Of a stretch of 64,000 bases of DNA, positions 1 to 64,000 are shown piece after piece; position 1 is the stretch's first letter, and each line of letters opens with the position of its first letter. The notes beneath the pieces are model-generated. The model was not told where the DNA came from, searched no databases, and saw nothing but the letters and a program-made list of their open reading frames with translations. The stretch lies in the IMG/VR virus record IMGVR_UViG_2162886007_000107, positions 124,001 through 188,000 of that record; one strand, written 5' to 3'. The translations under genes were made by a program, and so were the position numbers.

Positions 1-1
1 G

Positions 2-1111
2 ATCCAACCCTTTCGCGACGACCTCATGATTGAGATTGTAGAGCGTCAGGGTTTCGGTCAAGTCATGAAGAAGTATCGGGCCATTCCAATGAGTGGCAGC
101 GACCCTGAACTGGAAGGTAACCACACTGCATTGGCTAACCTCATGGCCAATGACCACTTGAACATGGTTAGTGTGGACTTTCAGTTGTTTGAAATGGGCT
201 TTGCCAAATTCCGTAACGCCCCAGCAAGTGACATCTTCTTGATGGCTAAGCTGGAAGACGTATTCCACGACAAGCTGTCTGAATTCGGCGAGACTCTAAA
301 CCTTACCGGACCAGACTCTTGGAAAGGAGTTGATGTAGAGCAACCTGTAGACAACGACCGCATATTTAAGCAGGTGGTAATCCCGGCTAGTGTGCGTCTT
401 ATTGATTTGGGGGACTACCTTCAGAACGATGAGAAGTTTGGTGTGTACAACACTGGATTGGGGTTGTATTACAGGAAGGGCTTGTGGCGCATCTATCCCC
501 TCTACAGGGACGGACGTTATGAAAAGGCACGTAGGGTACTAAACATCTACAGACTGCCTGAGAACGCGTTTCCAACGCTTCACAACACATGGATTGAAGA
601 CGAGAAGAGTATCACTATCTTCTCCACGGGTAAAAGTACCAACAACGACGATACGGACATCGATCGTCAGACTCATGGCGTTGGTCAGCGGGTAATTGCT
701 GCAGATGCTGTGATGGGTGAAACTGGGCGCTACTACAACAAGGGTGTGGCGGTTACTACTCGTGAGGATAGTCTCTCTGAGTTCAAAACAGTTAACCGTA
801 AGTCTGGGGAAGAATGGATTCCATTGGACCCTACTCCAACCAGTAACCTTGGTAAGCGTTTAACCAAGAATGCGGAGAACGATACCTCGGTTACTACAGT
901 GCCTTGGCATAACTCCGATGCACTGAAGATCGATCCTGGGATGCCCCTGCGTTTCTTCTACATGCGTGGTGACATTCTTGTTTACAAGGAGGGTAGTGTG
1001 GCCGGTCTGTTGAGTAAGTACCAAATGGATACTGAAAGTGTTCAACCAGTATTCAGGGAACACTCGGTTATTACCTTGACCATCAACAGTCAGGAGTACG
1101 TCGTCAAGTAA
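2..1111 (+). CDS. 5'-truncated conserved jumbo-phage protein, probably virion structural (baseplate/tail)
   Basis: Frame is open from position 2 (IQPFRDDLM...), so the gene begins left of the window. Product guessed from style and context only. Confidence 0.5.
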   Translation: MQPFRDDLMIEIVERQGFGQVMKKYRAIPMSGSDPELEGNHTALANLMANDHLNMVSVDFQLFEMGFAKFRNAPASDIFLMAKLEDVFHDKLSEFGETLNLTGPDSWKGVDVEQPVDNDRIFKQVVIPASVRLIDLGDYLQNDEKFGVYNTGLGLYYRKGLWRIYPLYRDGRYEKARRVLNIYRLPENAFPTLHNTWIEDEKSITIFSTGKSTNNDDTDIDRQTHGVGQRVIAADAVMGETGRYYNKGVAVTTREDSLSEFKTVNRKSGEEWIPLDPTPTSNLGKRLTKNAENDTSVTTVPWHNSDALKIDPGMPLRFFYMRGDILVYKEGSVAGLLSKYQMDTESVQPVFREHSVITLTINSQEYVVK

Positions 1112-1243
1112 AAGTCCACTGGAGGTTTGCTCTTATACACTACTAGAAAACTGTCTGCGGAAGCGGGTGGGGAGATCCCTTCCTTATTTCTGCAACCTAG
1201 TGGAGCGTAAGCGACCTCCTTCTTCTTGTATCGAGTAATCACA

Positions 1244-1549
1244 ATGGAAAAGCCAGATCTTCAAACCATGTTGAACCTTGCTTCTAAAGCTTATACCGAA
1301 GCTTTGCAGGAAGGCATTATCTCTACTGTTGAGGTTGGCGACCGTGTCAACAAATCTCTGGAAGACTACATCAAAGGCGGAGACTTTCCTCCAACCACCG
1401 CCTACAAGTTTTCTATTCAGGGTGATGGTGAAGGGAACGTTATCAAGAATGGTGTGGTGAAGGCTCACTTCCTTGGTGGTGGCTTGAACATTGAAATTGT
1501 TGAAGAACATATTACCTTTCGTAACACCCAACCATCTTTAACTAATTAA
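1244..1549 (+). CDS. hypothetical protein (~101 aa)
   Basis: ORF track 1226..1549; ATG at 1244 (MEKPDLQ) preferred; tightly coupled to the next gene. Confidence 0.7.
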   Translation: MEKPDLQTMLNLASKAYTEALQEGIISTVEVGDRVNKSLEDYIKGGDFPPTTAYKFSIQGDGEGNVIKNGVVKAHFLGGGLNIEIVEEHITFRNTQPSLTN

Positions 1550-1561
1550 TGGAATATCCCG

Positions 1562-2356
1562 ATGCAACAAGACAACGTTAAAGAAGCACTGTGCCAAGAA
1601 CTTTGTGGTTATGCGATGCTCGGCCTGCACAAGTGCCATGAGAAGAATTGGCAGTCGTCCAAATACGCAGCCAAAGTTATCAAGCACGAAGTAAAGACTC
1701 AGGCTATTCTCAACAACTCCCAGCTCAAAGGAGTGCAGTTGGGGATTGCTATTGAAGAGATGTCTCCAGGCATCATGGCCCCTGCTTGTGAAGTTACTGT
1801 AAAGTGCGTTAGCAAAGATAATTTCATCATCTACCTGGTATCGAAAGCCCCAACGGCAACCACTCATGTGGAAGATACGATCGTGGATGAACCAGAACCT
1901 CTGGAACCTTACGAAGGAACTCCAAAGGCTGCTCCACAAATGCGCATGCTGCGTAGCCACATTCCTTTCCAAACCAATCCGGCTGAAGACAAACTCATCG
2001 AGACCTGGGCAAAGGGATTGGGGCAAAGTCTGGAAGACGATATGCGTTCGAAGTTCGAGCATATCAAGAAAGTGGTTATGGACGAGCTGGGGTATACGGA
2101 AGATCGTCAGCTCATGCCATTGGGTCTGAAGACTCACCTGGAGCGCTTGGCTGGCCATCGTTTCAATTACCTTGAGATGTTCAAGGATGACATCAAGTAC
2201 CAGGATGAAGCGTCCCTACGTCGTCAACTGTACTTCTTCAACCTACTGGCAGCTTTGAACACAGTAGGAAGCTACCTCAAAGGCGAATGGGCTGGTCACG
2301 AAGAAGTCATGGTTGAAGGTAAGGCTACCGACGAGATCCCTCACGTCCAGGTTTGA
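1562..2356 (+). CDS. hypothetical protein, paralog of 2427..3401
   Basis: 264-aa ORF; AGHRFNYLEMFKDDI matches AGDVYDYLDMYTKDI in the next gene. Confidence 0.8.
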   Translation: MQQDNVKEALCQELCGYAMLGLHKCHEKNWQSSKYAAKVIKHEVKTQAILNNSQLKGVQLGIAIEEMSPGIMAPACEVTVKCVSKDNFIIYLVSKAPTATTHVEDTIVDEPEPLEPYEGTPKAAPQMRMLRSHIPFQTNPAEDKLIETWAKGLGQSLEDDMRSKFEHIKKVVMDELGYTEDRQLMPLGLKTHLERLAGHRFNYLEMFKDDIKYQDEASLRRQLYFFNLLAALNTVGSYLKGEWAGHEEVMVEGKATDEIPHVQV

Positions 2357-2373
2357 CCATCTTATCTATTTGA

Positions 2374-2400
2374 CGCTGTGGTCCCTTGTGGGCCACAGTG
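2374..2400 (+). terminator. intergenic hairpin
   Basis: CGCTGTGGTCCC-TTGT-GGGCCACAGTG; one bulge and G-U pairs; no strong U tract. Confidence 0.45.
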
Positions 2401-2426
2401 GCTTAACTATCTGAAGAGGAACTATC

Positions 2427-3401
2427 ATGAGAGACCGCGAACTTTATCGAGCCGCAGTTGAAGCCAACAATACTTTCCTGCGCACTCAAGAGAAACAAAT
2501 TTTTGATACGTTTCTTGTTACCAATTACATTAAAGATGCCATCTATGCACATCTTCAACAACTCAACGTTATTGGTGTTAAAGATGTTGCAGTTGTTTTT
2601 ACAAAAGACTTTACAAAGGGAAGGAGAAGCCCTGGCTATCAAAAAGCAGACGCTTCTTATGAAGATGGTGTACTAACCATTACTATTTATTCAAAGAGAT
2701 TTCTCATGGAACAGAACAATCTTAAAAATGCTCAAGCTGAAGAACTTGCATTGGGTCAGCCTTCTAATACCGCCACAGTTCTGGACGAACTTCGTAAACT
2801 TGATCCCGACACTCCTTTATCCCCATTGGCTGAAAAGTTTAATAGTTTGACTGAAGCGGTTGAAGAAATCATTCATCACCCTTTGGGCGACCTTGGTGCA
2901 CCCCCAACAGCCGTCAGAATAGGTGAAGCGCTTAAAGTCGATCAGAAGTATGCTTGGGCTGGTGATGTCTACGACTACCTGGACATGTACACAAAAGACA
3001 TCGAAGACGTTTTGGGTGTAACTGATATACGCCTGTACAAAGACGGTATCCGTATGGCGGTTGGGTTGTTGTTCGACGCTGCCGACAAGTACGAAGACAA
3101 AGAACGGAAGAAAAGCTTCAAGGCTTACGTTGTTCACAAAATGCTTTCCCACATTGATGACCTTACCAGACAGGTTGCTAAAGCCGAAGAGATGTTTACC
3201 GGTGTTAACCAAGGTCTACAGATGTTGAGCCAATCAACCAAAGGTTACCGCGAACCAATACCGCCCCATGGATTTACCGGACAGGTCATGCCAGAGATCC
3301 GTCAGCCAGATGCTTATGAACGAGCATTGACCAAACAGCGCCAGACTAGCATCATGGATGCAGCATTGTCAGCCGGTAAACCAGGTCCCTATATGGGCTG
3401 A
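2427..3401 (+). CDS. hypothetical protein, paralog of 1562..2356
   Basis: 324-aa ORF with RBS GAGGA upstream. Confidence 0.8.
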   Translation: MRDRELYRAAVEANNTFLRTQEKQIFDTFLVTNYIKDAIYAHLQQLNVIGVKDVAVVFTKDFTKGRRSPGYQKADASYEDGVLTITIYSKRFLMEQNNLKNAQAEELALGQPSNTATVLDELRKLDPDTPLSPLAEKFNSLTEAVEEIIHHPLGDLGAPPTAVRIGEALKVDQKYAWAGDVYDYLDMYTKDIEDVLGVTDIRLYKDGIRMAVGLLFDAADKYEDKERKKSFKAYVVHKMLSHIDDLTRQVAKAEEMFTGVNQGLQMLSQSTKGYREPIPPHGFTGQVMPEIRQPDAYERALTKQRQTSIMDAALSAGKPGPYMG

Positions 3402-3430
3402 AAGCTCCTATAACGCAAAATAGAGCCTTA

Positions 3431-3465
3431 TATACCCCCTACCCCATTGTGGGGTAGGGGGTATA
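3431..3465. terminator. bidirectional intrinsic terminator
   Basis: Perfect 16-bp stem TATACCCCCTACCCCA-TTG-TGGGGTAGGGGGTATA between convergent genes. Confidence 0.85.
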
Positions 3466-3498
3466 GGTTATTTCTCTTGCACGCCTATTTAGAGGTCG

Positions 3499-5031
3499 TC
3501 ATATCGAGTCAAAGTCTTTCAGGATATTCCCGTCAGCATCGAGACTAGTTTGTAAGCTTCTTCTGAAACGTGGTTTACCGTTGACGTCATGCTTCAACCC
3601 GTGGATTGGGTCAATGTCGTAGATCGCAAACCGATGTTCCGGTAGGCAACCTTCACCGCGCTGTTTACCAATGCAGAATGTCCAGTAAGACTTGTAAGAA
3701 GTCTTAGCAACGTGGAACGTAATCTCGACATCCACTTCGTTGGTAATCTTGGTAGAAGTTTCGGTGTATGATTTACCAGCTACTTCCTTGGCGAAATAAA
3801 CTTCCGACTCTTCATCAGCCTCCTGCAACCGTTTCTTGGCATCAGGAGATAATTGGTGAGGAGTAAGGAAGCATATACCACGACCAATAATAAACGCTCG
3901 AATCTTTCGAATGTGTAGCTGTAACTTGTCAGACTTGGAATCGCCTGGCAACATATCAAAGTTTTGCAGTGCGCAGTAGTCGTAAGCGTACCAAATGATC
4001 TCGTGACCTTTCAGCTCCAGCTTACGAACACGATCGAACATAGCTTGAGCGCTATCCTTGTTCGAATCGATTACTTTCATCAGCAGTACCCAGCCGTTGT
4101 CAGCAAAGCACTTGCAGATAGCATCGATGATTTCTTCACGACCAGCCATAGCGAAGTCTGGTTCAGCATCACTGGTGGAAGTGATAGCCAACTTGTACAT
4201 TCGCATGATGATCAAGTCCATGGTATCTTCCGCAGATTCCATGAGAACAGTTGGGATCTTCGAAGCATTACGCAACATGGGCTTGTTATACAAACCGACA
4301 GAGGCCGTGAGATGCGCTACAGTCAACGACTTACCACGGTTGGTCAGTGCGTTAAGCAGATAGAACTTACCACGTCGGAAACCACCATCAGGACTTAGAG
4401 CCAGGTTCAATGCCTGGATGCCGCTCTTGATGATGCCTTCCTTACTGTTCTCCATCTTGGCTTGTTCAATAACAGCGTGGAAACTGAGTCGATCAGCAGT
4501 GCTAATCTCAGACAGTACTTCACTCTGCTTCTCTTCGTACAAAGCACCCATGCGATCGTTGATCATGTCGCTGAGCATCACCCACTCATCTTTTGAGATG
4601 TCGGTGTGTTCTTTGAAGAAGAATTGCTTTACTGCTTTCTTCCACTTGTCAGCAAAACCTTTGTCTTCAAAAGACAAACGAACTTCACTCAAGTGTTTGT
4701 AGATGAGCTTGCGAGTAGCTTCATCATTCGGGCAATCTTCTAGGCCGTCCTCAATGGCTAATTTTATAGCCTCATCGTTCTTCGCGAAGATGCGGACTCT
4801 CTGCATCAAGACTGGTTTCATAACCGGTTCGTCGTCGGACTGTTTAAGTAGCCAGGCGATGGTGGATTTGATACCTTCTCGGATTTCCTTGTCTTGGGAG
4901 AAAACATCTGGAGGTGGAGGAGGAAGCTCTTCAAGAGTTTCTTCCAGTTCCTTCATCAGATTCGCGTCATTGAGTTTCTTGGCCTGGTACAGAGCCGAGA
5001 GCAGCTTAACCAAAACCAGTAAGTCATTCAT
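3499..5031 (-). CDS. dnaB: DnaB-like replicative helicase (phiKZ gp118-like)
   Basis: Walker A ALTNRGKS, MESAE (catalytic E), Walker B YAYDY, H3 motif TPHQLS; lies just upstream of the capsid gene as in phiKZ-like phages. Confidence 0.85.
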   Translation of the reverse strand: MNDLLVLVKLLSALYQAKKLNDANLMKELEETLEELPPPPPDVFSQDKEIREGIKSTIAWLLKQSDDEPVMKPVLMQRVRIFAKNDEAIKLAIEDGLEDCPNDEATRKLIYKHLSEVRLSFEDKGFADKWKKAVKQFFFKEHTDISKDEWVMLSDMINDRMGALYEEKQSEVLSEISTADRLSFHAVIEQAKMENSKEGIIKSGIQALNLALSPDGGFRRGKFYLLNALTNRGKSLTVAHLTASVGLYNKPMLRNASKIPTVLMESAEDTMDLIIMRMYKLAITSTSDAEPDFAMAGREEIIDAICKCFADNGWVLLMKVIDSNKDSAQAMFDRVRKLELKGHEIIWYAYDYCALQNFDMLPGDSKSDKLQLHIRKIRAFIIGRGICFLTPHQLSPDAKKRLQEADEESEVYFAKEVAGKSYTETSTKITNEVDVEITFHVAKTSYKSYWTFCIGKQRGEGCLPEHRFAIYDIDPIHGLKHDVNGKPRFRRSLQTSLDADGNILKDFDSI

Positions 5032-5056
5032 TCCCGCTACCTCGGAGTTTTAAAAG

Positions 5057-5605
5057 ATGATTCTTAGAACCCCCAATGGGAACCCATTGAAGGTGTTTTT
5101 TCTGACCAATGCGATGGCCAGAGTTCTGAAACGAACCGGTGTTCCTTTCAGCGAAATGAGTTCGGTAGAGACATACCATGACAAGCTCACTCATGGAGAG
5201 ATCGCCGGTATTCTCAAAATGGAATTCTGTGCGGCTAAGGTATTGGGCACCCAAATGTCCAACCCTGATCTGCACTTCAAGAATGATTATCAAGGCGGGA
5301 TGTTAAAAGACGCATTTAATAAGGTTGATGGTGAAACCTTATCGGCTGCATTTTTTAACTGCTCCAAATTCAGCTTCTTGAATGCGGGCAACAACACCTT
5401 GCTGATCAGTTTGGACGACCAGGAGGATGAAACAATTCCTGGTTGGTCCAATGCTAAGGGAACAACGTTCTCCGAAGCTTTGCTGGAAACCATCTATGCG
5501 GTCCATGGTTACATGGAATGTCATCATGGTCCCATCGTTGATCCAAAGGTTGGTGAGTTCACGCTCGCATATGTGTTTAAACTGCTTGGCGACCAGAGTT
5601 CGTAA
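5057..5605 (+). CDS. conserved jumbo-phage protein between DnaB and capsid (phiKZ gp119 position), probably virion
   Basis: 182-aa ORF, RBS GGAG; product by synteny only. Confidence 0.6.
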   Translation: MILRTPNGNPLKVFFLTNAMARVLKRTGVPFSEMSSVETYHDKLTHGEIAGILKMEFCAAKVLGTQMSNPDLHFKNDYQGGMLKDAFNKVDGETLSAAFFNCSKFSFLNAGNNTLLISLDDQEDETIPGWSNAKGTTFSEALLETIYAVHGYMECHHGPIVDPKVGEFTLAYVFKLLGDQSS

Positions 5606-5635
5606 GAGTTCTGTCGACACGCAATAAAACAATCA

Positions 5636-5673
5636 TATGTGTAGCAACATATACACGAACAAACATGTTTGTT
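5636..5673 (+). promoter_or_regulatory. capsid leader: TATG late-promoter candidate plus a perfect 16-bp palindrome
   Basis: TATG at 5636-5639 (phiKZ late consensus); AACAAACATGTTTGTT at 5658-5673. Confidence 0.45.
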
Positions 5674-5703
5674 TAAAAGTTTTATCAAAAAGGATATCCT
5701 TCC

Positions 5704-7899
5704 ATGGCATACCGCGAGATGGGCTTTGGTCTGCGTAACCAAGGCAATATGTTCAGCATGATCCGCGACCAGATCGCGGCCTCCGCTTTCAGCGCAGTAC
5801 AAGGTAACGAACAGTTCGGCGACTTCGCTTCGCAATTCGAGCTGAACCAGGTGCAAGGCGTTGAAAGCATGACCCTCAAAGGCATGTTGCACGAACGCCT
5901 CAGCACCCGTAACTACAACGCCTTCCACGGCGCCATGAACCGCGCAAGCGTTTCTCAGAGCGACATGGAAGACATCGTTGCTCGTACCGAAGACTTCTAC
6001 AAGACCGTTGGCGGTCTGGAAGGCTTCTCGATGCAGAACTTCAAGGGTTCGGAAGCCGACATCAAAGCGGCCAACATGACCCTGAACGCACAGTCTCACC
6101 TGCAGACCGCTGCTGCTGAAGCACTGTTCGCCACCGTCACCGTGAAGTACGAAGACGAAGGCGCCTCCCTGACCGTACGTGCTGCCGGCCTGGGTACTTA
6201 TGCCTACGGTAACACCGCCTGGCAACAAGCCTCCGATCTGAAGCCAATCTTCGGTCAACTGCGTACCGGCGAAATGTTCAAGGACGAAGTCCTGGCCATC
6301 TACCCTGTGTACCCTGATGACGCGAACGACGACACTCGTGAGCTGTTCGTCGACGCCGGTGTGGTTTCGCCATGGGGTGCTACCTACCCTGAAAACGACG
6401 CCTACGGTCGTGAAAACCACGACACCAGCTACCTGAAGGTTCCGGGCAACATCCCGAACTTCCTGGGTCTCTGCCAGGCTCCTGGTCAGCGTGCATGGAC
6501 TGCTACCGACGAAATCGAGTCCAACTCGATCATGGTCGAAGCCATCCAGGTTAGCGGTAAACTCGGTACTACCGACGTTACCTTCTTCATCAACACCCGT
6601 TCGATCTCGAACAACACCTTCATCACCTCGACCAACATCCAGTCTTCGGATGACCGTCGTCTGAACATCTACCTGAACCGCTTCAAAGGCTTCTCGGTTC
6701 TGGACAAGGATGGCAAGAACATCGGTGATACCCTGTTCAAGACCTTCAAGGACGCAGGCTTCGAACCGCTGCTGGACATTACCCTGACCGGTAACTTCCA
6801 ACGCCAGAAGAACACCCTGACTCTGAACGCTGGTCAGGTCGGTGTGATCGCTCTGGAAGAAATCACCACTGGTAACACCATCGACCGTGGCCGTGCAAAC
6901 GACCAACAGAAAGCGCTGCTGAAGTCGCTGACTGGCGGTATGGTTAACGGCGCTCGCGTTCGCGCGAATGTGAACAACATCTCGCGTGGTAACTTCGGCT
7001 ACCGCATCGAAGTGTTCGACACCATCAAGCACCTGCCGATCCATCGCGGTTCGCCGGTTTCGGTCAAGTACCCAATCTCGAAAGACGACGTTAACCAGGG
7101 TTCCCTGGACTACGCCATCAGCCAGATGTCGGTCGCGATCAACAACCAGTGCTCGAAGAAAGCGTTCGACATGGCTCAAGAGCACCTCCAGTACATCACC
7201 TCGATCGACGGCTACCCTGTTGTGTCCAACAACCAGGGCTCCAACGTTCTTCCTGGTATGCACTACGTGCAGGCTTCGGCCATCAACCGCAAGATCTCGC
7301 TGAAAGAATCCGTCTCCACTGTGGATTCCACCGGCATCTTCGAAGCGGTATCGGCCGTGTTCACCAACGAACTGAGCGACATCACTGCTGCCCTGGCTAC
7401 CAAGTCCGGCATCATGGCGATCGCTGAGTACGGCGGTACCGTAGCACCGAAGTGGAACATCATCGTGCACCAGAACCTGGCGCGCTTCCTGATGCACCTC
7501 GGCGATGCTCGTACCCTGGGTGCTGGCGTTGGCATGAAGGCGGTGGAAACCAACTTCACCAGCCAGATCGGTCAGATCCTGATCGTGACTGAGAACGACT
7601 CGACTTCCGACTACATCAACCCTCTGGGTGGTATCGGCGTCATGGTCTCGAAAGAGAACATCGTTGTTCAAGGTAACGTGACTCGTGATCAGCAAGACTT
7701 CGGTGTTGTCATGACCATGCCTACCTACAAGCACTGGGCGCTGAACCCAATCATCGGCTCGCTGGTGATCGAAGACGCGCACGAGTTCCTGGGCGACGAA
7801 GGTCTGCTGACCAAACTCGGCAAACAGAAAGTCGAGGTGCTGGGTCTGGCTGAAGGCCTGAAGGCAATCGCTGACGCACAGGCGCCAGTAACCCCGTAA
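5704..7899 (+). CDS. major capsid protein (phiKZ gp120-like)
   Basis: 731 aa (phiKZ-type capsid size), strongest codon bias in the window, position between DnaB and an RNAP subunit, strong terminator downstream. Confidence 0.85.
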   Translation: MAYREMGFGLRNQGNMFSMIRDQIAASAFSAVQGNEQFGDFASQFELNQVQGVESMTLKGMLHERLSTRNYNAFHGAMNRASVSQSDMEDIVARTEDFYKTVGGLEGFSMQNFKGSEADIKAANMTLNAQSHLQTAAAEALFATVTVKYEDEGASLTVRAAGLGTYAYGNTAWQQASDLKPIFGQLRTGEMFKDEVLAIYPVYPDDANDDTRELFVDAGVVSPWGATYPENDAYGRENHDTSYLKVPGNIPNFLGLCQAPGQRAWTATDEIESNSIMVEAIQVSGKLGTTDVTFFINTRSISNNTFITSTNIQSSDDRRLNIYLNRFKGFSVLDKDGKNIGDTLFKTFKDAGFEPLLDITLTGNFQRQKNTLTLNAGQVGVIALEEITTGNTIDRGRANDQQKALLKSLTGGMVNGARVRANVNNISRGNFGYRIEVFDTIKHLPIHRGSPVSVKYPISKDDVNQGSLDYAISQMSVAINNQCSKKAFDMAQEHLQYITSIDGYPVVSNNQGSNVLPGMHYVQASAINRKISLKESVSTVDSTGIFEAVSAVFTNELSDITAALATKSGIMAIAEYGGTVAPKWNIIVHQNLARFLMHLGDARTLGAGVGMKAVETNFTSQIGQILIVTENDSTSDYINPLGGIGVMVSKENIVVQGNVTRDQQDFGVVMTMPTYKHWALNPIIGSLVIEDAHEFLGDEGLLTKLGKQKVEVLGLAEGLKAIADAQAPVTP

Positions 7900-7993
7900 T
7901 GAGCCTGCCCGATACGTACTACGGGGTACTCTCCCCGAAGTAAAGAAACGATCAGGTAGGCAGTAACGCGGTTGTAGAGTAAATCCCCTCCTG

Positions 7994-8040
7994 CCCTACT
8001 CCCTTCACGGGGAGTAGGGTGGGTGGAGGTTTATTTTTTT
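7994..8040 (+). terminator. intrinsic terminator (CCCTAC family)
   Basis: CCCTACTCCC-TTCACG-GGGAGTAGGG followed by TTTATTTTTTT. Confidence 0.85.
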
Positions 8041-8057
8041 GCATGTCCAAGAGTTTT

Positions 8058-8075
8058 TCAAACCTAAATTATTAG
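8058..8075 (+). promoter_or_regulatory. phage promoter candidate (middle type)
   Basis: TCAAACCTAAATTATTAG matches TCAAGCCTAAATTATTAC at 54843 in 16 of 18 positions; both follow a terminator and precede an operon. Confidence 0.55.
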
Positions 8076-8105
8076 GACAGATGAACTTATAATGGTATTC
8101 CTAAA

Positions 8106-9185
8106 ATGCATACCTTCCGTTTTAGTTATGAGTTGGTTAACGACTCTAAAGAGAACTGCATCACAGCCGTCTTCAAAGGGGGCCTTCGCTACACAGTACC
8201 CCATAGCAGACGTTCTGATTACTGTGATGAAAGGACTCACTTGAAGGTATCTTTGGAATCCGTCCATTTGGATCGGCTGGGTATTTTCGTAGAAGAAGCA
8301 ATGTCCAAGTTGGATGAGCGGATCCTTCTTTATTTGAAGAACGCTAAACGTGTTATTGAGGCAGAGCCTTATTACAACAAGGACAACGCAGTTCGTTTGA
8401 GCGTAGAGGTAGATTTGGGGGATCTGTTCGAGAACTCCAATGACCACAGTCTACATTCCGAACTGTTAGGTGTTACATGGTATATCGGCGAACCTCGGCT
8501 CAGAGTAAGAGCCAAGAACTCGATGAAGCGGCTCACTGAACAAGAAATGGTTAGAGCTTTTAATCATTGCGGCATGAGCATGAATATTTTCCTGGTAGAT
8601 CCAGGGCGAATCACTAACCCAATGTACGTGAACGTGCTGGGCAAGAGTGTGCAGGTACCGATTGCAGACTTCGAGGAAATCGATTGTGCTAGCCCGGGCC
8701 TGTTTATTACAAGGGGAGACCATAAAAATATACCAGAGAATGAATCTTACACTCTGGACGAATTAAAGGACAGTAAGCTACTAGAACGGCTGGGGGTTTT
8801 CTTGACCAAAGCAGAGTGTGACGCGAACGGTAACACCGAACGTTTCATACAGGCTGAGAAAAATGCCAAAGACCTTTCAAGAAGTCTGGAGGATCGTGAT
8901 AAACAACTGAAAGAGGCCCGCGAGAAACTGAAGAAGGCCGATAAGGAAATCGAAGATCTTCAGAAAACGATCGCCGAAGTCAAGTCTGACTATAAGAGCG
9001 ATATGCGTGAAATGAAGAATGAGTTGAAGCAAGCGGCTAGGGAAGCTAAACTTGATTCAAAGAAATCAGAATACAAGTTCGAGCAATCGAAATCCAAGAA
9101 TGAAATCTTGGCCTGGAGCGACATCCTCAAAGCAGGGGTCAACCTGGTTGGTTCTGTAGTGGGCCTTGGTAAGTTATTCAGTTAA
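8106..9185 (+). CDS. conserved hypothetical protein with C-terminal coiled coil
   Basis: 359 aa; K/E-rich heptads over roughly residues 245-330, then an amphipathic tail. Confidence 0.8.
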   Translation: MHTFRFSYELVNDSKENCITAVFKGGLRYTVPHSRRSDYCDERTHLKVSLESVHLDRLGIFVEEAMSKLDERILLYLKNAKRVIEAEPYYNKDNAVRLSVEVDLGDLFENSNDHSLHSELLGVTWYIGEPRLRVRAKNSMKRLTEQEMVRAFNHCGMSMNIFLVDPGRITNPMYVNVLGKSVQVPIADFEEIDCASPGLFITRGDHKNIPENESYTLDELKDSKLLERLGVFLTKAECDANGNTERFIQAEKNAKDLSRSLEDRDKQLKEAREKLKKADKEIEDLQKTIAEVKSDYKSDMREMKNELKQAAREAKLDSKKSEYKFEQSKSKNEILAWSDILKAGVNLVGSVVGLGKLFS

Positions 9186-9210
9186 CTATAAGCGCGCGTT
9201 AGGAGCATGT

Positions 9211-10869
9211 ATGTATCCCTTATTGGCCAAGCGCATAAAAGAAGACTACCCCGCATTCAATCAGACCATCATGGATGGGTTTCATATGAGAGAATTCGAG
9301 GGGGCTTTGCGTTACTATGACAATGCGCTGAGGATTATTTTCAAGAGTATTGAAAAGCGAGGGGTATTTTTCATCCGAGTGGACCGGGTTAGTCCCCGCG
9401 AATATATCGAGTACGTCTCGCAGAGCAGTACAAAGATTTACGATATCCACAAGGAAACTATTTATCCTGTGAAGCTGGAGTTTCAGTACCAGGATAAATC
9501 GGGGGCCAGGATACCAATGTCGGCTTACACCATGTTGCCTTACTGTGATAAGTACGGTGATATCTGGTTACGTGGAGTTCACTACAGCTTGCAGATCGTG
9601 CTTGCTGAACAGGGACTTCCAGTCACAAAGGAAAACTCCTTGTTCGTCAAGGTCCTGGGATTCAAGTTCAAAATTGGTATCGAGCATTTCAACTTCGACT
9701 TTATCTTCAACGAGACTGGTCGGGTTACTACTCGTACTGAAAGTATCAACTTGGCTTGTAACCGTTTTTACAGTCCTACTGACTCCAGAAAAATTACCAG
9801 CAAGAACGTACCGATTCCTTTGTTGGCTTGGTATGTGTTTGCTGATATGGGCTTTAGCAAGGCCATGGATAAGTATGCTGAATGTGAGTATGAGGTTGGT
9901 CCAGTAGACGCACTCGTGGACGAGTGTAAGGCGTCTGAAGGCTGGTTAATCATCACACGATCAAGTAGTGCCAACAGTAAAGCGTTGGGTGACTACGTTC
10001 CATTGGATCTCGGGATTGCTGTACGTAATCGAAGCCGTAAGCGAGCGGCGCTGAGTACTCTGGGACTTCAGTATGTGACTGCTATGCAGTTTGTTATTGA
10101 TTGCATGTCGAGTTATTTTGACATCAGTCGTATTGACGATCCTGACTATTGGAAACTGTTGATCGGACGCACTTCTGTAAAGCAGGGCGATACCGACGAC
10201 TATGTCATGCGTTTGATGAATGATCACTTCGATTCGATCAATGATTACTTGGACGAGGATTCCATCAAGAAGTTTGCGTCGCAAAGCATCATGGCGGCAA
10301 ACATCTTCGATTTGTTCAACTTCATCATCAACAACCGTAGTGAGATTGTTCAGACTACTGACCGGGCAACCATGTTCCGTAAAGTGCTCTCCAGTCTTGA
10401 ATTCACGATGGACAAGTTGATTACAGCTGCGAACAACTTCAAGCACGATATAAAGAACAACTCTGAGTTGAGCCAGAAGAAAGTAAGTCGTTTCTTGAAC
10501 GGTCGTTTCCACATCAAGGAAATTGATAACGCACGTACCACTAACCTGATCCAAGAAGCCACTCCGACGGACGTGCCTTTTGTGGATTACATGTTGGGAT
10601 GTATACCCCAAGACAAAGTCTTTACGAGTTCTTCCAAGAACCGTAAGAAGGGGGACTTCGACGTGAATGATAGCGCCACGCACATTCACACCTCACAGCT
10701 GCTGATCAACAGTCACCTGCGAGTTTCGGGTCCTTGTCCAGACGGTCGAGGATGGTTACTCCCAAGTGTTTATCTTGTTGATGGTAAAGTAACTGCGCTT
10801 GATCCAAAGTACGCAGAGAAATATCAGCAGTGGGATAACCGCTTACGATATAGAGAAGAGAGAAAATGA
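9211..10869 (+). CDS. non-virion RNA polymerase beta-subunit, N-terminal part (phiKZ gp123-like)
   Basis: AGGAG RBS then ATG 9211 (MYPLLAK); MLPYCDKYGDIWLRGVHYSLQIVL resembles the RpoB motif 'lP.mT..GtFiinG.ervivsql'; canonical position two genes after the capsid. Confidence 0.75.
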   Translation: MYPLLAKRIKEDYPAFNQTIMDGFHMREFEGALRYYDNALRIIFKSIEKRGVFFIRVDRVSPREYIEYVSQSSTKIYDIHKETIYPVKLEFQYQDKSGARIPMSAYTMLPYCDKYGDIWLRGVHYSLQIVLAEQGLPVTKENSLFVKVLGFKFKIGIEHFNFDFIFNETGRVTTRTESINLACNRFYSPTDSRKITSKNVPIPLLAWYVFADMGFSKAMDKYAECEYEVGPVDALVDECKASEGWLIITRSSSANSKALGDYVPLDLGIAVRNRSRKRAALSTLGLQYVTAMQFVIDCMSSYFDISRIDDPDYWKLLIGRTSVKQGDTDDYVMRLMNDHFDSINDYLDEDSIKKFASQSIMAANIFDLFNFIINNRSEIVQTTDRATMFRKVLSSLEFTMDKLITAANNFKHDIKNNSELSQKKVSRFLNGRFHIKEIDNARTTNLIQEATPTDVPFVDYMLGCIPQDKVFTSSSKNRKKGDFDVNDSATHIHTSQLLINSHLRVSGPCPDGRGWLLPSVYLVDGKVTALDPKYAEKYQQWDNRLRYREERK

Positions 10870-13217
10870 CAGACTCCCTTATTCCACGCAGGAATAGTCT
10901 TGGAGCAGCCGGTGTTTCTGTAAATACCGGCGGTGGGCATCCGGGATTCGGGGCCACCAACGCACCAGGCACGCAACAACAATCGTTTACCACCCCAGGC
11001 GCCATGCTCAGGCAGTATCTGAGCGGCCAGGGTGGCGGTGGCGGCGCTACGTCGTCATTCAACTGGAAGTCACACAATGGCGGGTTAGAGTCTAGCGAAG
11101 CATTGGGCAAGATGCTCAATGGCGCAGAGGTCGATGATAAGTCCACGAAAGAGTACTACATCGACAAAGTGGCGCAGTTTATGTTCCACTTCTCTGACTC
11201 GATCATGCGTAACAAACACCAGACTTACTTCTATCAGCACTTCATTGAGGTGCGTGATAACTTCGTCGTAGACCAGCAGCTTCAAACTGTCTGTGCTGTG
11301 AAGAAGGATTTTGTTGAATCCATCATTAAGGTGCATGATTTCAAGCGCGTTGTGGGATTCAACGGATCGATCGTGTTCGGCTACATGCTGATTGATCAAC
11401 TGAAGAAAACTGGTGCTGACGACTGGACGGAGCGTGAGGTGCATTCTGCTTGCCAATTGGCAGTCAGTCACATTATGTCTTTCGAATTCGTCAACTGGTT
11501 AGTGAACACCAAGAAAGGTCGTACGTGGCATAACAGGCTACCGCCTAACGTAGATCGTTCGCTCGGCAATCTGGAGGGTTTGAAAGACCAGTTTGCTGAG
11601 ATGTGGGAAATGTTTGATGTTCCCTTTCCATATGCTAACTTGTCGTTCGCTAAGACGACCAGCGCGCCTATGGAGTATCACCGTGTATTTAACCCAAATG
11701 AATACGGCGATACATTCGGTCGGATCCCTGGGGATTATAACCCAGCGCCCCGCACTGATAATGACAGTGTACTTGCATTAGTAGCTCGAAATGCGCAATT
11801 ACGTAAACGGGTTGTCGAAGAACCCAGGCAAGACGTAGCCGCCGCTCAATACCAGGACATTTATAACGAGGTTGGAATAACTGTGAATACCATTCGCTAC
11901 GATTTCCCCAATATCAATCCGCAGAACATGGATCAATTCGATTGGCGCAAAGAGTTCCGCCCGATCGGTAAAGAAAACCACTACTGGGTCTGTGAAAGTT
12001 CCTGGCTGCACCTCCAGAAGCTTTTCCAACGCCACCCCGAGCAGCGTCAGGAAGAAGCCGTCGGTTCTGGCGTATTCCGCGTAATCGTCATCGATCTGGA
12101 TGGTGCTCGGTCGTGGAACTCCTTCACTGTCCGTAACGAGAAACTCACCGTGCAATATGTGATGAGCAATCCGGAACGACTGCTGCCTCTGCTGGAGAAG
12201 AGTCCAGACGAAGACGCGGTCTATGCTGTACAAGTGACGCCGGTAGAAATTGTCGACGTCAACAACAAGCTGGAAGTTCCAGTTGAAATGGTCAAGGAAC
12301 TGGGCGATGGTATCCCGGTCATTGCTGTAAACCAAACTTTGGTTGCCACCTCTACTCAAGAGCTGCTGACCAACGTTGACCTGACCACCATCAGCCTGAC
12401 CAAAAATCTGAAAGGCACCTCGGCCGTTTCATTCAACCTGGGTGAGTGGGATACCTACTCTCTGAAACCAGATCAGCAGAATGTCAAAGTCCGCATGCTC
12501 CAGGACCTGCCATTCTTGTTCAACGACTCTGGCGATAAAGGCAAGAACGTAAGTATGTATCAGGCTGGTCGTAAGCTGATCAACTACTTCAACGAAAACA
12601 TCCTGCCTGAAGGTCTGTCCAAGTTCATCAACGCTCGTCTGATGAACATTGTTAACGAATGGCTCGTTAACGAAATGGGTTACAACGTGCTGGCCAACAA
12701 AGGTGGTGGCGGTAAGCTGCAAATCTCCAACTTTGTGGGCGACCTGGAAGATCTCAACGGCTACCTGAAAGCCAAAGACCCAATGGCTTACGAACTGTTC
12801 CACGATGGTTCGAAAGACAACTACCTCACCAAGGGTCTGAAGGTTTTCTACTACAACAATCCATTCGGGGTAGACCCGGAAGAAATGGAAGCACTGGATC
12901 GTCTGAAGTCGGAAATCACCTTGTACGTTGTCCGCGACATCTTCATGGTGAACGTGGTTGGCGACAAAGGTCCGTTGTACTCCGAAGAAAATGCTCCTGT
13001 GTACATTCGTCGTAGTGTGTGGCCGGAAATCTTCCGGATGATCGAAGATGCTTTCGACAAGACCACCGAAAACAATTTCGACACCACTGACAAGGTGATT
13101 CGTTACGGTGAGTCGGGTAACTTGTGGCTGTTCAGTTACACCAACGAAGATCGCAACGTTGCAACTCTGCGTCACATCTCGAATGGTAAGCCTCTGGTTC
13201 TGATGGCTCAGAACTAA
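10866..13217 (+). CDS. conserved jumbo-phage hypothetical protein
   Basis: 783 aa, ATGA overlap with the RNAP gene, Gly-rich N-terminus. Confidence 0.8.
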   Translation: MTDSLIPRRNSLGAAGVSVNTGGGHPGFGATNAPGTQQQSFTTPGAMLRQYLSGQGGGGGATSSFNWKSHNGGLESSEALGKMLNGAEVDDKSTKEYYIDKVAQFMFHFSDSIMRNKHQTYFYQHFIEVRDNFVVDQQLQTVCAVKKDFVESIIKVHDFKRVVGFNGSIVFGYMLIDQLKKTGADDWTEREVHSACQLAVSHIMSFEFVNWLVNTKKGRTWHNRLPPNVDRSLGNLEGLKDQFAEMWEMFDVPFPYANLSFAKTTSAPMEYHRVFNPNEYGDTFGRIPGDYNPAPRTDNDSVLALVARNAQLRKRVVEEPRQDVAAAQYQDIYNEVGITVNTIRYDFPNINPQNMDQFDWRKEFRPIGKENHYWVCESSWLHLQKLFQRHPEQRQEEAVGSGVFRVIVIDLDGARSWNSFTVRNEKLTVQYVMSNPERLLPLLEKSPDEDAVYAVQVTPVEIVDVNNKLEVPVEMVKELGDGIPVIAVNQTLVATSTQELLTNVDLTTISLTKNLKGTSAVSFNLGEWDTYSLKPDQQNVKVRMLQDLPFLFNDSGDKGKNVSMYQAGRKLINYFNENILPEGLSKFINARLMNIVNEWLVNEMGYNVLANKGGGGKLQISNFVGDLEDLNGYLKAKDPMAYELFHDGSKDNYLTKGLKVFYYNNPFGVDPEEMEALDRLKSEITLYVVRDIFMVNVVGDKGPLYSEENAPVYIRRSVWPEIFRMIEDAFDKTTENNFDTTDKVIRYGESGNLWLFSYTNEDRNVATLRHISNGKPLVLMAQN

Positions 13218-13243
13218 GGCGAATTGACCCCAGGTTAATTCTG

Positions 13244-13290
13244 CTCCCTACCCCTTAAGTGGGGTAGGGAGTATTACCGTTCTTTTTTTT
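13244..13290 (+). terminator. intrinsic terminator (CCCTAC family)
   Basis: CTCCCTACCCC-TTAAGT-GGGGTAGGGAG, then a T8 run. Confidence 0.8.
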
Positions 13291-13292
13291 GC

Positions 13293-13325
13293 TTTAACTT
13301 CTGGGGGTTCTCAAGTCTATATTAC
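13293..13325 (+). promoter_or_regulatory. phiKZ-type early promoter
   Basis: TATATTAC at 13318-13325; full element TTTAACTTCT-N12-GTCTATATTAC is repeated at 51618. Confidence 0.7.
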
Positions 13326-13382
13326 TTGGGTAGAATGAATGACAGTAATCAATTTCCGATTACTAAATTTAGGAGATTTCAA

Positions 13383-13847
13383 ATGCTTGATTATACCGTC
13401 CAGCAGATCGCTCATGTTGATCGCGCCCTCTTGAAAAATAAGGGTAAGGCTTTTGACATGAATGACAAGCCTGTCACTATTGTGGTGACAGCTATTCTGA
13501 ACAAAGCTGAAGGAGAAGGCATTGTTGGATACTCGGCTGAGCGTCCTGGCAAGCTTCACTTCATCTATGTGGATGAATATAGTGTGCTTCGTTGGTCCGA
13601 GGTTGATACGGTCGATAACATCAACCTCGAAGGCCGTCCCAGCAATGACCTAGGAAACTTCTTTGCTGAACGTAATCGGATAACAGCCGATCAAGCGTTT
13701 GGCGCGAGTTTCTTGAGCCATGTAAAGCTGGTGACCAATGATGGTCGGTCATGGTCGGCAGGCGGTGTGTTTAAAATGGGAGAGTATGAAAAACTACTTG
13801 CCCAGATTAAACGCAAGGCTGATACTTGGCACCCTACTGCAACTTAA
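13383..13847 (+). CDS. hypothetical early protein
   Basis: AGGAG RBS then ATG 13383 (MLDYTV); in frame with track ORF 13326. Confidence 0.75.
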   Translation: MLDYTVQQIAHVDRALLKNKGKAFDMNDKPVTIVVTAILNKAEGEGIVGYSAERPGKLHFIYVDEYSVLRWSEVDTVDNINLEGRPSNDLGNFFAERNRITADQAFGASFLSHVKLVTNDGRSWSAGGVFKMGEYEKLLAQIKRKADTWHPTAT

Positions 13848-13927
13848 GTTAGTTGCAGTAGTCTCACCGTTAATATATTTACCCCAACTGCCATTCTGGC
13901 AAACAAATAGTTATTAGGAGATACACC

Positions 13928-14404
13928 ATGACTCAAGTAAACAATTTCGCTGCTCTGGTTGCTGCTGTTAATGCTACTGAAGGTAAAGTGATGGATGATC
14001 ATCGCGGCGCTGGCTGGATGACTGCTGGCGGCATTGCCAACCTGGTACGCGATGACAAAACCGTTCCGGTGCTGTTGCTCCGTGGCACCGCTTACTTCTC
14101 CCTGAACCTGCTGTACATCGGTGAGAATGGTGAAGCTCGTGTATCCCGTGACAGCGTCGGTGGCTGCGTGAAACTGCTGGGCGCTTCTCTGGAAGACGGC
14201 ATTCTGGCCTATAACGAAAGCCAGAAAGAAAACCTGTTCACCGCTTCTTTCCTGACCGACATCCATTTCCTGGTTGACGGCCAACTGGTTGCCAGCGACA
14301 TGGTAACTATGGAACAAGTTGTCGAAATGCAGACCGCAGCTAAAGCAGCTGCCGAAGCATGGAAGAAAGATTACGACGCACGCCAAGCAGCTAAAACTGC
14401 ATAA
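13928..14404 (+). CDS. hypothetical protein, highly expressed codon usage
   Basis: AGGAG RBS, 158 aa, Ala/Lys helical tail. Confidence 0.85.
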   Translation: MTQVNNFAALVAAVNATEGKVMDDHRGAGWMTAGGIANLVRDDKTVPVLLLRGTAYFSLNLLYIGENGEARVSRDSVGGCVKLLGASLEDGILAYNESQKENLFTASFLTDIHFLVDGQLVASDMVTMEQVVEMQTAAKAAAEAWKKDYDARQAAKTA

Positions 14405-14478
14405 GCTTTATGGGAAACCTAACAAACGGAATGGAAGGGCCAACCTCCAAACTGTTTGTTAGGCTACCCGCCAAATAT

Positions 14479-14508
14479 AAGAAAAGGCCTTAGGGTCTTT
14501 TCTTTTTT
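14479..14508 (+). terminator. intrinsic terminator
   Basis: AAGAAAAGGCC-TTAG-GGTCTTTTCTT followed by T run. Confidence 0.7.
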
Positions 14509-14557
14509 GTCTGGATACACCATCTTGTGGTATAACTCACTAATTGGAGAACACCGA

Positions 14558-15214
14558 ATGAGCCGATTGAACGATGGCGATCTGTTTCGTGACGAGATGA
14601 TCCGCCTGGATAAACTGATCAAAGAAAAACCAGAAGGGGAGTTCAAGAAGTTTCCAATTTTCTTCCCTCTGTCCGGCATCTATCTGCCTAAAGAAGGCAA
14701 TCCCGAAAAGACTGTTGTCCAAGTGGGTGCTGTCAGCGAAGCACTGAAGAATATTGAAAAGGAAGGTAACCGTCCGCAGGAGTTCATGAAGAACGTCCAT
14801 TGGAACCAACTCCTGTCACGTATCGCTACTTACCTGTGCGGCATTCTGGACGCAGAGCAACTCAAGGGCAAAGATCTCACCCAGGTCTATCTGTTCGTGG
14901 ACATCCCAGAAAACTCTGAGCTGATCAAAGAGCTGCGTGATTTCTACGTTAGCAAAGGTCGTACTCCGATCTACTGGGCAGTACTGACTCCTATCGATCC
15001 GGCTAAAAAGACGACGGTTGTTGAGCAGCCACCGGTTAAGGAAGAAAGCCCTGATGTTGAAGACGACGCCCTCGTTATCGGCAATGAAATGGTCCAAGTA
15101 CCAGAAGAACCAGTTGTCGAGCCAGAAGCTCCTGAGCCGGTGCCTGAAGAGCCTGCCGAAGAACTGGTAGCTGAGCAGGAAGAACAGACTGAAGAACCTC
15201 CAAAAGACGCATAA
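14558..15214 (+). CDS. hypothetical protein with acidic, Pro/Glu-rich C-terminus (probably virion)
   Basis: GGAG RBS then ATG 14558 (MSRLNDG); EP/EE-rich tail. Confidence 0.75.
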   Translation: MSRLNDGDLFRDEMIRLDKLIKEKPEGEFKKFPIFFPLSGIYLPKEGNPEKTVVQVGAVSEALKNIEKEGNRPQEFMKNVHWNQLLSRIATYLCGILDAEQLKGKDLTQVYLFVDIPENSELIKELRDFYVSKGRTPIYWAVLTPIDPAKKTTVVEQPPVKEESPDVEDDALVIGNEMVQVPEEPVVEPEAPEPVPEEPAEELVAEQEEQTEEPPKDA

Positions 15215-15225
15215 GCGGCCATAAA

Positions 15226-15254
15226 CCTACTACCTCCCATTGGGAGGTAGTAGG
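15226..15254. terminator. bidirectional terminator
   Basis: CCTACTACCTCCC-ATT-GGGAGGTAGTAGG between convergent genes. Confidence 0.8.
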
Positions 15255-15278
15255 GATAGGGTTTATTTCTTTTTTGCT

Positions 15279-18200
15279 TTAGAACGGGTTGTAATGAGGG
15301 GAACTCGGATCATTTTTACCAGCAGCTTTCTCTTCTGCGGTAGCCGTGTCTTCTTCCTCTTCCTGCCCGGTGGCCTCAGACTTTTCGCCTTCTTCCTTAG
15401 GACCGGCCTCATCCTCTAACTCATCCTTGACTTCTTCACCCTCTACGACTGGCTCATCTTCAGCCGATGGCAATGCACCGTCTTCCAAAGGAGGTTCGTC
15501 AACTAAAGGAGCGTTTTCGTCAACAGGAAGTTGAGTACCATCACTACCATCCAGACCATCTTCCAAGCCACCTTCTTCGCCTTCACCCAACAGCTTGAGG
15601 AGTTTCTTAACTTCCTTGCTATCTTTGAACGAACTTTCCGTTTCTTTGAGAGCAGTGAGGTATTGAACAAGGAACTCTTGAGCGTTGAGTTTCTGGTGAA
15701 CGATGCCTTGAACCAGGGAAGCAATACCGCCACCTTTACCATCGTTGACAATGTCGTCGAATGGCATCGGGATGTTGTAACGACGGAATGCTTCTGCCAA
15801 GAAGTAAGCTTTAACGTGAGCGGTGATTTCTTCTGGGCTAGCCAGAGTAGTCTGAAGACCAAGAGATGCAGCAACGTGCTTCATGGACTCTTGGGTAGAC
15901 GCGATCTCCATCCACTTAGCAACCAGCTGATCAATTGCATCCAGTTGGTTACGCAGCTTATCTGTGGTCTCAATACTGCTACGCTCAGGGAACGAGCAAT
16001 ACACAGCCGTCAAGAAGTCCGACAGGAGGGTTTTGATAATTACATCATCTTCACCTTCCAATGGAGTCTTACTATCAGTTTTCCACAGCTTCTTGTTATC
16101 ACGGATGCAGTTAGCCATTTCAGTAAGCACCGGAGCATTCACACGAATGTGCTTACGCTGGTGATCAGTGATTTGGATTGCCAGACTACTTTGCCAGTTG
16201 GCCGCCTGGTTACTTACCATCTCGTGTTCAGTAACTGCTTCAATCTTGAAGTTGTTACTGTCGTCCTGTACATCCAACCAGCTCCGTGGAGTGGAGAAGT
16301 AGTTGGAGATATCGTTCAGAACTTTGGTGCGACTTGCTTCATCAACCGGCTGGAAGAAGTTCTTCTCCATACGTTCCAGGCTAATCTCAGGCATTGCTAC
16401 CAGAGGGTTCTCACCTGGGTTAACCCGAACAGTAAGTGCCGAGTTACGCATGGACTCCACAATCATCGGAACAGATAGTTGAGCTGTGTTCATCAGACTG
16501 TGAATCTTCGGGTTCTGGTCAAAGAACGCAGCACGAGCAATTTCTGCCGTGTTGGTTGGATCGCCATCATCCTTACCGTGGGTAATAGTCATCAGCGTAT
16601 GAGGCTGAGCACGTTCCAGGTTAGCCAGGGTATCTGCAATGTCGAATGCAGCCAGACGAGCAATGTGCATTTTGGCCAACTGAGTAAGGGACTGACCAGT
16701 GCCCAAACGGTTGTACTTCAATGCAATGTAGGTAACTGCCTCACCTGGTACATAAAGGCAACGCACACCTTGACGACGGAAGATGCGAGAAAGCCAAATC
16801 TTGTTGGTCTCTTCGTCGAGAGTAATGCTGATGTTTTCAGCTTTGTCACTCAGGATAGAAGAAGTCCAGCGCTTGATCAAACTGGCCTCGGCCAGCTGAG
16901 CAAACTCAGACATGTCAAACTCACACTCCTTACCTTCCTGGATAGTCCGCAGGCTACTGATCAAACCGTTCTCACTACCGGACTTAGGCTTGTTAGCAAC
17001 ACCGCCTTTGGTCTTGGAGATCGATTGGTAATACTCGGGGTCAACAGTGTTCTTGAGGAACGTACCGTCTTCTGGGTCAACCAGGAAGATGTAGTCACAC
17101 TTGGCCTTGTTCTGCCCGTTGTAGTGAATTGGGATTACCGCCTCACTAGGAATGTGCCACACCAGACCACGACCATAAGGAGGAACCGACAAGGTGTCCA
17201 AAGGCTTAACGAACTGCATGGATTGGTGACGAATGTTGCGACTACGATAGATTTCGTAGGCTGCATCAATCACTGCCTTTTCATCCAGGTTCTCAGTGGT
17301 CGCTTCAGGACCAGCTGCCTTCTTCTGTTTCTTGTTGGTTTCGCCGTCTTTGATCGGATCACGACTGCGTTCTGGATCTTTACGACCAGCACCGCCTTTC
17401 ATGGAGGTGTCGACAATGAAGTCAAGATCTTCCACACCCATTACAGTGTTGATCGAACGAAGACGATCATTCTCTTTCAACTTAGGCTGGTACAAGCAGG
17501 CCGGGTTGTCAGTGAAGGTAATGTTGAAAAGGTTTTCCGAATCCAGGTCACCAAACAGGTTGAACTCCAGCTCGTCTTCAACAGCTCTGCTGGTGAACAA
17601 TTGCTCCAAACCACTAACACGACCATTGCTGACCTTCTTGGCATTAGGGTTACGAATCAGACCAAGGTTCTTCAGACGAACTTCTTTGTTGTCTACCAAA
17701 CCGTACTCATGACTCAGAGCATCAATCGCCTTACGACGATAGTCCTCGTAATTCTCGTTACCAGTCCGTTGGTGACGTGGGTCGATTTCACTACCATTGA
17801 TCAAGTAATCAAGACCAGGACGACTCAAGTTGAACAGGCAATAACTACCAGTGTTCCACAGGACATCGTTGATAATAGTGCTTAAATCCTGCTCGATCTT
17901 ATAGTTGTTGGTGAAGTATTCTTCCCAAATCTTGAGCAGTTCAGTGTGTAGCGCGGTATTCTTGAACTTGCTCGGAATCGTATCGTAAGTAAGAATCTTG
18001 TCCTGCTTCCCGTTGGGGTAGAGCAGGATCGTGTTCCAGATAAGCTCCGCCTTATCAATGTAAGGAGTAATCGCTCGAAGGTCAGTAACCGCATTGATGT
18101 TGTTACTGATAATGTCGCTGAGTCGCTGTAGCTTATACGGGTTAACTACGTCAGTCCCACCGATGTCTCCTTTGTCTGGAGTAACACCGTTACGAGGAAC

Positions 18201-18314
18201 TGCGTTACGCAAAGTGGCTTGCGCAAATGCGGGCAAGTTGCTGAAATCCTTTCGCACTTTGGTGTAATCTGCGCGATTATTGCCCAGCGTAGTCCCTCTT
18301 GATCTAAGAGTCAT
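15279..18314 (-). CDS. portal protein (phiKZ gp129 / SPN3US gp81-like)
   Basis: 1011 aa on the reverse strand, head-to-head with a baseplate gene, at the syntenic portal position; long acidic C-tail. Confidence 0.7.
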   Translation of the reverse strand: MTLRSRGTTLGNNRADYTKVRKDFSNLPAFAQATLRNAVPRNGVTPDKGDIGGTDVVNPYKLQRLSDIISNNINAVTDLRAITPYIDKAELIWNTILLYPNGKQDKILTYDTIPSKFKNTALHTELLKIWEEYFTNNYKIEQDLSTIINDVLWNTGSYCLFNLSRPGLDYLINGSEIDPRHQRTGNENYEDYRRKAIDALSHEYGLVDNKEVRLKNLGLIRNPNAKKVSNGRVSGLEQLFTSRAVEDELEFNLFGDLDSENLFNITFTDNPACLYQPKLKENDRLRSINTVMGVEDLDFIVDTSMKGGAGRKDPERSRDPIKDGETNKKQKKAAGPEATTENLDEKAVIDAAYEIYRSRNIRHQSMQFVKPLDTLSVPPYGRGLVWHIPSEAVIPIHYNGQNKAKCDYIFLVDPEDGTFLKNTVDPEYYQSISKTKGGVANKPKSGSENGLISSLRTIQEGKECEFDMSEFAQLAEASLIKRWTSSILSDKAENISITLDEETNKIWLSRIFRRQGVRCLYVPGEAVTYIALKYNRLGTGQSLTQLAKMHIARLAAFDIADTLANLERAQPHTLMTITHGKDDGDPTNTAEIARAAFFDQNPKIHSLMNTAQLSVPMIVESMRNSALTVRVNPGENPLVAMPEISLERMEKNFFQPVDEASRTKVLNDISNYFSTPRSWLDVQDDSNNFKIEAVTEHEMVSNQAANWQSSLAIQITDHQRKHIRVNAPVLTEMANCIRDNKKLWKTDSKTPLEGEDDVIIKTLLSDFLTAVYCSFPERSSIETTDKLRNQLDAIDQLVAKWMEIASTQESMKHVAASLGLQTTLASPEEITAHVKAYFLAEAFRRYNIPMPFDDIVNDGKGGGIASLVQGIVHQKLNAQEFLVQYLTALKETESSFKDSKEVKKLLKLLGEGEEGGLEDGLDGSDGTQLPVDENAPLVDEPPLEDGALPSAEDEPVVEGEEVKDELEDEAGPKEEGEKSEATGQEEEEDTATAEEKAAGKNDPSSPHYNPF

Positions 18315-18339
18315 ATGAATTCCTTCATTGGGTCAACTT

Positions 18340-20661
18340 ATGAATAATGCCGATAAAGATAAGTTCTATCGGGATACCTTTGCATTAGCCCGGACAATGA
18401 TCGTAAAGATCGAGCCCTTGGCTAACAGGTATAACCAGGCTTTAGAACGAACAGGGCATGTTGTTTCGCAGGACAAACGTACCTGGCGTTATTACATGAA
18501 CCTTAATGGGGACTATCACGAAACTGATGAACCCATGATGATCCGTTCTTTGGATACGGATGATGAGATTCTCTTCAGTAAAGAAAACCTCAAAACTCAC
18601 ATTAATACCTTCCGAGAGTACTCTCGGGGGGAGTACTGGTTTAAACGTCTGTCTGAGCGTTACCCAGCTCAGCCCGTACTCATCCGCGGTATTCTGTCGC
18701 CCATCCCGTTTGACGAGACAATAGGCGCCGAAGACTATAAGATCCTCCGGTACAACGAGAAATTGGTGCTCCCCAACGAGACCCAACTGATCCCTAATCT
18801 TCAGACTTTCATCAAGTCAGAAGTGGAGCAGACGTTCAATACCGAATACATGATCACTGATGACTTGTTCCTGTCGTTGATGGTCAAACTGCTTTACGCG
18901 GATATCATTAAAGGTATCCATGTGATTCGTATCGAGAACATGTACACTCGACACAGTCACGATTTTTATATTTGGAGTCACATTGATTCCTTCGGGGAGT
19001 TTTCCCAATATAAGAATAGTCTCAGCTTTGAACAAACGATGTGGCTTTTCCGCAACATCGCCTGGATCAAAAACAACCCAGGTCAACAGTTCACCTTTGA
19101 CAAGTTGATGCACAACCTGTTGAGCAAGGCCAGAATTCCTTTGGCTAAGTTTGACATGGTAGAAGGTACCGAAACCCAGCTGGAGGACTTAACCCCCACC
19201 CCGCTGTATCGTCACCTCAACCTCAACTTGCTTGACGACTATGGTCTTGAACCGACCTACATCGACACAGCCGCCCTGATCCTTAAGCAGCAACCTCTGG
19301 CTAAGGACAACCTTTCCCAGATGGCTATTTATCAGGATGATGCGCTGGCTAAAGGTAAACGTAGTCTGCACTCCGAGTTGCCTACCAAGGTGCTCGAATC
19401 CAGCATGAAGGATTACACCAACCGACACGCAGACACATTGATGTCTGTTCTGTTGAACGAGTGGATCTATCTGGCTGGTAAAGGTAAGTTCCAGGGTCGC
19501 GTTATTGTTGCTGATCCAAAGACTGGTCGACAAGTACGTTTGCCAGTGGCTGATGCATACAACATCTGGAAATACCTGGTCGATTATGCAAGTGGTAATG
19601 AGCCGGTCAAAATCTGCCCTGCTTACTACCAGAACGTCATGAAGATCACTCCTCCGAGTATTGGGGAGATCATCCATGTTGGCGGTAAGGATTTCATCTA
19701 CCCGCTTTACTTGGCTTACGACATCCGCAACATCTGGTTCCCTGTGGCTAACTTTGTTGCTCCAGATTACCTCGTGCAGTACGCTATCGAAGTGTACGAC
19801 GCGATGTGGAAACACAAGAAGTTGTACAGTCAGTTCTATGATCTCAACAAACGTGCTCGCGTCAAAAACGCTTGTAAGACGTTGTATGACTCAGGGGTAG
19901 TTCAGCTCGGGACGTTCACCAATTACGCTGATTTGATTTCCAGTTACAAGTTCGATTTCTCTGATTACACTGCTGCTGAGTGTAGAGACTTTGCTTGGGA
20001 CATCTTCAAACGTGTCACTGGTTGGGATACCAATCAGCAACCAACCATGCGAGTCAAGCAGAGTGATTTGCTCGACATCATGATGAAGCTGTCGTCTTAC
20101 AGCATTCACGTTATCAAGGAAATGGATGACGGGGCTACTGTAGACGAACTCATTAATGAGAACTTGGTAGGTGATAGCCGTTGGGTTGGTTTGGGTAACA
20201 AACTCGAAGCCGACTTCTCCAACGTTAAACCTACACTGCATCCAACGATTGATGGGATCTATGCCCAGAAGTCTCTGACCAAACTCCTGTCATCGCCTCA
20301 CCCTACGGTTGAAGCGGTAATGGAACTGAAGTTAAGACTTGAGGACAACCGTCACATTAAACGTGTGCAGCTGGAGACAGACCCAGTTAAGTACGCATTG
20401 CGTCTTACCCCACGTCGTTACTTGCGTCGGGTTTATGGTGATGAGCCAGTACCAGAGATCGATACTCTCCCAGATACCTACTACGGGGATCTGAGCGACC
20501 CTATCGTTATCGATGATCTGCCTGACACCTATTACGGAGAACTCGGGGAAACTGTTACTCTTGATGATTTGCCGGCCACTTACTACGGTGACCTGAGTGA
20601 TGAAATCATTATTGACGAACTCCCTGCTACGTACTACGGTCGATTGGAGCCCAAGAAATGA
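18340..20661 (+). CDS. virion structural (baseplate wedge-like) protein with C-terminal tandem repeats
   Basis: ~773 aa, divergent from the portal as in phiKZ-like phages. Confidence 0.6.
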   Translation: MNNADKDKFYRDTFALARTMIVKIEPLANRYNQALERTGHVVSQDKRTWRYYMNLNGDYHETDEPMMIRSLDTDDEILFSKENLKTHINTFREYSRGEYWFKRLSERYPAQPVLIRGILSPIPFDETIGAEDYKILRYNEKLVLPNETQLIPNLQTFIKSEVEQTFNTEYMITDDLFLSLMVKLLYADIIKGIHVIRIENMYTRHSHDFYIWSHIDSFGEFSQYKNSLSFEQTMWLFRNIAWIKNNPGQQFTFDKLMHNLLSKARIPLAKFDMVEGTETQLEDLTPTPLYRHLNLNLLDDYGLEPTYIDTAALILKQQPLAKDNLSQMAIYQDDALAKGKRSLHSELPTKVLESSMKDYTNRHADTLMSVLLNEWIYLAGKGKFQGRVIVADPKTGRQVRLPVADAYNIWKYLVDYASGNEPVKICPAYYQNVMKITPPSIGEIIHVGGKDFIYPLYLAYDIRNIWFPVANFVAPDYLVQYAIEVYDAMWKHKKLYSQFYDLNKRARVKNACKTLYDSGVVQLGTFTNYADLISSYKFDFSDYTAAECRDFAWDIFKRVTGWDTNQQPTMRVKQSDLLDIMMKLSSYSIHVIKEMDDGATVDELINENLVGDSRWVGLGNKLEADFSNVKPTLHPTIDGIYAQKSLTKLLSSPHPTVEAVMELKLRLEDNRHIKRVQLETDPVKYALRLTPRRYLRRVYGDEPVPEIDTLPDTYYGDLSDPIVIDDLPDTYYGELGETVTLDDLPATYYGDLSDEIIIDELPATYYGRLEPKK
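20458..20649 (+). repeat. four 51-nt (17-aa) coding repeats, consensus [IL]D[DET]LP[DA]TYYG[DER]L
   Basis: Units begin at 20458, 20509, 20560 and 20611. Confidence 0.9.
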
Positions 20662-21065
20662 CCCCCAAAGAACTAAGCTTAATCAAGCAGAAATACTGCG
20701 AGGATCATTTCATTCGGGACAACATCTCCAAGGTTGAATTCGAGTTGGTCAGGACGACTGTTAAAGGACAGGGAGTCTTTTTGGTCACAGTACCTGGTAA
20801 ACAGTCAGTGCATTTTGAGTTGCACAAACAGGACCTCTCAGGGTTAAGTGAAAACAAAACCCTGAGTATCCCCAAGCAATACCGGAATGATTTCGATGCA
20901 GCCCACAACAAAGCTATGATAGCAGAGTGGATAAATCGAGGAACCGGAATCAATCTGCTTGAGACTGACATCGCCAATCTCTCCACCACCAAAACCCATT
21001 TGATAGTTGGTATAGCAGCAGATTCTATGCGCTTTAAATCCGACTTCCGGCTTATTCGGCTATAA
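20658..21065 (+). CDS. putative virion protein
   Basis: 135 aa, ATGA overlap within the structural operon. Confidence 0.65.
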   Translation: MTPKELSLIKQKYCEDHFIRDNISKVEFELVRTTVKGQGVFLVTVPGKQSVHFELHKQDLSGLSENKTLSIPKQYRNDFDAAHNKAMIAEWINRGTGINLLETDIANLSTTKTHLIVGIAADSMRFKSDFRLIRL

Positions 21066-21074
21066 GGAATTCCC

Positions 21075-22007
21075 ATGTCCCTGTCTGCAACAGAAATTCA
21101 AGATCAGAATCGTTCGGAAGTTCCCGTACAAACTACGACCAATACTGGTTTCGGCAACATCATCATGGATTGCGTGGCTACTCGCCAGCCATTCACCCTG
21201 CCACAGTTCACGACTCTCAACGAACGCTACAACGTTCTGCCAGCAGAGTCGATCGGTCCAAAGCACGGCAAAGACTTCGAACTCAAATACTTCGGTGTTG
21301 GTATCCGTGGTGCCAACTGTGTTGGTACTGACCCTCTGACCGGCGTAAGCCGCATGAAGGTTAACCAACACCAACCAACTGACGGTAACCTGTTTACCCA
21401 CATCCCAATGGCCTGCCGTCCTCTGGACAACGACTTCGATAACGTTGCTCGTGCGCAGTTCCGTTTGCGTGTGGTTGAAAACGGTTACGACGGTCAACCG
21501 TATGCCTTCTACTACCTGCGCCTGATCAACTTCGATCATTACAACCCGCAGGTTCTGAAGATCATCCGCGACAAAGATCAGAACGAGACTCCAGTTCCAT
21601 GGGTGCCTACTCGTGACGATCTGTTCAACCCACAGCCACGCCAGTTCACCAGCGAAGGTTCTGTACCGGTTTCCGATACCTACCTCAACGCTTCGGCTAT
21701 CCTGGGCTGCTCGTTGGATCAAGGTGCTTTGCAAGAAATTGCAAACGCCTGCCGTGTAAAGTACAACGATGCCAGCTACGGTGCTATCAACGAGACCATG
21801 ATCTGCTGGGGTTACGACACCAAGACCGACGGTTCCATTGGTAACGGTGCAACCATTCGTTACGACGAGATCCTGAGCGCTGTTGCTGCTCATTTCATCA
21901 CTGAACGTGATGCTCGTAACGTCCTGGCGAACACCTTCCTCACCATGGACTACGACCACGGCTCCAGCGAACCGATGTTGCTGGGTGATGCCACCTCTGC
22001 CCCATAA
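21075..22007 (+). CDS. putative virion structural (baseplate) protein
   Basis: 310 aa, AAGGA RBS, biased codons, structural operon. Confidence 0.65.
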   Translation: MSLSATEIQDQNRSEVPVQTTTNTGFGNIIMDCVATRQPFTLPQFTTLNERYNVLPAESIGPKHGKDFELKYFGVGIRGANCVGTDPLTGVSRMKVNQHQPTDGNLFTHIPMACRPLDNDFDNVARAQFRLRVVENGYDGQPYAFYYLRLINFDHYNPQVLKIIRDKDQNETPVPWVPTRDDLFNPQPRQFTSEGSVPVSDTYLNASAILGCSLDQGALQEIANACRVKYNDASYGAINETMICWGYDTKTDGSIGNGATIRYDEILSAVAAHFITERDARNVLANTFLTMDYDHGSSEPMLLGDATSAP

Positions 22008-22018
22008 GGAACCCGGCA

Positions 22019-22630
22019 ATGGATCTTTTCGTAGCACTGGCTGATAGCCTCGGGGTAACCACTCCACACCTCCCTCTCAAGGAAGGCATGGTTACTGATG
22101 ATGCTTTCAACCTGATCAACATGCTGTACCTGGACAACAATCCCCAGGATCCTGCGAACTATGCAGAGAGCCAAGCGTACTACAACCGGGATGGTCGTCT
22201 GGAGTTTGAAGTAATCGACAAGGAAACTGGTTGTGTGCTCATGACCTTTGTCAATAAGTCGATGACTCCAATCGTTACTGCACATGCTGAACTGATCGAC
22301 AACTCTCAGCTGATGGATGACCCTCTGGTGTTGGCACAAGATGATGCTCATCTGCTGGATAATCTGGTCACTGGGTTGAAGTATCCGATCGACAGTCCAG
22401 CATGGGATGACTTTCCTTTTACTCTGGCACAGTATCTTACTGACCGTGAGTACATTGGCGTATGGGTTGCTGGTACTTTCGGTAATCTGTGCACTGGTGG
22501 CTTGGAAGTCATCTACAAGGGTCCTGGCAAGGAAACTCCGGATGGGTTCCCTAAACCAAATTCTCCTATGGTTGCGATCATTGCATTCAACCAAGGTCAG
22601 CAGAAAGGGCGCATATGCTTGGTGACTTGA
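22019..22630 (+). CDS. hypothetical protein
   Basis: 203 aa, AAGGA RBS. Confidence 0.75.
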   Translation: MDLFVALADSLGVTTPHLPLKEGMVTDDAFNLINMLYLDNNPQDPANYAESQAYYNRDGRLEFEVIDKETGCVLMTFVNKSMTPIVTAHAELIDNSQLMDDPLVLAQDDAHLLDNLVTGLKYPIDSPAWDDFPFTLAQYLTDREYIGVWVAGTFGNLCTGGLEVIYKGPGKETPDGFPKPNSPMVAIIAFNQGQQKGRICLVT

Positions 22631-23259
22631 TAAAAGTCCCCCACGTAGTAAGGGTCATGGGAATTGACCCTTCTACCACCAACATGGGGGTAACGGTAAT
22701 TGACGTCGATATCTCCGAGCGCAAACCGTTTAAGTTGGTCTACTGCAACACCATCTACGGTGAGAAGGTGACCTATGACGTACCCGAACAGTATGACGAT
22801 ACAGCAGCAACCGGCGTAGCAGCTCGTAGCTTTTGTCTTGCTCGTGCTTTAGGTGCCTTGATCGATATTTACATGGTGGACTGGCTTAACCGGGAAGATG
22901 AAGTGTTCGGGCTGTTATTGAGTAAAAGTGTGACAGGTATTACCGAAGATAACTTCCTCGGCATGTCCGCTCTTACTTATAAACAGTTGGTGCAGTTCGT
23001 CTCCCTGTCCCACCAAGAATTCATCAATCGGGGGATTCATGTGTCTAACGTTCTCCCTAACCAGGCAAAGGATATTGTCGGTGCAAACTTCCGTGGTACT
23101 ACCAAGGATGACGTGCGCAAAGGTTTGTTAGCCTATGACTGGCTAGATTGGGGGGATGTGGATTTGGAAGTAACAGACGAACACGCTAACGACTCTAACG
23201 CCGTTACTTTGTATCGTTGTGAAGTCCTTGCAAAACAATGGGGGGTGTTCCGTGACTGA
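22615..23259 (+). CDS. ruvC: RuvC-like Holliday junction resolvase
   Basis: VMGIDPSTTNMGV (D), ITEDNF (E), DEHANDSNAV (H..D). Confidence 0.85.
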   Translation: MLGDLIKVPHVVRVMGIDPSTTNMGVTVIDVDISERKPFKLVYCNTIYGEKVTYDVPEQYDDTAATGVAARSFCLARALGALIDIYMVDWLNREDEVFGLLLSKSVTGITEDNFLGMSALTYKQLVQFVSLSHQEFINRGIHVSNVLPNQAKDIVGANFRGTTKDDVRKGLLAYDWLDWGDVDLEVTDEHANDSNAVTLYRCEVLAKQWGVFRD

Positions 23260-23635
23260 CAATACTGAACCGCCTGCCCAGTTTCACGATGCATTGGAAA
23301 AGAACGTTTACGGTGAACAGAGTGTAAAGCTGCGCAATACCGGTGGGATACTCGCCGTTATTACCGTGTGCGTAACCGCTCTGGTCAACTCGTACACAAT
23401 CTACTTGTCAGTGAATGACAAAGGGATCTGGCCAAGTGAAACCAGCATGTTCATCATGATGGTTGGTCCAGTGATTGCCGCGTGGAGTTGGATGGCGGTG
23501 AACAAAACGCTTCAGACGCTTTTGTCTGGAGAGTCTGGGTTTACGAAGATTCGTGCCAAGTTGGCAGACGCTATTGCCCCGAGCCCACCAAAGGCTCCGC
23601 CAGTAGCTCCTGACAACAGTAACAACAACGGTTGA
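23252..23635 (+). CDS. two-TM membrane protein, holin/antiholin candidate
   Basis: GTG start 23252; hydrophobic GGILAVITVCVTALVNSYTIYL and MFIMMVGPVIAAWSWMAV; converges on the spanin pair. Confidence 0.45.
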   Translation: MTDNTEPPAQFHDALEKNVYGEQSVKLRNTGGILAVITVCVTALVNSYTIYLSVNDKGIWPSETSMFIMMVGPVIAAWSWMAVNKTLQTLLSGESGFTKIRAKLADAIAPSPPKAPPVAPDNSNNNG

Positions 23636-23663
23636 AGCCGATGTACTGCTATGCAGCTATAAC

Positions 23664-23695
23664 CCCCTAGGAGCCCCGTCAAGGGCTCCTAGGGG
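23664..23695. terminator. bidirectional terminator
   Basis: CCCCTAGGAGCCC-CGTCAA-GGGCTCCTAGGGG. Confidence 0.8.
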
Positions 23696-23724
23696 TATAT
23701 GGTTGTTACTGTACTTTTGCCTAT

Positions 23725-24213
23725 TCAGGGAGGCTTGGTATCACTGTTGCTCATTTTCGGGGCGTTTTCAACAATCGTCTTGATGTTCTCACTCAGACGC
23801 TGAACTGTTTTCTTAGCCACCCATAATTCCATTTCGATGCCGTCGAGCTTTTCAGTGGACTGAATCAGTACCACTCTGGTAAGTCGATAGCACCCAACCC
23901 GTTCGGTGTCGGTGAGGTCTGGCTTGAGACAGTTATTCGTTTCAAGGAATGTTGCCAGCTGCCCCACCCTACTCTGAGGGGGCGTTGGAGCTACCTCCCG
24001 AAGCTCCGGTATTACTTCGGCCATTTGCTTCTCCGCTATGCGGAGCTGGGTGTTGTAACTGTTGAACTCCGCCTGGGTGGTCTTTACCTGGAGGTAAAGC
24101 TCCGCTTCGTTCAAGGTCGGTTTCTGGCTGCAACCCGAAACCAAGATCAGTAATAGGCCCGCTAGTAGGGCTTGGTAAACTACCGATACCATATTGCTCA
24201 TAGAGCGTTGCAT
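23725..24213 (-). CDS. o-spanin-like outer-membrane lipoprotein (Rz1-like)
   Basis: Signal peptide ending in lipobox VSG-C; GAGGA RBS; starts in the +1 frame inside the upstream TM gene. Confidence 0.7.
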   Translation of the reverse strand: MQRSMSNMVSVVYQALLAGLLLILVSGCSQKPTLNEAELYLQVKTTQAEFNSYNTQLRIAEKQMAEVIPELREVAPTPPQSRVGQLATFLETNNCLKPDLTDTERVGCYRLTRVVLIQSTEKLDGIEMELWVAKKTVQRLSENIKTIVENAPKMSNSDTKPP

Positions 24214-24484
24214 AGTTCGACTTCCTCAATTGGGCCTGAACCGATAACTCATGTTGCATGGATGTTCGAAACTGAACGTTATCCTGAGCCGTCTGTTCCA
24301 TCGCTGTAGCTGCTTTACGCATTACGTCAGCAGCGTTAACGAACGTCTCGGTGGTTTTCTCGTCCAGCTTAACCGGTTTAGGAAAGAAGTGAGACATTGC
24401 CAAAAGTCCTGCAATGATCACTAGTACGATGAGAGTTGCGAACCCTCGAAGCTTATCGAAAAACAAGGCATTAATTACTGCCAT
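23969..24484 (-). CDS. i-spanin-like protein (Rz-like)
   Basis: N-terminal TM FATLIVLVIIAGLLAMSHFF, helical periplasmic part, Pro/Gly tail over the 245-nt overlap. Confidence 0.7.
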   Translation of the reverse strand: MAVINALFFDKLRGFATLIVLVIIAGLLAMSHFFPKPVKLDEKTTETFVNAADVMRKAATAMEQTAQDNVQFRTSMQHELSVQAQLRKSNYATLYEQYGIGSLPSPTSGPITDLGFGLQPETDLERSGALPPGKDHPGGVQQLQHPAPHSGEANGRSNTGASGGSSNAPSE

Positions 24485-24485
24485 G

Positions 24486-25733
24486 TTAGTCTCCCTGAAT
24501 TACACCACGAATGTACAAGTGGTATCCTGTGTGAAGTTTACTGGGTTTCCATCGATTAGTATGCACGTGGTGCACTGCATCCTGATCATAGATCCCAGCC
24601 GTTTTACCTACGTAGAGCCGTTGAATACCGATATCAATGTCCAGGAGTCTCCTGTTGATGATGCTTCTGGTGAAGTATTTAGGAAGCAAGCCGTTCCCCG
24701 TGAGGAGAGGTATGTTTCGCTTTTCTTCCGTGTGGAAAGTGAACGGGTAGCTGTAATGAACCAGCGGTACGGTGTAAGCATAAACATGTGGGTTGTCGAG
24801 AACGATCAGGAAAGAAGAAACCTCCAACAACAAGTTGGTGAAGAACTCTTCAGTCTCGAAGAAGCCAGCCGGCACTTCCTCACGATCTTTCTTGATTACT
24901 TTACCCAGATCAATAAGACGCTTGGAGTCGAAGATAGCCCGAGCCCAATCAACCTTTTCGATATTGATGGCGATGCCTTTATTAGCACGCACATGGATGA
25001 TATCTTCGCGATACAGACGACCACCCAAAGAAGCCCATACTGTTTTACCTAGCAGATCGAAGTCCGTTTTGACATGCAGGTAGATGGAGCCATTACGACT
25101 TTCGAACTTGATATCCTCCAACTTGAAAGGATAGGTCGAAAGCTTACTGACTGTGTTGAAGTTCAGCGAGCAGACATGGGCAGTGTCGTCTACCCGGAAG
25201 TGCTTACCTGCACCACGCAGATAGAAGCAACGCTCATCAGTTTCGCCTTTAGTAGCACGAACCATGTGACCATTGATAGTCCACAAGCAACGATCAACCA
25301 AAGCACCATAATCAACATCAGAGTTGTTGGTCTTGGTAATTCGCATGTCTGGAGCTTCGCCAACTCGCAGCAGTTCTTGTTGTTCCCGACCGAGCCGTAC
25401 ATCACCTGGCAACTTACTGAAAGCCCTGTATTCGATATCGTCGATCAGAACGTAACGGTAACGATCCCCAGGCAAAGTGTTTGAAGTCTGGAGCGGAGTA
25501 TTTTTCTTGGTATCGAGCCAAGCTTGGATGTTGCCAGTGAAGCTACCCAAGTCACCCAGGTAAAAACTGAGGTCAATAGCCACGTCACGATTGGCGTAAG
25601 CATCGGCAACAACGATGGTCAATCTGGTGTAACTGGTAAACAGCGTATTGCAGGGAACACCGCTGATATCCAAAAGCTCCTCTCCCTTAGGGGAAAGGCG
25701 GCTGTTACCAACAGCCCTTTTGTAAGTATACAT
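24486..25733 (-). CDS. putative virion structural protein
   Basis: 415 aa beside the tail genes; product from context. Confidence 0.55.
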   Translation of the reverse strand: MYTYKRAVGNSRLSPKGEELLDISGVPCNTLFTSYTRLTIVVADAYANRDVAIDLSFYLGDLGSFTGNIQAWLDTKKNTPLQTSNTLPGDRYRYVLIDDIEYRAFSKLPGDVRLGREQQELLRVGEAPDMRITKTNNSDVDYGALVDRCLWTINGHMVRATKGETDERCFYLRGAGKHFRVDDTAHVCSLNFNTVSKLSTYPFKLEDIKFESRNGSIYLHVKTDFDLLGKTVWASLGGRLYREDIIHVRANKGIAINIEKVDWARAIFDSKRLIDLGKVIKKDREEVPAGFFETEEFFTNLLLEVSSFLIVLDNPHVYAYTVPLVHYSYPFTFHTEEKRNIPLLTGNGLLPKYFTRSIINRRLLDIDIGIQRLYVGKTAGIYDQDAVHHVHTNRWKPSKLHTGYHLYIRGVIQGD

Positions 25734-25851
25734 AAGGGGGAGACTCCCATGGATTCTATGTCAAAATGGGGGCCATATCACCTATAGCGCCCAGGTTCTC
25801 TGTATATGGCAGGTCATAAAATGCTCGTTGAGCCCCATGGAGTTAATGCTA

Positions 25852-26595
25852 ATGGCTAACATCACTTTTCCTTGGAACCCCTTCCAGGATCAGATTCTTT
25901 GCCGGGTTAAAGGAGAGGTAATCAAAACCTCCACCGATGGCAAGCGACGTATCTTTGTTCCACGAGCAGCTCCCTTCTTCATGAAGAACGTTGTGCTCCG
26001 TAAACAGGGTAGTGTTACTCCCCTGAATCCTGGTAGCGACTTCTTGTACGCCCACACTTTCGACCGCTTCATTGTCGATAAACGTCGTAACGTTGCTGGT
26101 GCAATTGTTCTGCGTAAGGACTTCGAAAACGAAATCCTGGTCATGGATTACGACACCATTGGTGGTCCGTTCATTCTGGATGAAGTTGCCTTCGTTCAGC
26201 TGGTTGCAAACATCGTCAATGCTCCTCGTGAAGCTGATTGGAGTGACTTGGTTGGCGTACCTGAAGAATGGCCTGCTGATCCACACGATCACCCGCCAGT
26301 TCAAGGCTACGACTACGAAGACATGTACCTGGCCCTGAAGCACCTTATCCTCATTATGAGCGATTCGGAAACCAACGGTGCTAACCTCATGTCTCTTCTG
26401 GAAGATCACCTCAAGAAACCGATCCTGCAAGCCCACACCGGTAACAAGGCAGACCTCGGTCTCCCGGACACCGCTAACTTGCGTCCTTCTGTTGTTGCGG
26501 ACATCGCTGGTGGCGAGCCAGGTGTCGCTCTGACCATGGACGTGGCTCTGGAGATGTTCCGCCGAGCTGCTAAGGGTACGCTTAACCTCAATTAA
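25852..26595 (+). CDS. tail/baseplate protein, short paralog of the following tail proteins
   Basis: GGAG RBS; shares VP..APFF, W..v.gvP...p...H.H and H..K..LGL motifs with 26606 and 30241. Confidence 0.7.
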   Translation: MANITFPWNPFQDQILCRVKGEVIKTSTDGKRRIFVPRAAPFFMKNVVLRKQGSVTPLNPGSDFLYAHTFDRFIVDKRRNVAGAIVLRKDFENEILVMDYDTIGGPFILDEVAFVQLVANIVNAPREADWSDLVGVPEEWPADPHDHPPVQGYDYEDMYLALKHLILIMSDSETNGANLMSLLEDHLKKPILQAHTGNKADLGLPDTANLRPSVVADIAGGEPGVALTMDVALEMFRRAAKGTLNLN

Positions 26596-26605
26596 GGAAT
26601 GTTGC

Positions 26606-29600
26606 ATGAACTTCCCCATAGTTCCCGAATATCGGAAAGACATTCTCAATACCAACATTGAGAACAAGATTAAGGGTGAGCCGTTCGAGCTTCCTGCCAA
26701 ATCTAAAAAGGGTTACATCCTTGTTCCGGTACACGCTCCATTTTTCGTAAAAAGTTTGAAAGTTTACAACGGTAACGGCGAGCCACTCACTCCTGGTGAC
26801 AAAGGCGATTACCGTATCTACAGGATTATGGGGGGTTTGACTGATCTGACCGCTAAGTCTGTGTCGTGCATGATTGAATTCCTTAACCCGGATATTCGTT
26901 CAGGCTTCATCGACTATGATGTTGTTGGTCACTTCAGTCTGTTCGACGCCGCCTTCCTGAAGATGGTTGAAGAAGCAGCCAACGACGAACGCCCGGTTTG
27001 GTGGGAGAATGTCCACAACAAACCTACCCATTTCCGTCCGAAGCTTCACGGTCACAGCTTGTTGTATGAAACTGTGGCAATGATGGATATGGTTGGTCTC
27101 ATTGACGACTTGCTTGCTTTGCTTAAGAGCCGCGGTCGTACTCCTTTGGAGATCAAGTTCGAGCATTACCTGCGACTGCTCATCCACTACATCAAGACTT
27201 ACAAGACTGAGCTACTGCTTGCCCTGGAGAGACACAAAGGGGCTTACAACCCACACGGTTGGAACAAAGCACAGTCTGGTCTGGAGTTGGTGGATAACTT
27301 CCCTACTGCTCGTGGTGCTGAACTCCTGCAACCACGCAACGATCGTCACCTGACTCCTGATGGCATCAAAACCATTATGGATGTCTACGGCTTTAACAGC
27401 TCTGAGTTGTTGGAGCAAATGAAGTTGCCTATTAGCCAGTTCGGTAACAGTAACTTCATTCCTGCAAACATCGACGGTTCGTTTGAAGGCTTGGGCGGGA
27501 CGATTGAAACTGGCGGGATGTGCTTGGAGAGTGATGGTACTATCACTTACCTGGCTAGCCGGATGGATGGTCGTACGCGTGGTCTGTATTTCTCTGTAAT
27601 GGAGAACACGACCGATCAAAATAAAGCATCTTTGGATTTCACAGGCTACAAATACGAACACGCCAAGTTTAATGCAAGCAACGCAAACGTTGACCGCATT
27701 GTTCAGGGTAGTGGTAGTGAATGTATCCTGGTTTCCGATAGTGTCACGGACCTTTGCTTTATTGGTGTGACTAACGGGTCTAACGATCCTGCTCGTCACG
27801 TTTACTCCAAGATCAATATGCGTCCTTTGGTCGAAGCCATCTTTAGCAACCCTGGTTCTTACCGCGCTCAAGATGTTTGGAATTACTTGAGTATTGCCAT
27901 GATGGGGGATTGGGTTTACATTTTCCTAACTGCCTCCACTCCTGTACCAATTGCTAGCAATAACGTGGGCTCTAACTGGAACTATAAGCATATTTTCCGT
28001 GTGCCGATTGCTTCCATTAAAGCAACTGTTGACGTGACTCCGGTTCGTCAGAACGTTAGCTTTGTCGATGCCGATGGCGTGCAGGTTAACAACAGTCCAT
28101 GGTGGCGCTGGTTCAGCATTACCCGAGATAGTAACGGCTATGTAACAAAGGCTTTGCACACCTTTGCTCCTTACCCTTCTAACGGATGGATTGGTCCGTA
28201 CCGTTCGGCAGTGACCGTAGTGGCGCAGGATCCTAGCCGTCCTGGTATCTACGCACTGAAGTTCATGACGGCCTACTACGCAGCGTACACGTCGCCTAGC
28301 GTTAACGGTCAGATGAACGTAACCCCTGAGATCAACTACGATTTCAACCCGTACACAGGGGTGTTTACATTAAAGTCGCAGTCCCCAAGCTTTAACGTAA
28401 ACTTTGGTGCAAACCCAATTGTTCCACCACAGTACACAGACGTTTCTCTGAAATATCTGTGTGTGTTCTTCTATCAAGCGCAAGGTATGAACATCTTTGA
28501 AGATGGCCGTATTTCGTCTTGCGGAGCATACGGGTTCAGTGGGTTCCCTCGTGGAGCTTTGATCATCAACTTGCGAGGGTCGTCAACTCGTTACGCTACA
28601 GTATCCAGGTTCTGGAATCGTGGTGAAGATTTTGGTCTTAGTGGGGTTACACGGGTTGTTCCGGAAAACATGATCAGTCCGGTAGAGAGCAGTGTTTGTC
28701 CACGAGCCTTCCTGTATGTTCCAGGTGGTGAGTATTACGTGGCCGGTCGGAAGAACGATGCTAATGCTCTTGGACTGTTTTTCAAAACAGTATCGGGTAA
28801 GTTTGCACCTCGACCTGAAATCAATAACCTCTACATGTCGAACGTCGTGGCTCGTCCATTGACTAACAACATTCGCAGGGTTAACTCATTGCCTGGTTTG
28901 GGTGGGGCTACCATCTCTGTCCCTTCTGCCAATTTGGACTTTGCAGGGATTGAAGTAGGTGAATCGGCCTTTTGTGTCAGCTACCAGAAAAAGAACTTCG
29001 ACCGAGATCGGATGGGCACTGCATGGCCAGGAGGTGTTGCTGATGGCGACGTAGTGTTGATTCAAACACACACTCGTCGTCTTGAAGCAGATGGAACTTT
29101 AACAATAGTTCCTACTCTGGAAGTTCTTTATCCAGAATGGATTGTTAACGTTATCAAAGCACAGGTACAGTTCCCTGCGCTGCTTCCTGGTAGCCGCAAT
29201 GTAATTGTTACTGTCAATGATCCGACATTCTCCCCTCTCGCAAGATTTGGGTGGTTGCCGGTCACGGTTTCGGTTCAATATTGCGGTGGTCTTGGTACTG
29301 CTGATGCGAACACCTTGTTTGCGACCATTCTCAGTATTCAACCGACTTATGTAGACAGTGGTGGCCGAAAAGTTGTAAACGGTCTTACTGTGGTTAACGT
29401 GCATCATGGTCGTTTTGAAAGTACCGCAATGAACACTCCGTATCCTTGGGGTAATCAGGAATACTCCGACACTCCGTTGTCAACAATGGACCCGGCTCGT
29501 ATTCAGTATTACCTTGATGGTAACAAGTTGTCTGTTTTCCATGGGTGCGGTGTAATGGCGCAAACCCCTGGCGACTCTTGGGGCGTTGATGCAACATTTG

Positions 29601-30181
29601 TCTACAACGACAGAACAGCATCTCATGCCTGGAGTTCGGTTGACTGGAGGGCGCGTTCTAGCCGTGGTACGGGGATCATCATGACTCCGGACAACGGTAT
29701 TCAAGTAATGCGTGGTTGGGATCAGTCCACTGGTAGTGCCGCTACTATCTCTGAAGGCCCGGTTAACCATCCATTGGTTGGTTCAGTGTATCCGGAGATT
29801 GGTTGGGTTGTCTTCTTTAAGACACCGATTAAAGCAACCTTTAACGGGAAGCTCTACATCATCCCAGCCGGCAACATTGACTTGCGCAATGTTGTTCCTA
29901 ACCCGGCAAACAAAACGTTCTACATCTACGCCATCCTCCGTAACGGTATCCCTGTTTACGAGGTGGCTGAAGATAAACGCCTGGAGACTCCGTTCCAAGT
30001 GTGGGTAGGTAAGGTGATTACAAATACCTTGCAAATCCTGACAGTGGAGCGGTTCAACGTGGTTACCATTAACAGTAACCGAGTGTCCGAAATCAAACGG
30101 GGTAACTGTATCCCGGCTACTTCTGGTCTTGCTATTGAAGAAGGTCAGTTGCCTTGGTTGCGGGCTGACGAACTCTCTTAA
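26606..30181 (+). CDS. large tail (fibre/baseplate) protein
   Basis: 1191 aa; NPHGWNKAQSGLELVDNFPTA motif; paralog of 30241. Confidence 0.75.
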   Translation: MNFPIVPEYRKDILNTNIENKIKGEPFELPAKSKKGYILVPVHAPFFVKSLKVYNGNGEPLTPGDKGDYRIYRIMGGLTDLTAKSVSCMIEFLNPDIRSGFIDYDVVGHFSLFDAAFLKMVEEAANDERPVWWENVHNKPTHFRPKLHGHSLLYETVAMMDMVGLIDDLLALLKSRGRTPLEIKFEHYLRLLIHYIKTYKTELLLALERHKGAYNPHGWNKAQSGLELVDNFPTARGAELLQPRNDRHLTPDGIKTIMDVYGFNSSELLEQMKLPISQFGNSNFIPANIDGSFEGLGGTIETGGMCLESDGTITYLASRMDGRTRGLYFSVMENTTDQNKASLDFTGYKYEHAKFNASNANVDRIVQGSGSECILVSDSVTDLCFIGVTNGSNDPARHVYSKINMRPLVEAIFSNPGSYRAQDVWNYLSIAMMGDWVYIFLTASTPVPIASNNVGSNWNYKHIFRVPIASIKATVDVTPVRQNVSFVDADGVQVNNSPWWRWFSITRDSNGYVTKALHTFAPYPSNGWIGPYRSAVTVVAQDPSRPGIYALKFMTAYYAAYTSPSVNGQMNVTPEINYDFNPYTGVFTLKSQSPSFNVNFGANPIVPPQYTDVSLKYLCVFFYQAQGMNIFEDGRISSCGAYGFSGFPRGALIINLRGSSTRYATVSRFWNRGEDFGLSGVTRVVPENMISPVESSVCPRAFLYVPGGEYYVAGRKNDANALGLFFKTVSGKFAPRPEINNLYMSNVVARPLTNNIRRVNSLPGLGGATISVPSANLDFAGIEVGESAFCVSYQKKNFDRDRMGTAWPGGVADGDVVLIQTHTRRLEADGTLTIVPTLEVLYPEWIVNVIKAQVQFPALLPGSRNVIVTVNDPTFSPLARFGWLPVTVSVQYCGGLGTADANTLFATILSIQPTYVDSGGRKVVNGLTVVNVHHGRFESTAMNTPYPWGNQEYSDTPLSTMDPARIQYYLDGNKLSVFHGCGVMAQTPGDSWGVDATFVYNDRTASHAWSSVDWRARSSRGTGIIMTPDNGIQVMRGWDQSTGSAATISEGPVNHPLVGSVYPEIGWVVFFKTPIKATFNGKLYIIPAGNIDLRNVVPNPANKTFYIYAILRNGIPVYEVAEDKRLETPFQVWVGKVITNTLQILTVERFNVVTINSNRVSEIKRGNCIPATSGLAIEEGQLPWLRADELS

Positions 30182-30240
30182 GCCTTAGGAAGAGTGGGGG
30201 GATCTCCCCTCACTCTCTCCATTGTTAACAGGTATTTTAA

Positions 30241-33200
30241 ATGAATCCGTTGCGAGTTGTTGAATTCGACATCCACGGTAAGAATCCCAAGAACAAGATC
30301 TCTGGGGAAATCATTCCTATCTTGGATAAGACCTGTCAATGGGTCATTCCTGATGGTTCGCCTTTCTTTGGCGATTACCCTGATCCTGGTCAATTCCCTA
30401 TTACTGTAGTTTACGATCAAGCTGGTCGTGAACTTGTGCGTGACCGCGACTACTGGCTTGAAGAAGAATTCATGCCACTGGTTGAAGTAACCGGTCGTCC
30501 TGTTGTTTGTTTTATCCGTCTTTCCGAGGCGGTGCTCGCTGCTAACAAATTCATCAAGGTCAACTACATCTCTGTAGGGGCTTACTTCATTCCTCGTAAC
30601 AGCATCGAAGAGTGGCTTAAGACTATTCAGAAAGGCCACGTCCCAGTTCCTTGGGAAAAGGTATTCGGTGTTCCTCCTACTGTACCTTCCGAATGGCACA
30701 GTCACAGCATCAAGACTGAGATTGGCGATTGGTTCGAGTTTACCCTGTTCTACACCTACGTAGCCGAGAACCTTTCGACTCGTCATGGTGGTGAACTCAA
30801 CCGTCAATTGGAAGCTGCTGCTACTGCTGCTTTTGCCCGTCTGGTTAGCGAACGCGATCTGAACTACAATCGCATGCGCACTCACACCAGCAACTACAAT
30901 CGTCCGCACGGCATCTTGCCTAAAGACGTGAACATGGGTAACCACCCTAACTACCCTACTGCCACTCTGGAAGAAGACCGTGCAGGTACAGCAGCTAACC
31001 GCCTGAGTACTCCTCAGGGTGTGCAAGAGCTGCTTAAAGACCTCACTCCTGATACCAGCGGTGCAATGCGTAACGGTATGGTTCCATTGAGCAAGCATTC
31101 CAATGGTACTTATATTCCGCCAAACATTACCGGGTCGTTTGAAGGTCTGGGTTCTCGTAGTGAGTGCATGGGGATTTGTCTGGAAGAAGACGGTCGGATG
31201 GTAATCATCCAGAACCACTTCGATGGTCGGAATGAAGGTTTGTACTACTCCACTCTGACCCAGTACAACAAATCGTTTGATCCGAAGAACCCGTACGAGT
31301 TTGTTTACACGAACTACAAATACGAGCCTCCGGTTCTGATCAACCAGGGCATTGTTCCTGATTCGATCATCATGGGCAGCAGCAACGAAGTTATCATGGT
31401 GGGTAAAACCACTACTGGTAACCCAGGTGCTAATGACCAATGGTTTGTTGCTCTAACCAACAACAGTTTTGACCCAAGTGGTCACCGTTATATCAAGACT
31501 GATATTTCGGACATTGTTGCGCAGACCGGGCCGTTCAACCCTGACAGCAAACTGGTTGCCGAGCCCTATCACGGTCGCTGGGCTATTTCGTTGATTGACG
31601 ATTGGATTCTCTTGATTGTCAACTCGTCGGAAGGTGGTGGTAACTTTGAATGGCAAACTGGTCGAATCTCCTATTGGCGAATCCCTAAAGCTAGTGTGAT
31701 TTCGGGTACTCCTGCTAAATGGCAGTTGATCCGTATCAACTATGTGAACGGTGATGGTGTTCAACTGAACAACCAGGCTTGGTGGGAATACGCTACCCGC
31801 GTGAAGGACGGGAACGGGGCCACGACTAAATGGGGTCGGTACACCTTTAGTCCTATTCCAAATGTGGGAGCCACGTATTTTGGTCGTCGTGCTTTGACGC
31901 TGACTGCTAAAAAGACAGGGTTCCAAAACGTCTGTTATTACAACCTGATGATGTACACCTTCTTGGAGTACACTCCTCCTGGTCGTGGCCTTAACCCAGT
32001 GGCCTTGTACACCAACATGGTGTATGAACTCAACGTGGCTACAGGGAACATGACGTTGTTGTTTGCTCAGCCGACTTACAACGTCGATTACTCTAGTCAG
32101 GCCTGGAATACTGAGAACGCCAAACTCGCCAATTTCTACAACTTCCTAGTTCGTTATACCAAGCAGGCAACAATCGTAACTGCTAAAGGTGAGTTTGTTA
32201 CCGGGGTCACAGACTGGGCGGCGGAGATGATCCCGCTTAACACTTTGATCCAAATGTCTCACTTCAAGTTCAAATCCAATAACCAGCCAATGGCTAACCC
32301 TGAGCAACTGCTGAGTGGGGATTTGAGTACCGATCGCATTATCCCTTACAACTTTGAAAACAAGTTCCGGGATATTCTCACACCGATTCCTGTTGGTTTG
32401 AGTCAGCGATGCTTGGCGTATGAGGCTGACGGTGAAAACTTTGTCACGACGTCCACACGTACGGATAAAGTGACCAATGCTTCTGTAGGGGCTAAAATTG
32501 GTTTCCGTACGGTGACCGGTGATTATGCTGTGCGTCCTCAAGTGACAAACTTGACGTACGCTAACCTGAAAAGCCGTCCCTTGGTTAACACCGCTTACGA
32601 AACCAACATGACCACTCTGGAGACGGTCATCAACGCTACTGGTACTGCTGCCGATTTGGCTGCCAGAGGAGTTGAGATGGGGACAATGGCATTAAGTGGC
32701 TGTTCTTGGTCTAACCTTAGTCGTTATGGCAACCGTAACTTGGTTTCTCCTAGTGCGGCTTTCCGGGCCAAGAATGAGGCGGGGGCTTTCCTCTCCTTCC
32801 CTAAAACTCATCGTCGGGAATTTGATGCGGCAGCCAGAAAGATGAACTACATCCCTAATGACTATTATGGTCTGGCGGAGTCGTTCAAGAATCAGGTTCG
32901 TGCATTGATCCCTGCTGGTAAGTTGGGTGCTTTGTGGTGCTTCTCACTGTACGTGTTGGATGGTGCTAACGGAGGCATGTTTGCTGGGATGAACAGTGCT
33001 TTGCTTCACGTAAAGTATTCGCGAGTTCCAGATGGACAAACTCCATTTGTTGACGCACAGTTCTTGCATGTGACGTTAAACGTGGAAGCTCCAAATGCTA
33101 ACCATCCCGGGTGCTACTTGATCACTGGCTTTAATGCGGCTAGTGGTACTGGCGAGTACGTACAGCATCGGGACATTGTTCCTGAACGTGCTGGTTTTGG

Positions 33201-33951
33201 TACGGACAACATCAACCGTGCAGCAATGCAGATCTATCGCAATGGCGGGATGCTTCGAGTAGCAGTGATGGGCAATCAGATTTGTGTGGGCGGTACTCAG
33301 TACTTTGACACGACGATCTTTGATATCAACACTGCCAACGGAGCTATTAGTCTTGTGGGTGCTAACCATATCGGTTGGGAGGCTGGCGATACTGTCACTG
33401 CTATTCCAAGAATTGGTCTTACCCATTTCACTGCGGACGGAAGTAAATGGCTGACGGACGTTGCCAGCATCGCCGAGACGGTTTATCCATCTGGTGGTTC
33501 TGCGCGGATATTCCCAACTCAGGGAAGGGTTGACCGCTACGCAACCCTCACGGCTTATCCAGAAGTGGCTTGGGCTTTGTTCATCCTGGAAGAAGTAGAG
33601 GTATTGTTCTCTGGTACTTTGTATCGCATGCCAACCGGTACTATCGATTTGCGTGATATCGATGCAGACCCACGGAACAAAGTGTTCTACCTTTACTCCA
33701 CCATGGAAGGCCAAAAGCCTCAGTACATCCTCACGGATATCAAACTGCGTCAAACCGCCAAGATCCTGCATGCGGCTACGATCACCACTGGTCCTAACCA
33801 GATCCTGTTGATCGAACGTCGTCAGCCGTTCCTTGTTGGTAACCTGGAGTTGAGCTATAACCGCAAAGGTGGTTCCATTCCGGTCAGTTCAGGCTTCCCT
33901 CAGGATCAAGGTAACTTTAATTTCCTGAAGGCTTCTGAGCTGTTGCCTTAA
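30241..33951 (+). CDS. large tail (fibre/baseplate) protein
   Basis: 1236 aa; YIPPNITGSFEGLG..GICLEEDG matches FIPANIDGSFEGLG..GMCLESDG in 26606. Confidence 0.75.
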   Translation: MNPLRVVEFDIHGKNPKNKISGEIIPILDKTCQWVIPDGSPFFGDYPDPGQFPITVVYDQAGRELVRDRDYWLEEEFMPLVEVTGRPVVCFIRLSEAVLAANKFIKVNYISVGAYFIPRNSIEEWLKTIQKGHVPVPWEKVFGVPPTVPSEWHSHSIKTEIGDWFEFTLFYTYVAENLSTRHGGELNRQLEAAATAAFARLVSERDLNYNRMRTHTSNYNRPHGILPKDVNMGNHPNYPTATLEEDRAGTAANRLSTPQGVQELLKDLTPDTSGAMRNGMVPLSKHSNGTYIPPNITGSFEGLGSRSECMGICLEEDGRMVIIQNHFDGRNEGLYYSTLTQYNKSFDPKNPYEFVYTNYKYEPPVLINQGIVPDSIIMGSSNEVIMVGKTTTGNPGANDQWFVALTNNSFDPSGHRYIKTDISDIVAQTGPFNPDSKLVAEPYHGRWAISLIDDWILLIVNSSEGGGNFEWQTGRISYWRIPKASVISGTPAKWQLIRINYVNGDGVQLNNQAWWEYATRVKDGNGATTKWGRYTFSPIPNVGATYFGRRALTLTAKKTGFQNVCYYNLMMYTFLEYTPPGRGLNPVALYTNMVYELNVATGNMTLLFAQPTYNVDYSSQAWNTENAKLANFYNFLVRYTKQATIVTAKGEFVTGVTDWAAEMIPLNTLIQMSHFKFKSNNQPMANPEQLLSGDLSTDRIIPYNFENKFRDILTPIPVGLSQRCLAYEADGENFVTTSTRTDKVTNASVGAKIGFRTVTGDYAVRPQVTNLTYANLKSRPLVNTAYETNMTTLETVINATGTAADLAARGVEMGTMALSGCSWSNLSRYGNRNLVSPSAAFRAKNEAGAFLSFPKTHRREFDAAARKMNYIPNDYYGLAESFKNQVRALIPAGKLGALWCFSLYVLDGANGGMFAGMNSALLHVKYSRVPDGQTPFVDAQFLHVTLNVEAPNANHPGCYLITGFNAASGTGEYVQHRDIVPERAGFGTDNINRAAMQIYRNGGMLRVAVMGNQICVGGTQYFDTTIFDINTANGAISLVGANHIGWEAGDTVTAIPRIGLTHFTADGSKWLTDVASIAETVYPSGGSARIFPTQGRVDRYATLTAYPEVAWALFILEEVEVLFSGTLYRMPTGTIDLRDIDADPRNKVFYLYSTMEGQKPQYILTDIKLRQTAKILHAATITTGPNQILLIERRQPFLVGNLELSYNRKGGSIPVSSGFPQDQGNFNFLKASELLP

Positions 33952-34002
33952 TTGGTGTTGGGGGAGAACTTCTCCCCCAATTCTTTTCACTAGGAGACAC
34001 CT

Positions 34003-36891
34003 ATGATTGTTCACGGTGGACCACCGCCCTTTATTGAAGAACCGAATCCTCGGTTTGGCGGAGTAATCAAAGCTCTCAATGAGTTTGCGACATTTGTTGC
34101 TGAGCGCACTGAGAACTTCAGTTCCTCCACGCAGGAACGGCTTATCGAGTTCACCCAAGAACTGGACGGGTTTGTTCGTGATGTAGCAATCCCTATCACC
34201 GATCACATCAGTGCAACTGGTGCGGTACACGGTGAAACCAAAGGAACCATCGGTCTGTCTCTCAAGGATAACTTCCGAGCGGCTACTTTGGCTGAACAGA
34301 TTGCTTTGGCTCGCGTTGACGCTTTTGTTACCTCCCAAGGCGCAAAGGCCGCTATCCAGGGTAATGCTGCCTCGTATGTGGCAAACAACTATCAGCAGAA
34401 TGACGTTATTCAAATGGCGTCGTACTTCTTCCCTGATGAATACCCCACCTTGGTTCCGACTGCTCCAGAGCCGGTACGTTTCTTCAATGGTGACGGTAAG
34501 AACAACACAGTATCGATGTTGCTTAACGGTGACCGTCTGGTACTGTCGGCTTTTCAACCTGCTGGTCGTTATCAGAGACAGAGTCTGTTCGTTTCTGGTC
34601 CAACTAACCAGATCGGTAAAACGCTGTTGCAGGAAGTGCAGAACGTTACCAGTTCTTATTCGGTAAATGGTTGGAACAACATTGCCGGACAGGGAGCAAA
34701 TGGTAAGGTTACTTTCTTCCACCCAATTGCTGACAAGAACATTTACGAGTTCGCTGACAACACCGGTCTTCCAGCAGTTGCCTCTAAAGCTCACCTGATT
34801 TATCAGAGCTTTGGTGGTGTTGTCTATAAAGGCATTGGTGCATCGGCTCAATATGTGGGTGACACCGAGCTGGCGATCGTTCAACGGTTCTTTAGCGTTA
34901 CAGCCTTGGCTACCAACCCTACCATGTCTAACGTGGTGGATACGAGCTATCAGGCAACGTACAAGACCCCAAGTGAAACTCGTACTGGTGCAATCCAGTC
35001 CACTCACAACTATCGTTTGGCGGACTTCTTCCAACTGCCTGCTGGTGCTACAGTTAAAGCAGTGACCAGTGTACCGATCAGTGTAAGCTTGTTCTGGCAT
35101 GCTCAGGATATTGAGGCTTATCTGTTTGTTGCCTGTCCTGTGATTGTTACCTTGGCAGATGGCAAATCTCGCCGGTTCATCCTGCGCTTTGTGGAATCGA
35201 TTCGCCCTGGTACTTTGCGTGCTGGTAGTAGTGGTGCGATTCAAACTCTTGGTCTGGGTGCTAAAGACATCATTGGTGCAGATCTGGCTATCCCTGCTGG
35301 TGCTACTTGGATTGAGCAAGATGATCCAAGCAACTTTAACTCCCCACTCTACAGTCCTGGTGCGGTATTGGCCAACGGCGAAGTAGTGAAGTCGCGGAGT
35401 GGTAAGTATGGGATCACAGTCAAGCGCTATAAGTCCAACTTTGCTGGGCTGCATGATTGGGTTCTGGGCAACCGTCCAGTGGTGCCGCTGTATGAAGCAC
35501 TTACTGAAACCAACGTCCCAGCCCGACACCTTACGTTTGGTCCTTTGCCAGAACGGATCATCCCTGTGCAACATTCGGGTGGTGACACGACGTTCCTGGC
35601 TTATGGTTTGGATATCGCCACCGGCCGTTACAACTGGCAGGAAGTTCGTTGGTCCATGACATCCATGGTTGGCGCTACTACCGGTAACAAGTTTGGTATC
35701 CGTAGTCCAGATTCTGTGACCGTGCAGAAGAACCTGTCGAAGATCCCTAACGGCGTTGTGTCGGTGTCTAACCTGAACGTAGACGGCATTACCGTAACCG
35801 GCTTGGCTTTCAACAAAGAAAACCAGTACAAGGCCTACACTACCTTCACCTACTCTAGTGGTGTGTTGGTGTTGGGTACTCCGGTTACCTTGTCTCCGTT
35901 GACGTTGTTTAGCCTGCAGGCTTCTGCTGCAATGGTAGTTACTCGTGCCAAAACAGTAAGTCCGTTGCCAGCAGTCGATGCTCAACGTGAAGCACAGATC
36001 CAGGTGTTCGCTATTAACGGAACCCGCGCTGTGTTCTTGTTGTCTGATGGTTTGTGCTATGCCGAAGTAGGCGTTGCTCCGTACACCATTACTAACGGTG
36101 TTCTTCTGCTTGACTTTGCCCCAAGTAACGGTGTGAGAACTGTTCCGGTAACTCCGGCAGTTGCTAGCCTTCCTGGTGTGAGTCGTGAGTCGAAGTCCAA
36201 CGATGGTGTGGAAATGGAGTTCAGTGACCTGCTGGCTAGCCAGGATGGTGTTGGATACTCGATGGTGGTGACTCGTCCATTTGGTAACCTGTATGGCGAT
36301 GTCTCGTTCACCATTCAAGACGTATCTGTTCCCGCCCCTGTCATTACTGGAGTCAAGGCCAACAACGCTAAGCTCTACCGCAATGATCAGGCAATTGACA
36401 TGGTAGATCAACCCTACCCACCTTTTGCAATTCCTCGTAAAGGACTGTTCCAATATGACCCGACTAACTCGGAGGTTACAACAAACTGCTTTAACGTCGC
36501 TACTCCTGCTCAAACCGTTGACCCGTTCGACGTTAACGAAGCAGGGTGGGTTCGAGTCCCGGCCGGCGCCAAAGTCATCCTCAATGGCCGTGGGTATTAC
36601 CTCAACCGTGATTACCCTGTAAAGGTTAATCCGACTGGTGTGACGTATTGCTATCTGTCCCGTCAAGGCGACACGTTGCAAGCAATCGGTTCTCCGATTA
36701 TTCGGGAAACCAGTAACAACGAAGTATTGTTTGGTATCTCTACCAATGGCGTGCTGAGTGTTAGCAATAACTACTTGGTACTGGACCGTCACCTGGTTAG
36801 TAGTACTCGCCGTGGTTCGGCTGTCCCTTACTTTGAAGATGATGGTGGTAACGGACCTAACAAGTTCTTTACCAATCGAGACCGCATCTAA
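34003..36891 (+). CDS. large tail protein, third long paralog
   Basis: 962 aa; HISATGAVHGETKGTIGLSLKDNF motif; C-terminal domain resembles those of 26606 and 30241. Confidence 0.7.
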   Translation: MIVHGGPPPFIEEPNPRFGGVIKALNEFATFVAERTENFSSSTQERLIEFTQELDGFVRDVAIPITDHISATGAVHGETKGTIGLSLKDNFRAATLAEQIALARVDAFVTSQGAKAAIQGNAASYVANNYQQNDVIQMASYFFPDEYPTLVPTAPEPVRFFNGDGKNNTVSMLLNGDRLVLSAFQPAGRYQRQSLFVSGPTNQIGKTLLQEVQNVTSSYSVNGWNNIAGQGANGKVTFFHPIADKNIYEFADNTGLPAVASKAHLIYQSFGGVVYKGIGASAQYVGDTELAIVQRFFSVTALATNPTMSNVVDTSYQATYKTPSETRTGAIQSTHNYRLADFFQLPAGATVKAVTSVPISVSLFWHAQDIEAYLFVACPVIVTLADGKSRRFILRFVESIRPGTLRAGSSGAIQTLGLGAKDIIGADLAIPAGATWIEQDDPSNFNSPLYSPGAVLANGEVVKSRSGKYGITVKRYKSNFAGLHDWVLGNRPVVPLYEALTETNVPARHLTFGPLPERIIPVQHSGGDTTFLAYGLDIATGRYNWQEVRWSMTSMVGATTGNKFGIRSPDSVTVQKNLSKIPNGVVSVSNLNVDGITVTGLAFNKENQYKAYTTFTYSSGVLVLGTPVTLSPLTLFSLQASAAMVVTRAKTVSPLPAVDAQREAQIQVFAINGTRAVFLLSDGLCYAEVGVAPYTITNGVLLLDFAPSNGVRTVPVTPAVASLPGVSRESKSNDGVEMEFSDLLASQDGVGYSMVVTRPFGNLYGDVSFTIQDVSVPAPVITGVKANNAKLYRNDQAIDMVDQPYPPFAIPRKGLFQYDPTNSEVTTNCFNVATPAQTVDPFDVNEAGWVRVPAGAKVILNGRGYYLNRDYPVKVNPTGVTYCYLSRQGDTLQAIGSPIIRETSNNEVLFGISTNGVLSVSNNYLVLDRHLVSSTRRGSAVPYFEDDGGNGPNKFFTNRDRI

Positions 36892-36905
36892 AGCAGTTAT
36901 AACCC

Positions 36906-36938
36906 CTACCCCTACTCCCACTGAGGGAGTAGGGGTAG
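36906..36938. terminator. bidirectional terminator (CCCTAC family)
   Basis: CTACCCCTACTCCC-ACTGA-GGGAGTAGGGGTAG. Confidence 0.85.
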
Positions 36939-36947
36939 TAAGGTTAC

Positions 36948-37943
36948 TTATGGAAGTGGCGTTGACGTAACTCCGTTGCCGCCTTGCACACCGCCGTGAA
37001 TATGTAGATTGAGACTGATAATAGCAGTCCGTACATCAGTAAGGCCAATAACAGTCCCAGTACTAACAGTGTTGCCAGTCCGGTCAACATCGCCCGTATG
37101 CGTGTACATCCCCGTTTGATCAAAGTTACCTTCCTGTTTATAGTTACCAACTTGTTCGGTGTTGCCGGTGTGTTCTTTGTTGCCCTTCCATTTGGTAAGA
37201 AGAATATCGATGAAAGCTTCTTGAGCTTGTATTCTAAGAGTCTTTGTTTTGAGGTTGACTTCATTGTCAGCAAACAAATTGAACTTGTCCGGAAGGTACA
37301 GGTTGCAAATCTGTTTGATGATGTTGAAAACAGCACCGTCTCGGTTGGTGTAAGTGAATGACCGTTCAATGTCATCGAACTTGAGATAACTGCCTTCGTT
37401 ACCCGCCCAACTGATGGTCCCGTTCTGTCCATCAAGAATGACGTCAAAGCGAGTAGGCTCACCGTTAGCCATACTGGTACGAGCAGTCATGATGCCGGTA
37501 CGAGTGTCAACCTTCATCACGTAGAAGTTATCCACGTTGAAGTCAGCGTTGGCATCCAGGGTAGGGTTAGCACTCCAACCCCACATGACCGACTCCATAC
37601 GGAACGTGTTGGGGTTTACGCCGTCTAGAGTCCAGTAGTAGGTGTTACCCCCTTGTACTGTGTAGATCGCTACAGGAGTGCCTTCCCGTACGTCAGGAGA
37701 GGTAATCCGGTTGCTGTCATCCATTCGCTTCCAAGTAGCTGGAATAGCGTTACTCTTTAACGTGTTACTCGATACATCCTCGCCAAAAGCGTTTTTACTC
37801 TTACGTTCAACCTGTTCAACTTTAGCAGCTACCCGTCCTTCAGCATGAGGAAACATACTGGGTAGATAGACCATAATGTCGTTGGTATTGGTGTCCTTGG
37901 TAGCAGCTACCTGACCCACACCTAAAAACTGCAATAAACTCAT
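36948..37943 (-). CDS. baseplate central spike (P2 gpV / T4 gp5-type)
   Basis: beta-helix-like repeats (GNKEHTGNTEQVGNYKQEGNFDQTGMYTHTG) ending in LHIHGGVQGGNGVTSTP, the HxH metal-binding apex. Confidence 0.85.
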   Translation of the reverse strand: MSLLQFLGVGQVAATKDTNTNDIMVYLPSMFPHAEGRVAAKVEQVERKSKNAFGEDVSSNTLKSNAIPATWKRMDDSNRITSPDVREGTPVAIYTVQGGNTYYWTLDGVNPNTFRMESVMWGWSANPTLDANADFNVDNFYVMKVDTRTGIMTARTSMANGEPTRFDVILDGQNGTISWAGNEGSYLKFDDIERSFTYTNRDGAVFNIIKQICNLYLPDKFNLFADNEVNLKTKTLRIQAQEAFIDILLTKWKGNKEHTGNTEQVGNYKQEGNFDQTGMYTHTGDVDRTGNTVSTGTVIGLTDVRTAIISLNLHIHGGVQGGNGVTSTPLP

Positions 37944-38000
37944 ACAACGGACCCCATACTTTAGAGTGGGATGAATACGTGGGATTAGGGAATCTATACC

Positions 38001-40469
38001 ATGCTTAAAAAGCTTATACTGGAAAATTACATTCCACTGTTATCCAGCGGTATCACTTCTGTCGAATTAGACATTAAGGGGATGGTGAACCTTTTCATCG
38101 CTCCCTCGGGGACTGGTAAAACAAGTATTCTGAAAGAACTCCATGCATTGCCACCTGAGAACGGTAATTACAAACAAGGTCGCAAGTATGTTGAGATCCA
38201 GCATCAAGGTAAGTTGTTTAAGTTGGATTCCAGAACCGGAGTAGGTAACGGACACAGTTTCAAGATTGGGGATGGTCCTGAACTGAACACTGGAGGAACT
38301 TTCAGTGCGCAGAAGGAACTGGTCTTCAACTACCTTGGTCGTATGAACTCTGATATTGTTAAAGTACTCAACGGATTGAAGATTCTTGATCGCTTATCAG
38401 CAATGTCGCCTAACCGTCGTAAAGATATCATCATGGCTGTGTATCCGAATGATACCAGTGAAGCACTTGATGTGTATCAAAAGCTCAAGACCGAACGTAA
38501 TGAGCTTAAGGCGACTATTAAAAATCAGGTAGCACGATTCACCGCGGAGAATGCAAAGCTTCAGCAGATCACCGCGACTGGTACAGCAGAACTGGAAGCA
38601 CGTATTAAACTCATTGACGAAGATGTAGCGAAGTCGTTGATGATGCGTGGTGAGTTGGCTAACATCAAAGCCAATCCAGAACTGCGGGTCAAGATGGAAC
38701 GATTCAACTTCCTTACAGACAAACTCTTGGTTAACAAACTGGGTGGTGGCCTGCATACGGAAGAAGAGTTGGTTAATGCATTGGGTACAGCTCAGAGTCT
38801 GATGGAAACTCATCAAGACCAGATGAATGTACTTAAGGGCATCATTGCTGAACACAGTGAGTTCTTGGATGGACTGGAGGATCTGTTAAAAGATCCAGAA
38901 GCCTTCCGTGAGCAAGCCAGGCATTTAGAAGAAGACATGGTGCGGACCAATCTTGGTTTGAGCCAGTATGATCAACTTCTTTTGCGAGCAGACGTATTTA
39001 ACGATCCAGATACACCTTTAGACGGCCTACAGCACATCGTAGAAGCGTTTAAAACTTACTTGAATGACGTTGTCATGGCCAGCAGTGAAGACCTCACTAG
39101 AGCCACTTACAGGAAGTATCTGACTGATGATGAAGAACTGGGTAACCTTATCCGGAACCGCACTAATCAGTTAGAAGACTTGCGTCATAAGCTCAAGCAT
39201 TATCAGTCGATGGATCATGTTGAGTGTCCAGACTGTAACAGTAAGTTCAAGGTGGGTGTAACTCAGCAGGATATTGAGCGTCTGCAAGGTGACATTGTTC
39301 TAGCCACAGAGTTCTTGGAGACTTGTAAAGCGCGGAAAGAAAAGCTTCGTGCCAAGATCGACAATGATGCTGAGTGGTATCGTGGGATGAACAACTTGTA
39401 CGACTTCGTAAGAAGTAACGCGCAGGTTCGTTGCTTGCCGGAACTGGTCAAGGCTTACAACATCGGCAAAGCACCTTCTAATGTACTGTGTAACGTCCTT
39501 AGTGCTTACGTAGAGAGCGTTGAGCTTAAGCGTTACAAAGCAGTACTGGCCGAAGAAGAAAAGATCGTTAAGAGCCGTTTGGACTTAATCAACCGAGAAG
39601 GTCTGACAGACACTGCCGAATACGTAACCCGTAAAGAAGCAGAGTTGTCCAAGTCGACTGGGTTGATGCAGTACTATCAAGGTAAGGTAACTACTCTTAC
39701 TGCGGAACTTAATAACGTCAGGTTCTACCAGCGTGATCTGGAAGAGCTGCGTTCACTGCGTCGTGAGATCTTTGCAGACTTTGCTAACCAGGCTAACGTC
39801 AAGCTGCGTGGTGCATTGGATGAACACGTCAGCCAGCTTCAAAGCGAAAAGAAAGAAGCCATGATGGGGTTGATTAGCGCCAGCAGTCTAACTGCGGTAG
39901 TACAATCCATCTCAGCCGACATTGAAATGAAGAAACGTCGGTTGGCTATCGTTGAAGTATGGATGGACGGCATTTGTCCTAATAAAGGTTTGATCGGTAA
40001 GCTGATGGGCGATTTCATTAATTCCCTCTGTGGGAACATTAATGCGACCATCAAACGTTTCTGGAACACTACTTTGTACATCAAGCCATGTGCAAAAGAG
40101 AACGGTGACCTGAACTACAAATTCCCGGTAGTAACTGGGGATAAGGAACCAACTCCAGACGTCAGCGATTGCAGTGGTGGTGAAACCGATGCAGTTGACT
40201 GGGCTTTCCGATTTGTTCTTATGGATTACGTGGGCTTCCCTTTCCCGTTGGTATTGGATGAGGTGGGTATCACGTTCGATGAAATCAAAAGGGGTCGATT
40301 CTTGGACTTCCTCAAAGATTACACCATGGGCAAGAACCCGCGTCAGCTCTTTATGGCTTCGCACTACTTCGCTCAATACGGTGTTTTCAACAAGCCGAAC
40401 ATCATTGGTTTACGACACGAGGGACTCACCTTACCAGGCCAGGCCAACACGAATACTGTGATTGCGTAG
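38001..40469 (+). CDS. sbcC: SbcC/Rad50-like SMC ATPase
   Basis: Walker A APSGTGKTS, coiled coils, zinc hook CPDC, signature CSGGE, Walker B LVLDE. Confidence 0.9.
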   Translation: MLKKLILENYIPLLSSGITSVELDIKGMVNLFIAPSGTGKTSILKELHALPPENGNYKQGRKYVEIQHQGKLFKLDSRTGVGNGHSFKIGDGPELNTGGTFSAQKELVFNYLGRMNSDIVKVLNGLKILDRLSAMSPNRRKDIIMAVYPNDTSEALDVYQKLKTERNELKATIKNQVARFTAENAKLQQITATGTAELEARIKLIDEDVAKSLMMRGELANIKANPELRVKMERFNFLTDKLLVNKLGGGLHTEEELVNALGTAQSLMETHQDQMNVLKGIIAEHSEFLDGLEDLLKDPEAFREQARHLEEDMVRTNLGLSQYDQLLLRADVFNDPDTPLDGLQHIVEAFKTYLNDVVMASSEDLTRATYRKYLTDDEELGNLIRNRTNQLEDLRHKLKHYQSMDHVECPDCNSKFKVGVTQQDIERLQGDIVLATEFLETCKARKEKLRAKIDNDAEWYRGMNNLYDFVRSNAQVRCLPELVKAYNIGKAPSNVLCNVLSAYVESVELKRYKAVLAEEEKIVKSRLDLINREGLTDTAEYVTRKEAELSKSTGLMQYYQGKVTTLTAELNNVRFYQRDLEELRSLRREIFADFANQANVKLRGALDEHVSQLQSEKKEAMMGLISASSLTAVVQSISADIEMKKRRLAIVEVWMDGICPNKGLIGKLMGDFINSLCGNINATIKRFWNTTLYIKPCAKENGDLNYKFPVVTGDKEPTPDVSDCSGGETDAVDWAFRFVLMDYVGFPFPLVLDEVGITFDEIKRGRFLDFLKDYTMGKNPRQLFMASHYFAQYGVFNKPNIIGLRHEGLTLPGQANTNTVIA

Positions 40470-40504
40470 GAAAATAACAGACCTACATTATCTGGTTAGT
40501 GTTA

Positions 40505-40528
40505 GGAGAACGGATTCGTCTGTTCTCC
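40505..40528 (+). promoter_or_regulatory. UUCG-capped hairpin in operon leader
   Basis: GGAGAACGGA-TTCG-TCTGTTCTCC, no U tract. Confidence 0.55.
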
Positions 40529-40592
40529 GGTAAGGTTAGTCAAAACTCTATGGGTCTTAAGCCAATTCCTAACTATTCCGGAGTATCTCCTA

Positions 40593-40865
40593 ATGCAACT
40601 CTCAGTATCCGTAACGCAAGATGATGTGGGGGCTCTGGTTCCCTCACCGATGGGGCATGGCGTTGCTTACGTCACCATCAACCACAACGATTCGCCGAAG
40701 AGTGCAATCATCAGTTTTGCTGGCATTAACCAGGCGGTCGCTACATTCGATGACTTCGGTACTCGTGCGCTGACCTACAACCTGCTTAACCCAGGCGCCT
40801 GTATGGTCATTCAGCGGTCTGTGGAAAACATCATCGAACACATGAATAACAACATGTTGGGGTGA
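40593..40865 (+). CDS. hypothetical protein
   Basis: 90 aa, GGAG RBS, first gene of the accessory region. Confidence 0.75.
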   Translation: MQLSVSVTQDDVGALVPSPMGHGVAYVTINHNDSPKSAIISFAGINQAVATFDDFGTRALTYNLLNPGACMVIQRSVENIIEHMNNNMLG

Positions 40866-40869
40866 GTCT

Positions 40870-41307
40870 ATGTCTCTGGATCGCGCTGCTGTAATTCGTA
40901 ATGCTAAACAACTGGCTGTTAGTCTTGGTCTTGACCCCAAGAATGTAGTACTTTCTGCCGGTTCCGCTTTGGTGTTGATGGGGCTTCGAAAAACTACCAG
41001 TGACTTGGATGTTGACGTTCCTAAAGAGTTCTTTGAAAAGCAGAAAGCACGGAAAGGAGCCAAACAAGGCATTATCGGTGAATACGTTGAATGGGATGGG
41101 ATCACTGATCTTCACCCTATCCTGTCAGAGTCAACTGTGGGGAAGGTAACAGTTGACTATGAAGGTGTGCGTGTTTACCACCCGGAATACCTTCTTGCTG
41201 TAAAAGAAGTAATGGTTGCTCACCCTGATCGCCAGCAGGATAAGGCTGCTCAGGATCGTAAAGACATCAAAGCGCTCAAAGAACTTTTGGAGCGTGTAGA
41301 AGCATAA
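40870..41307 (+). CDS. small Pol-beta-superfamily nucleotidyltransferase (intact GS...DxD)
   Basis: GSALVLMGLRKTTSDLDV motif; C-terminal K..QD..D..L helix. Confidence 0.75.
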   Translation: MSLDRAAVIRNAKQLAVSLGLDPKNVVLSAGSALVLMGLRKTTSDLDVDVPKEFFEKQKARKGAKQGIIGEYVEWDGITDLHPILSESTVGKVTVDYEGVRVYHPEYLLAVKEVMVAHPDRQQDKAAQDRKDIKALKELLERVEA

Positions 41308-41333
41308 CGTAAACCTCTGCCAAGGCATCTTAA

Positions 41334-41789
41334 ATGTCCAAGAAAATCACTTCCGTCAACCACGTGAACGAACTTGTTTACTCTTTCGCCAATGTCCATC
41401 AGGTTCCTGTTACGGATATGGTAGTGGGAGGCGGCGCTGCCCTCATGGCGCATGGATTGCGTGATGAGACTGATGACATCAACGTATGGATCGAAGAAGG
41501 TTATTTCGCTCGCCTGGCTGAACGTGAGAAGGTTATCTGTCACCCAATGACTGATACTGCTTTCAAGATCGATCATGCCGGTATCGAATTCTGGATTCGC
41601 AAGCTCAACCCGTATCACCAGTATGAACGCCTGGGGGTTCTGGAGGTTTACGGAGTGCTTGCACTGATCGTTCAGAAGCGTGGCGGTATTCTCCGTCCTG
41701 AACGACCAAAGGTCAAACGAGATCAAGATCGGGAAGACCTGATCAAACTCGACGTGATCTATCGCGAACGTAACAAAGTTTACGCTTGA
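41334..41789 (+). CDS. nucleotidyltransferase paralog with degenerate active site (DxN)
   Basis: GAALMAHGLRDETDDINV aligns without gaps to the previous gene; KRDQDREDL tail. Confidence 0.7.
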   Translation: MSKKITSVNHVNELVYSFANVHQVPVTDMVVGGGAALMAHGLRDETDDINVWIEEGYFARLAEREKVICHPMTDTAFKIDHAGIEFWIRKLNPYHQYERLGVLEVYGVLALIVQKRGGILRPERPKVKRDQDREDLIKLDVIYRERNKVYA

Positions 41790-41795
41790 GTATTA

Positions 41796-41824
41796 CCTGG
41801 CAGCCCTCATAAGGGGCTGCCAGG
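41796..41824 (+). terminator. hairpin, terminator candidate
   Basis: CCTGGCAGCCC-TCATAAG-GGGCTGCCAGG. Confidence 0.6.
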
Positions 41825-41862
41825 CTACCCTTATAGCTGCTATTTCAAATTTCGAGGTTCCT

Positions 41863-43815
41863 ATGCAGCACGAGGCCGATATCTTTAAGCGGATGGAAGA
41901 CCTGAGTAATCAAATTTCCAAACACGCTTATTTGTACTTTTACAAAGACAAATCTATCATCTCCGACTTTGCTTACGACGAGCTGACCAAGCAATTTAAA
42001 CAACTGTGCAAGGATCACCCTAAACTAGCCGAACTGTTTGAGATCAGAAACAAACCAGTCCCTATTCGGGAACCTGGCGGTCAAGGTCTGAAGGTTATTA
42101 CCTTTAATGAGCCGATGCTTAGTCTGGATAAGGTTTATACCCTAGACGAAATCGAACGGTTTAAAGCCAAGTTCCCTAAAGACACAGCTTTCTTTTACGA
42201 GCTGAAGTTGGACGGTTTGGCGCTGGAGATTGAATACAAGGACTGGAAGCTGTTTCGGATCACAACTCGTGGTAGTGGGCTGAGTGGTGAGGACGTTACT
42301 CACTCGCTGCCTTTGTTTGATAATTTACTGATGGACCTTCCACCTCATTTCCCACCTGACTTTAAAGTGCGCGGTGAAGCGATAGTTAGTTACGAGAACT
42401 ATCACATCTATAACGAAGCAGCCGCTAAGCCAGCCAAGAGTCCGCGTAATGCGGTTAGTGGTTGGGTACGAGCCCTTAAGAAGAACCAAAATAAGCAAGC
42501 CTTTGGTTTAGTTTACTTCTACGTTTACTGGGTAAATGATTCCCTTGGGTGCAAAACCTACGAGGATCTGCGTAATCAGTTGTTTAACGCTGGGTTCAAT
42601 GCTCCTCCACAGGCTTCCATGGAAGCGATCCGTGATGAAGTCGATAGTCAAGATTGGCCTGCTGACGGTATTGTCATTAAGGTCAATGACCTGGAGCTGC
42701 GTAAAGCAACAGGAGAAAACAATCAGTTCCCATTGTGGGCTACTGCTTGGAAGTATCCAAACAAAGAACTGACCACTCCTATCGAAGACGTTGAATGGAA
42801 TACAGGTATGACTGGCCGGGTAACACCAGTTGGTATTTATAACCCGGTTCATTTCGGTAGCGTGGAATGTAGTCGTGCTTCTATCGACAACTACTTCCAG
42901 TTCATGAAGCTCGGTCTACGCAAAGGCAGCGTCGTTACTGTTAGTAGAAACGGCGATGTTATCCCGCGTATTGTTGAGATGGTTGAGGAGGGAGATGGCG
43001 AACACTTCCAGGCTCCAGAGACCTGCCCAAGCTGCGGTAGTCTCTTGGAAGTACGTAAGGGCAAAACCAGTGCTGATCTCATCTGTAACAACGTTGTAGA
43101 GTGTCCTGAGCAGCTCATGCGTCGTTGTGAAGAGATGGTTAGCAAGAAGTGCTTGGACATTGAAGGTTTAGGCCCTGTGAAGATTGCAGAGCTTATTGAA
43201 GGTGGCCATGTTACTCGTACCGCCGACATTTTTAAGACGATGATTCCGATGCCTCCTAAAGCTTTAATCCAACTGCTTAGTTGTCAGGAGCAGCCGGCGC
43301 ACATCATCATCAAGGCATTGGGTCTACCAAAGATCGACTTGACTCGTGCTAAGAAGTTGGCAAGCGCTTGGCCTAGAGATACCAGTTTGATCGAGTTCCT
43401 CAAGGACACTGATCAACTCATGGCTATTGACGGTATTTCTGCGGGGATTGCTTTCCCTATTGCCAAGATCATGAAGAACGCGGACTTTGTAGCCAATGCT
43501 GAGGCTATCCTTGCTGTCCTTAAAGAAGATAGTTCCAAGGATAAGCAAGAGTACTGGATCAAAGGTTGCATCACAGGTTCTCTGGGGCAGTCTAGAGACG
43601 AACTAAAGGAGGTGTTTGGTGAACACGGCATTGAGCTAGTAGAAGACCTGACTAAGGACTGTCAGTTCCTTATTGTGGGCGAGCGTCCGGGGTTAAGTAA
43701 GAAATTAAAAGCAACTGAGCTGGGCATCGCTATAGTCGAAGGATCTAACGCGACCAGTATCGAAAAACTCATTGAAGAAATCAAATCAAGGGTACCGGGT
43801 AATGTCAACTCCTAA
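41863..43815 (+). CDS. ligA: NAD-dependent DNA ligase
   Basis: ISDFAYD (domain Ia), ELKLDG (adenylated K), RGEA, DGIVIK, AWKY, TG.VTP, CPSC..C..C zinc finger, C-terminal BRCT. Confidence 0.95.
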   Translation: MQHEADIFKRMEDLSNQISKHAYLYFYKDKSIISDFAYDELTKQFKQLCKDHPKLAELFEIRNKPVPIREPGGQGLKVITFNEPMLSLDKVYTLDEIERFKAKFPKDTAFFYELKLDGLALEIEYKDWKLFRITTRGSGLSGEDVTHSLPLFDNLLMDLPPHFPPDFKVRGEAIVSYENYHIYNEAAAKPAKSPRNAVSGWVRALKKNQNKQAFGLVYFYVYWVNDSLGCKTYEDLRNQLFNAGFNAPPQASMEAIRDEVDSQDWPADGIVIKVNDLELRKATGENNQFPLWATAWKYPNKELTTPIEDVEWNTGMTGRVTPVGIYNPVHFGSVECSRASIDNYFQFMKLGLRKGSVVTVSRNGDVIPRIVEMVEEGDGEHFQAPETCPSCGSLLEVRKGKTSADLICNNVVECPEQLMRRCEEMVSKKCLDIEGLGPVKIAELIEGGHVTRTADIFKTMIPMPPKALIQLLSCQEQPAHIIIKALGLPKIDLTRAKKLASAWPRDTSLIEFLKDTDQLMAIDGISAGIAFPIAKIMKNADFVANAEAILAVLKEDSSKDKQEYWIKGCITGSLGQSRDELKEVFGEHGIELVEDLTKDCQFLIVGERPGLSKKLKATELGIAIVEGSNATSIEKLIEEIKSRVPGNVNS

Positions 43816-45334
43816 AGCAAAAGACATCATCAAAGATATGACCGCTGTGATCAATAACGCCAAGGCTACTCCCAAAGATGTGGAGTTGGCTACCAAAATC
43901 GTCAACGGCGCAGTTAGTGGGAAACCAGGTGCCGGCCTCAAGCCTAGCCTCAAACTGGTCGATGTCAAACTCAAGCCAGTCGAAAAAGCGGCAGATAAGC
44001 CGGATGCGGCCGTAAAGGGTCCTTCTCCGGTCTTCAAGCAAGAGCATCGTTACGGTCGTAAAGTCACCACCAAGGTTGCTCTTTCCCAAGTGGGTGAAGA
44101 AATCGTCAGCATTGAAGATTTCGATCGCATGACTACTGGTGTAGTGGTGATGGGTCGTCTGCTGCAGCCGGTAGAAACCCGCGAGGCTAACAACCTGCGT
44201 GGTGGTTTCAGCAGTGGTTTCCGTCGCATGGACCATGAGGACGATCTGGATGATCCGTTCCTCATCAATACCTATCAGCATACTCGCGGCGCTGACTTCC
44301 TGAACGTTAATGGTGAAGACAAAACTCCGTTCAACGTTTATCGCTTTACCTTGAACAATCGAGCCACTACTGTCCTGATGGATGAAACGTCCAAACTGCG
44401 GCTCGGCGAAAACCAAGGCGATGGCGTTGAATGGGATCTGCGCGATGAGCACATCAACCGTGATGGTCCCGTTATCATCATCATGAAGAACTCTATCGCG
44501 GTCGATTGCCACTTCTACGATCAGGTTACCCTGGTTGGTGTTATAGCCAAGGAAAGCACCTTCCAGTCTTCGGCTGTTGCCAATTACGAACAGCCTCCTG
44601 TGATGATGAATCGTCTTCCTTGGAGTTCGCGTCGTCGTTACCACTACAGCTTCAAGAAAGAACAGCGTACGCAAATCACTGGTACTACCTTGACCAACAT
44701 GGTTATCGACAACTCCGATATCCCTGCCGGTGGTAGTTACTACAACGGTAACATTCGCGATTCGATCATCGAATGCCCTGGCCAGGTCACCTTCCGTGAT
44801 GCTTCGGTTTACGAGTCCACTGTGAAAGCAGTAAATCGTCTGTTCCTGGGCAAGGTAACCATGAAGGCTTGCAGCATTGAAGCCAAAGGCGAAATCCGTC
44901 TGCACATGCCATCATTGACCGACATGTGGCTGCGCGCTGACAGTATCTATGCTCGCAACAAGTTCGCGATCACCAAGATCGAAGTACCTAACCCAGCACA
45001 CACGGATGACTACACCCTCATCCGCACCAGCAGCCAGGAAATGATCCTGCAACTCGGTCGCAACGGTGAGTTCACCATCAAGCTGGGTGCCGAACCTTGG
45101 TCGTTGGCTCACGAACTGCGTGAATGGTTGCGCAAGAATGACCTGCCGGAAGAGAACGAAGCCAAGGGTACCCCTGACGCCCCGTACTCGCCGATCACTG
45201 AGTCGGTTCACACTTACGTGATCGACACTGTCATCTCGCGTATTAAAGTCATCAACATGTTGGATGACACGGTCGAAACCGCTCGCAACTTGGAATCCAA
45301 GGATATGAGCCGTTACTTCCACCGTTACTTCTAA
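43802..45334 (+). CDS. hypothetical protein with basic N-terminus and central beta-solenoid-like region
   Basis: ATG 43802 (MSTPKAK); repeated short beta units (LTNMVIDNSDI...IRDSII...VYESTV). Confidence 0.7.
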   Translation: MSTPKAKDIIKDMTAVINNAKATPKDVELATKIVNGAVSGKPGAGLKPSLKLVDVKLKPVEKAADKPDAAVKGPSPVFKQEHRYGRKVTTKVALSQVGEEIVSIEDFDRMTTGVVVMGRLLQPVETREANNLRGGFSSGFRRMDHEDDLDDPFLINTYQHTRGADFLNVNGEDKTPFNVYRFTLNNRATTVLMDETSKLRLGENQGDGVEWDLRDEHINRDGPVIIIMKNSIAVDCHFYDQVTLVGVIAKESTFQSSAVANYEQPPVMMNRLPWSSRRRYHYSFKKEQRTQITGTTLTNMVIDNSDIPAGGSYYNGNIRDSIIECPGQVTFRDASVYESTVKAVNRLFLGKVTMKACSIEAKGEIRLHMPSLTDMWLRADSIYARNKFAITKIEVPNPAHTDDYTLIRTSSQEMILQLGRNGEFTIKLGAEPWSLAHELREWLRKNDLPEENEAKGTPDAPYSPITESVHTYVIDTVISRIKVINMLDDTVETARNLESKDMSRYFHRYF

Positions 45335-45344
45335 CAGCAACATG

Positions 45345-45373
45345 TAGGGTATGGGGTCTGACCCCATACCCTA
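45345..45373 (+). terminator. hairpin, terminator candidate
   Basis: TAGGGTATGGGGT-CTG-ACCCCATACCCTA. Confidence 0.65.
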
Positions 45374-45386
45374 TTAGGAGCCTATT

Positions 45387-45938
45387 GTGTCAAAGCCGTG
45401 GAAACACTTTAAGAAAGCTCCAAAGGTACCAGTTTTACAGGATCCCCATATCGTCTATACGGACGGTAGTTCTTTGGGGAATCCTGGTCCAGGTGGGTAT
45501 GGTGTAGTTGCCATCCACGGAACCACAGTAGTGAAGATGTCTAAAGGTTACAAGCACACTACTAATAACCGCATGGAGATCATGGCGGTCATTGCAGCGC
45601 TTGAAGAATTTGGACCGAACCAGCAATTTATCATTGCTACTGATTCGCAGTATGTGATTAACGGTTCTACTATCTGGATGAAAGGTTGGGTTCGTAATGA
45701 CTGGATCGGTACCATGTCAGGTGAGCCTATTAAAAATGGTGATCTATGGAAGATCATGAACGAGTTGCTCAAAGTCAACAAAGTCGTGTTCTTCAAAGTG
45801 AAGGGTCACTCAGGCGATCCTTTGAACGACGCTGCGGATGCACTTGCAGTTGCAGCAGCCAAAGACAACCCGGAAACTATCGATGAAGGGTACATTGCAT
45901 CGCTTTCTCATAGTGAGGACACCAATGGAAGAGTTTAG
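45387..45938 (+). CDS. rnhA: ribonuclease HI
   Basis: VYTDGSSLGNPGPGGYG, TTNNRMEIMA, TDSQYVING, KNGDLW, VKGHSG...N..ADALA. Confidence 0.95.
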   Translation: MSKPWKHFKKAPKVPVLQDPHIVYTDGSSLGNPGPGGYGVVAIHGTTVVKMSKGYKHTTNNRMEIMAVIAALEEFGPNQQFIIATDSQYVINGSTIWMKGWVRNDWIGTMSGEPIKNGDLWKIMNELLKVNKVVFFKVKGHSGDPLNDAADALAVAAAKDNPETIDEGYIASLSHSEDTNGRV

Positions 45939-46257
45939 CATTCTGCAAGTAATCGTCACTTCTGAATTGGAAGAGACGTATCACAAGTACCTCAACTTCA
46001 GCAAGTTCCCGGAAATCCGTGTTGTAGACAAACTGTCGGCCAGTACTCTGTTGCCTCGTAAAAGTGACGCCCATAATCACGGCAAAGTCTTCTTGGAACA
46101 GCTCCTGGTTGGCGGGCCTTTGGGTCGGGGCTTTCTCAAGCAACACGATGCAGTAGGTGTCGGGGTTCGTCTTATTCACTATAGCGGTGAGTTTGCAACC
46201 TCGATGGTGTCTGAGATCGAGCATGTAGGCAGTGTGACTATTAGCAAGGGGAAGTAA
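45925..46257 (+). CDS. hypothetical protein
   Basis: GAGGA RBS, ATG 45925 (MEEFSIL). Confidence 0.7.
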   Translation: MEEFSILQVIVTSELEETYHKYLNFSKFPEIRVVDKLSASTLLPRKSDAHNHGKVFLEQLLVGGPLGRGFLKQHDAVGVGVRLIHYSGEFATSMVSEIEHVGSVTISKGK

Positions 46258-46577
46258 TGAACAAGCTTATTGTGGGTCTGGTCTGTTCCATTGTTCTCCT
46301 TGCTGGCTGCAAGGTAGAAGGTGTCGAAAGCACTGGAACTATGGACATGATAGTAAACAAAGTTGATATGTTCAGCCAGTACAACAGCACCGTCGATTTG
46401 GCGGATCTGAATACCGGTAAAGTTTATACCAAACAACGTCTAGAATGTTCTACTGAACGAGCATTCAAGATTGAAGTTGGTACCGTGTGGGATGTGCAAT
46501 ACAAAGACATCAAGAAAGACGGGGTGGTAACTCGTAAGCTGGTGGACGTTCGCAGGATCTGCGATCGAAGTCAATAG
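46257..46577 (+). CDS. putative lipoprotein
   Basis: MNK + hydrophobic core + lipobox LAG-C. Confidence 0.75.
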   Translation: MNKLIVGLVCSIVLLAGCKVEGVESTGTMDMIVNKVDMFSQYNSTVDLADLNTGKVYTKQRLECSTERAFKIEVGTVWDVQYKDIKKDGVVTRKLVDVRRICDRSQ

Positions 46578-46588
46578 GGGAGGGGGTC

Positions 46589-46939
46589 ATGAAACACGAC
46601 AGTTATCAATTAGAGCAGCACTTTGGATTATTGTGTGACAAAGCTGAAACGACTCAACGTTTCTACACATTCGATGATCCTCGTTATTGCGTGTTGTTCC
46701 GTTGTATTCAGGAGCCAGCTACACCGGTCTACAAAGGGGCTGTTCAGACCATTGGTACGCAGCCTCGCTACCTGCTGTACATTTACGATTCGCAGAACTA
46801 TAACGGTTCTGTTGCTTACAAGGTTACCAAAGAAGGTATCCTAGGGTTGAATGGTCGACCTGAACAAGTTGCAGAACAAAAGCTTTTGATTGGCGACATC
46901 GTAGCGCGGGTTGTTAATCAAGTATTAGGTAGACCTTAA
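46589..46939 (+). CDS. hypothetical protein
   Basis: 116 aa, GGAGG RBS. Confidence 0.75.
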   Translation: MKHDSYQLEQHFGLLCDKAETTQRFYTFDDPRYCVLFRCIQEPATPVYKGAVQTIGTQPRYLLYIYDSQNYNGSVAYKVTKEGILGLNGRPEQVAEQKLLIGDIVARVVNQVLGRP

Positions 46940-47259
46940 TGTGGCTGGTCTACTTGGCCAGCTTTGGGGTGGCGTTCTTGTCTGTGTTTCTCAAGGGGTT
47001 CCAGACCAAGAACGTTATTAAAGACCTAGAACGTTCAGCGTTCATTACAAGCTTCTTGCAAGGCGCCTCACAGATCCTCACAACCGCTTTAGTTGTATAC
47101 GCGGGGATCAACTCAGGTATTACGGCAAGTGTCTCTATGGCGCTTACAGCTGGTCTGGGTAGTGCCTTCGGAATTGTTGCATCAATGCGACTTCATAATT
47201 ACATCTTCAAAGAAGGAAAAGAAAAAGATGGAAAGTCAATACCTGCTGGAACTGAGTGA
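46939..47259 (+). CDS. small multi-pass membrane protein
   Basis: Three hydrophobic segments, Gly/Ser/Ala-rich. Confidence 0.7.
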   Translation: MWLVYLASFGVAFLSVFLKGFQTKNVIKDLERSAFITSFLQGASQILTTALVVYAGINSGITASVSMALTAGLGSAFGIVASMRLHNYIFKEGKEKDGKSIPAGTE

Positions 47260-47485
47260 ATTTATCTGGGGCTGTGGTAACGGGTTCCGTTGCCCTGATG
47301 CAATGAAGCGTGCTGAAGAAGCGGCTCGTCGTCTGCAAAAGAAATGCCGTGAGCAACGTCCACTGGTTTCGATCACCATCCTGAACCCACGTTGCTCGCT
47401 GAACAAGAAAGCCGAAGATATTCCGGCTACCATTCAGATTACCGACCTGGGCGATCAAATCCAATTGCCAGTGGAAGCGGTCTGA
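47228..47485 (+). CDS. hypothetical protein
   Basis: ATG 47228 (MESQYLL) after AAGGA. Confidence 0.6.
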   Translation: MESQYLLELSEFIWGCGNGFRCPDAMKRAEEAARRLQKKCREQRPLVSITILNPRCSLNKKAEDIPATIQITDLGDQIQLPVEAV

Positions 47486-47802
47486 TGTCTCGTTATCGTT
47501 TCTTCAAACATGGTAACGAATGGCGTTGCATTGAAAAGGGTAGCGACAAAGCTGAAAACATCACCACCTCCATTCTGGAATGTGTACTTGGTGTGGTCGG
47601 CGGTCCTGAAGTAATTGTAGTCTCCAAACAGCCAAATGGTGATACGTACCACATCAATATCAAGAACGGTTTCATTACCGCTGTCGATAAAGTGTGGGAG
47701 ACCAACCATTTGGTTGGCGGCGGTCACGGCGAAGGGTACTATCAAGTCACCGCGCTTGAACGTAAATCACAGACAGAGTTCTACATCGAGAACGGAGTTT
47801 AA
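47485..47802 (+). CDS. hypothetical protein
   Basis: TGATG coupling, ATG 47485 (MSRYRFF). Confidence 0.7.
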   Translation: MSRYRFFKHGNEWRCIEKGSDKAENITTSILECVLGVVGGPEVIVVSKQPNGDTYHINIKNGFITAVDKVWETNHLVGGGHGEGYYQVTALERKSQTEFYIENGV

Positions 47803-47805
47803 GTA

Positions 47806-48831
47806 ATGGAAGACAGATTCCAACATGATGTAGTGTGTCTCTACCACAAGAACTGCCTGGATGGTTTAGCGGCAGGTTGGGTGGTCTGGAGTTTCTTCGG
47901 TGGCTTCCTTGACATGGTTGCCATCCAGTATGGCGATGATTACGAAGCAATGTTTGGTGAGGGCTTCCAGAGCCTCGTGGGTAAAAAGGTCATCTGCGTT
48001 GATTTTGCATTTGATCTGAAAACCACCAAGTTTCTGAGTGAGATCTGTGATCTGTTGGTACTGGATCATCATGATACCGCTCAGCGTGATTTGGGCGAGA
48101 TCGCGTACAAGTCCTTTGTACAAGCTCGTAATGAGTTCACCCCACGTGGCTTAATGTACAACATTCCTAATGAGCCAAACATGACGGTGGTTGTTGATAA
48201 CCGTCATTCCGGTGCTCGTCTGGCCTGGGAATGGTTTTACGCCACTGCCCTTGTTCCTACACCGATCAAGTTTGTTGAAGACTACGATCTGTGGAAGTTC
48301 CACTATGCCAATACCAAGGCTTTTGTTGCAGCGGCTTTCAGCGGTGAAATGACCCCTGAACAGTTCAACAAGTATGTGTCCAATGATCCTGATGAACAAA
48401 GCAAGATCATTGACCGCATGGTCTTGGAAGGCAACGCCATCCAGCGCCATATCGACAAGACTGTTAAAGGTCTGTCGAGAAGCGCACGGCGCTTTAAGCT
48501 GGATGGCTACGACGTACCTATTGTCAATGGCAATTCCGTGTTCCGTAACGAACTGGGTGCGATCTTGGCAGTAGATGAGCCGTTCTCTGTGACGTACACC
48601 GATCACCGTGACGGACGGCAGTATTCACTGCGTAGCAAAAAGGATGGTTTGCATGTAGGTGACATTGCCAAGCGCTTCGGTGGCGGTGGTCATGCTAACA
48701 GTGCGGCTTTCCGTATCCACATGGATGATGACCAATTCCATAACTCTCATCTGGAACTCTCTTCTACTCGGCACGTCAAGAACGGCAACGAGTGGGTCGA
48801 AGTTCCACGTTATGCAAAGAAGGATAGTTAA
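47806..48831 (+). CDS. DHH-DHHA1 family phosphoesterase
   Basis: YHKNCLDG (motif I), VICVDF (II), LVLDHH (III), YSLRS and GGGGHANSAAF (DHHA1). Confidence 0.9.
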   Translation: MEDRFQHDVVCLYHKNCLDGLAAGWVVWSFFGGFLDMVAIQYGDDYEAMFGEGFQSLVGKKVICVDFAFDLKTTKFLSEICDLLVLDHHDTAQRDLGEIAYKSFVQARNEFTPRGLMYNIPNEPNMTVVVDNRHSGARLAWEWFYATALVPTPIKFVEDYDLWKFHYANTKAFVAAAFSGEMTPEQFNKYVSNDPDEQSKIIDRMVLEGNAIQRHIDKTVKGLSRSARRFKLDGYDVPIVNGNSVFRNELGAILAVDEPFSVTYTDHRDGRQYSLRSKKDGLHVGDIAKRFGGGGHANSAAFRIHMDDDQFHNSHLELSSTRHVKNGNEWVEVPRYAKKDS

Positions 48832-48833
48832 TA

Positions 48834-49298
48834 GTGAGAATGCGCTCCCCACGGTTAAATAAATCCTTGGAACTCGGGCGTAGTCGTATGCGAGAAGCCT
48901 TTGTTACGGAGGAAATGCAACTCCTTCGTACCAAGGCTTTTGAAAATCTGGAGACCCTCGGGTATTTTGACAAAGCCAACAAAGAGCTTCAAGGCTTTGA
49001 AGTAAGTATCCGTAATGAAATGTATGGGTTTGATAACCCTACTGCTCCAGAGTTCATCAAGATTCGCGTTACTACTACCCAAGAACCATACCCGATGTTT
49101 GTAATCACGCGCGACGTGAAAATTACTGGTAAACGCTTTGATCCAAACAAAGCACGCTTCCGGTTTTGCGCGGGTACCAAGAAGTGGTCGATCTTCAGCG
49201 AAAGCGCTGGGTATCCACTCCATGTGTCTGTTTACAAGAAAGTATTGGAAACTCTCGTTGCCCACGATAAGGCACCTGTCAGGAGACCTGTTAAATGA
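48834..49298 (+). CDS. hypothetical protein
   Basis: 154-aa ORF in a coupled operon. Confidence 0.7.
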   Translation: MRMRSPRLNKSLELGRSRMREAFVTEEMQLLRTKAFENLETLGYFDKANKELQGFEVSIRNEMYGFDNPTAPEFIKIRVTTTQEPYPMFVITRDVKITGKRFDPNKARFRFCAGTKKWSIFSESAGYPLHVSVYKKVLETLVAHDKAPVRRPVK

Positions 49299-49672
49299 CT
49301 TGCAATAACTGCGGCAATTGCAAATGTGAGCCACAACCAACCCAGTACGAACTCGCCATGAACAAAGCTGGCGACGTCCTGGAGTACGCTCTGGATCATG
49401 TGGACCATCCACAGTTCGATCGTATCAAGTACCCTAACCGTGTTTCGGTTGGTGGCTACTTCGCCGGTATCCACGAAGACGAGTTCTTCGGTCCCCGCAT
49501 TTATCTGTGGGAAAGCGACAAGCCTGATGAAGATCCGATCGTGTACATCAACCGTACTGCGATGGGTCTGCACAACGTGGATGCTACTCCTCCAATGATC
49601 ACCTCCAAGGAAATGAATGATCTGATGGCGCAGTTCAAAGACCTGCTCAACAAACACTTCTTCCAGGGGTGA
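49295..49672 (+). CDS. hypothetical protein with N-terminal CNNCGNCKC
   Basis: 125 aa, ATGA overlap. Confidence 0.75.
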   Translation: MTCNNCGNCKCEPQPTQYELAMNKAGDVLEYALDHVDHPQFDRIKYPNRVSVGGYFAGIHEDEFFGPRIYLWESDKPDEDPIVYINRTAMGLHNVDATPPMITSKEMNDLMAQFKDLLNKHFFQG

Positions 49673-49676
49673 TATC

Positions 49677-50396
49677 ATGAATCAGACTTCTCAAAACCTT
49701 TTTGATCGGATTGTTAACGTACTCGAATATGCCTGGGTAGCTGCTCCAGGTATGGTACAAAAGACTTCCGTTACTAGTGCTACTTTTGTTTTCAAGAAAG
49801 ATGGGGAATGGACGATCCACTATTACGAGTACCCGCTTGTTATTGGCGCGCCCTTGTTCAGCATTTCCAAGAACGGCCTTCAAGCTGACTTGAATACGAC
49901 TGACGCCATTGTCGAAAGTAAGCTTCGTAATTTGCTACATCTTCTGCGCACCGAATACGGTAACCCGTTACAAGCTAAAATGGTGACGATCGATAATTTC
50001 GAAGCCCGAGGTATGGTATTACCACCGGGGGTTGAAAGTTCTATCCAACCAAACGAAATTCTCAGTGCGGTAAGTGAGCTGTATCACCGGATGTTGGAAT
50101 CCCTTCGTGTTGCCAATGACTACTATGGCTTCACTGGTCGACTGGCTACTGTCAACGGAGTAATTGTAACTACTGGACAGAATCGTACTTATGGTAAGGA
50201 GTTCACTTTTGAATTTCCTGCCAAAGACGGGGTTCGATCATCCACGGTTAACCTCTATTCCACTGGGTTCACGTTCTACTCCGGTGAACAAAGAAACATA
50301 CCGGATTGTGAAGCCATGTTGGTTAACCTCCGTGTTATCAGTAAGGCGGTAATCGAATCCCTCACTCCATCCGGCATCAGCCATTTGGCTAGCTAA
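49677..50396 (+). CDS. hypothetical protein
   Basis: 239 aa. Confidence 0.75.
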   Translation: MNQTSQNLFDRIVNVLEYAWVAAPGMVQKTSVTSATFVFKKDGEWTIHYYEYPLVIGAPLFSISKNGLQADLNTTDAIVESKLRNLLHLLRTEYGNPLQAKMVTIDNFEARGMVLPPGVESSIQPNEILSAVSELYHRMLESLRVANDYYGFTGRLATVNGVIVTTGQNRTYGKEFTFEFPAKDGVRSSTVNLYSTGFTFYSGEQRNIPDCEAMLVNLRVISKAVIESLTPSGISHLAS

Positions 50397-50405
50397 GGAA
50401 TAAAC

Positions 50406-51089
50406 ATGAGTTCCATCCGTGACTGTATGACTATAGCTGCTGATGTGGTATCGGTCTACAAGAAAATTCTGGATGTCAGTATAGGGGACGTACCTATTGG
50501 TTGCGTTTACGTAGCTGATGGTATCTACGCTTCCGTGCTGACCGATACCGAGCCGTATCGTGTTGCGTTCTATGACTTTACTGTTTCTCACGAACCGTTC
50601 TTTATTGTAGGTGAAAAGACCTACGATCCTCGTGCAGATGGTAAGGATGGGGTTTACTTCTATCCTTTTGTTGTAGAAGCTCTGTATGCGTTCCTACGTC
50701 TGTTCGTTTCACGCGATCAGGTCAGGCCAGTACAGAACCCTGACATCTGGGATTGGGATCGTTCTCCACGAGTGTTGGTTGCATTCCACCACATGTGGCG
50801 TCTCATGAAGAAGAGTTATCCGAAAAGCCAGGAGATTACCACGCGCGCTGATTACTTCGTTAAAGGCGAGTCAAGCATGTGTGTCTGGATATGGAACGAC
50901 GAACTTCAAACGGTAACGGCCTTTTGGGGCGGTATTGATTTGAATGGTCAAACCCGCGGCTTGGGTATTACCTATGACGGTAAAGCTCTAAGCAATGTCC
51001 GTGCAGACTGGGGAATCCACCTTGACGGTAATGACACTTTGTTCTGTAAGGCTATTGCACATATCCCGTTCAATCCAGCGTTGCAGTAA
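50406..51089 (+). CDS. hypothetical protein
   Basis: 227 aa, AAGGA RBS. Confidence 0.75.
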   Translation: MSSIRDCMTIAADVVSVYKKILDVSIGDVPIGCVYVADGIYASVLTDTEPYRVAFYDFTVSHEPFFIVGEKTYDPRADGKDGVYFYPFVVEALYAFLRLFVSRDQVRPVQNPDIWDWDRSPRVLVAFHHMWRLMKKSYPKSQEITTRADYFVKGESSMCVWIWNDELQTVTAFWGGIDLNGQTRGLGITYDGKALSNVRADWGIHLDGNDTLFCKAIAHIPFNPALQ

Positions 51090-51105
51090 TTTGTAAATCG
51101 TATAG

Positions 51106-51152
51106 CCTACCAGGGGTAATTCCCTGGTAGGTACACCCTTCTTTATTTTTTT
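51106..51152 (+). terminator. intrinsic terminator
   Basis: CCTACCAGGG-GTAATT-CCCTGGTAGG, T-rich tail. Confidence 0.75.
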
Positions 51153-51167
51153 GTTCAAGGCCTCTTT

Positions 51168-51608
51168 ATGGATCGTGATTACAGCTACATACAGGTGTCT
51201 CTAAGAGACGATCTCGTACAGGACGTATATAGCCAGCTCATTGAGATTGGCGTTGCTCCTAACGACAAGTACGACCTCCACACAACCATCATGTTTGATG
51301 AGCGTGATCTGGTTGCTCCTTTCTGTGAATTGGAACCTAACAAGGAATTCGTTGCCAAGATCAACGGTATGGGTAAATTGGGGGATGCTTACGTATTCCA
51401 CCTTTATAGTCCGCAACTGCACGAGGCTTTTACCAAGCTTACTGAAGCCGGCTACGAGCATTCGTACGGTACTCCGTTGTGGCATCTGTCTTTGGCATAC
51501 AAGCTGGATGATTTCCAATACCTATCCATTGACCATGCATTTGCTCATTGGATGGGTCGTGAGATCGTGTTGCGCAATATGGCGTTTGGTTTTAAGAAGA
51601 ATAAGTGA
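51168..51608 (+). CDS. acb1: 2H phosphodiesterase, T4 gp57B / anti-CBASS Acb1-like
   Basis: Two HxT/S motifs: LHTTIMF (H38) and HSYGTPLWHLSLAY (H106), paralleling T4 57B IHSTICY and HDFDDYTPHITLSY as recalled; 146 aa. Confidence 0.7.
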   Translation: MDRDYSYIQVSLRDDLVQDVYSQLIEIGVAPNDKYDLHTTIMFDERDLVAPFCELEPNKEFVAKINGMGKLGDAYVFHLYSPQLHEAFTKLTEAGYEHSYGTPLWHLSLAYKLDDFQYLSIDHAFAHWMGREIVLRNMAFGFKKNK

Positions 51609-51617
51609 GGCTGGAAA

Positions 51618-51650
51618 TTTAACTTCTAGGATTAGACACGTCTATATTAC
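51618..51650 (+). promoter_or_regulatory. phiKZ-type early promoter
   Basis: TTTAACTTCT-N12-GTCTATATTAC, same boxes and spacing as 13293. Confidence 0.75.
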
Positions 51651-51717
51651 TCCCGTGTATGAATGACAAAGGTTTTTAATAATTGCCTTGTCTCAACTGA
51701 TAGCCGCGGGAGGCTCC

Positions 51718-52833
51718 ATGTTTCAAATAGACACGATCGTAGAAGCGGTAACCAAGCACTCCAAGGTCGAGGACGATCTGGCTGCGGCTATCGTTGGGTT
51801 CTATCTGCTGGACATCAAGTTCATTGCAGTAAACCAACGCAAGAAAGTTCTGGATGCGCTGAAAGAACGTTTGGGTAAAACCTGGACTATCAGCAAGATC
51901 CGTGGTGTCAATCCAAAGATCTTGGGTGATCTGCAATTGCCATCGAAAGAACAACCGGTAACTGGCGATAACGTCAGCCCGACTCACAAAGTCGAGGTCA
52001 CCCCAAATGCCGCTCTGCAATACGAGTGGCCAGAAGGGCAAGGTCCGACAGCCGTCCAACACCAAACCAACACCAACACCATTTCGCACTCCGAGGAAAC
52101 CAGCATGACCAACACCGCCATCACTCTGACCTCCGCCCCTGAAGTTATCCTGGCGCACGTCAAAGAAAACAAGAAGGCCATCAAGGCCCAGGTCGAAGAT
52201 TTCAAAGAGCTGGTCGAATCCGACAAGAAGCGCAGCAAGGCCGTCCACAAGTGGATCGAAGCCGACGAAGATCGTGAAGAAGCCTGGAAAGCTTTCAACG
52301 CTCACCTCGACGGCGCGATCAAGGACAAAGACACCCTGCTGATCACCTTCGTTCGTCTGAGCGAAAAGCCGAAGAAAGAATTCCGCAGCCTGGAAAAAGC
52401 CATGAAGTCCAAAGCGAAAGAAATCGCTGAAGCCTCGGGTGAAGGTCGCAAAGACGTCGCAACCAGCTTCGGCCTGGGCGCAATCGTCGGTGGTCTCGGC
52501 AACATGTTCATGAACGGTTTCACGCCTGGTGCGGCAGTGGGTACCGCAGTGGCCGCTGGCGGCTGCTACTACCTCGGCACCAAGATCGACGAGCAAGGCG
52601 ACGACGACGGCATCGACAAGCGCGCTGGCGCCTTCCTGCTGGGCGGTGGTCTGGGCTACGGCGGTGCAGCTCTCGGCCGCATGGCTGAAGTGCATGTCAT
52701 CGAACAATACGCCGAATGGTTCGGCGGCAAGGAAGACGGCGAAGTTTCCGACAGCGTGTCGGTAGTCATCCACAACAACAACCTTCCGGCCGATAGCACT
52801 CAGAACTCTCTGCGTGCTCTGGGTCTGATCTAA
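51718..52833 (+). CDS. early coiled-coil / glycine-zipper membrane protein; possible internal start at 52105
   Basis: GGAGG RBS + ATG 51718; second GAGGA + ATG 52105; two Gly-rich hydrophobic helices near the C-terminus. Confidence 0.75.
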   Translation: MFQIDTIVEAVTKHSKVEDDLAAAIVGFYLLDIKFIAVNQRKKVLDALKERLGKTWTISKIRGVNPKILGDLQLPSKEQPVTGDNVSPTHKVEVTPNAALQYEWPEGQGPTAVQHQTNTNTISHSEETSMTNTAITLTSAPEVILAHVKENKKAIKAQVEDFKELVESDKKRSKAVHKWIEADEDREEAWKAFNAHLDGAIKDKDTLLITFVRLSEKPKKEFRSLEKAMKSKAKEIAEASGEGRKDVATSFGLGAIVGGLGNMFMNGFTPGAAVGTAVAAGGCYYLGTKIDEQGDDDGIDKRAGAFLLGGGLGYGGAALGRMAEVHVIEQYAEWFGGKEDGEVSDSVSVVIHNNNLPADSTQNSLRALGLI

Positions 52834-52840
52834 CCAGGTA

Positions 52841-52887
52841 TAGCAGAGTACCCCGTGGGGTACTCTGCTAGCACCCTTTTCTTTTTT
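52841..52887 (+). terminator. intrinsic terminator
   Basis: TAGCAGAGTACCC-CGTG-GGGTACTCTGCTA then T-rich tail. Confidence 0.8.
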
Positions 52888-52903
52888 GCTGCGAGGTCTA
52901 TTT

Positions 52904-53113
52904 ATGCAACATGTCGTTTTTGCAGTTCTCACTGTTCTCGGTAGTGCAGCACCGCAAGCGCCACAAGTTACAACCTTCAGAACGGATGACTGTAAGGCAG
53001 GCATGGAACAAGTAGTTCGTAGCTACAGCCTGCAACAGTTTGTTCGTTCTTGGTCCGTTAAAAGCATGACTGCCGATAACGGTAAACTTCATTTGAAAGT
53101 CACTTGTAATTAG
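52904..53113 (+). CDS. small exported protein
   Basis: GAGG RBS; hydrophobic N-terminus; two Cys. Confidence 0.65.
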   Translation: MQHVVFAVLTVLGSAAPQAPQVTTFRTDDCKAGMEQVVRSYSLQQFVRSWSVKSMTADNGKLHLKVTCN

Positions 53114-53123
53114 AGGGTATCCA

Positions 53124-53774
53124 ATGGATCTGTTTAATGTTTTGACTGACGAGGATAAATGCAAATCCATCGTCAAGTACTTCATGCTCAACTTCCTGAA
53201 ACAACCGTTCAACTATCGCCAAACAATCGCGCACAACAAATACCAGTTGGTGTTGGAATATTCCTGCACGTCGCGCGGTCCTAACTACGTCGTCGAGATT
53301 CTCAAGATGACTAGCGGCATGTTCACGCCTGGTCAGTTCAGTCCTGCTACTCAGCAGCGCATGGGCTTCCGTTACTTCCAGGATCGCGATGGTGTTCTGT
53401 CTTTGGGTCATGCCGAATGGCCAGAAGTTCTCGACGTTCTGGAAGACTTCCTGGTTAAGCAGTGCTGTGTCGTAGGTCCTTTGCAAGAGATCATTGCAGA
53501 GAAGACCAAAGACGCTACAGAAGCATCACAAGAGATCATCATCGGTGATGCGACCCTCTACGGAACTGTCGAGTACAATTCCAAAGAAGGCTACAGTCTT
53601 TATCTTGCAGGCGGAGATCCTTCTCGTCCAAGTGAAAAGATCATCATGAAAAGCATGGATACCAGTAAAGACGGTGTGCAATCAGGACTTGTGCGCGGTA
53701 ACCTCAAGGAGCTGGCAGGGAAGATTTTCGATATCCATAAGGACATCTGTAAACAACCCAAACGCGTGGAGTAA
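53124..53774 (+). CDS. hypothetical protein
   Basis: 216 aa, GAGGG RBS. Confidence 0.8.
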   Translation: MDLFNVLTDEDKCKSIVKYFMLNFLKQPFNYRQTIAHNKYQLVLEYSCTSRGPNYVVEILKMTSGMFTPGQFSPATQQRMGFRYFQDRDGVLSLGHAEWPEVLDVLEDFLVKQCCVVGPLQEIIAEKTKDATEASQEIIIGDATLYGTVEYNSKEGYSLYLAGGDPSRPSEKIIMKSMDTSKDGVQSGLVRGNLKELAGKIFDIHKDICKQPKRVE

Positions 53775-53777
53775 ATC

Positions 53778-54080
53778 ATGCCAGAAAGATCTCAATCCTT
53801 TCGTCGCCCCTGGATCTTCAAATCAATCGACGAGCCAGACATTAACTACGTCTGGTTAGCCGAATACATGGCTCAGCACAACCTGACAATGGAAGTTGCT
53901 TTGGAACACCTTTCGCACAAAATGCGAGAGTTCCTGGAGAAGGGTAAGGAAGTCCTGGAGCAACTGGACGGTAGTAATCCAGACCTGCTCAAGAACTGCG
54001 AGGTCTTTGTTGGTAGTTATCAACACGCTGTAGACTTCTACAGTCCCATTCCGTTGGTGCCGATTATAAAGGAAGAGTAA
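53778..54080 (+). CDS. hypothetical protein, W-x-x-Y helical family
   Basis: WLAEYMAQHNLTMEVA. Confidence 0.8.
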   Translation: MPERSQSFRRPWIFKSIDEPDINYVWLAEYMAQHNLTMEVALEHLSHKMREFLEKGKEVLEQLDGSNPDLLKNCEVFVGSYQHAVDFYSPIPLVPIIKEE

Positions 54081-54508
54081 TGTCGGATAAAGACAACAGC
54101 CTAGGCTTAGACGACTTTGGTGAGGACCCTCTTACCAAGCCGGAATTTCTTCGCAAGAAGACTGGTCCTCGTCCAATGCCATGGCTGACGTGGGATAACC
54201 CCAAAGTAAACCCCATGTGGTTGGCCGAGTATATGCATCAACACGATCTCTCTTTAGAGGTGGCGATGGAGCATTGGGCTGTTCACATGGGGCGCTTCAT
54301 AAAGCAGCTTACTAAAACGGTAGAGCTGGTTGAAAGTAGCGACGATAAAACCGTTAACGCCATAAAGGTATTTATCAAAGACCACAAACAAGTCGATGGC
54401 TTTTATGGTGAAATGCCTTTGGTTAATGTTCTCGTTAAGGGTAGCGAATGTCCTGTCCCGTTGAAAAAGAGCTTGCTGCCAGGTTCGAAAAACTCTTCAG
54501 AGACTTAG
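54080..54508 (+). CDS. hypothetical protein, tandem paralog of 53778
   Basis: WLAEYMHQHDLSLEVA; similarity extends to FY..MPLV near the C-terminus. Confidence 0.8.
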   Translation: MSDKDNSLGLDDFGEDPLTKPEFLRKKTGPRPMPWLTWDNPKVNPMWLAEYMHQHDLSLEVAMEHWAVHMGRFIKQLTKTVELVESSDDKTVNAIKVFIKDHKQVDGFYGEMPLVNVLVKGSECPVPLKKSLLPGSKNSSET

Positions 54509-54777
54509 ACCCCAAAAAGGTCGAAGACTTGATGGAAGAGTTGATTGATCACTACACCTACGGGAAGTATGGGTTGTCTGTGATCAGTGAGGTACGCAAA
54601 GTTAAGAAGTTCCAATCTTGCGTATCTATTCAACCTGTTGCTGAAAAGGCGATCCTCGTAAGCCCCTACGGATTCGAGATCACTTCCGTAACCCAACATC
54701 CAAAAGGTGGGGTCCAAGTTATCATGAAGGAGACTACTCGGAACGAACACATCCGTGAACAAAGCAGTCGAGGTTGA
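54448..54777 (+). CDS. hypothetical protein
   Basis: 109 aa, overlaps the previous gene by 61 nt. Confidence 0.6.
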   Translation: MSCPVEKELAARFEKLFRDLDPKKVEDLMEELIDHYTYGKYGLSVISEVRKVKKFQSCVSIQPVAEKAILVSPYGFEITSVTQHPKGGVQVIMKETTRNEHIREQSSRG

Positions 54778-54789
54778 GAGCAAGAACTA

Positions 54790-54819
54790 CTCCCTACTCC
54801 CCGCTAAGGGAGTAGGGAG
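54790..54819 (+). terminator. intrinsic terminator (CCCTAC family)
   Basis: CTCCCTACTCCC-CGCTAA-GGGAGTAGGGAG. Confidence 0.8.
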
Positions 54820-54842
54820 GACTATTTGCTTTTAAAAGAAAC

Positions 54843-54860
54843 TCAAGCCTAAATTATTAC
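54843..54860 (+). promoter_or_regulatory. phage promoter candidate (AAATTATTAC, phiKZ middle-like)
   Basis: Fits the AAanntTAC consensus; near-copy at 8058. Confidence 0.6.
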
Positions 54861-54886
54861 GGTAAGAACATAACGGAATTTTAATA

Positions 54887-55327
54887 ATGACCATGAGTAA
54901 GCGGGACCAGTTATTCAATCAGGTGCTCGGTGATTTCAAAGAGTTTTTCAAAGTTCCTGTTCGTGATGGCATGGCTGACGCTCCTGTATTGAACGTTAGC
55001 AATAACAAGAAGTTTCCTAATCTTAACGGTCGTCATTTCCTGGCTGGTTATTCCACGCCCAATGATGTGAAGAACCGTGCAGAAGGCATTGCGTTTGTAG
55101 AGTACTTCCCTGACAGAATAGGGGTGCTCAATGTGCAGTGCATTATTCATATCTCTCCAACATCCGTACCGTCTGATGTATTAGGCTGTGAGGCAGGGGA
55201 AGATTCGGATCTTACCATTGGTGAGTGTGTGGAGTTATTCCGCATCCTGGGGGATTTCCTCACCAATTGGAAAATGGAACGTGAGTTCCTTACATCGGCA
55301 ATCCCTCCCACTACTACTAAACACTAA
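54887..55327 (+). CDS. hypothetical protein, LxG[RK]xF family
   Basis: PNLNGRHFLAG...GIAFVE. Confidence 0.75.
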   Translation: MTMSKRDQLFNQVLGDFKEFFKVPVRDGMADAPVLNVSNNKKFPNLNGRHFLAGYSTPNDVKNRAEGIAFVEYFPDRIGVLNVQCIIHISPTSVPSDVLGCEAGEDSDLTIGECVELFRILGDFLTNWKMEREFLTSAIPPTTTKH

Positions 55328-55338
55328 GAGAGTTAATC

Positions 55339-55761
55339 ATGCAAAAGTCTATCGAAGTAACCCAAGAATTCACCTTCGCAGAAGTTTACCGCGACCTGGT
55401 CTGGTTCGGTAATGAGTTTCAAAAATGTGCGGCAGTGAAGTTCGAAGCGAGTGGTGATCCATCCATTCCCGCCGATCTGAGCGGCCGTCAGTTCGTGTTC
55501 GAAACCCGCGTCGGTACCAACCGTGCTACTGGTAAATCTCTTGCCGGCATCCTGATCTACGAGGTCAAAGTCGACGGTCAGGAAGGCGAATACTTTGCCA
55601 GTGTTTCTCGCGACCTGGATCTGACAGAAGATCCTGAAGTTATCTTCGCTGATCCAGAGAATATGCTGACAGTAGAAAGTGTCGAAATGCTGCTGCTGGT
55701 GGTTCAGAAATCGGTAATCGAATTCCGCGGTGAACTCGACCAACCTAAGGTTGTTCATTAA
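55339..55761 (+). CDS. hypothetical protein, LxG[RK]xF family
   Basis: ADLSGRQFVFET...AGILIYE. Confidence 0.8.
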   Translation: MQKSIEVTQEFTFAEVYRDLVWFGNEFQKCAAVKFEASGDPSIPADLSGRQFVFETRVGTNRATGKSLAGILIYEVKVDGQEGEYFASVSRDLDLTEDPEVIFADPENMLTVESVEMLLLVVQKSVIEFRGELDQPKVVH

Positions 55762-55773
55762 GGAGGGGTAGTC

Positions 55774-56187
55774 GTGACTACTTCTGAACCTTTCATCGTG
55801 AAATACGCCAAGGACTTCAAACTTTGGCGTATCCACAAAACGTTCCTGAATTTCGGCTTGGCTACTCGTACCAAGCCCGAGGTTCGCTTCATGAAGAACA
55901 ATCAGACTCCAGCTATTCTTCAGGGTCGTGATTTTGTCTTCAGTACTGCTGAGGGTCTTGACTCTCAGAATAATAATCGCCCAGTGATCGGTGTACAAAT
56001 TACAGAACGTATCATGGGCATGGAAGTTGATTTGTGCAAGGTTGTGCAGTTCAAAGACGACAGATCGTCACCTGCGGTTGTAATGTTACTCGGTGGTAAC
56101 GTGTTGGAAGAAGCGTTCATTAAGGACGTTCTCAAAATTGCTGAAGCAGTTATCCGTAACCATCCGGACTACTTCGACCCTAATTAA
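55774..56187 (+). CDS. hypothetical protein, LxG[RK]xF family
   Basis: AILQGRDFVFST...IGVQITE; GGAGG RBS, GTG start. Confidence 0.8.
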   Translation: MTTSEPFIVKYAKDFKLWRIHKTFLNFGLATRTKPEVRFMKNNQTPAILQGRDFVFSTAEGLDSQNNNRPVIGVQITERIMGMEVDLCKVVQFKDDRSSPAVVMLLGGNVLEEAFIKDVLKIAEAVIRNHPDYFDPN

Positions 56188-56198
56188 GGAAGTCACCC

Positions 56199-56633
56199 AT
56201 GAAAACCCCTTTCTACGTTATTCAAGCGGAATCGCGTGCTCCTGGTGAAAGTGTTACCAAAGTCGGCTATCTGTACGTCGACTCCGAATGCGGTATCGTG
56301 TTTGCCGATCGTTTCAACAGCGGTGGTTGGTTCTACACCACCGAAGCCGCCATGCAGCGCTGGGATTTCATCATGAATGAAGAACCCACCAAGTACACCG
56401 CCGGCAGCCTCCCTGGCTATCAGTACGCCATCCCTCACGTGTTGCGCAGCGCTGTTGGTGGTCGGATCGATGTAGACGGCCGCTACGAGTTCACGTTCAA
56501 GCTGATCGAAGTCATCGGTCCTAGCCTGGACAAGATCGAAGTTACCGTGGTTCGTGAGGTGGAAGTTATCGCCATCCAGTTCCACAATGAGTACGACAAG
56601 AAACCGATCATCACCATCAACAACATCAAGTAA
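56199..56633 (+). CDS. hypothetical protein
   Basis: 144 aa, biased codons. Confidence 0.8.
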   Translation: MKTPFYVIQAESRAPGESVTKVGYLYVDSECGIVFADRFNSGGWFYTTEAAMQRWDFIMNEEPTKYTAGSLPGYQYAIPHVLRSAVGGRIDVDGRYEFTFKLIEVIGPSLDKIEVTVVREVEVIAIQFHNEYDKKPIITINNIK

Positions 56634-56641
56634 GGCTTGTC

Positions 56642-57049
56642 ATGGCTAAGGTATCGTTTAAAGAGATCCACACCAATCTGTCTACTTACATGGAAGCTCG
56701 TAAGGAATACCCTGTAGTTACTTTCGAAGACAACGAAACTGTTCTTCGTCAGCTGCGTGGTAAAAGTTTCATGTTCGCTGCCATGAAAGGTGAGGACAAG
56801 CACAAGAAACCACAACTGGGGATCATGGTCGTAGAAAAGACCCCAGTTGGTGGTAATCCAGTCTGTGCACTCACTGCGGCCGATAAAGCCAAAGATCGTC
56901 GATTCAAAGTGCAGTTCCAAGGCAAACTGCTGCTGCTGGACGAGGAAGTCAACGTCCTTCTCCAGCAACTGGGTAACCGTATGAAGGCTGCGGCTCTTAC
57001 CAGTAATCTGGCACAAGGAGCTTCTGATGGCTCGCAAACAACGCAATAA
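56642..57049 (+). CDS. hypothetical protein, LxG[RK]xF family
   Basis: RQLRGKSFMFAA...LGIMVVE. Confidence 0.75.
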   Translation: MAKVSFKEIHTNLSTYMEARKEYPVVTFEDNETVLRQLRGKSFMFAAMKGEDKHKKPQLGIMVVEKTPVGGNPVCALTAADKAKDRRFKVQFQGKLLLLDEEVNVLLQQLGNRMKAAALTSNLAQGASDGSQTTQ

Positions 57050-57287
57050 AGAACCGGCTATTACTCGTACTTGCCCAGACGGTACTCTCATTATTTCTCG
57101 TGAGTGGATTGGCTGGGTTGTTATCTCTGGGACTATTGGTCAGTATTCGGGTATTGAAAGTATCCTGGCCTACGCCACTCGTCGTCTCAATGAAGACGGC
57201 ATTGCCCCAGAAGGCAAGTATGCTTTGGTTTCTTACGACGGTCGTGCGATCGTTACCTACGTAGATAAAGAGGGAGTTACACCGTGA
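57027..57287 (+). CDS. hypothetical protein
   Basis: AGGAG RBS, 86 aa. Confidence 0.7.
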   Translation: MARKQRNKEPAITRTCPDGTLIISREWIGWVVISGTIGQYSGIESILAYATRRLNEDGIAPEGKYALVSYDGRAIVTYVDKEGVTP

Positions 57288-58369
57288 CCGCCAAAAAAGC
57301 TGCTCGTCGTAATGCTGCAAAAACCCTGGATCAGATCAAAGAAGTTTTGTTTATGACTGGGTCTTCTGACGAACAAGTGTTGGAACACATTCGTCAGTTA
57401 GAGCATTACCATTTTTACTTGAAAGAACTTGGTACTGCTGTTGCCACAGATTTGTTTAACGAAAGTACTGTCGTAGGCCGCGCAGAGCTGTTGTTTGGTG
57501 ACCAAGGTCCATTTAAAGCAATGGCATCTGGCAATGGTCGTAACCTGAGAATCACCGGCGGTATTCACGGAACTCGTGAACTGGTTAAGGGCTTTGTTCA
57601 AATTCTGTCTGAGCATGCGCTGGCAGAGGCTGAGAAGCCAAAAGACCTTTTCTACGATGCAGCGGATTTCATGATTCGCAACACGCCGTCTGATGATGCA
57701 AAGCCTCAGACACTCGGACAAAGGCTTTGGCTGCTTAATCAAAGCCAAGGAATGTTTGCGCTCATGCACAAGCATCCGTCCATCAGCAGTAATGGTCATG
57801 CTGTACTGCGCTTCATTCAAAATGTTGTGGAGCAGCAGGTCGAAGAAAACAAACAGCTGACCGGACAAATTGCCACGGCTTGTTTGGCATTGGGCCTCAA
57901 CCCATCAGAACCCAACCGCCTACCAACGGCATTGTCGAACCTCACCACTGCGTTGCGGTTACTCAAGCCATTTACTGGAGATCTGACTGCAGCAACAGCA
58001 ACTTTGAAACCTGCTGAAAGGGTTCTTCCTGCTGAGCCTGCTGTAATGATGGAACCTTTGAGCGCTGGCTCTCATGGTGTGTTCAAGATCACCCAAGAGT
58101 GGTACGACTGGTTCTGGGCTATCGATGATCTGGATGAAAGCCTCAGCTCCAAGATTCTCGAACGCCAAGGTCGCATGCGTCAAGCCATCGACAAACGTGT
58201 CATTGAAAGAATGACGAGCAACAAAGATGGGTGGCCACGTAACCTTTCCTTGATGGTTAACTTCGAAAGCGAAAAAGCAATGGGTCGTCCTGTTGTTCTT
58301 TTCACCGCTCAGGTTAACGACCAGGTCAATAAGAACTTTGGTCCGGCCGCTCTGCAACAACAATTTTAA
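57284..58369 (+). CDS. hypothetical protein
   Basis: 361 aa, GTGA overlap. Confidence 0.8.
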   Translation: MTAKKAARRNAAKTLDQIKEVLFMTGSSDEQVLEHIRQLEHYHFYLKELGTAVATDLFNESTVVGRAELLFGDQGPFKAMASGNGRNLRITGGIHGTRELVKGFVQILSEHALAEAEKPKDLFYDAADFMIRNTPSDDAKPQTLGQRLWLLNQSQGMFALMHKHPSISSNGHAVLRFIQNVVEQQVEENKQLTGQIATACLALGLNPSEPNRLPTALSNLTTALRLLKPFTGDLTAATATLKPAERVLPAEPAVMMEPLSAGSHGVFKITQEWYDWFWAIDDLDESLSSKILERQGRMRQAIDKRVIERMTSNKDGWPRNLSLMVNFESEKAMGRPVVLFTAQVNDQVNKNFGPAALQQQF

Positions 58370-58385
58370 TCATTAGGAGAATGAT

Positions 58386-58961
58386 GTGGATACCGTAACT
58401 CAAGAACTGCAAGCGATGTTGGCTAAGCCGAAAAAGAAATATGGCTTTCCTCCGTTCGTGCTGGATGAGTCCCTGTACCCTATCGAGCAAGAAAACCAGG
58501 TTATCGATTACTTCCGCGACAACTGGGTAGATAACGATAAAAAGATTATCAAGATGGTGAAGCACGTTTACAACTCTGTGCCTCGCTTTATCCAGAAGTC
58601 TTTCCTGGACGTCATCTTGAAGGTAGCTGACCCGAAAAAGATGTTGGTCTTCTACTTTACAGAGAAAGAGCGTTGGACAGAAATCATCAACCAGATGGTT
58701 GCTGAAGGTAACCACGGGGTTATCTACGACGACCACAACGTTTACGGGTTTGTTGTAGAGACTCGTGAGAACTGGTTGAAGGAAGGCGACAAGTGGCACA
58801 AGGATGACGAACGTGAAATCATCAAGCGCTCCTACTACAAGTGGGCTCGTGAAAAAGGTCTTACTCATTTCAAGGGTAAGGTCATGATGTTTCACCACTT
58901 TGGTTTCTCGGGGATGTCTTACTTCTTCGACCACAAAATCGACGATAGCGAAGGCTACTAA
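58386..58961 (+). CDS. hypothetical protein
   Basis: AGGAG RBS, GTG start, 191 aa. Confidence 0.8.
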   Translation: MDTVTQELQAMLAKPKKKYGFPPFVLDESLYPIEQENQVIDYFRDNWVDNDKKIIKMVKHVYNSVPRFIQKSFLDVILKVADPKKMLVFYFTEKERWTEIINQMVAEGNHGVIYDDHNVYGFVVETRENWLKEGDKWHKDDEREIIKRSYYKWAREKGLTHFKGKVMMFHHFGFSGMSYFFDHKIDDSEGY

Positions 58962-58972
58962 GGAGAGCTTCT

Positions 58973-59566
58973 GTGACGTTCTATAAAGGTGGCGAGTTGT
59001 TACCCCTAACGTTGTATCGGGGAGAAGTAGATCACCCCAGTGTCAGCAAGCCACACAGCTTCCCGCGTGCTTTGTACTTCGGTGACTTGGAAACAGCTCA
59101 TGCTTATTCCGATTACCTGGAAAACTCGGGCGATTACAAGACCAGTCGTATCTATCCGGTACACATTGTTCTTAAACGCCCATTTATCAATCAACCGGAA
59201 GATCCGTTTCTGGATATGCCAGAGATTGTTAGTCGTCTTGGTCTGGAAGAAGCTCGTCGTATTGCTAAGCGCTTTGCTAAGTACATCGAAGAGACGGATC
59301 AATGGCGGTATCGTGTCAATTCAGAAGGTCGGTATGATGGGGTAGAACATTACCTTGCCTGTCCGCGTTCTGATGTAAACAATCTGTGTTTCCAGGCGTA
59401 TCGATTCTTCGATAGCCAAATGGAAGTAAATCGTTTGAGAAGGTTAGGGTATGACGGTGCGATCCATGCTGGTAGTGGAAGTGGAAGTGCCGGTAAACCC
59501 GAGTACTGCGTGTTCAACATCGAACAAGTCTTTTCCATACCCGGTCAGTCTTTTCTGAGTAAATGA
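58973..59566 (+). CDS. ADP-ribosyltransferase-fold protein (ART-PolyVal-like, stand-alone)
   Basis: LYRG...LYFG..ETAHAY...IYPVHIVLKRPF...GYDGAIH...EYCVFNIEQV. Confidence 0.65.
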   Translation: MTFYKGGELLPLTLYRGEVDHPSVSKPHSFPRALYFGDLETAHAYSDYLENSGDYKTSRIYPVHIVLKRPFINQPEDPFLDMPEIVSRLGLEEARRIAKRFAKYIEETDQWRYRVNSEGRYDGVEHYLACPRSDVNNLCFQAYRFFDSQMEVNRLRRLGYDGAIHAGSGSGSAGKPEYCVFNIEQVFSIPGQSFLSK

Positions 59567-59925
59567 AAATGGCTAATGATGAGGTATATAAAGCGGGGCT
59601 TGACGAACCTTCCGTCTTTAGTGGTGATGGGGAGCAACCAGTCAGTATCCACTGGCTGGCCTGGTACGTCCGTAACAACCATGGGGCTAGCCTCATGGTA
59701 GCAATGATCGCTGGCAACAATCTGATCCGTCAGCTGTGTAGCGAGGGGCTTCGTGCAGTCTGTACCAATAGCGAACCTATCATGTTTGTAGAAGTGTTCA
59801 TCAATGAGACAGCATTTAGTGTGCCTCGGATGGAATGGGTTATCTGGTACGCCAATCTACACAAGGTTGGTTATACCAGCGCTAACTGGGCAGGAAAGCT
59901 TCAAAACTATATCACTAACAGGTAA
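59563..59925 (+). CDS. hypothetical protein, W-x-x-Y helical family
   Basis: EPSVF...SIHWLAWYVRNNHGASLMVA. Confidence 0.75.
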   Translation: MKMANDEVYKAGLDEPSVFSGDGEQPVSIHWLAWYVRNNHGASLMVAMIAGNNLIRQLCSEGLRAVCTNSEPIMFVEVFINETAFSVPRMEWVIWYANLHKVGYTSANWAGKLQNYITNR

Positions 59926-59944
59926 TCAATAGGAGGTATCCAGG

Positions 59945-60421
59945 ATGGCTGGCTTTAGTTACATTCCTTTGATCAACGAACCGTGCATGTTTACCGGAGT
60001 ACGTTTCCGCTTAAACAGGGATTGGGTTTTCTTCGTTAAACGGTTGGCGGCTGGTATCGCTGTAAACAAAGGTCAGGAAAAGTTTAATGAGAGTGTGAAA
60101 GCATTTGAAGAATTCTTTTCGCCAACCATCCTGGGCTTCAATCAAGACAAATCCCTGCGGTCTCAACACAACTTGCAACACCAACGGGATATGGCTCTCT
60201 TTGTGAACAACATGGAGCTGGTTAAGTCGGGGATGAATGTGATGCACAACATCCATCAAGAGTTGAAAGATGATTTGGATGAAGACGGGTTTGCACAACC
60301 AACTTCAATCCTGACCATGGACAAACTCATCAGTATGCGTTGGGTGATGCATACTGCTCGCGTAGATCGCATGCTTCCTGAAGAAGCCTATGTGCTTGCT
60401 CAGGCTTTAACTAAATCTTAA
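59945..60421 (+). CDS. hypothetical protein
   Basis: GGAGG RBS; EPCMF...NRDWVFF is a weak family match. Confidence 0.75.
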   Translation: MAGFSYIPLINEPCMFTGVRFRLNRDWVFFVKRLAAGIAVNKGQEKFNESVKAFEEFFSPTILGFNQDKSLRSQHNLQHQRDMALFVNNMELVKSGMNVMHNIHQELKDDLDEDGFAQPTSILTMDKLISMRWVMHTARVDRMLPEEAYVLAQALTKS

Positions 60422-60436
60422 TTAGGGGTAACAACC

Positions 60437-61735
60437 GTGTCTGATAAGAATGTAACGAATTCGAACGACCCTGTTGAAAAGATCGAATATTTCGAGGACA
60501 AGCTCCACAGTGAGCATCATGTCCACACTGGATTCGCCAGCATTGCCAAAGCAGCGGATAACTCGCTGTGTGAGCGTGAAGAACTCGCTCTGGGCGATAT
60601 GTCCGACAACGACCTGGCAAAGGAAGTGCTCAAGCTGCAAGAGTACCTGCAACTTCCTAGCGGTATTTATTACGGTGAGCTGCTCAAGGCCATTGTTCAC
60701 CGGCTGCGTTTCCTGAGCGGTCGTCTGCGCCACTATGAAGGCAAAGAAGTCTTCGACATGGAAGACCCAACTCCAAATTTGGATGCTGCAAGGAAACGAG
60801 TTCAGGATTACCTATCGGGCCTTCCCCCAACAAACCTCAACGATATTCTTACTCACCCCGGTGGTGGTGATCCACAGCATTTGGTGGACACTGAAGTTGT
60901 TTTCAGCTCTCCTGCAATGGAAGCCTTTGTTCGTGACAATCCTCAGTTGTTGGAGGTTCGTCTTGGCAAGCTGCGGCCACAAGGTACTTTCCATGGTGGA
61001 CTGTATTACGCGATAGGGAAACCTAATCTCGATTTCAATGGCGATGGTGAATTCACCATGCCTAAAGCCGGGGAGGATATTGGTCCTGAGTATAAATACG
61101 TTTCTGCTCAGTCCACGCTAAACATGTCTCCTGAATTGCAGAAACTGATTGCCGACTCAGCGCCAAAGTTTGATGGTTCTACTTTGCGTGATATCGGCAC
61201 GTCACAGACTGTTCATGTTGAAGTCAGCGGCCCTGGCGCCGACGATCTGGTTCAGTCGGCTAACCTCAAAGACCAGCCTTATCTAGTAAAGGTTGGCACC
61301 ATGTTGGCGTACACCCATCCAGTAGGCGGTCTTCTCGTGAGCGACAATTTCGAGAGGACTCGTCGTGACATTCGTAATACACTGGATGCGCAAGCCGACG
61401 TATACCGTCGCACCAAAACCATGTTTGATCGTCTGTGCTTCTTCCTGGGAATTCAGGATAAAGAAAACCTAGGGGCAATTGCTCACAAGTTAGTCGAGAA
61501 ACACAACGCCACTGGTGAAGGAGTGTTCGTAGTACTTCGTGCGGCTGCGCTCATGGACGGTAAAGCATCTCTCGAAGAAGCTGATAAATGCTACTTTGAG
61601 TTGCGCGATCTGGTACTGGCTATCAATCCAGGTTACGGCAAAGAGCCTAAGTACGACGCCAAGAATAGCCACGAGAGTTTCTTCAAAACAATCGTGCTCC
61701 CTTTTCCTGAAACTGGTAACGAGGAGAAGCCATAA
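60437..61735 (+). CDS. hypothetical multidomain protein
   Basis: 432 aa. Confidence 0.8.
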   Translation: MSDKNVTNSNDPVEKIEYFEDKLHSEHHVHTGFASIAKAADNSLCEREELALGDMSDNDLAKEVLKLQEYLQLPSGIYYGELLKAIVHRLRFLSGRLRHYEGKEVFDMEDPTPNLDAARKRVQDYLSGLPPTNLNDILTHPGGGDPQHLVDTEVVFSSPAMEAFVRDNPQLLEVRLGKLRPQGTFHGGLYYAIGKPNLDFNGDGEFTMPKAGEDIGPEYKYVSAQSTLNMSPELQKLIADSAPKFDGSTLRDIGTSQTVHVEVSGPGADDLVQSANLKDQPYLVKVGTMLAYTHPVGGLLVSDNFERTRRDIRNTLDAQADVYRRTKTMFDRLCFFLGIQDKENLGAIAHKLVEKHNATGEGVFVVLRAAALMDGKASLEEADKCYFELRDLVLAINPGYGKEPKYDAKNSHESFFKTIVLPFPETGNEEKP

Positions 61736-62085
61736 TGGCTGATATCAACCCTGCTGCTGAACTGCCAAAACGCAATGCGGTTGTTTATCCTGTGGGTCGT
61801 GATCCAGAAGGTAAGCAGATCTGGTCTGTAAGTGTTCTCGGTCATTGCACTCTCAACCGTGCTCTGATGACCGAGATCTCGGCAGACGCCTGCGGAGAAG
61901 TAGAAAACGTTGTTTGGGCTACCGAACCTCCTCTTGTTGATGGGACAACTCTCAACAAGGATTGGTTGGTATGGTGTATGTCTACTCACCACATTGGTGA
62001 AGACGAAGCCAGGCACGAAGGCCATCGTCGATTGCAGTTCTTTCAGTTCTGCGCCATTGCACGAGAAAGAAGCAATGGACAGTAA
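61735..62085 (+). CDS. hypothetical protein
   Basis: TAATG coupling, GAGGAG RBS. Confidence 0.75.
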   Translation: MADINPAAELPKRNAVVYPVGRDPEGKQIWSVSVLGHCTLNRALMTEISADACGEVENVVWATEPPLVDGTTLNKDWLVWCMSTHHIGEDEARHEGHRRLQFFQFCAIARERSNGQ

Positions 62086-62380
62086 AGAACCCACCTTGGA
62101 AGGTAGCCTTCGCGGTGGAATGAGTAAGTCCTGGGTGGAGTGGTATCGTGCTCAAGGCTACTCGTTATTGGAAGCTCGTGAAGAAGCCTTACGTCGCCTT
62201 GAACTTAAACGCGATAAAGCGGCTGAATTGGCTTCTAACAAACCGGAACCTTCCCTGCTCAATATTCATGGAAGAAAAAATCCGGAATGGGTGCGGTGGT
62301 ATCGCGATAAAAATGGGGTAACTTTACTTGAGGCTTTGAATGCTCAGGTTAGTCGTATTTCTCAACTGAACAAGCAATAA
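62075..62380 (+). CDS. two-repeat small helical protein (W-x-x-Y family; L7/L12-CTD or EF-Ts-UBA-like motif)
   Basis: ATG 62075; WVEWYRAQGYSLLEA and WVRWYRDKNGVTLLEA. Confidence 0.7.
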   Translation: MDSKEPTLEGSLRGGMSKSWVEWYRAQGYSLLEAREEALRRLELKRDKAAELASNKPEPSLLNIHGRKNPEWVRWYRDKNGVTLLEALNAQVSRISQLNKQ

Positions 62381-62388
62381 ATATGCTG

Positions 62389-62423
62389 CTGTCAGGCTCC
62401 TCCGGGGGCCTGGCAGTCTTTTC
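62389..62423 (+). terminator. intrinsic terminator
   Basis: CTGTCAGGCTCC-TCCG-GGGGCCTGGCAG (G-U pairs) then TCTTTTCT. Confidence 0.7.
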
Positions 62424-62443
62424 TGTCAAATGGGGGAATTGTT

Positions 62444-63004
62444 ATGCCGGATATGGTTAAAGGTGGGTTAATTGTTGCGTTTGCTGTTGGTCTGTTTTTC
62501 TTTTTCCGTTGGCTGATGAAACCGGAACCAGCGCTCAAGAAACGCGCTGAAGAATTCAATCGTCAATATGAGGAAGCCCAAGGCTACCCAACTGACGAAC
62601 AACAACAACCGATCTACGACGAGCGTAAAGAAAAGGTTCGAGATCCAGTACCTGCTTTCCGTGAAGGTTATCCGCAACACCGTACTCGTTCCAACCCTCC
62701 TCCTCGCCCTAGTACTCCACCGCCACCTCCAGGTATGCGTGAAGGCAGTGGTCGTGAAGTACCTCTGACTTCTTCGCGTGATCGTGCTCGTGGTCTGCAC
62801 CATCATCAACATTCTCGCGTATCCCATGATGACAACATGGGTACCGGCGTAATGATGGGTATGATGTTATCCAGTAACAACCACAGCTCTCCTAGCCAGA
62901 GTGCGTGCTCTCCTTCACCTTCCTACGACCGCGACAGTCGTGCGGATGACAATCGTTGCGACGACAATAACAGCAGCTCTTCCAGCAACGATTCGAGTGA
63001 TTAA
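62444..63004 (+). CDS. membrane-anchored, largely disordered protein
   Basis: N-terminal TM; Pro/Arg, His and Ser/Asp low-complexity tail. Confidence 0.75.
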   Translation: MPDMVKGGLIVAFAVGLFFFFRWLMKPEPALKKRAEEFNRQYEEAQGYPTDEQQQPIYDERKEKVRDPVPAFREGYPQHRTRSNPPPRPSTPPPPPGMREGSGREVPLTSSRDRARGLHHHQHSRVSHDDNMGTGVMMGMMLSSNNHSSPSQSACSPSPSYDRDSRADDNRCDDNNSSSSSNDSSD

Positions 63005-63009
63005 CCGTC

Positions 63010-63279
63010 ATGGAAAACGATGAAGAGATTGAAAAGCTCCCGACTGCTGCTAAAGTAATTTTGTGGGTACTGTTTCTTTGTTTGTGCGTGGCTTTGCGTA
63101 GTTGTTACGTTGATGCCAGGAAAGTAGCCGACGATCCCAATGTTGGGGTGGCTGCCGATCTGAAGCGTTTGAAGATGAGTACTTGTTCTAATGAGTACGA
63201 CACTCCTCAATGCCGTGAAGATCAGGCTGCTCGTAGAGCCGAAGCTTACGAAAAAGACAAGCACTTAATGGATAAGTAA
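63010..63279 (+). CDS. single-TM protein with CxxxYxTxxC motif
   Basis: TM VILWVLFLCLCVAL; CSNEYDTPQC. Confidence 0.75.
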   Translation: MENDEEIEKLPTAAKVILWVLFLCLCVALRSCYVDARKVADDPNVGVAADLKRLKMSTCSNEYDTPQCREDQAARRAEAYEKDKHLMDK

Positions 63280-63281
63280 TT

Positions 63282-63539
63282 ATGTGGGACAGCAGTGGAG
63301 GTGGTGGGGTGAGCAATTCAAGTAGGTTGAACTGTAAAGAAGGACTCGGCCTTTTGGGTGTGTTTTCCTTTATCGGTGCAATAATTTATGGTGCCTGTTA
63401 TTTGCAGGATATAGAAAACCAAGATCGTTGCATGGGTAAATACAACACCTCCGCTTGCTTTGAGCTTAAAGCTAAAGAAGCTAAAGCCAAAGAAGAATAC
63501 CTGTTAAAGGTTGAGGGACTTCGTAATGGAAGTAGTTAA
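63282..63539 (+). CDS. single-TM protein with CxxxYxTxxC motif
   Basis: TM LGLLGVFSFIGAIIYGACYL; CMGKYNTSAC. Confidence 0.75.
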   Translation: MWDSSGGGGVSNSSRLNCKEGLGLLGVFSFIGAIIYGACYLQDIENQDRCMGKYNTSACFELKAKEAKAKEEYLLKVEGLRNGSS

Positions 63540-63633
63540 AATTGTTTTTGCTGTGCTTCTGGTAGTTATGTTTGTGGACCTGGCAGTTGATAGTTTCCGG
63601 GAACATCCCACTTGTTGCGAAGAAGATGATTAA
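63526..63633 (+). CDS. 35-aa membrane microprotein (below ORF-track cutoff)
   Basis: GAGGG RBS; MEVVKIVFAVLLVVMFVDLAVDSFREHPTCCEEDD fills the gap between neighbours. Confidence 0.6.
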   Translation: MEVVKIVFAVLLVVMFVDLAVDSFREHPTCCEEDD

Positions 63634-63642
63634 GGGGTAGCA

Positions 63643-63882
63643 ATGAAATCTCTGACTCAAGCATCGTTAAAAGACGGTGTGGTCGTATGTTTGAAAATGG
63701 TCGTTATGATTACAGCGGCTTTTGCAATTGTTTTTGGTGCCGAGCATCTGCGTGACCGTATCAAGGATCAACGCGGCGGGTTTAACGACCAGAACTGCGT
63801 GGGTAGTTTCAACACTATCCCTTGCCACCAGATGAAGATCAACCAGCTCCTCAAAGAGCGGGATCTAAAAGGAGTCCAGTAA
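63643..63882 (+). CDS. single-TM protein with CxxxFxTxxC motif
   Basis: TM VVVCLKMVVMITAAFAIVFGA; CVGSFNTIPC. Confidence 0.75.
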   Translation: MKSLTQASLKDGVVVCLKMVVMITAAFAIVFGAEHLRDRIKDQRGGFNDQNCVGSFNTIPCHQMKINQLLKERDLKGVQ

Positions 63883-64000
63883 TGGGCGATTGGTTTAAAA
63901 ACTGGTGTGGTATAAACAAACCTGTCGTAGTCGGCATTATTTGTGTCGTCGTGATCGGGGCACCCATTATGTATTGGGTATCTAAAGCAGTGGATAATTT
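63882..64000 (+). CDS. 3'-truncated single-TM protein
   Basis: TAATG coupling, GGAG RBS; MGDWFKNWCGINKPVVVGIICVVVIGAPIMYW. Confidence 0.65.
   Translation, partial: MGDWFKNWCGINKPVVVGIICVVVIGAPIMYWVSKAVDN

What the first reader, a model, noticed from the sequence alone, without database searches (positions are those of the whole stretch)
53778..62380. Unannotated EP-x(n)-[NS]-x-x-W-x-x-Y helical module repeated in dispersed accessory genes
Seen: 53778 RPWIF..INYVWLAEYMAQHNLTMEVA; 54080 RPMPW..VNPMWLAEYMHQHDLSLEVA; 59563 EPSVF..VSIHWLAWYVRNNHGASLMVA; 62075 twice (EPTL..SKSWVEWYRAQ-GYSLLEA and EPSLL..NPEWVRWYRDKNGVTLLEA); weakly 59945 EPCMF..NRDWVFF. The YR..xG.[ST]LxEA segment resembles the helix-turn-helix of the ribosomal L7/L12 C-terminal domain and the EF-Ts N-terminal UBA-like domain. 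Inference: an expanded interaction module, possibly a mimic that engages translation GTPases or a shared host target.
Basis: partly seen in the sequence, partly recalled or inferred. Interest (0 to 1): 0.6.

Follow-up and report, generated by a model that had tools for sequence, protein, structure and literature searches.

The report
New mini-domain in jumbo-phage accessory genes

Summary
The window is part of a 236-kb metagenomic jumbo phage related to Pseudomonas phage EL. The motif marks a real protein module of about 45 residues. Its consensus is E-P-x-L, about 12 residues, [NS]-x-x-W-[VIL]-x-W-[YF], about 8 residues, [ST]-L-x-x-A.

- **Copies:** nine in six window genes, two of them degenerate, plus three in two genes just downstream.
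- **Significance:** a profile built without any A/B-like sequence still finds genes A and B (E about 1e-5 among 3,667 ORFs).
- **Spread:** a profile of nine copies from this genome finds 76 proteins (E ≤ 1e-3) among 1.84 billion. Carriers include EL gp133 and gp084, an unannotated PaBG ORF and uncultured phage contigs of 184-229 kb. phiKZ, 201phi2-1 and RisingSun gave no match.
- **Fold:** AlphaFold models of F and B share one topology: a short arm, a helix of 9-11 residues, a three-residue turn and a long helix. Both have EL gp133 as best viral structural match.
- **Known families:** none matches in Pfam, PHROGs, NCBIfam or the PDB. The L7/L12, UBA and EF-Ts models find nothing in this genome.

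The conserved residues look like fold determinants, while surfaces and charge vary. I read it as a small scaffold for protein binding. That function is inferred, not shown.

The parts
53778..54080 (+). Gene A (100 aa). One module at 53799-53942 of the RP/W-x-A-E-Y subtype, followed by a third helix.
   Evidence: ORF. The leave-A/B-out profile gives E 3.8e-5 and the A5 profile 3.7e-14. Orthologue P0018.
54080..54508 (+). Gene B (142 aa), a paralogue of A whose start overlaps A's stop. One module at 54161-54307.
   Evidence: The leave-A/B-out profile gives E 1.2e-5. In the AF2 model, pLDDT is above 88 over residues 31-110, with bridges at 35 and 43 and helices 45-55, 59-85 and 89-101. Best BFVD match is EL Q2Z0U8, probability 0.98, rmsd 1.7 Å.
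59563..59925 (+). Gene C (120 aa). Module C1 at 59596-59745 is strong. Module C2 at 59764-59922 is weak and carries an insertion in the arm.
   Evidence: C1 iE 2.7e-13 and C2 iE 0.0026. The G001 orthologue keeps both copies. Strain differences are 12 synonymous to 5 non-synonymous.
59945..60421 (+). Gene D (158 aa). Two degenerate modules: D1 at 59969-60112 keeps only the arm and the start of helix 1; D2 at 60284-60418 covers the full length but has diverged.
   Evidence: hhalign of D-family alignments against A5: D1 probability 93% over 23 columns, D2 probability 90% over 42 columns. With the HMM alone E is only 0.002-0.004.
60437..61735 (+). 432-aa protein of unknown function, with no module of its own. 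A relative (P0040, 434 aa) has two F-type modules fused to its C-terminus. Its stop overlaps the start of gene E.
   Evidence: P0040 sequence and module positions 335-383 and 389-434. No Pfam, PHROG or Atlas lead. Strain differences are 9 synonymous to 0 non-synonymous.
61735..62085 (+). Gene E (116 aa). An N-terminal domain plus one module at 61915-62049 of the W-x-x-W-C subtype.
   Evidence: E 2.4e-10 and 1.3e-6 with the leave-A/B-out profile. Orthologue P0028. In P0006, P0007 and P0011 the same N-domain is fused to two F-type modules.
62075..62380 (+). Gene F (101 aa). Two tandem modules, F1 at 62078-62218 and F2 at 62237-62377. Its start overlaps the end of gene E by 11 nt.
   Evidence: The same gene is called in an independent JGI contig. 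iE 4e-10 and 1.4e-16. AF2 model has pLDDT 84, with helices 18-26, 31-53, 70-80 and 84-100. Best BFVD match is EL gp133, E 2.9e-4, probability 1.00.

Best explanation
**What it is (shown).** The motif marks a previously undescribed protein mini-domain of about 45 residues. It occurs in EL-like jumbo phages and a few other large phages. This phage carries 12 copies in 8 genes: 9 copies in 6 genes inside the window, two of them degenerate.

**Fold (shown as an AlphaFold prediction).** Each copy is predicted to have a short N-terminal arm, a helix of 9-11 residues, a three-residue turn and a long second helix.

**Role of the conserved residues (inferred from the model and from column conservation).**
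- Pro is invariant, Glu is at 83% and Leu at 63% in the arm.
- The N/S before helix 1 and the S/T before helix 2 are helix caps.
- Trp-x-x-Trp-Tyr forms one face of helix 1.
- Ala and Gly/Ala, followed by hydrophobic residues three or four apart, form a single stripe on helix 2.
- Together these make a small aromatic core, so the conserved positions define the fold rather than an active site or a shared binding surface.

**Function (inferred).** The remaining positions and the net charge (-7 to +9) vary freely. The module occurs alone, in tandem, or at either end of unrelated domains, and the copy number differs between relatives. I therefore read it as a compact, robust scaffold that the phage duplicates and diversifies to make small binding or adaptor proteins in its accessory region. 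Partners probably differ between copies. It is not a mimic of L7/L12 or EF-Ts.
For: **Real and significant.** Profile tests inside the genome. The corrected motif is found 5 times against 0.06 expected.

**A family.**
- 76 proteins at E ≤ 1e-3, and 13 at E ≤ 1e-10, among 1.84 billion representatives. Two of the 76, P0015 and P0069, look like repeat-driven false hits.
- Hits in EL at 1.7e-17, 4.7e-11 and 1.5e-4, and in PaBG at 1.5e-14.
- Confirmed in eight uncultured IMG/VR contigs of 184-229 kb, besides EL's own record. Whole-record searches of four of them gave 10, 3, 2 and 4 matches.

**Same fold in divergent subtypes.** The F and B models share one topology. Both have EL gp133 as top BFVD match and the same generic top PDB rows.

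**Conserved positions are core or capping positions.** Column frequencies, and net charge from -7 to +9.

**Modular use.**
- P0040 is a homologue of the window's 432-aa protein with two modules added.
- P0006, P0007 and P0011 are the E-type N-domain plus two modules.
- P0054, P0074 and P0078 are proteins of 600-709 aa with C-terminal modules.
- Gene I and its homologue P0019 combine a module with an RNA polymerase beta fragment.
- One 15-kb contig carries three module genes, with an Acb1-like gene nearby.

**Real coding genes.** 32 synonymous against 8 non-synonymous changes, and no indels, among the 40 best-supported strain differences. Short contigs of one RNA library lie on genes C, D and E.
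Against: - No experiment and no annotated partner domain points to any function.
- The single complex prediction, E with F, gave no verdict.
- Variable surfaces would also fit a purely structural role, such as a folding or solubility cap.
- The basic stretch after W-Y in many copies (R/M, then K/R-rich) could be a shared functional patch.
- Genes of the accessory region could not be assigned to an expression class.
Confidence: 0.45

Rival explanations
1. Common docking tag. All copies bind one shared hub, either a phage protein or complex such as its RNA polymerase, or a host protein. The module would then tether otherwise unrelated accessory proteins to that hub.
For: - The module sits at the N- or C-terminus of unrelated domains.
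- E 83%, P 100% and a basic residue at column 57 (67%) are conserved and could be surface-exposed.
- Gene I joins the module to a copy of the phage's own RNA polymerase beta segment.
- The genes for the 432-aa protein, E and F are translationally coupled, and relatives have them fused.
Against: - Net charge ranges from -7 to +9, and surface columns are near random.
- No candidate hub tracks the module. The phage chaperonin is present in RisingSun, which lacks the module, and absent from PaBG, which has it.
- The E+F complex prediction gave no verdict.
Confidence: 0.2
2. Nucleic-acid-binding helix-turn-helix. The modules would bind DNA or RNA as small regulators.
For: - The topology is helix-turn-helix.
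- Many H-type second copies are strongly basic after W-Y (R-x-R-K-K-V-S), and some copies have net charge up to +9.
- Weak structural rows include the N-terminal hairpins of IHF and HU, and the engrailed helix-turn-helix motif (Z 3.6-4.4).
Against: - Many copies are acidic or neutral.
- There is no third recognition helix in F's modules.
- No helix-turn-helix family was hit consistently in Pfam: one Tc5 transposase hit among 100 sequences.
- The Z values are at noise level for helical models (notes).
Confidence: 0.12
3. One reading: a mimic of the L7/L12 C-terminal domain or of the EF-Ts/UBA domain that engages translation GTPases.
For: - The turn motif G-x-[ST/G]-L-K-E-A in some copies reads like the L12 G-L-G-L-K-E-A-K segment.
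- One sub-threshold PF00542 hit (P0047, E 0.0023).
- One Atlas row named as an L7/L12 C-terminal domain protein, at TM 0.37.
Against: - PF00542, PF00627 and PF00889 find nothing in the genome at E ≤ 1.
- 0 of 100 modules hit these families.
- There is no PDB sequence match.
- These folds are absent from the top 50 rows for both models.
- The predicted module lacks the L12 beta-sheet and the third UBA helix.
Confidence: 0.03
4. A chance or compositional motif with no shared ancestry.
For: The module is short, and a few candidate copies are marginal (D1, C2, and the look-alike in the 57284 ORF).
Against: - Profile E-values reach 1e-17 in unrelated genomes.
- The motif is found 5 times against 0.06 expected by shuffling.
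- The predicted folds are concordant.
Confidence: 0.01

Closest known systems
Pseudomonas phage EL gp133 (YP_418166, UniProt Q2Z0U8) and gp084 (YP_418117, probably UniProt Q2Z0Z7), both annotated as hypothetical proteins
   Same: Same module: two copies in gp133 and one at the C-terminus of gp084. Profile E-values are 1.7e-17 and 4.7e-11. gp133 is the best viral structural match for both models. As in the window, the genes lie in clusters of small hypothetical genes.
   Different: Sequence identity is only about 30-40% within the module. EL has about 4-5 copies against 12 here. Neither EL protein has a described function, so they give a name but no mechanism.
Ribosomal protein L7/L12 C-terminal domain (Pfam PF00542)
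   Same: A helix, a glycine-containing turn and a helix starting L-K-E-A. One family member gives a sub-threshold hit over 25 residues.
   Different: The L12 domain is an alpha/beta fold with a three-stranded sheet, while the module is an arm plus two helices. The Pfam model finds nothing in this genome or in 100 modules. No fold match was found.
UBA domain and the EF-Ts N-terminal domain (PF00627, PF00889)
   Same: Small helical domains with a glycine-containing loop between the first two helices.
   Different: UBA is a three-helix bundle with its own loop motif. The models find nothing here, and there is no fold match.
Generic helical-hairpin segments in solved structures: KefC C-terminal region 519-560, the C-terminal domain of pyrroline-5-carboxylate reductase, the N-terminal hairpins of IHF and HU, and the Get5 and rabies P dimerisation domains
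   Same: The short-helix, turn, long-helix geometry. Z is 3.6-5.5 with rmsd about 2 Å over about 40 residues, for both models. Several of these are protein-protein contact elements.
   Different: The Z values are below what the tool's own notes treat as meaningful for helical models. There is no sequence signal. None has the EP arm or the W-x-x-W-Y face.

Membership tests
Ribosomal_L12 C-terminal domain (PF00542) | Match to the family HMM at or above the gathering score (25.9 bits) | tested here: not met
   No match at E ≤ 1 in the six-frame genome, while the model rings in 12 of 14 control genomes. 0 of 100 module sequences match. One relative, P0047, scores 18.7 bits, below the cut-off.
Ribosomal_L12 C-terminal domain (PF00542) | Alpha/beta fold with a three-stranded sheet packed on the helices (from general knowledge of L7/L12 structures) | tested here: not met
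   The AF2 models show only single-residue bridges and two helices per module. No L12 chain appears in the top 50 of the Foldseek or VIA-align searches.
UBA (PF00627) and the EF-Ts N-terminal domain (PF00889) | HMM match, and a compact three-helix bundle | tested here: not met
   No match at E ≤ 1. F's modules have two helices each. No UBA or EF-Ts chain is among the structural matches. The one row that contains a UBA derivative (4dbg_B) has probability 0.04.
Helix-turn-helix DNA-binding domains | A three-helix core with a recognition helix, and a match to a helix-turn-helix family model | tested here: inconclusive
   Only one of 100 modules touches a helix-turn-helix model (HTH_Tnp_Tc5, E 0.011). 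The engrailed motif scores Z 3.6. Binding itself cannot be tested with these tools.
The new EP-arm / W-x-x-W-Y hairpin family (EL gp133-like; unnamed) | Significant match to the family profile built from sequences of other subfamilies | tested here: met
   - A, B, C1, E, F1, F2, H1, H2 and I score E from 1e-5 to 1e-17.
- D1 and D2 are met only by profile-profile comparison, at probabilities 93% and 90%.
- C2 is weak, at 0.001-0.05.
- The segment in the 57284 ORF is not met.
The new EP-arm / W-x-x-W-Y hairpin family (EL gp133-like; unnamed) | Signature residues: P (100%), the first W (100%), A in helix 2 (95%), N/S cap (96%), W/Y pair (88% and 83%) | tested here: met
   Column frequencies of the 100-sequence alignment A5. 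The A/B subtype replaces E-P with R-P and the second W with E.
The new EP-arm / W-x-x-W-Y hairpin family (EL gp133-like; unnamed) | Common predicted fold: arm, short helix, three-residue turn, long helix | tested here: met
   Models of F (pLDDT 84) and B (pLDDT above 88 in the domain). Both have EL gp133 as best BFVD hit. No experimental structure exists.

The most novel reading that the evidence does not exclude
The modules form a phage-private docking code. Copies would pair with one another, or with one phage hub such as the phage's own multisubunit RNA polymerase (suggested by the fusion to a beta-subunit fragment in gene I). In that way EL-like phages would assemble or localise a changing set of accessory proteins through one tiny, interchangeable domain.
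Probability: 0.15. Interest if true: 0.7.

Novelty: new variant of a known kind. Interest (0 to 1): 0.42.

Why it matters
Most genes of jumbo phages are unexplained ORFans. This module links at least eight such genes in this phage into one domain family. It also links gp133, gp084 and probably gp092 in the cultivable model phage EL, an unannotated ORF in PaBG, and dozens of metagenomic proteins.

That gives a defined, testable unit of 45 residues, with a cultured system (EL on Pseudomonas aeruginosa) in which to ask what it binds. If it proves to be a diversifying binder scaffold or a docking tag, it would explain how these phages build and reshuffle accessory proteins. A very small, stable helical scaffold could also be useful for protein engineering.

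If it is only a structural cap, the finding is a new domain of unknown function and little more.

Tried and rejected
- **Close DNA relatives:** megablast of 53000-63000 against the phage collection found nothing.
- **Word-index protein search with F:** only the protein itself came back.
- **The search for related loci:** A degenerate DNA pattern worked instead.
- **Atlas searches:** by features and by structure for F and for the 432-aa protein, with no usable lead.
- **Complex prediction of E with F:** chosen because relatives have them fused and the genes are translationally coupled. Score 0.00, no verdict. This is not evidence either way.
- **Phage chaperonin as a shared partner:** PF00118 is present in all six EL-like records that carry the module, but also in RisingSun, which lacks it, and is absent from PaBG, which has it. 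It tracks lineage, not the module.
- **PhiKZ014-type ribosome binders:** the EL homologue is gp099, a different protein (PMC10914614).
- **Literature searches:** nothing on EL gp133 or gp084, or on EL expression timing.
- **The segment in the 57284 ORF (58046-58183):** rejected as a copy.
- **DNA-level repeats:** none beyond the W-V-x-W-Y-R codons.

Full report
**Setting**

The window is bases 124001-188000 of a 236,430-bp virus record. The same genes occur on a 236.5-kb contig of a JGI metagenome. Near-identical strains occur in soil, rhizosphere and indoor metagenomes.

A 1,191-aa virion protein is 40-42% identical to that of Pseudomonas phage EL and its relatives, and 36% to Erwinia phages Joad and RisingSun. 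The genome also encodes a GroEL-like chaperonin, as EL does. It is therefore an uncultured jumbo phage of the EL lineage.

The region 53-64 kb is a run of small genes on the + strand. Almost none has a database match.

**Observation**

The formula in the title is off by one residue. The real spacing is W-x-x-[WE]-Y, so the literal pattern finds nothing. The corrected pattern finds 5 matches in the genome against 0.06 expected from shuffles.

- An HMM built from the five clear segments found two further genes outside the seed set and outside the window (E 3.9e-8 and 7.6e-5).
- The A/B pair alone links only weakly to the rest (0.23 and 0.86). F's two copies alone reach H (1.9e-7), C (0.0046) and I (0.023).
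- The decisive test used 99 domain sequences collected from a public library. After removing every A/B-like one, the profile still hit B at 1.2e-5 and A at 3.8e-5 among 3,667 ORFs.

**Inventory in this genome**

*In the window:*
- A, one copy
- B, one copy
- C, two copies, the second weak
- D, two degenerate copies
- E, one copy
- F, two copies

*Outside the window:*
- Gene H at genome 193630-193950, two copies
- Gene I at genome 194324-194947, one copy

D needed profile-profile comparison with orthologues from two related phage records. D1 aligns only over the arm and the start of helix 1 (probability 93%, 23 columns). D2 aligns over the whole module (probability 90%, 42 columns). A look-alike in the 361-aa ORF at 57284 is not supported. 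At DNA level the copies share nothing but the W-V-x-W-Y-R codons, so the duplications are old.

**A family beyond this genome**

A profile of nine copies from this genome, scored against 1.84 billion representative proteins, gave 76 hits at E ≤ 1e-3 and 13 at E ≤ 1e-10. Two of them, P0015 and P0069, look like repeat-driven false hits.

- Most are proteins of about 100 aa with two copies.
- They come from tiny clusters of uncultured sequences whose longest contigs are 110-240 kb.

Among cultured phages, BLAST searches with F and H hit only EL-like Pseudomonas phages and PaBG. In EL the carriers are gp133 (two copies), gp084 and weakly gp092. In PaBG it is an ORF that the record does not annotate.

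- phiKZ, 201phi2-1 and RisingSun gave no match.
- Copy number differs widely among carriers: 10 significant profile matches here and 10 in G001, 5 in EL, 4, 3 and 2 in three other contigs, and 1 in PaBG.
- In G001 the neighbourhood is syntenic: an ART-like gene, then the C, D and E/F genes.

**Fold**

AlphaFold2 with a 32-row alignment gave F a mean pLDDT of 84. Each module has a short arm with single-residue bridges, a helix of 9-11 residues, a three-residue turn and a long helix.

B, from the most divergent subtype, gave pLDDT above 88 over residues 31-110. It has the same order of elements plus a third helix.

- Both models have EL gp133 (Q2Z0U8) as best match among predicted viral structures. 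For B, probability is 0.98 with rmsd 1.7 Å over 52 columns. For F, E is 2.9e-4 with probability 1.00.
- Both have the same generic top rows in the PDB, at Z 4.9-5.5: the C-terminal hairpin of KefC, CCDC90B and the C-terminal domain of ProC.
- The tool's own notes place such Z values within the noise for helical models. Foldseek against the PDB found nothing at E ≤ 0.001.

So the predicted folds agree with each other and match no characterised fold.

**Known families**

- Pfam, PHROGs and NCBIfam give nothing for the window proteins.
- Pfam gives nothing consistent for 100 isolated modules.
- A profile search of all PDB sequences gives only noise.

PF00542 (L12 C-terminal domain), PF00627 (UBA) and PF00889 (EF-Ts) find nothing in the genome at E ≤ 1, while ringing in the control genomes.

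The only traces are one sub-threshold L12 hit over 25 residues in one distant member and an Atlas row at TM 0.37. I read the resemblance as a shared capping pattern at a helix-turn-helix junction.

**What the conservation says**

In the 100-sequence alignment the informative columns are as follows:
- **Arm:** E (83%), P (100%), L (63%).
- **Before the first helix:** G (53%), then N/S (96%).
- **Helix 1:** W (100%), V/I/L, W (88%), Y/F (92%), R/M.
- **Turn and start of helix 2:** S/T (69%), L, A (95%), G/A.
- **Helix 2:** a basic residue (67%), L/I/M (83%) and a further hydrophobic position. These are spaced 3-4-4-3, as on one face of a helix.

N/S-P-x-W and S/T-L-x-E-A are classical helix N-caps; this reading rests on established knowledge of helix capping. 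All strongly conserved positions can thus be assigned to a small aromatic core or to capping. The other columns are close to random, and net charge runs from -7 to +9.

**Architecture**

The module occurs in several forms:
- Alone, in proteins of 51-59 aa (P0070, P0057).
- In tandem.
- At the C-terminus of unrelated proteins of 600-709 aa (P0054, P0074, P0078).
- In the middle of a protein (P0047).
- At the N-terminus (P0023, P0024, P0027, P0063).

Two fusions concern the window directly. P0040 is a homologue of the 432-aa protein (60437-61735) with two F-type modules added. P0006, P0007 and P0011 are the E-type N-domain with two F-type modules. In the window the genes for the 432-aa protein, E and F overlap start to stop.

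Gene I joins a module to a 56-residue copy of the phage's own RNA polymerase beta segment, 44% identical to genome 87790-87954. This architecture is conserved in P0019.

One 15-kb contig carries three module genes, with an Acb1-like gene nearby.

**Are the genes real?**

Among the 40 best-supported differences between strains in three metagenomes, 32 are synonymous and 8 are not. No insertion or deletion was seen across 2.9 kb. Short contigs of one RNA library lie on genes C, D and E. DNA carry-over cannot be excluded there.

**Interpretation**

*Shown:* a real, previously unannotated domain family with a consistent predicted fold. It is expanded in this phage and unrelated, by every test available, to L7/L12, EF-Ts or UBA.

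*Inferred:* because conservation is confined to fold determinants while surfaces, charge, context and copy number vary, the module most likely serves as a small stable scaffold. The phage duplicates and diversifies it to make binding or adaptor proteins in its accessory region (confidence 0.45).

*Main rivals:*
- A docking tag for one shared hub (0.2). The RNA polymerase fragment fusion is the only hint of which hub.
- Nucleic-acid binding (0.12).

The complex prediction for E with F returned no verdict and is not used. The chaperonin does not co-vary with the module.

**Novelty and score**

The family is new in the sense that no database names it and no paper found here discusses its cultured members. 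In kind, it is one more small helical domain expanded in phage accessory genes, with unknown function. That is useful for annotation and gives a tractable experiment in phage EL, but it is not yet surprising in mechanism. Interest: 0.42.

Noticed in passing
outside the window: L003:6324-6947 (genome 194324-194947), compared with genome 87790-87954: A 207-aa protein joins one module to a 56-residue copy (44% identity) of the phage's own RNA polymerase beta segment. That segment matches rpoB region 1015-1049 of TIGR02013 and phrog_3295. The same architecture is conserved in a second phage (P0019). It could be a decoy or an accessory piece of the phage's split polymerase.
   Followed up: partly
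window 58973-59566 (+): A 197-aa protein resembling the ADP-ribosyltransferase domain of polyvalent proteins (PF18760, E 1.4e-4, below the cut-off; phrog_8642, E 1.6e-26). It lies directly upstream of module genes C and D, and the arrangement is conserved in G001.
   Followed up: partly
window 55339-55761, 55774-56187, 56642-57049; also 63282-63539 and 63643-63882: Two further small paralogue sets. Three proteins of about 140 aa are weakly similar to one another (BLASTP 1e-4 to 2e-5). Two proteins of about 80 aa, with an N-terminal hydrophobic segment and conserved cysteines, match at 1.6e-5. The region is rich in old tandem duplications.
   Followed up: partly
L003:5630-5950 (gene H) and relatives P0010, P0012, P0014, P0017, P0022, P0034: The H-type two-module proteins end in a conserved C-terminal tail with one or two aromatic residues at the very end (for example H-L-T-x-W-W). 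This could be a separate short binding motif.
   Followed up: no
L002:2785-3138 (NC_022096, module at record 10752-10874, reverse strand): Phage PaBG has a 117-aa ORF with a clear module (E 1.5e-14) lying between gp018 and gp017. The record does not annotate it.
   Followed up: partly
outside the window: genome 203081-204770; EL 149158-150834: A GroEL-like chaperonin gene lies about 6-10 kb from the module genes in this genome, in EL and in four related IMG/VR contigs. RisingSun has the chaperonin but not the module, so this reflects shared synteny of the lineage rather than a functional link.
   Followed up: yes
window 51676-53004 (-) and 51688-52833 (+): Two long ORFs (442 and 381 aa) overlap almost fully on opposite strands, and local GC rises to 0.52. 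Neither strand has a family match. Which strand codes was not resolved.
   Followed up: no
window 59500-62400 in runs X2 and X3: Strain variants 95-99% identical occur in indoor and rhizosphere metagenomes, on contigs up to 227 kb. Differences are mostly third-position transitions.
   Followed up: partly

Follow-up and report, generated by a model that had tools for sequence, protein, structure and literature searches.

A predicted stand-alone ADP-ribosyltransferase of an Arg-type branch close to ART-PolyVal in a phage genome

In the published model, the polyvalent proteins of phages are effectors that are packaged in the virion and injected (PMC5512222). A gene at positions 58973..59566 (plus strand, 197 codons, 197 aa) of a stretch from an IMG/VR virus record appears to encode one of the domains known from such proteins as a protein of its own. 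The initial annotation had read it, from its motifs alone, as a stand-alone relative of the ADP-ribosyltransferase (ART) domain ART-PolyVal. Three questions follow from this locus: whether the gene is genuine and its product an ART, how it is related to the ART-PolyVal family (PF18760), and what it would do for the phage.

The gene and the phage that carries it

The window, by which we mean the whole stretch of 64,000 nucleotides that was analysed, corresponds to bases 124001-188000 of a 236,430-bp record with a completeness rating of 100%. The positions given here are those of the window. The gene starts with a GTG codon, and a Shine-Dalgarno sequence, AAGGAG (58960..58965, plus strand), lies about 7 nt 5′ of this start. 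A word-based search retrieved at least 27 orthologs of 189-205 aa with 42-72% identity and E-values down to 6e-89. Their N-termini fall in the same alignment column as that of the window protein, and many of them reside on contigs of 233-242 kb. Ten strain differences are listed within the ORF. Eight of them affect the third codon position, seven are synonymous and none changes a catalytic residue; the three replacements (E93D, Y143H and A166G) are in columns that also vary between orthologs. The ORF is a real, conserved gene under purifying selection. The idea that the motifs arose by chance, in an ORF that is non-coding or wrongly called, is refuted, and has a negligible probability, given the ribosome-binding site, the ortholog scores, the synonymous-biased variation and the confident fold described below. 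In addition, short contigs from one plant-metagenome RNA-Seq library align, with about 98% identity, to part of the gene and to neighbouring genes. They are compatible with transcription of the gene but do not prove it, as such libraries can contain DNA.

The gene sits within a densely packed run of small genes on the plus strand. The array that holds it is bordered upstream by a strong 13-bp hairpin (54790..54819, minus strand) and downstream by another strong 13-bp hairpin that is terminator-like (62388..62417, plus strand). The upstream gene (58386..58961, plus strand, 191 aa) is 67% identical to the syntenic gene in a related locus, L006, but is a neighbour of the ART gene only within the close phage clade and is missing from more distant loci; Pfam, PHROGs and a language-model search gave no family lead for it. 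The downstream gene (59563..59925, plus strand, 120 aa), whose ATG overlaps the stop codon of the ART gene (ATGA), is 46% identical to its syntenic counterpart in L006 and has no family match in Pfam or PHROGs. Synteny is thus limited to the close clade, and more distant phages share the ART gene alone. Sigma-70-type promoters show no excess over chance in this region, as expected for a phage with its own polymerases.

In its head (capsid) protein, the phage shares 59% identity with Erwinia phages RisingSun and Joad and 53% with Pseudomonas phage EL, and its genome contains two divergent RNA polymerase beta-like frames. On these sequence grounds, the source is assigned to the phiKZ/EL-like jumbo phages with their own transcription machinery. 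Other products encoded in the window include the major head protein, virion structural proteins, an SbcC-like nuclease subunit, a polymerase and an NAD-dependent DNA ligase (phrog_3869, E = 2.8e-154). The phage is soil and plant-associated: DNA that is nearly identical to it, or 97-98% identical, is present in metagenomes from soil, the rhizosphere, plants and indoor sites. A megablast search of a 5-kb region against cultured phages gave no match, and hence there is no close cultured relative.

Predicted fold and candidate active site

An AlphaFold2 model built on the ortholog alignment has a mean pLDDT of 88.5 and a pTM of 0.82. It contains strands at residues 14-20, 34-37, 162-167 and 176-180, a helix at 39-45, and a set of insert helices (82-157) with pLDDT above 94. 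The initial annotation had proposed a Foldseek comparison, and against the PDB this returned ART folds nearly throughout, including PARP4, PARP2, PARP1, tankyrases, MbcT, ParT and Vis, although as weak matches (best E = 1.3e-3). An independent structural aligner was run on the model against 48,161 representative PDB chains. ART-superfamily proteins make up about 45 of the top 49 rows, each with Z of 6.7 or less; by the aligner's own caveat the individual scores are middling, and the evidence lies in the uniformity of the list. It includes tankyrase (Z 6.2), ParT (6.1), PARP1 (5.9), diphtheria toxin (5.5), MbcT (5.5), NatT (5.3) and AcrIF11 (5.2), followed in lower rows by exotoxin A, cholix, Arr and Tpt1. 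Sequence identity to the best solved structural matches is 8-20%. The model therefore predicts the split beta-sheet of the ART superfamily core fold.

Predicted structures are closer. In BFVD there is a strong match to an uncharacterised protein of Klebsiella phage Eowyn (E = 4e-18, TM 0.79-0.84), and many of the 33 BFVD matches at E<=1e-3 are named "ART-PolyVal-like domain-containing protein" or "PolyVal ADP-ribosyltransferase". Neighbours in the ESM Atlas are clusters with PF18760 in 92-100% of their members, often together with MuF or LPD domains, and include one RES cluster (TM 0.46). Sequence searches of PDB chains with the protein, an ortholog profile and a mixed ART-PolyVal profile produced chance matches only, so no solved structure of the family is detectable by sequence. 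Designed Kelch repeats were among these matches and were rejected as a chance resemblance to "GYDG".

The motif order on which the initial annotation rested is present in full: L14-Y15-R16-G17; L34-Y35-F36-G37 with A42 and Y45; I60-Y-P-V-H-I-V-L-K-R-P70; G159-Y-D-G162; E177-Y-C-V-F181; and E184-Q185-V186. The set goes well beyond chance expectation. The Y-F-x...A-x-x-Y segment, and likewise the loop followed by E-Y-x-V-[YF], would seem to resemble PARP1 and tankyrase sequences. In the 27 orthologs, R16, G17, Y35, F36, G37, A42, Y45, R59, G159, D161, A163 and I164 are invariant, and so are E177, C179, V180, F181 and Q185.

A residue census covered 47 sequences of the wider Arg-type subfamily. 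In strand 1 (Y-R-G-E), R16 (codon 59018..59020, plus strand) stands in place of the family His and is predicted to bind NAD; Arg is found in 46 of the 47 sequences, G17 in 46 and E18 in 44. Strand 2 and the following helix (Y35-F36-G37...A42...Y45; 59075..59107, plus strand) are predicted from the census and the model to provide the nicotinamide-stacking segment, with F36 conserved in 42 sequences, A42 in all 47 and Y45 in 46. The residue at position 35 varies (Ser in 24, Thr in 14, Tyr in 9), Tyr being found only in the jumbo-phage clade of the window protein; at position 59, 34 sequences have Arg and 11 have Lys. Further along, the G159-Y-D-G-A-I-H strand, the Gly/Ser-rich loop 168-176 and E177, the predicted catalytic Glu at the start of the E-Y-C-V-F strand, together span 59447..59503 (plus strand), again from census and model. 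E177 is present in 45 sequences and F181 in all 47. The invariance of D161, G162 and I164 is partly by construction, because these residues belong to the locus search pattern; R16, G17, E18, Y45 and E177 lie outside it. The ART triad, that is H/R in strand 1, Y/S in strand 2 and E/D/Q in strand 5, has its counterparts in R16, position 35 (S/T/Y) and E177, which fall in the model strands 14-20, 34-37 and 176-180, respectively.

The near-invariance of R16 and E177 is the pattern expected of residues kept for catalysis. An alternative is an ART-like module that has lost catalysis and only binds NAD+, ADP-ribose or a host protein, as a sponge or decoy. It would accord with the pseudo-ART folds among the structural matches (TASOR pseudo-PARP, Z 3.9; PARP13, Z 5.6) and with the loss of the Glu in two relatives (Gln in L012, Val in L040). 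Since Arg and Glu are near-invariant in 47 diverse sequences and invariant in the 27 orthologs, we consider a dead module highly improbable and an active enzyme the better prediction. Many embedded copies have E-x-E in strand 5. At this place the window protein reads K-P-E, with variation among its orthologs; with Lys in place of the first Glu, the acceptor specificity cannot be read from this motif.

The best solved structural matches include PARP, tankyrase and diphtheria toxin, which are ARTs with an H-Y-E site, and AcrIF11 (Z 5.2-6.2). Unlike the H-Y-E enzymes, the window protein has Arg instead of His in strand 1 and there is no match at the sequence level. No PARP regulatory or polymer-forming elements were identified in it.

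An Arg-type branch beside ART-PolyVal

PF18760 is the sole Pfam match of the window protein (23.1 bits, E = 1.4e-4), below the cutoff of 31.2 bits. The alignment covers profile positions 23-136 only and thus leaves strand 1 unmatched. In PHROGs, the protein matches phrog_8642, a family of unknown function (E = 1.6e-26). PF18760 is matched by 21 of the 27 orthologs (best E = 7.7e-8), five of which have a precomputed assignment to it. The homologous embedded stretches score variously: 48.8 bits over the full profile in gp225 of Tunturi_5 (L002) and 35.9 bits in L018, both over the cutoff, and 18.3 bits in Dfl-JY45, while Pfam misses the Arg-type copy in the giant ORFs of L027, L029 and L033. A six-frame PF18760 search of the phage genome gave zero matches, for the ART ORF itself and for the control genomes as well, and is therefore uninformative. 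Judged from these comparisons, homology to the ART-PolyVal family is secure, and the Arg-type branch lies at the edge of the Pfam model.

The ARTs of polyvalent proteins, assigned to the Tox-ART-HYD2 clade, have His in strand 1, Tyr in strand 2 and Asp in strand 5 (Iyer et al. 2017, PMC5512222). The window protein has R16, Y35 and E177 at these places, and it is a single-domain ORF, whereas the family is embedded in large multidomain proteins. The claim that its pattern matches ART-PolyVal thus holds for the ART fold, the homology and the mostly embedded relatives, but not for the family assignment in the strict sense. As its score is below the Pfam cutoff and its site is R-Y-E in place of H-Y-D, we file the protein under a predicted Arg-type sister branch, distinct from the canonical ART-PolyVal members. 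This branch is therefore an R-[S/T/Y]-E variant that is absent from PMC5512222, although Pfam and UniProt already include some of its members as "ART-PolyVal". No description of an Arg/Glu active-site branch as such was found in the literature searched.

The two groups are homologous in sequence and structure, share the G-[YF]-D-G strand and the x-V/I-F strand, and occur side by side as Arg-type and His-type copies in the same giant proteins. Four His-type copies from these giant proteins served as the canonical comparison. They read Y-H-[GA]-T in strand 1, in contrast to Y-R-G-E in the window protein and its relatives, which bears out the earlier remark that Arg stands where the family has His. 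Embedded relatives carry the Arg as well, so it is a trait of the branch and nothing special to the stand-alone form. The further remark that strand 5 retains Glu is correct for the Arg-type branch (45 of 47), but the published family residue is Asp, and the aligned column in the four canonical copies is not consistently acidic. The other differences are the stand-alone state and a helical insert of about 75 residues between the halves of the ART sheet (residues ~82-157; 59216..59443, plus strand), which model and alignment assign to the Arg-type branch only. Embedded and stand-alone relatives have this insert. Of the four canonical copies, three lack it or have a shorter version, and the fourth has an unrelated inserted sequence at this position.

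Another possible affiliation is the R-S-E clade (cholera-toxin, C2/C3 and Alt/VIP2 families). The window protein has the Arg of this clade, with Y-F-G in strand 2 and K-P-E in strand 5, and it matches none of the R-S-E families in Pfam or PHROGs at E<=1. Many embedded relatives combine S/T in strand 2 with E-x-E in strand 5. The Arg-type branch thus resembles R-S-E enzymes but is not a detectable member of their clade.

Homologs in cultured phages were found by tblastn. Stand-alone forms are carried by Klebsiella phage Eowyn, Serratia phages KpGz_1 and KpHz_2, and Erwinia phages PhiEaH1 and Ea277G. Embedded forms are found in two giant proteins: the 1,262-aa gp225 of Tunturiibacter phage Tunturi_5, whose gene adjoins that of the portal, and a Dolichospermum phage Dfl-JY45 protein that exceeds 2,100 aa. 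These proteins have two and four ART-PolyVal stretches, respectively. A pattern scan of IMG/VR added 39 further loci. In 24 of them the domain lies within a long ORF (960 to more than 2,800 aa, in many cases extending past the contig end), and in two it is part of multidomain ORFs of 425 aa (open-ended) and 585 aa. The remaining 13 loci have ORFs of 185-312 aa, eight of them on contigs of 184-457 kb. The giant host ORFs carry LPD22, InPase, RadC-JAB and DUF7178 domains, which by sequence identifies them as genuine polyvalent proteins. This domain company, and the location of one copy beside a portal gene, fit the injected-effector model for the embedded copies.

The stand-alone form is not unusual, contrary to what the initial annotation implied. 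Several jumbo phages, among them Yersinia phage fHe-Yen9-03, Dickeya phage JA11 and Salmonella phage Mutine, already have annotated stand-alone ART-PolyVal-like proteins, and ARTs were reported in over 40% of jumbo phages (PMC9503650). In a quick maximum-likelihood tree, from which only exact duplicates were left out and for which support is SH-aLRT only, the four His-type copies are split from the Arg-type sequences at 98%. The window protein belongs to a clade of 17 stand-alone genes (96%); its sister group, with weak support (86%), consists of Eowyn and PhiEaH1. Across the tree, stand-alone forms are interspersed with embedded ones at about five places.

The cultured stand-alone homologs, such as those of Eowyn (CAD5235998.1 / A0A7R8R9B7), PhiEaH1 (AGX01786.1) and Serratia phage Moabite, have the same size and fold as the window protein and share its Y-R-G-E and E-Y-R-I/V-F motifs; all are uncharacterised. 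They differ in being only about 34% identical to it and in having Thr in strand 2, where the window protein has Tyr. The Eowyn gene directly follows a Macro-domain gene (35 bits), which the window phage lacks. The Eowyn Macro protein has no match in any of the other related loci, and a Macro-domain partner was rejected as a general companion of the ART, the pairing being confined to Eowyn. Similarly, no Macro, ARG, NADAR or NUDIX gene is detectable in the phage genome, with positive controls, and none of the loci compared has a conserved eraser, immunity, target or partner gene beside the ART.

Predicted function

The annotation as an ART is sound and fairly ordinary, and the most likely role of the protein is that of a predicted mono-ART acting on a host macromolecule. 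At a probability of roughly two in three, we predict a soluble, single-domain, NAD+-dependent ART of the Arg type that attaches one ADP-ribose to a macromolecule of the host, with a protein as the most probable acceptor. Following established ART enzymology, R16 and the Y35/Y45 region would hold NAD+, the Gly/Ser-rich loop 168-176 would serve as the acceptor-recognition loop, and E177 would activate the ribose C1′′, so that one ADP-ribose is passed on to the acceptor. No experimental report on the activity of any ART-PolyVal member was found in the literature searched.

The structural matches also bear on two other functions. First, the acceptor could be host DNA or RNA instead of a protein, as for DarT, pierisin/Scabin or Tpt1/KptA. 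Structures of the Tpt1/KptA and Scabin types are indeed among the matches, at low ranks (Z 4.4, 3.3 and 2.9), and the best matches are protein-modifying ARTs and NAD-consuming toxins. Arg-type polyvalent proteins carry nucleic-acid-directed domains such as RadC-JAB, and some BFVD partners are named nuclease and ParB. In the phiKZ/EL group the phage DNA is enclosed by a protein shell, and a phage with its own DNA shielded in this way could afford a DNA-modifying enzyme in the cytoplasm. On the other hand, the window protein has no DarT, Tpt1 or pierisin-type match in Pfam at E<=1, and polyvalent ARTs have been predicted to modify proteins (PMC5512222). We regard a nucleic-acid target as unlikely.

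Second, the protein might degrade NAD+ as a glycohydrolase or phosphorylase similar to RES/MbcT or TNT/Tse6, and in this way collapse or reshape the host NAD+ pool. MbcT is an NAD+ phosphorylase, and RES domains also have Arg in strand 1. The structural neighbours MbcT (Z 5.5), Xre-RES (5.3) and VPA0770 (5.6), as well as the RES cluster in the ESM Atlas, point in this direction. Their scores are no better than those of the transferases, the similarity is at the level of fold only, and there is no Pfam RES (PF08808) match at E<=1. This function is further weakened by the NAD-dependent DNA ligase of the phage, as a drain of NAD+ would harm the phage itself. Degradation of NAD+ is thus quite unlikely, and ADP-ribose transfer to a host protein is the function that we prefer.

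What such a transferase would modify may be approached through known phage ARTs. The initial annotation had drawn an analogy to T4 Alt, ModA and ModB. These belong to the Alt/VIP2 clade (R-S-E) and are similar to the window protein in being phage mono-ARTs, a candidate one in the present case, with Arg in strand 1 and Glu in strand 5, and in their expected action on host macromolecules. The likeness is one of working and not of family: there is no detectable sequence relationship, and the window protein lacks S-T-S and has K-P-E in place of E-x-E. Alt and Mod modify the host RNA polymerase, on which T4 depends; the window phage, by contrast, has its own RNA polymerase genes. For this phiKZ/EL-like phage with RNA polymerase beta-like genes, retargeting of the host RNA polymerase is a poor fit; re-programming that enzyme is an unlikely purpose for a phage that brings its own. 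A survey found ARTs to be commonest in jumbo phages without their own RNA polymerases (PMC7824862). Together with the RNA polymerases of the window phage, this favours host shut-off or inactivation of a defence over an Alt-like retargeting. Small phage ARTs have a precedent in AcrIF11, which inactivates a defence protein, and neutralization of an immune protein in a comparable way, or host shut-off, would be more likely here than RNA polymerase retargeting. The stand-alone protein is probably synthesised inside the cell, as a product of the small-gene array, and it would act in the cytoplasm during infection to disable a host function or defence.

The Arg-type branch may even be a separate enzyme class, in which an R-S-E-like site within the H-Y-D lineage uses an acceptor chemistry or target other than that of the His-type neighbours, and the stand-alone clade, found in jumbo phages with no need of the host RNA polymerase, may have been re-tuned once more towards another target in the host, for instance an immune protein. 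This is a tentative idea, with the odds against it. The features behind the re-tuning part of it are the change of strand 2 from Ser/Thr to Tyr and the loss of the first Glu of E-x-E in the stand-alone clade.

ARTs have been described as the commonest macromolecule-modifying domains of phage polyvalent effectors. The present gene is the expected sort of jumbo-phage accessory gene, and its worth is that of a tractable example, not of a surprise: a small, soluble, single-domain ART would be far easier to handle in biochemistry and structure determination than an effector of 2,000 residues. Its predicted Arg/Glu active site bears on the relation between the R-S-E and H-Y-E types of ART. Finally, as the phage brings its own transcription machinery, identifying the target would reveal uses of ADP-ribosylation by phages beyond the hijacking of RNA polymerase.

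Structural relatives of the ART protein

In both structural searches, the top PDB match to the AlphaFold2 model of the ART gene product (58973-59566 of the window, + strand) was chain B of 9k3a, from the ejection complex that cyanophage A4 packages in its virion. The match scored E 1.3e-3 with probability 0.99 in Foldseek and Z 6.7 across 141 residues in the other search, with the alignment covering a widely scattered range of the chain (470..1600). The chain was not recovered by sequence profile, and the paper describing the pre-ejectosome structure does not mention an ADP-ribosyltransferase. 9k3a chain B may contain an unannotated ART-like domain.

In Tunturiibacter phage Tunturi_5, gp225 (XOB77668.1; L002:1435-5223) is encoded directly upstream of the portal gene. 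It is annotated as "MutT/NUDIX hydrolase". Pfam finds a nucleoside 2-deoxyribosyltransferase-like domain and two ART-PolyVal domains, one His-type and the other Arg-type, and no NUDIX domain at E<=1e-3. At L001:2558-3570 in Klebsiella phage Eowyn, a Macro-domain gene (Macro match of 35 bits) is separated by 8 nt from the stand-alone Arg-type ART homolog that follows it. The two could form a writer-eraser pair, one unique to the Eowyn lineage since this pairing is absent from every other related locus compared.

In a less likely reading, the ART protein would instead be an NADase, that is, an NAD+-degrading enzyme. The phage carries a gene for an NAD-dependent DNA ligase (41863-43815, + strand; phrog_3869, E 2.8e-154) and itself depends on NAD+, which bears on this alternative.

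Virion protein and RNA polymerase genes

Two adjacent paralogous genes on the + strand (26606-30181 and 30241-33951) each encode a protein of about 1,200 aa. The phrog_3573 match spans nearly the full length of each product, and their N-termini match virion structural and tail proteins. They are a tandemly duplicated large virion protein gene. The GC content, about 0.47-0.50 elsewhere, rises to 0.56 at 6001-8000, over the major head protein gene (5704-7899, + strand). This gene is shadowed by an overlapping 752-aa ORF on the opposite strand (5524-7782, - strand), most likely a codon-composition artefact.

Outside the window, the phage genome contains two divergent RNA polymerase beta-like frames, the L048/L049 pair (G000:C1:87829-88050 and 194771-194872), matching PF00562 with 23.2 and 12.6 bits. 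The pair fits the picture of phiKZ-like phages, which have split virion and non-virion polymerases.

The small-gene array

A short distance upstream of the ART gene are tandem paralogous small genes. Three of these ORFs, each 135-140 aa long (55339-55761, 55774-56187 and 56642-57049, + strand), all match one gene of L006, a syntenic locus of a related phage, and two adjacent ORFs (53778-54080 and 54080-54508, + strand) both match another single gene of that locus. This arrangement points to a local gene-family expansion.

In RNA-Seq data from a plant-metagenome library (run X3), short contigs map onto several genes of the array, at 57000-62500, with ~97-98% identity. These contigs suggest that a close relative of the phage was active in plant-associated samples, or was at least present there.
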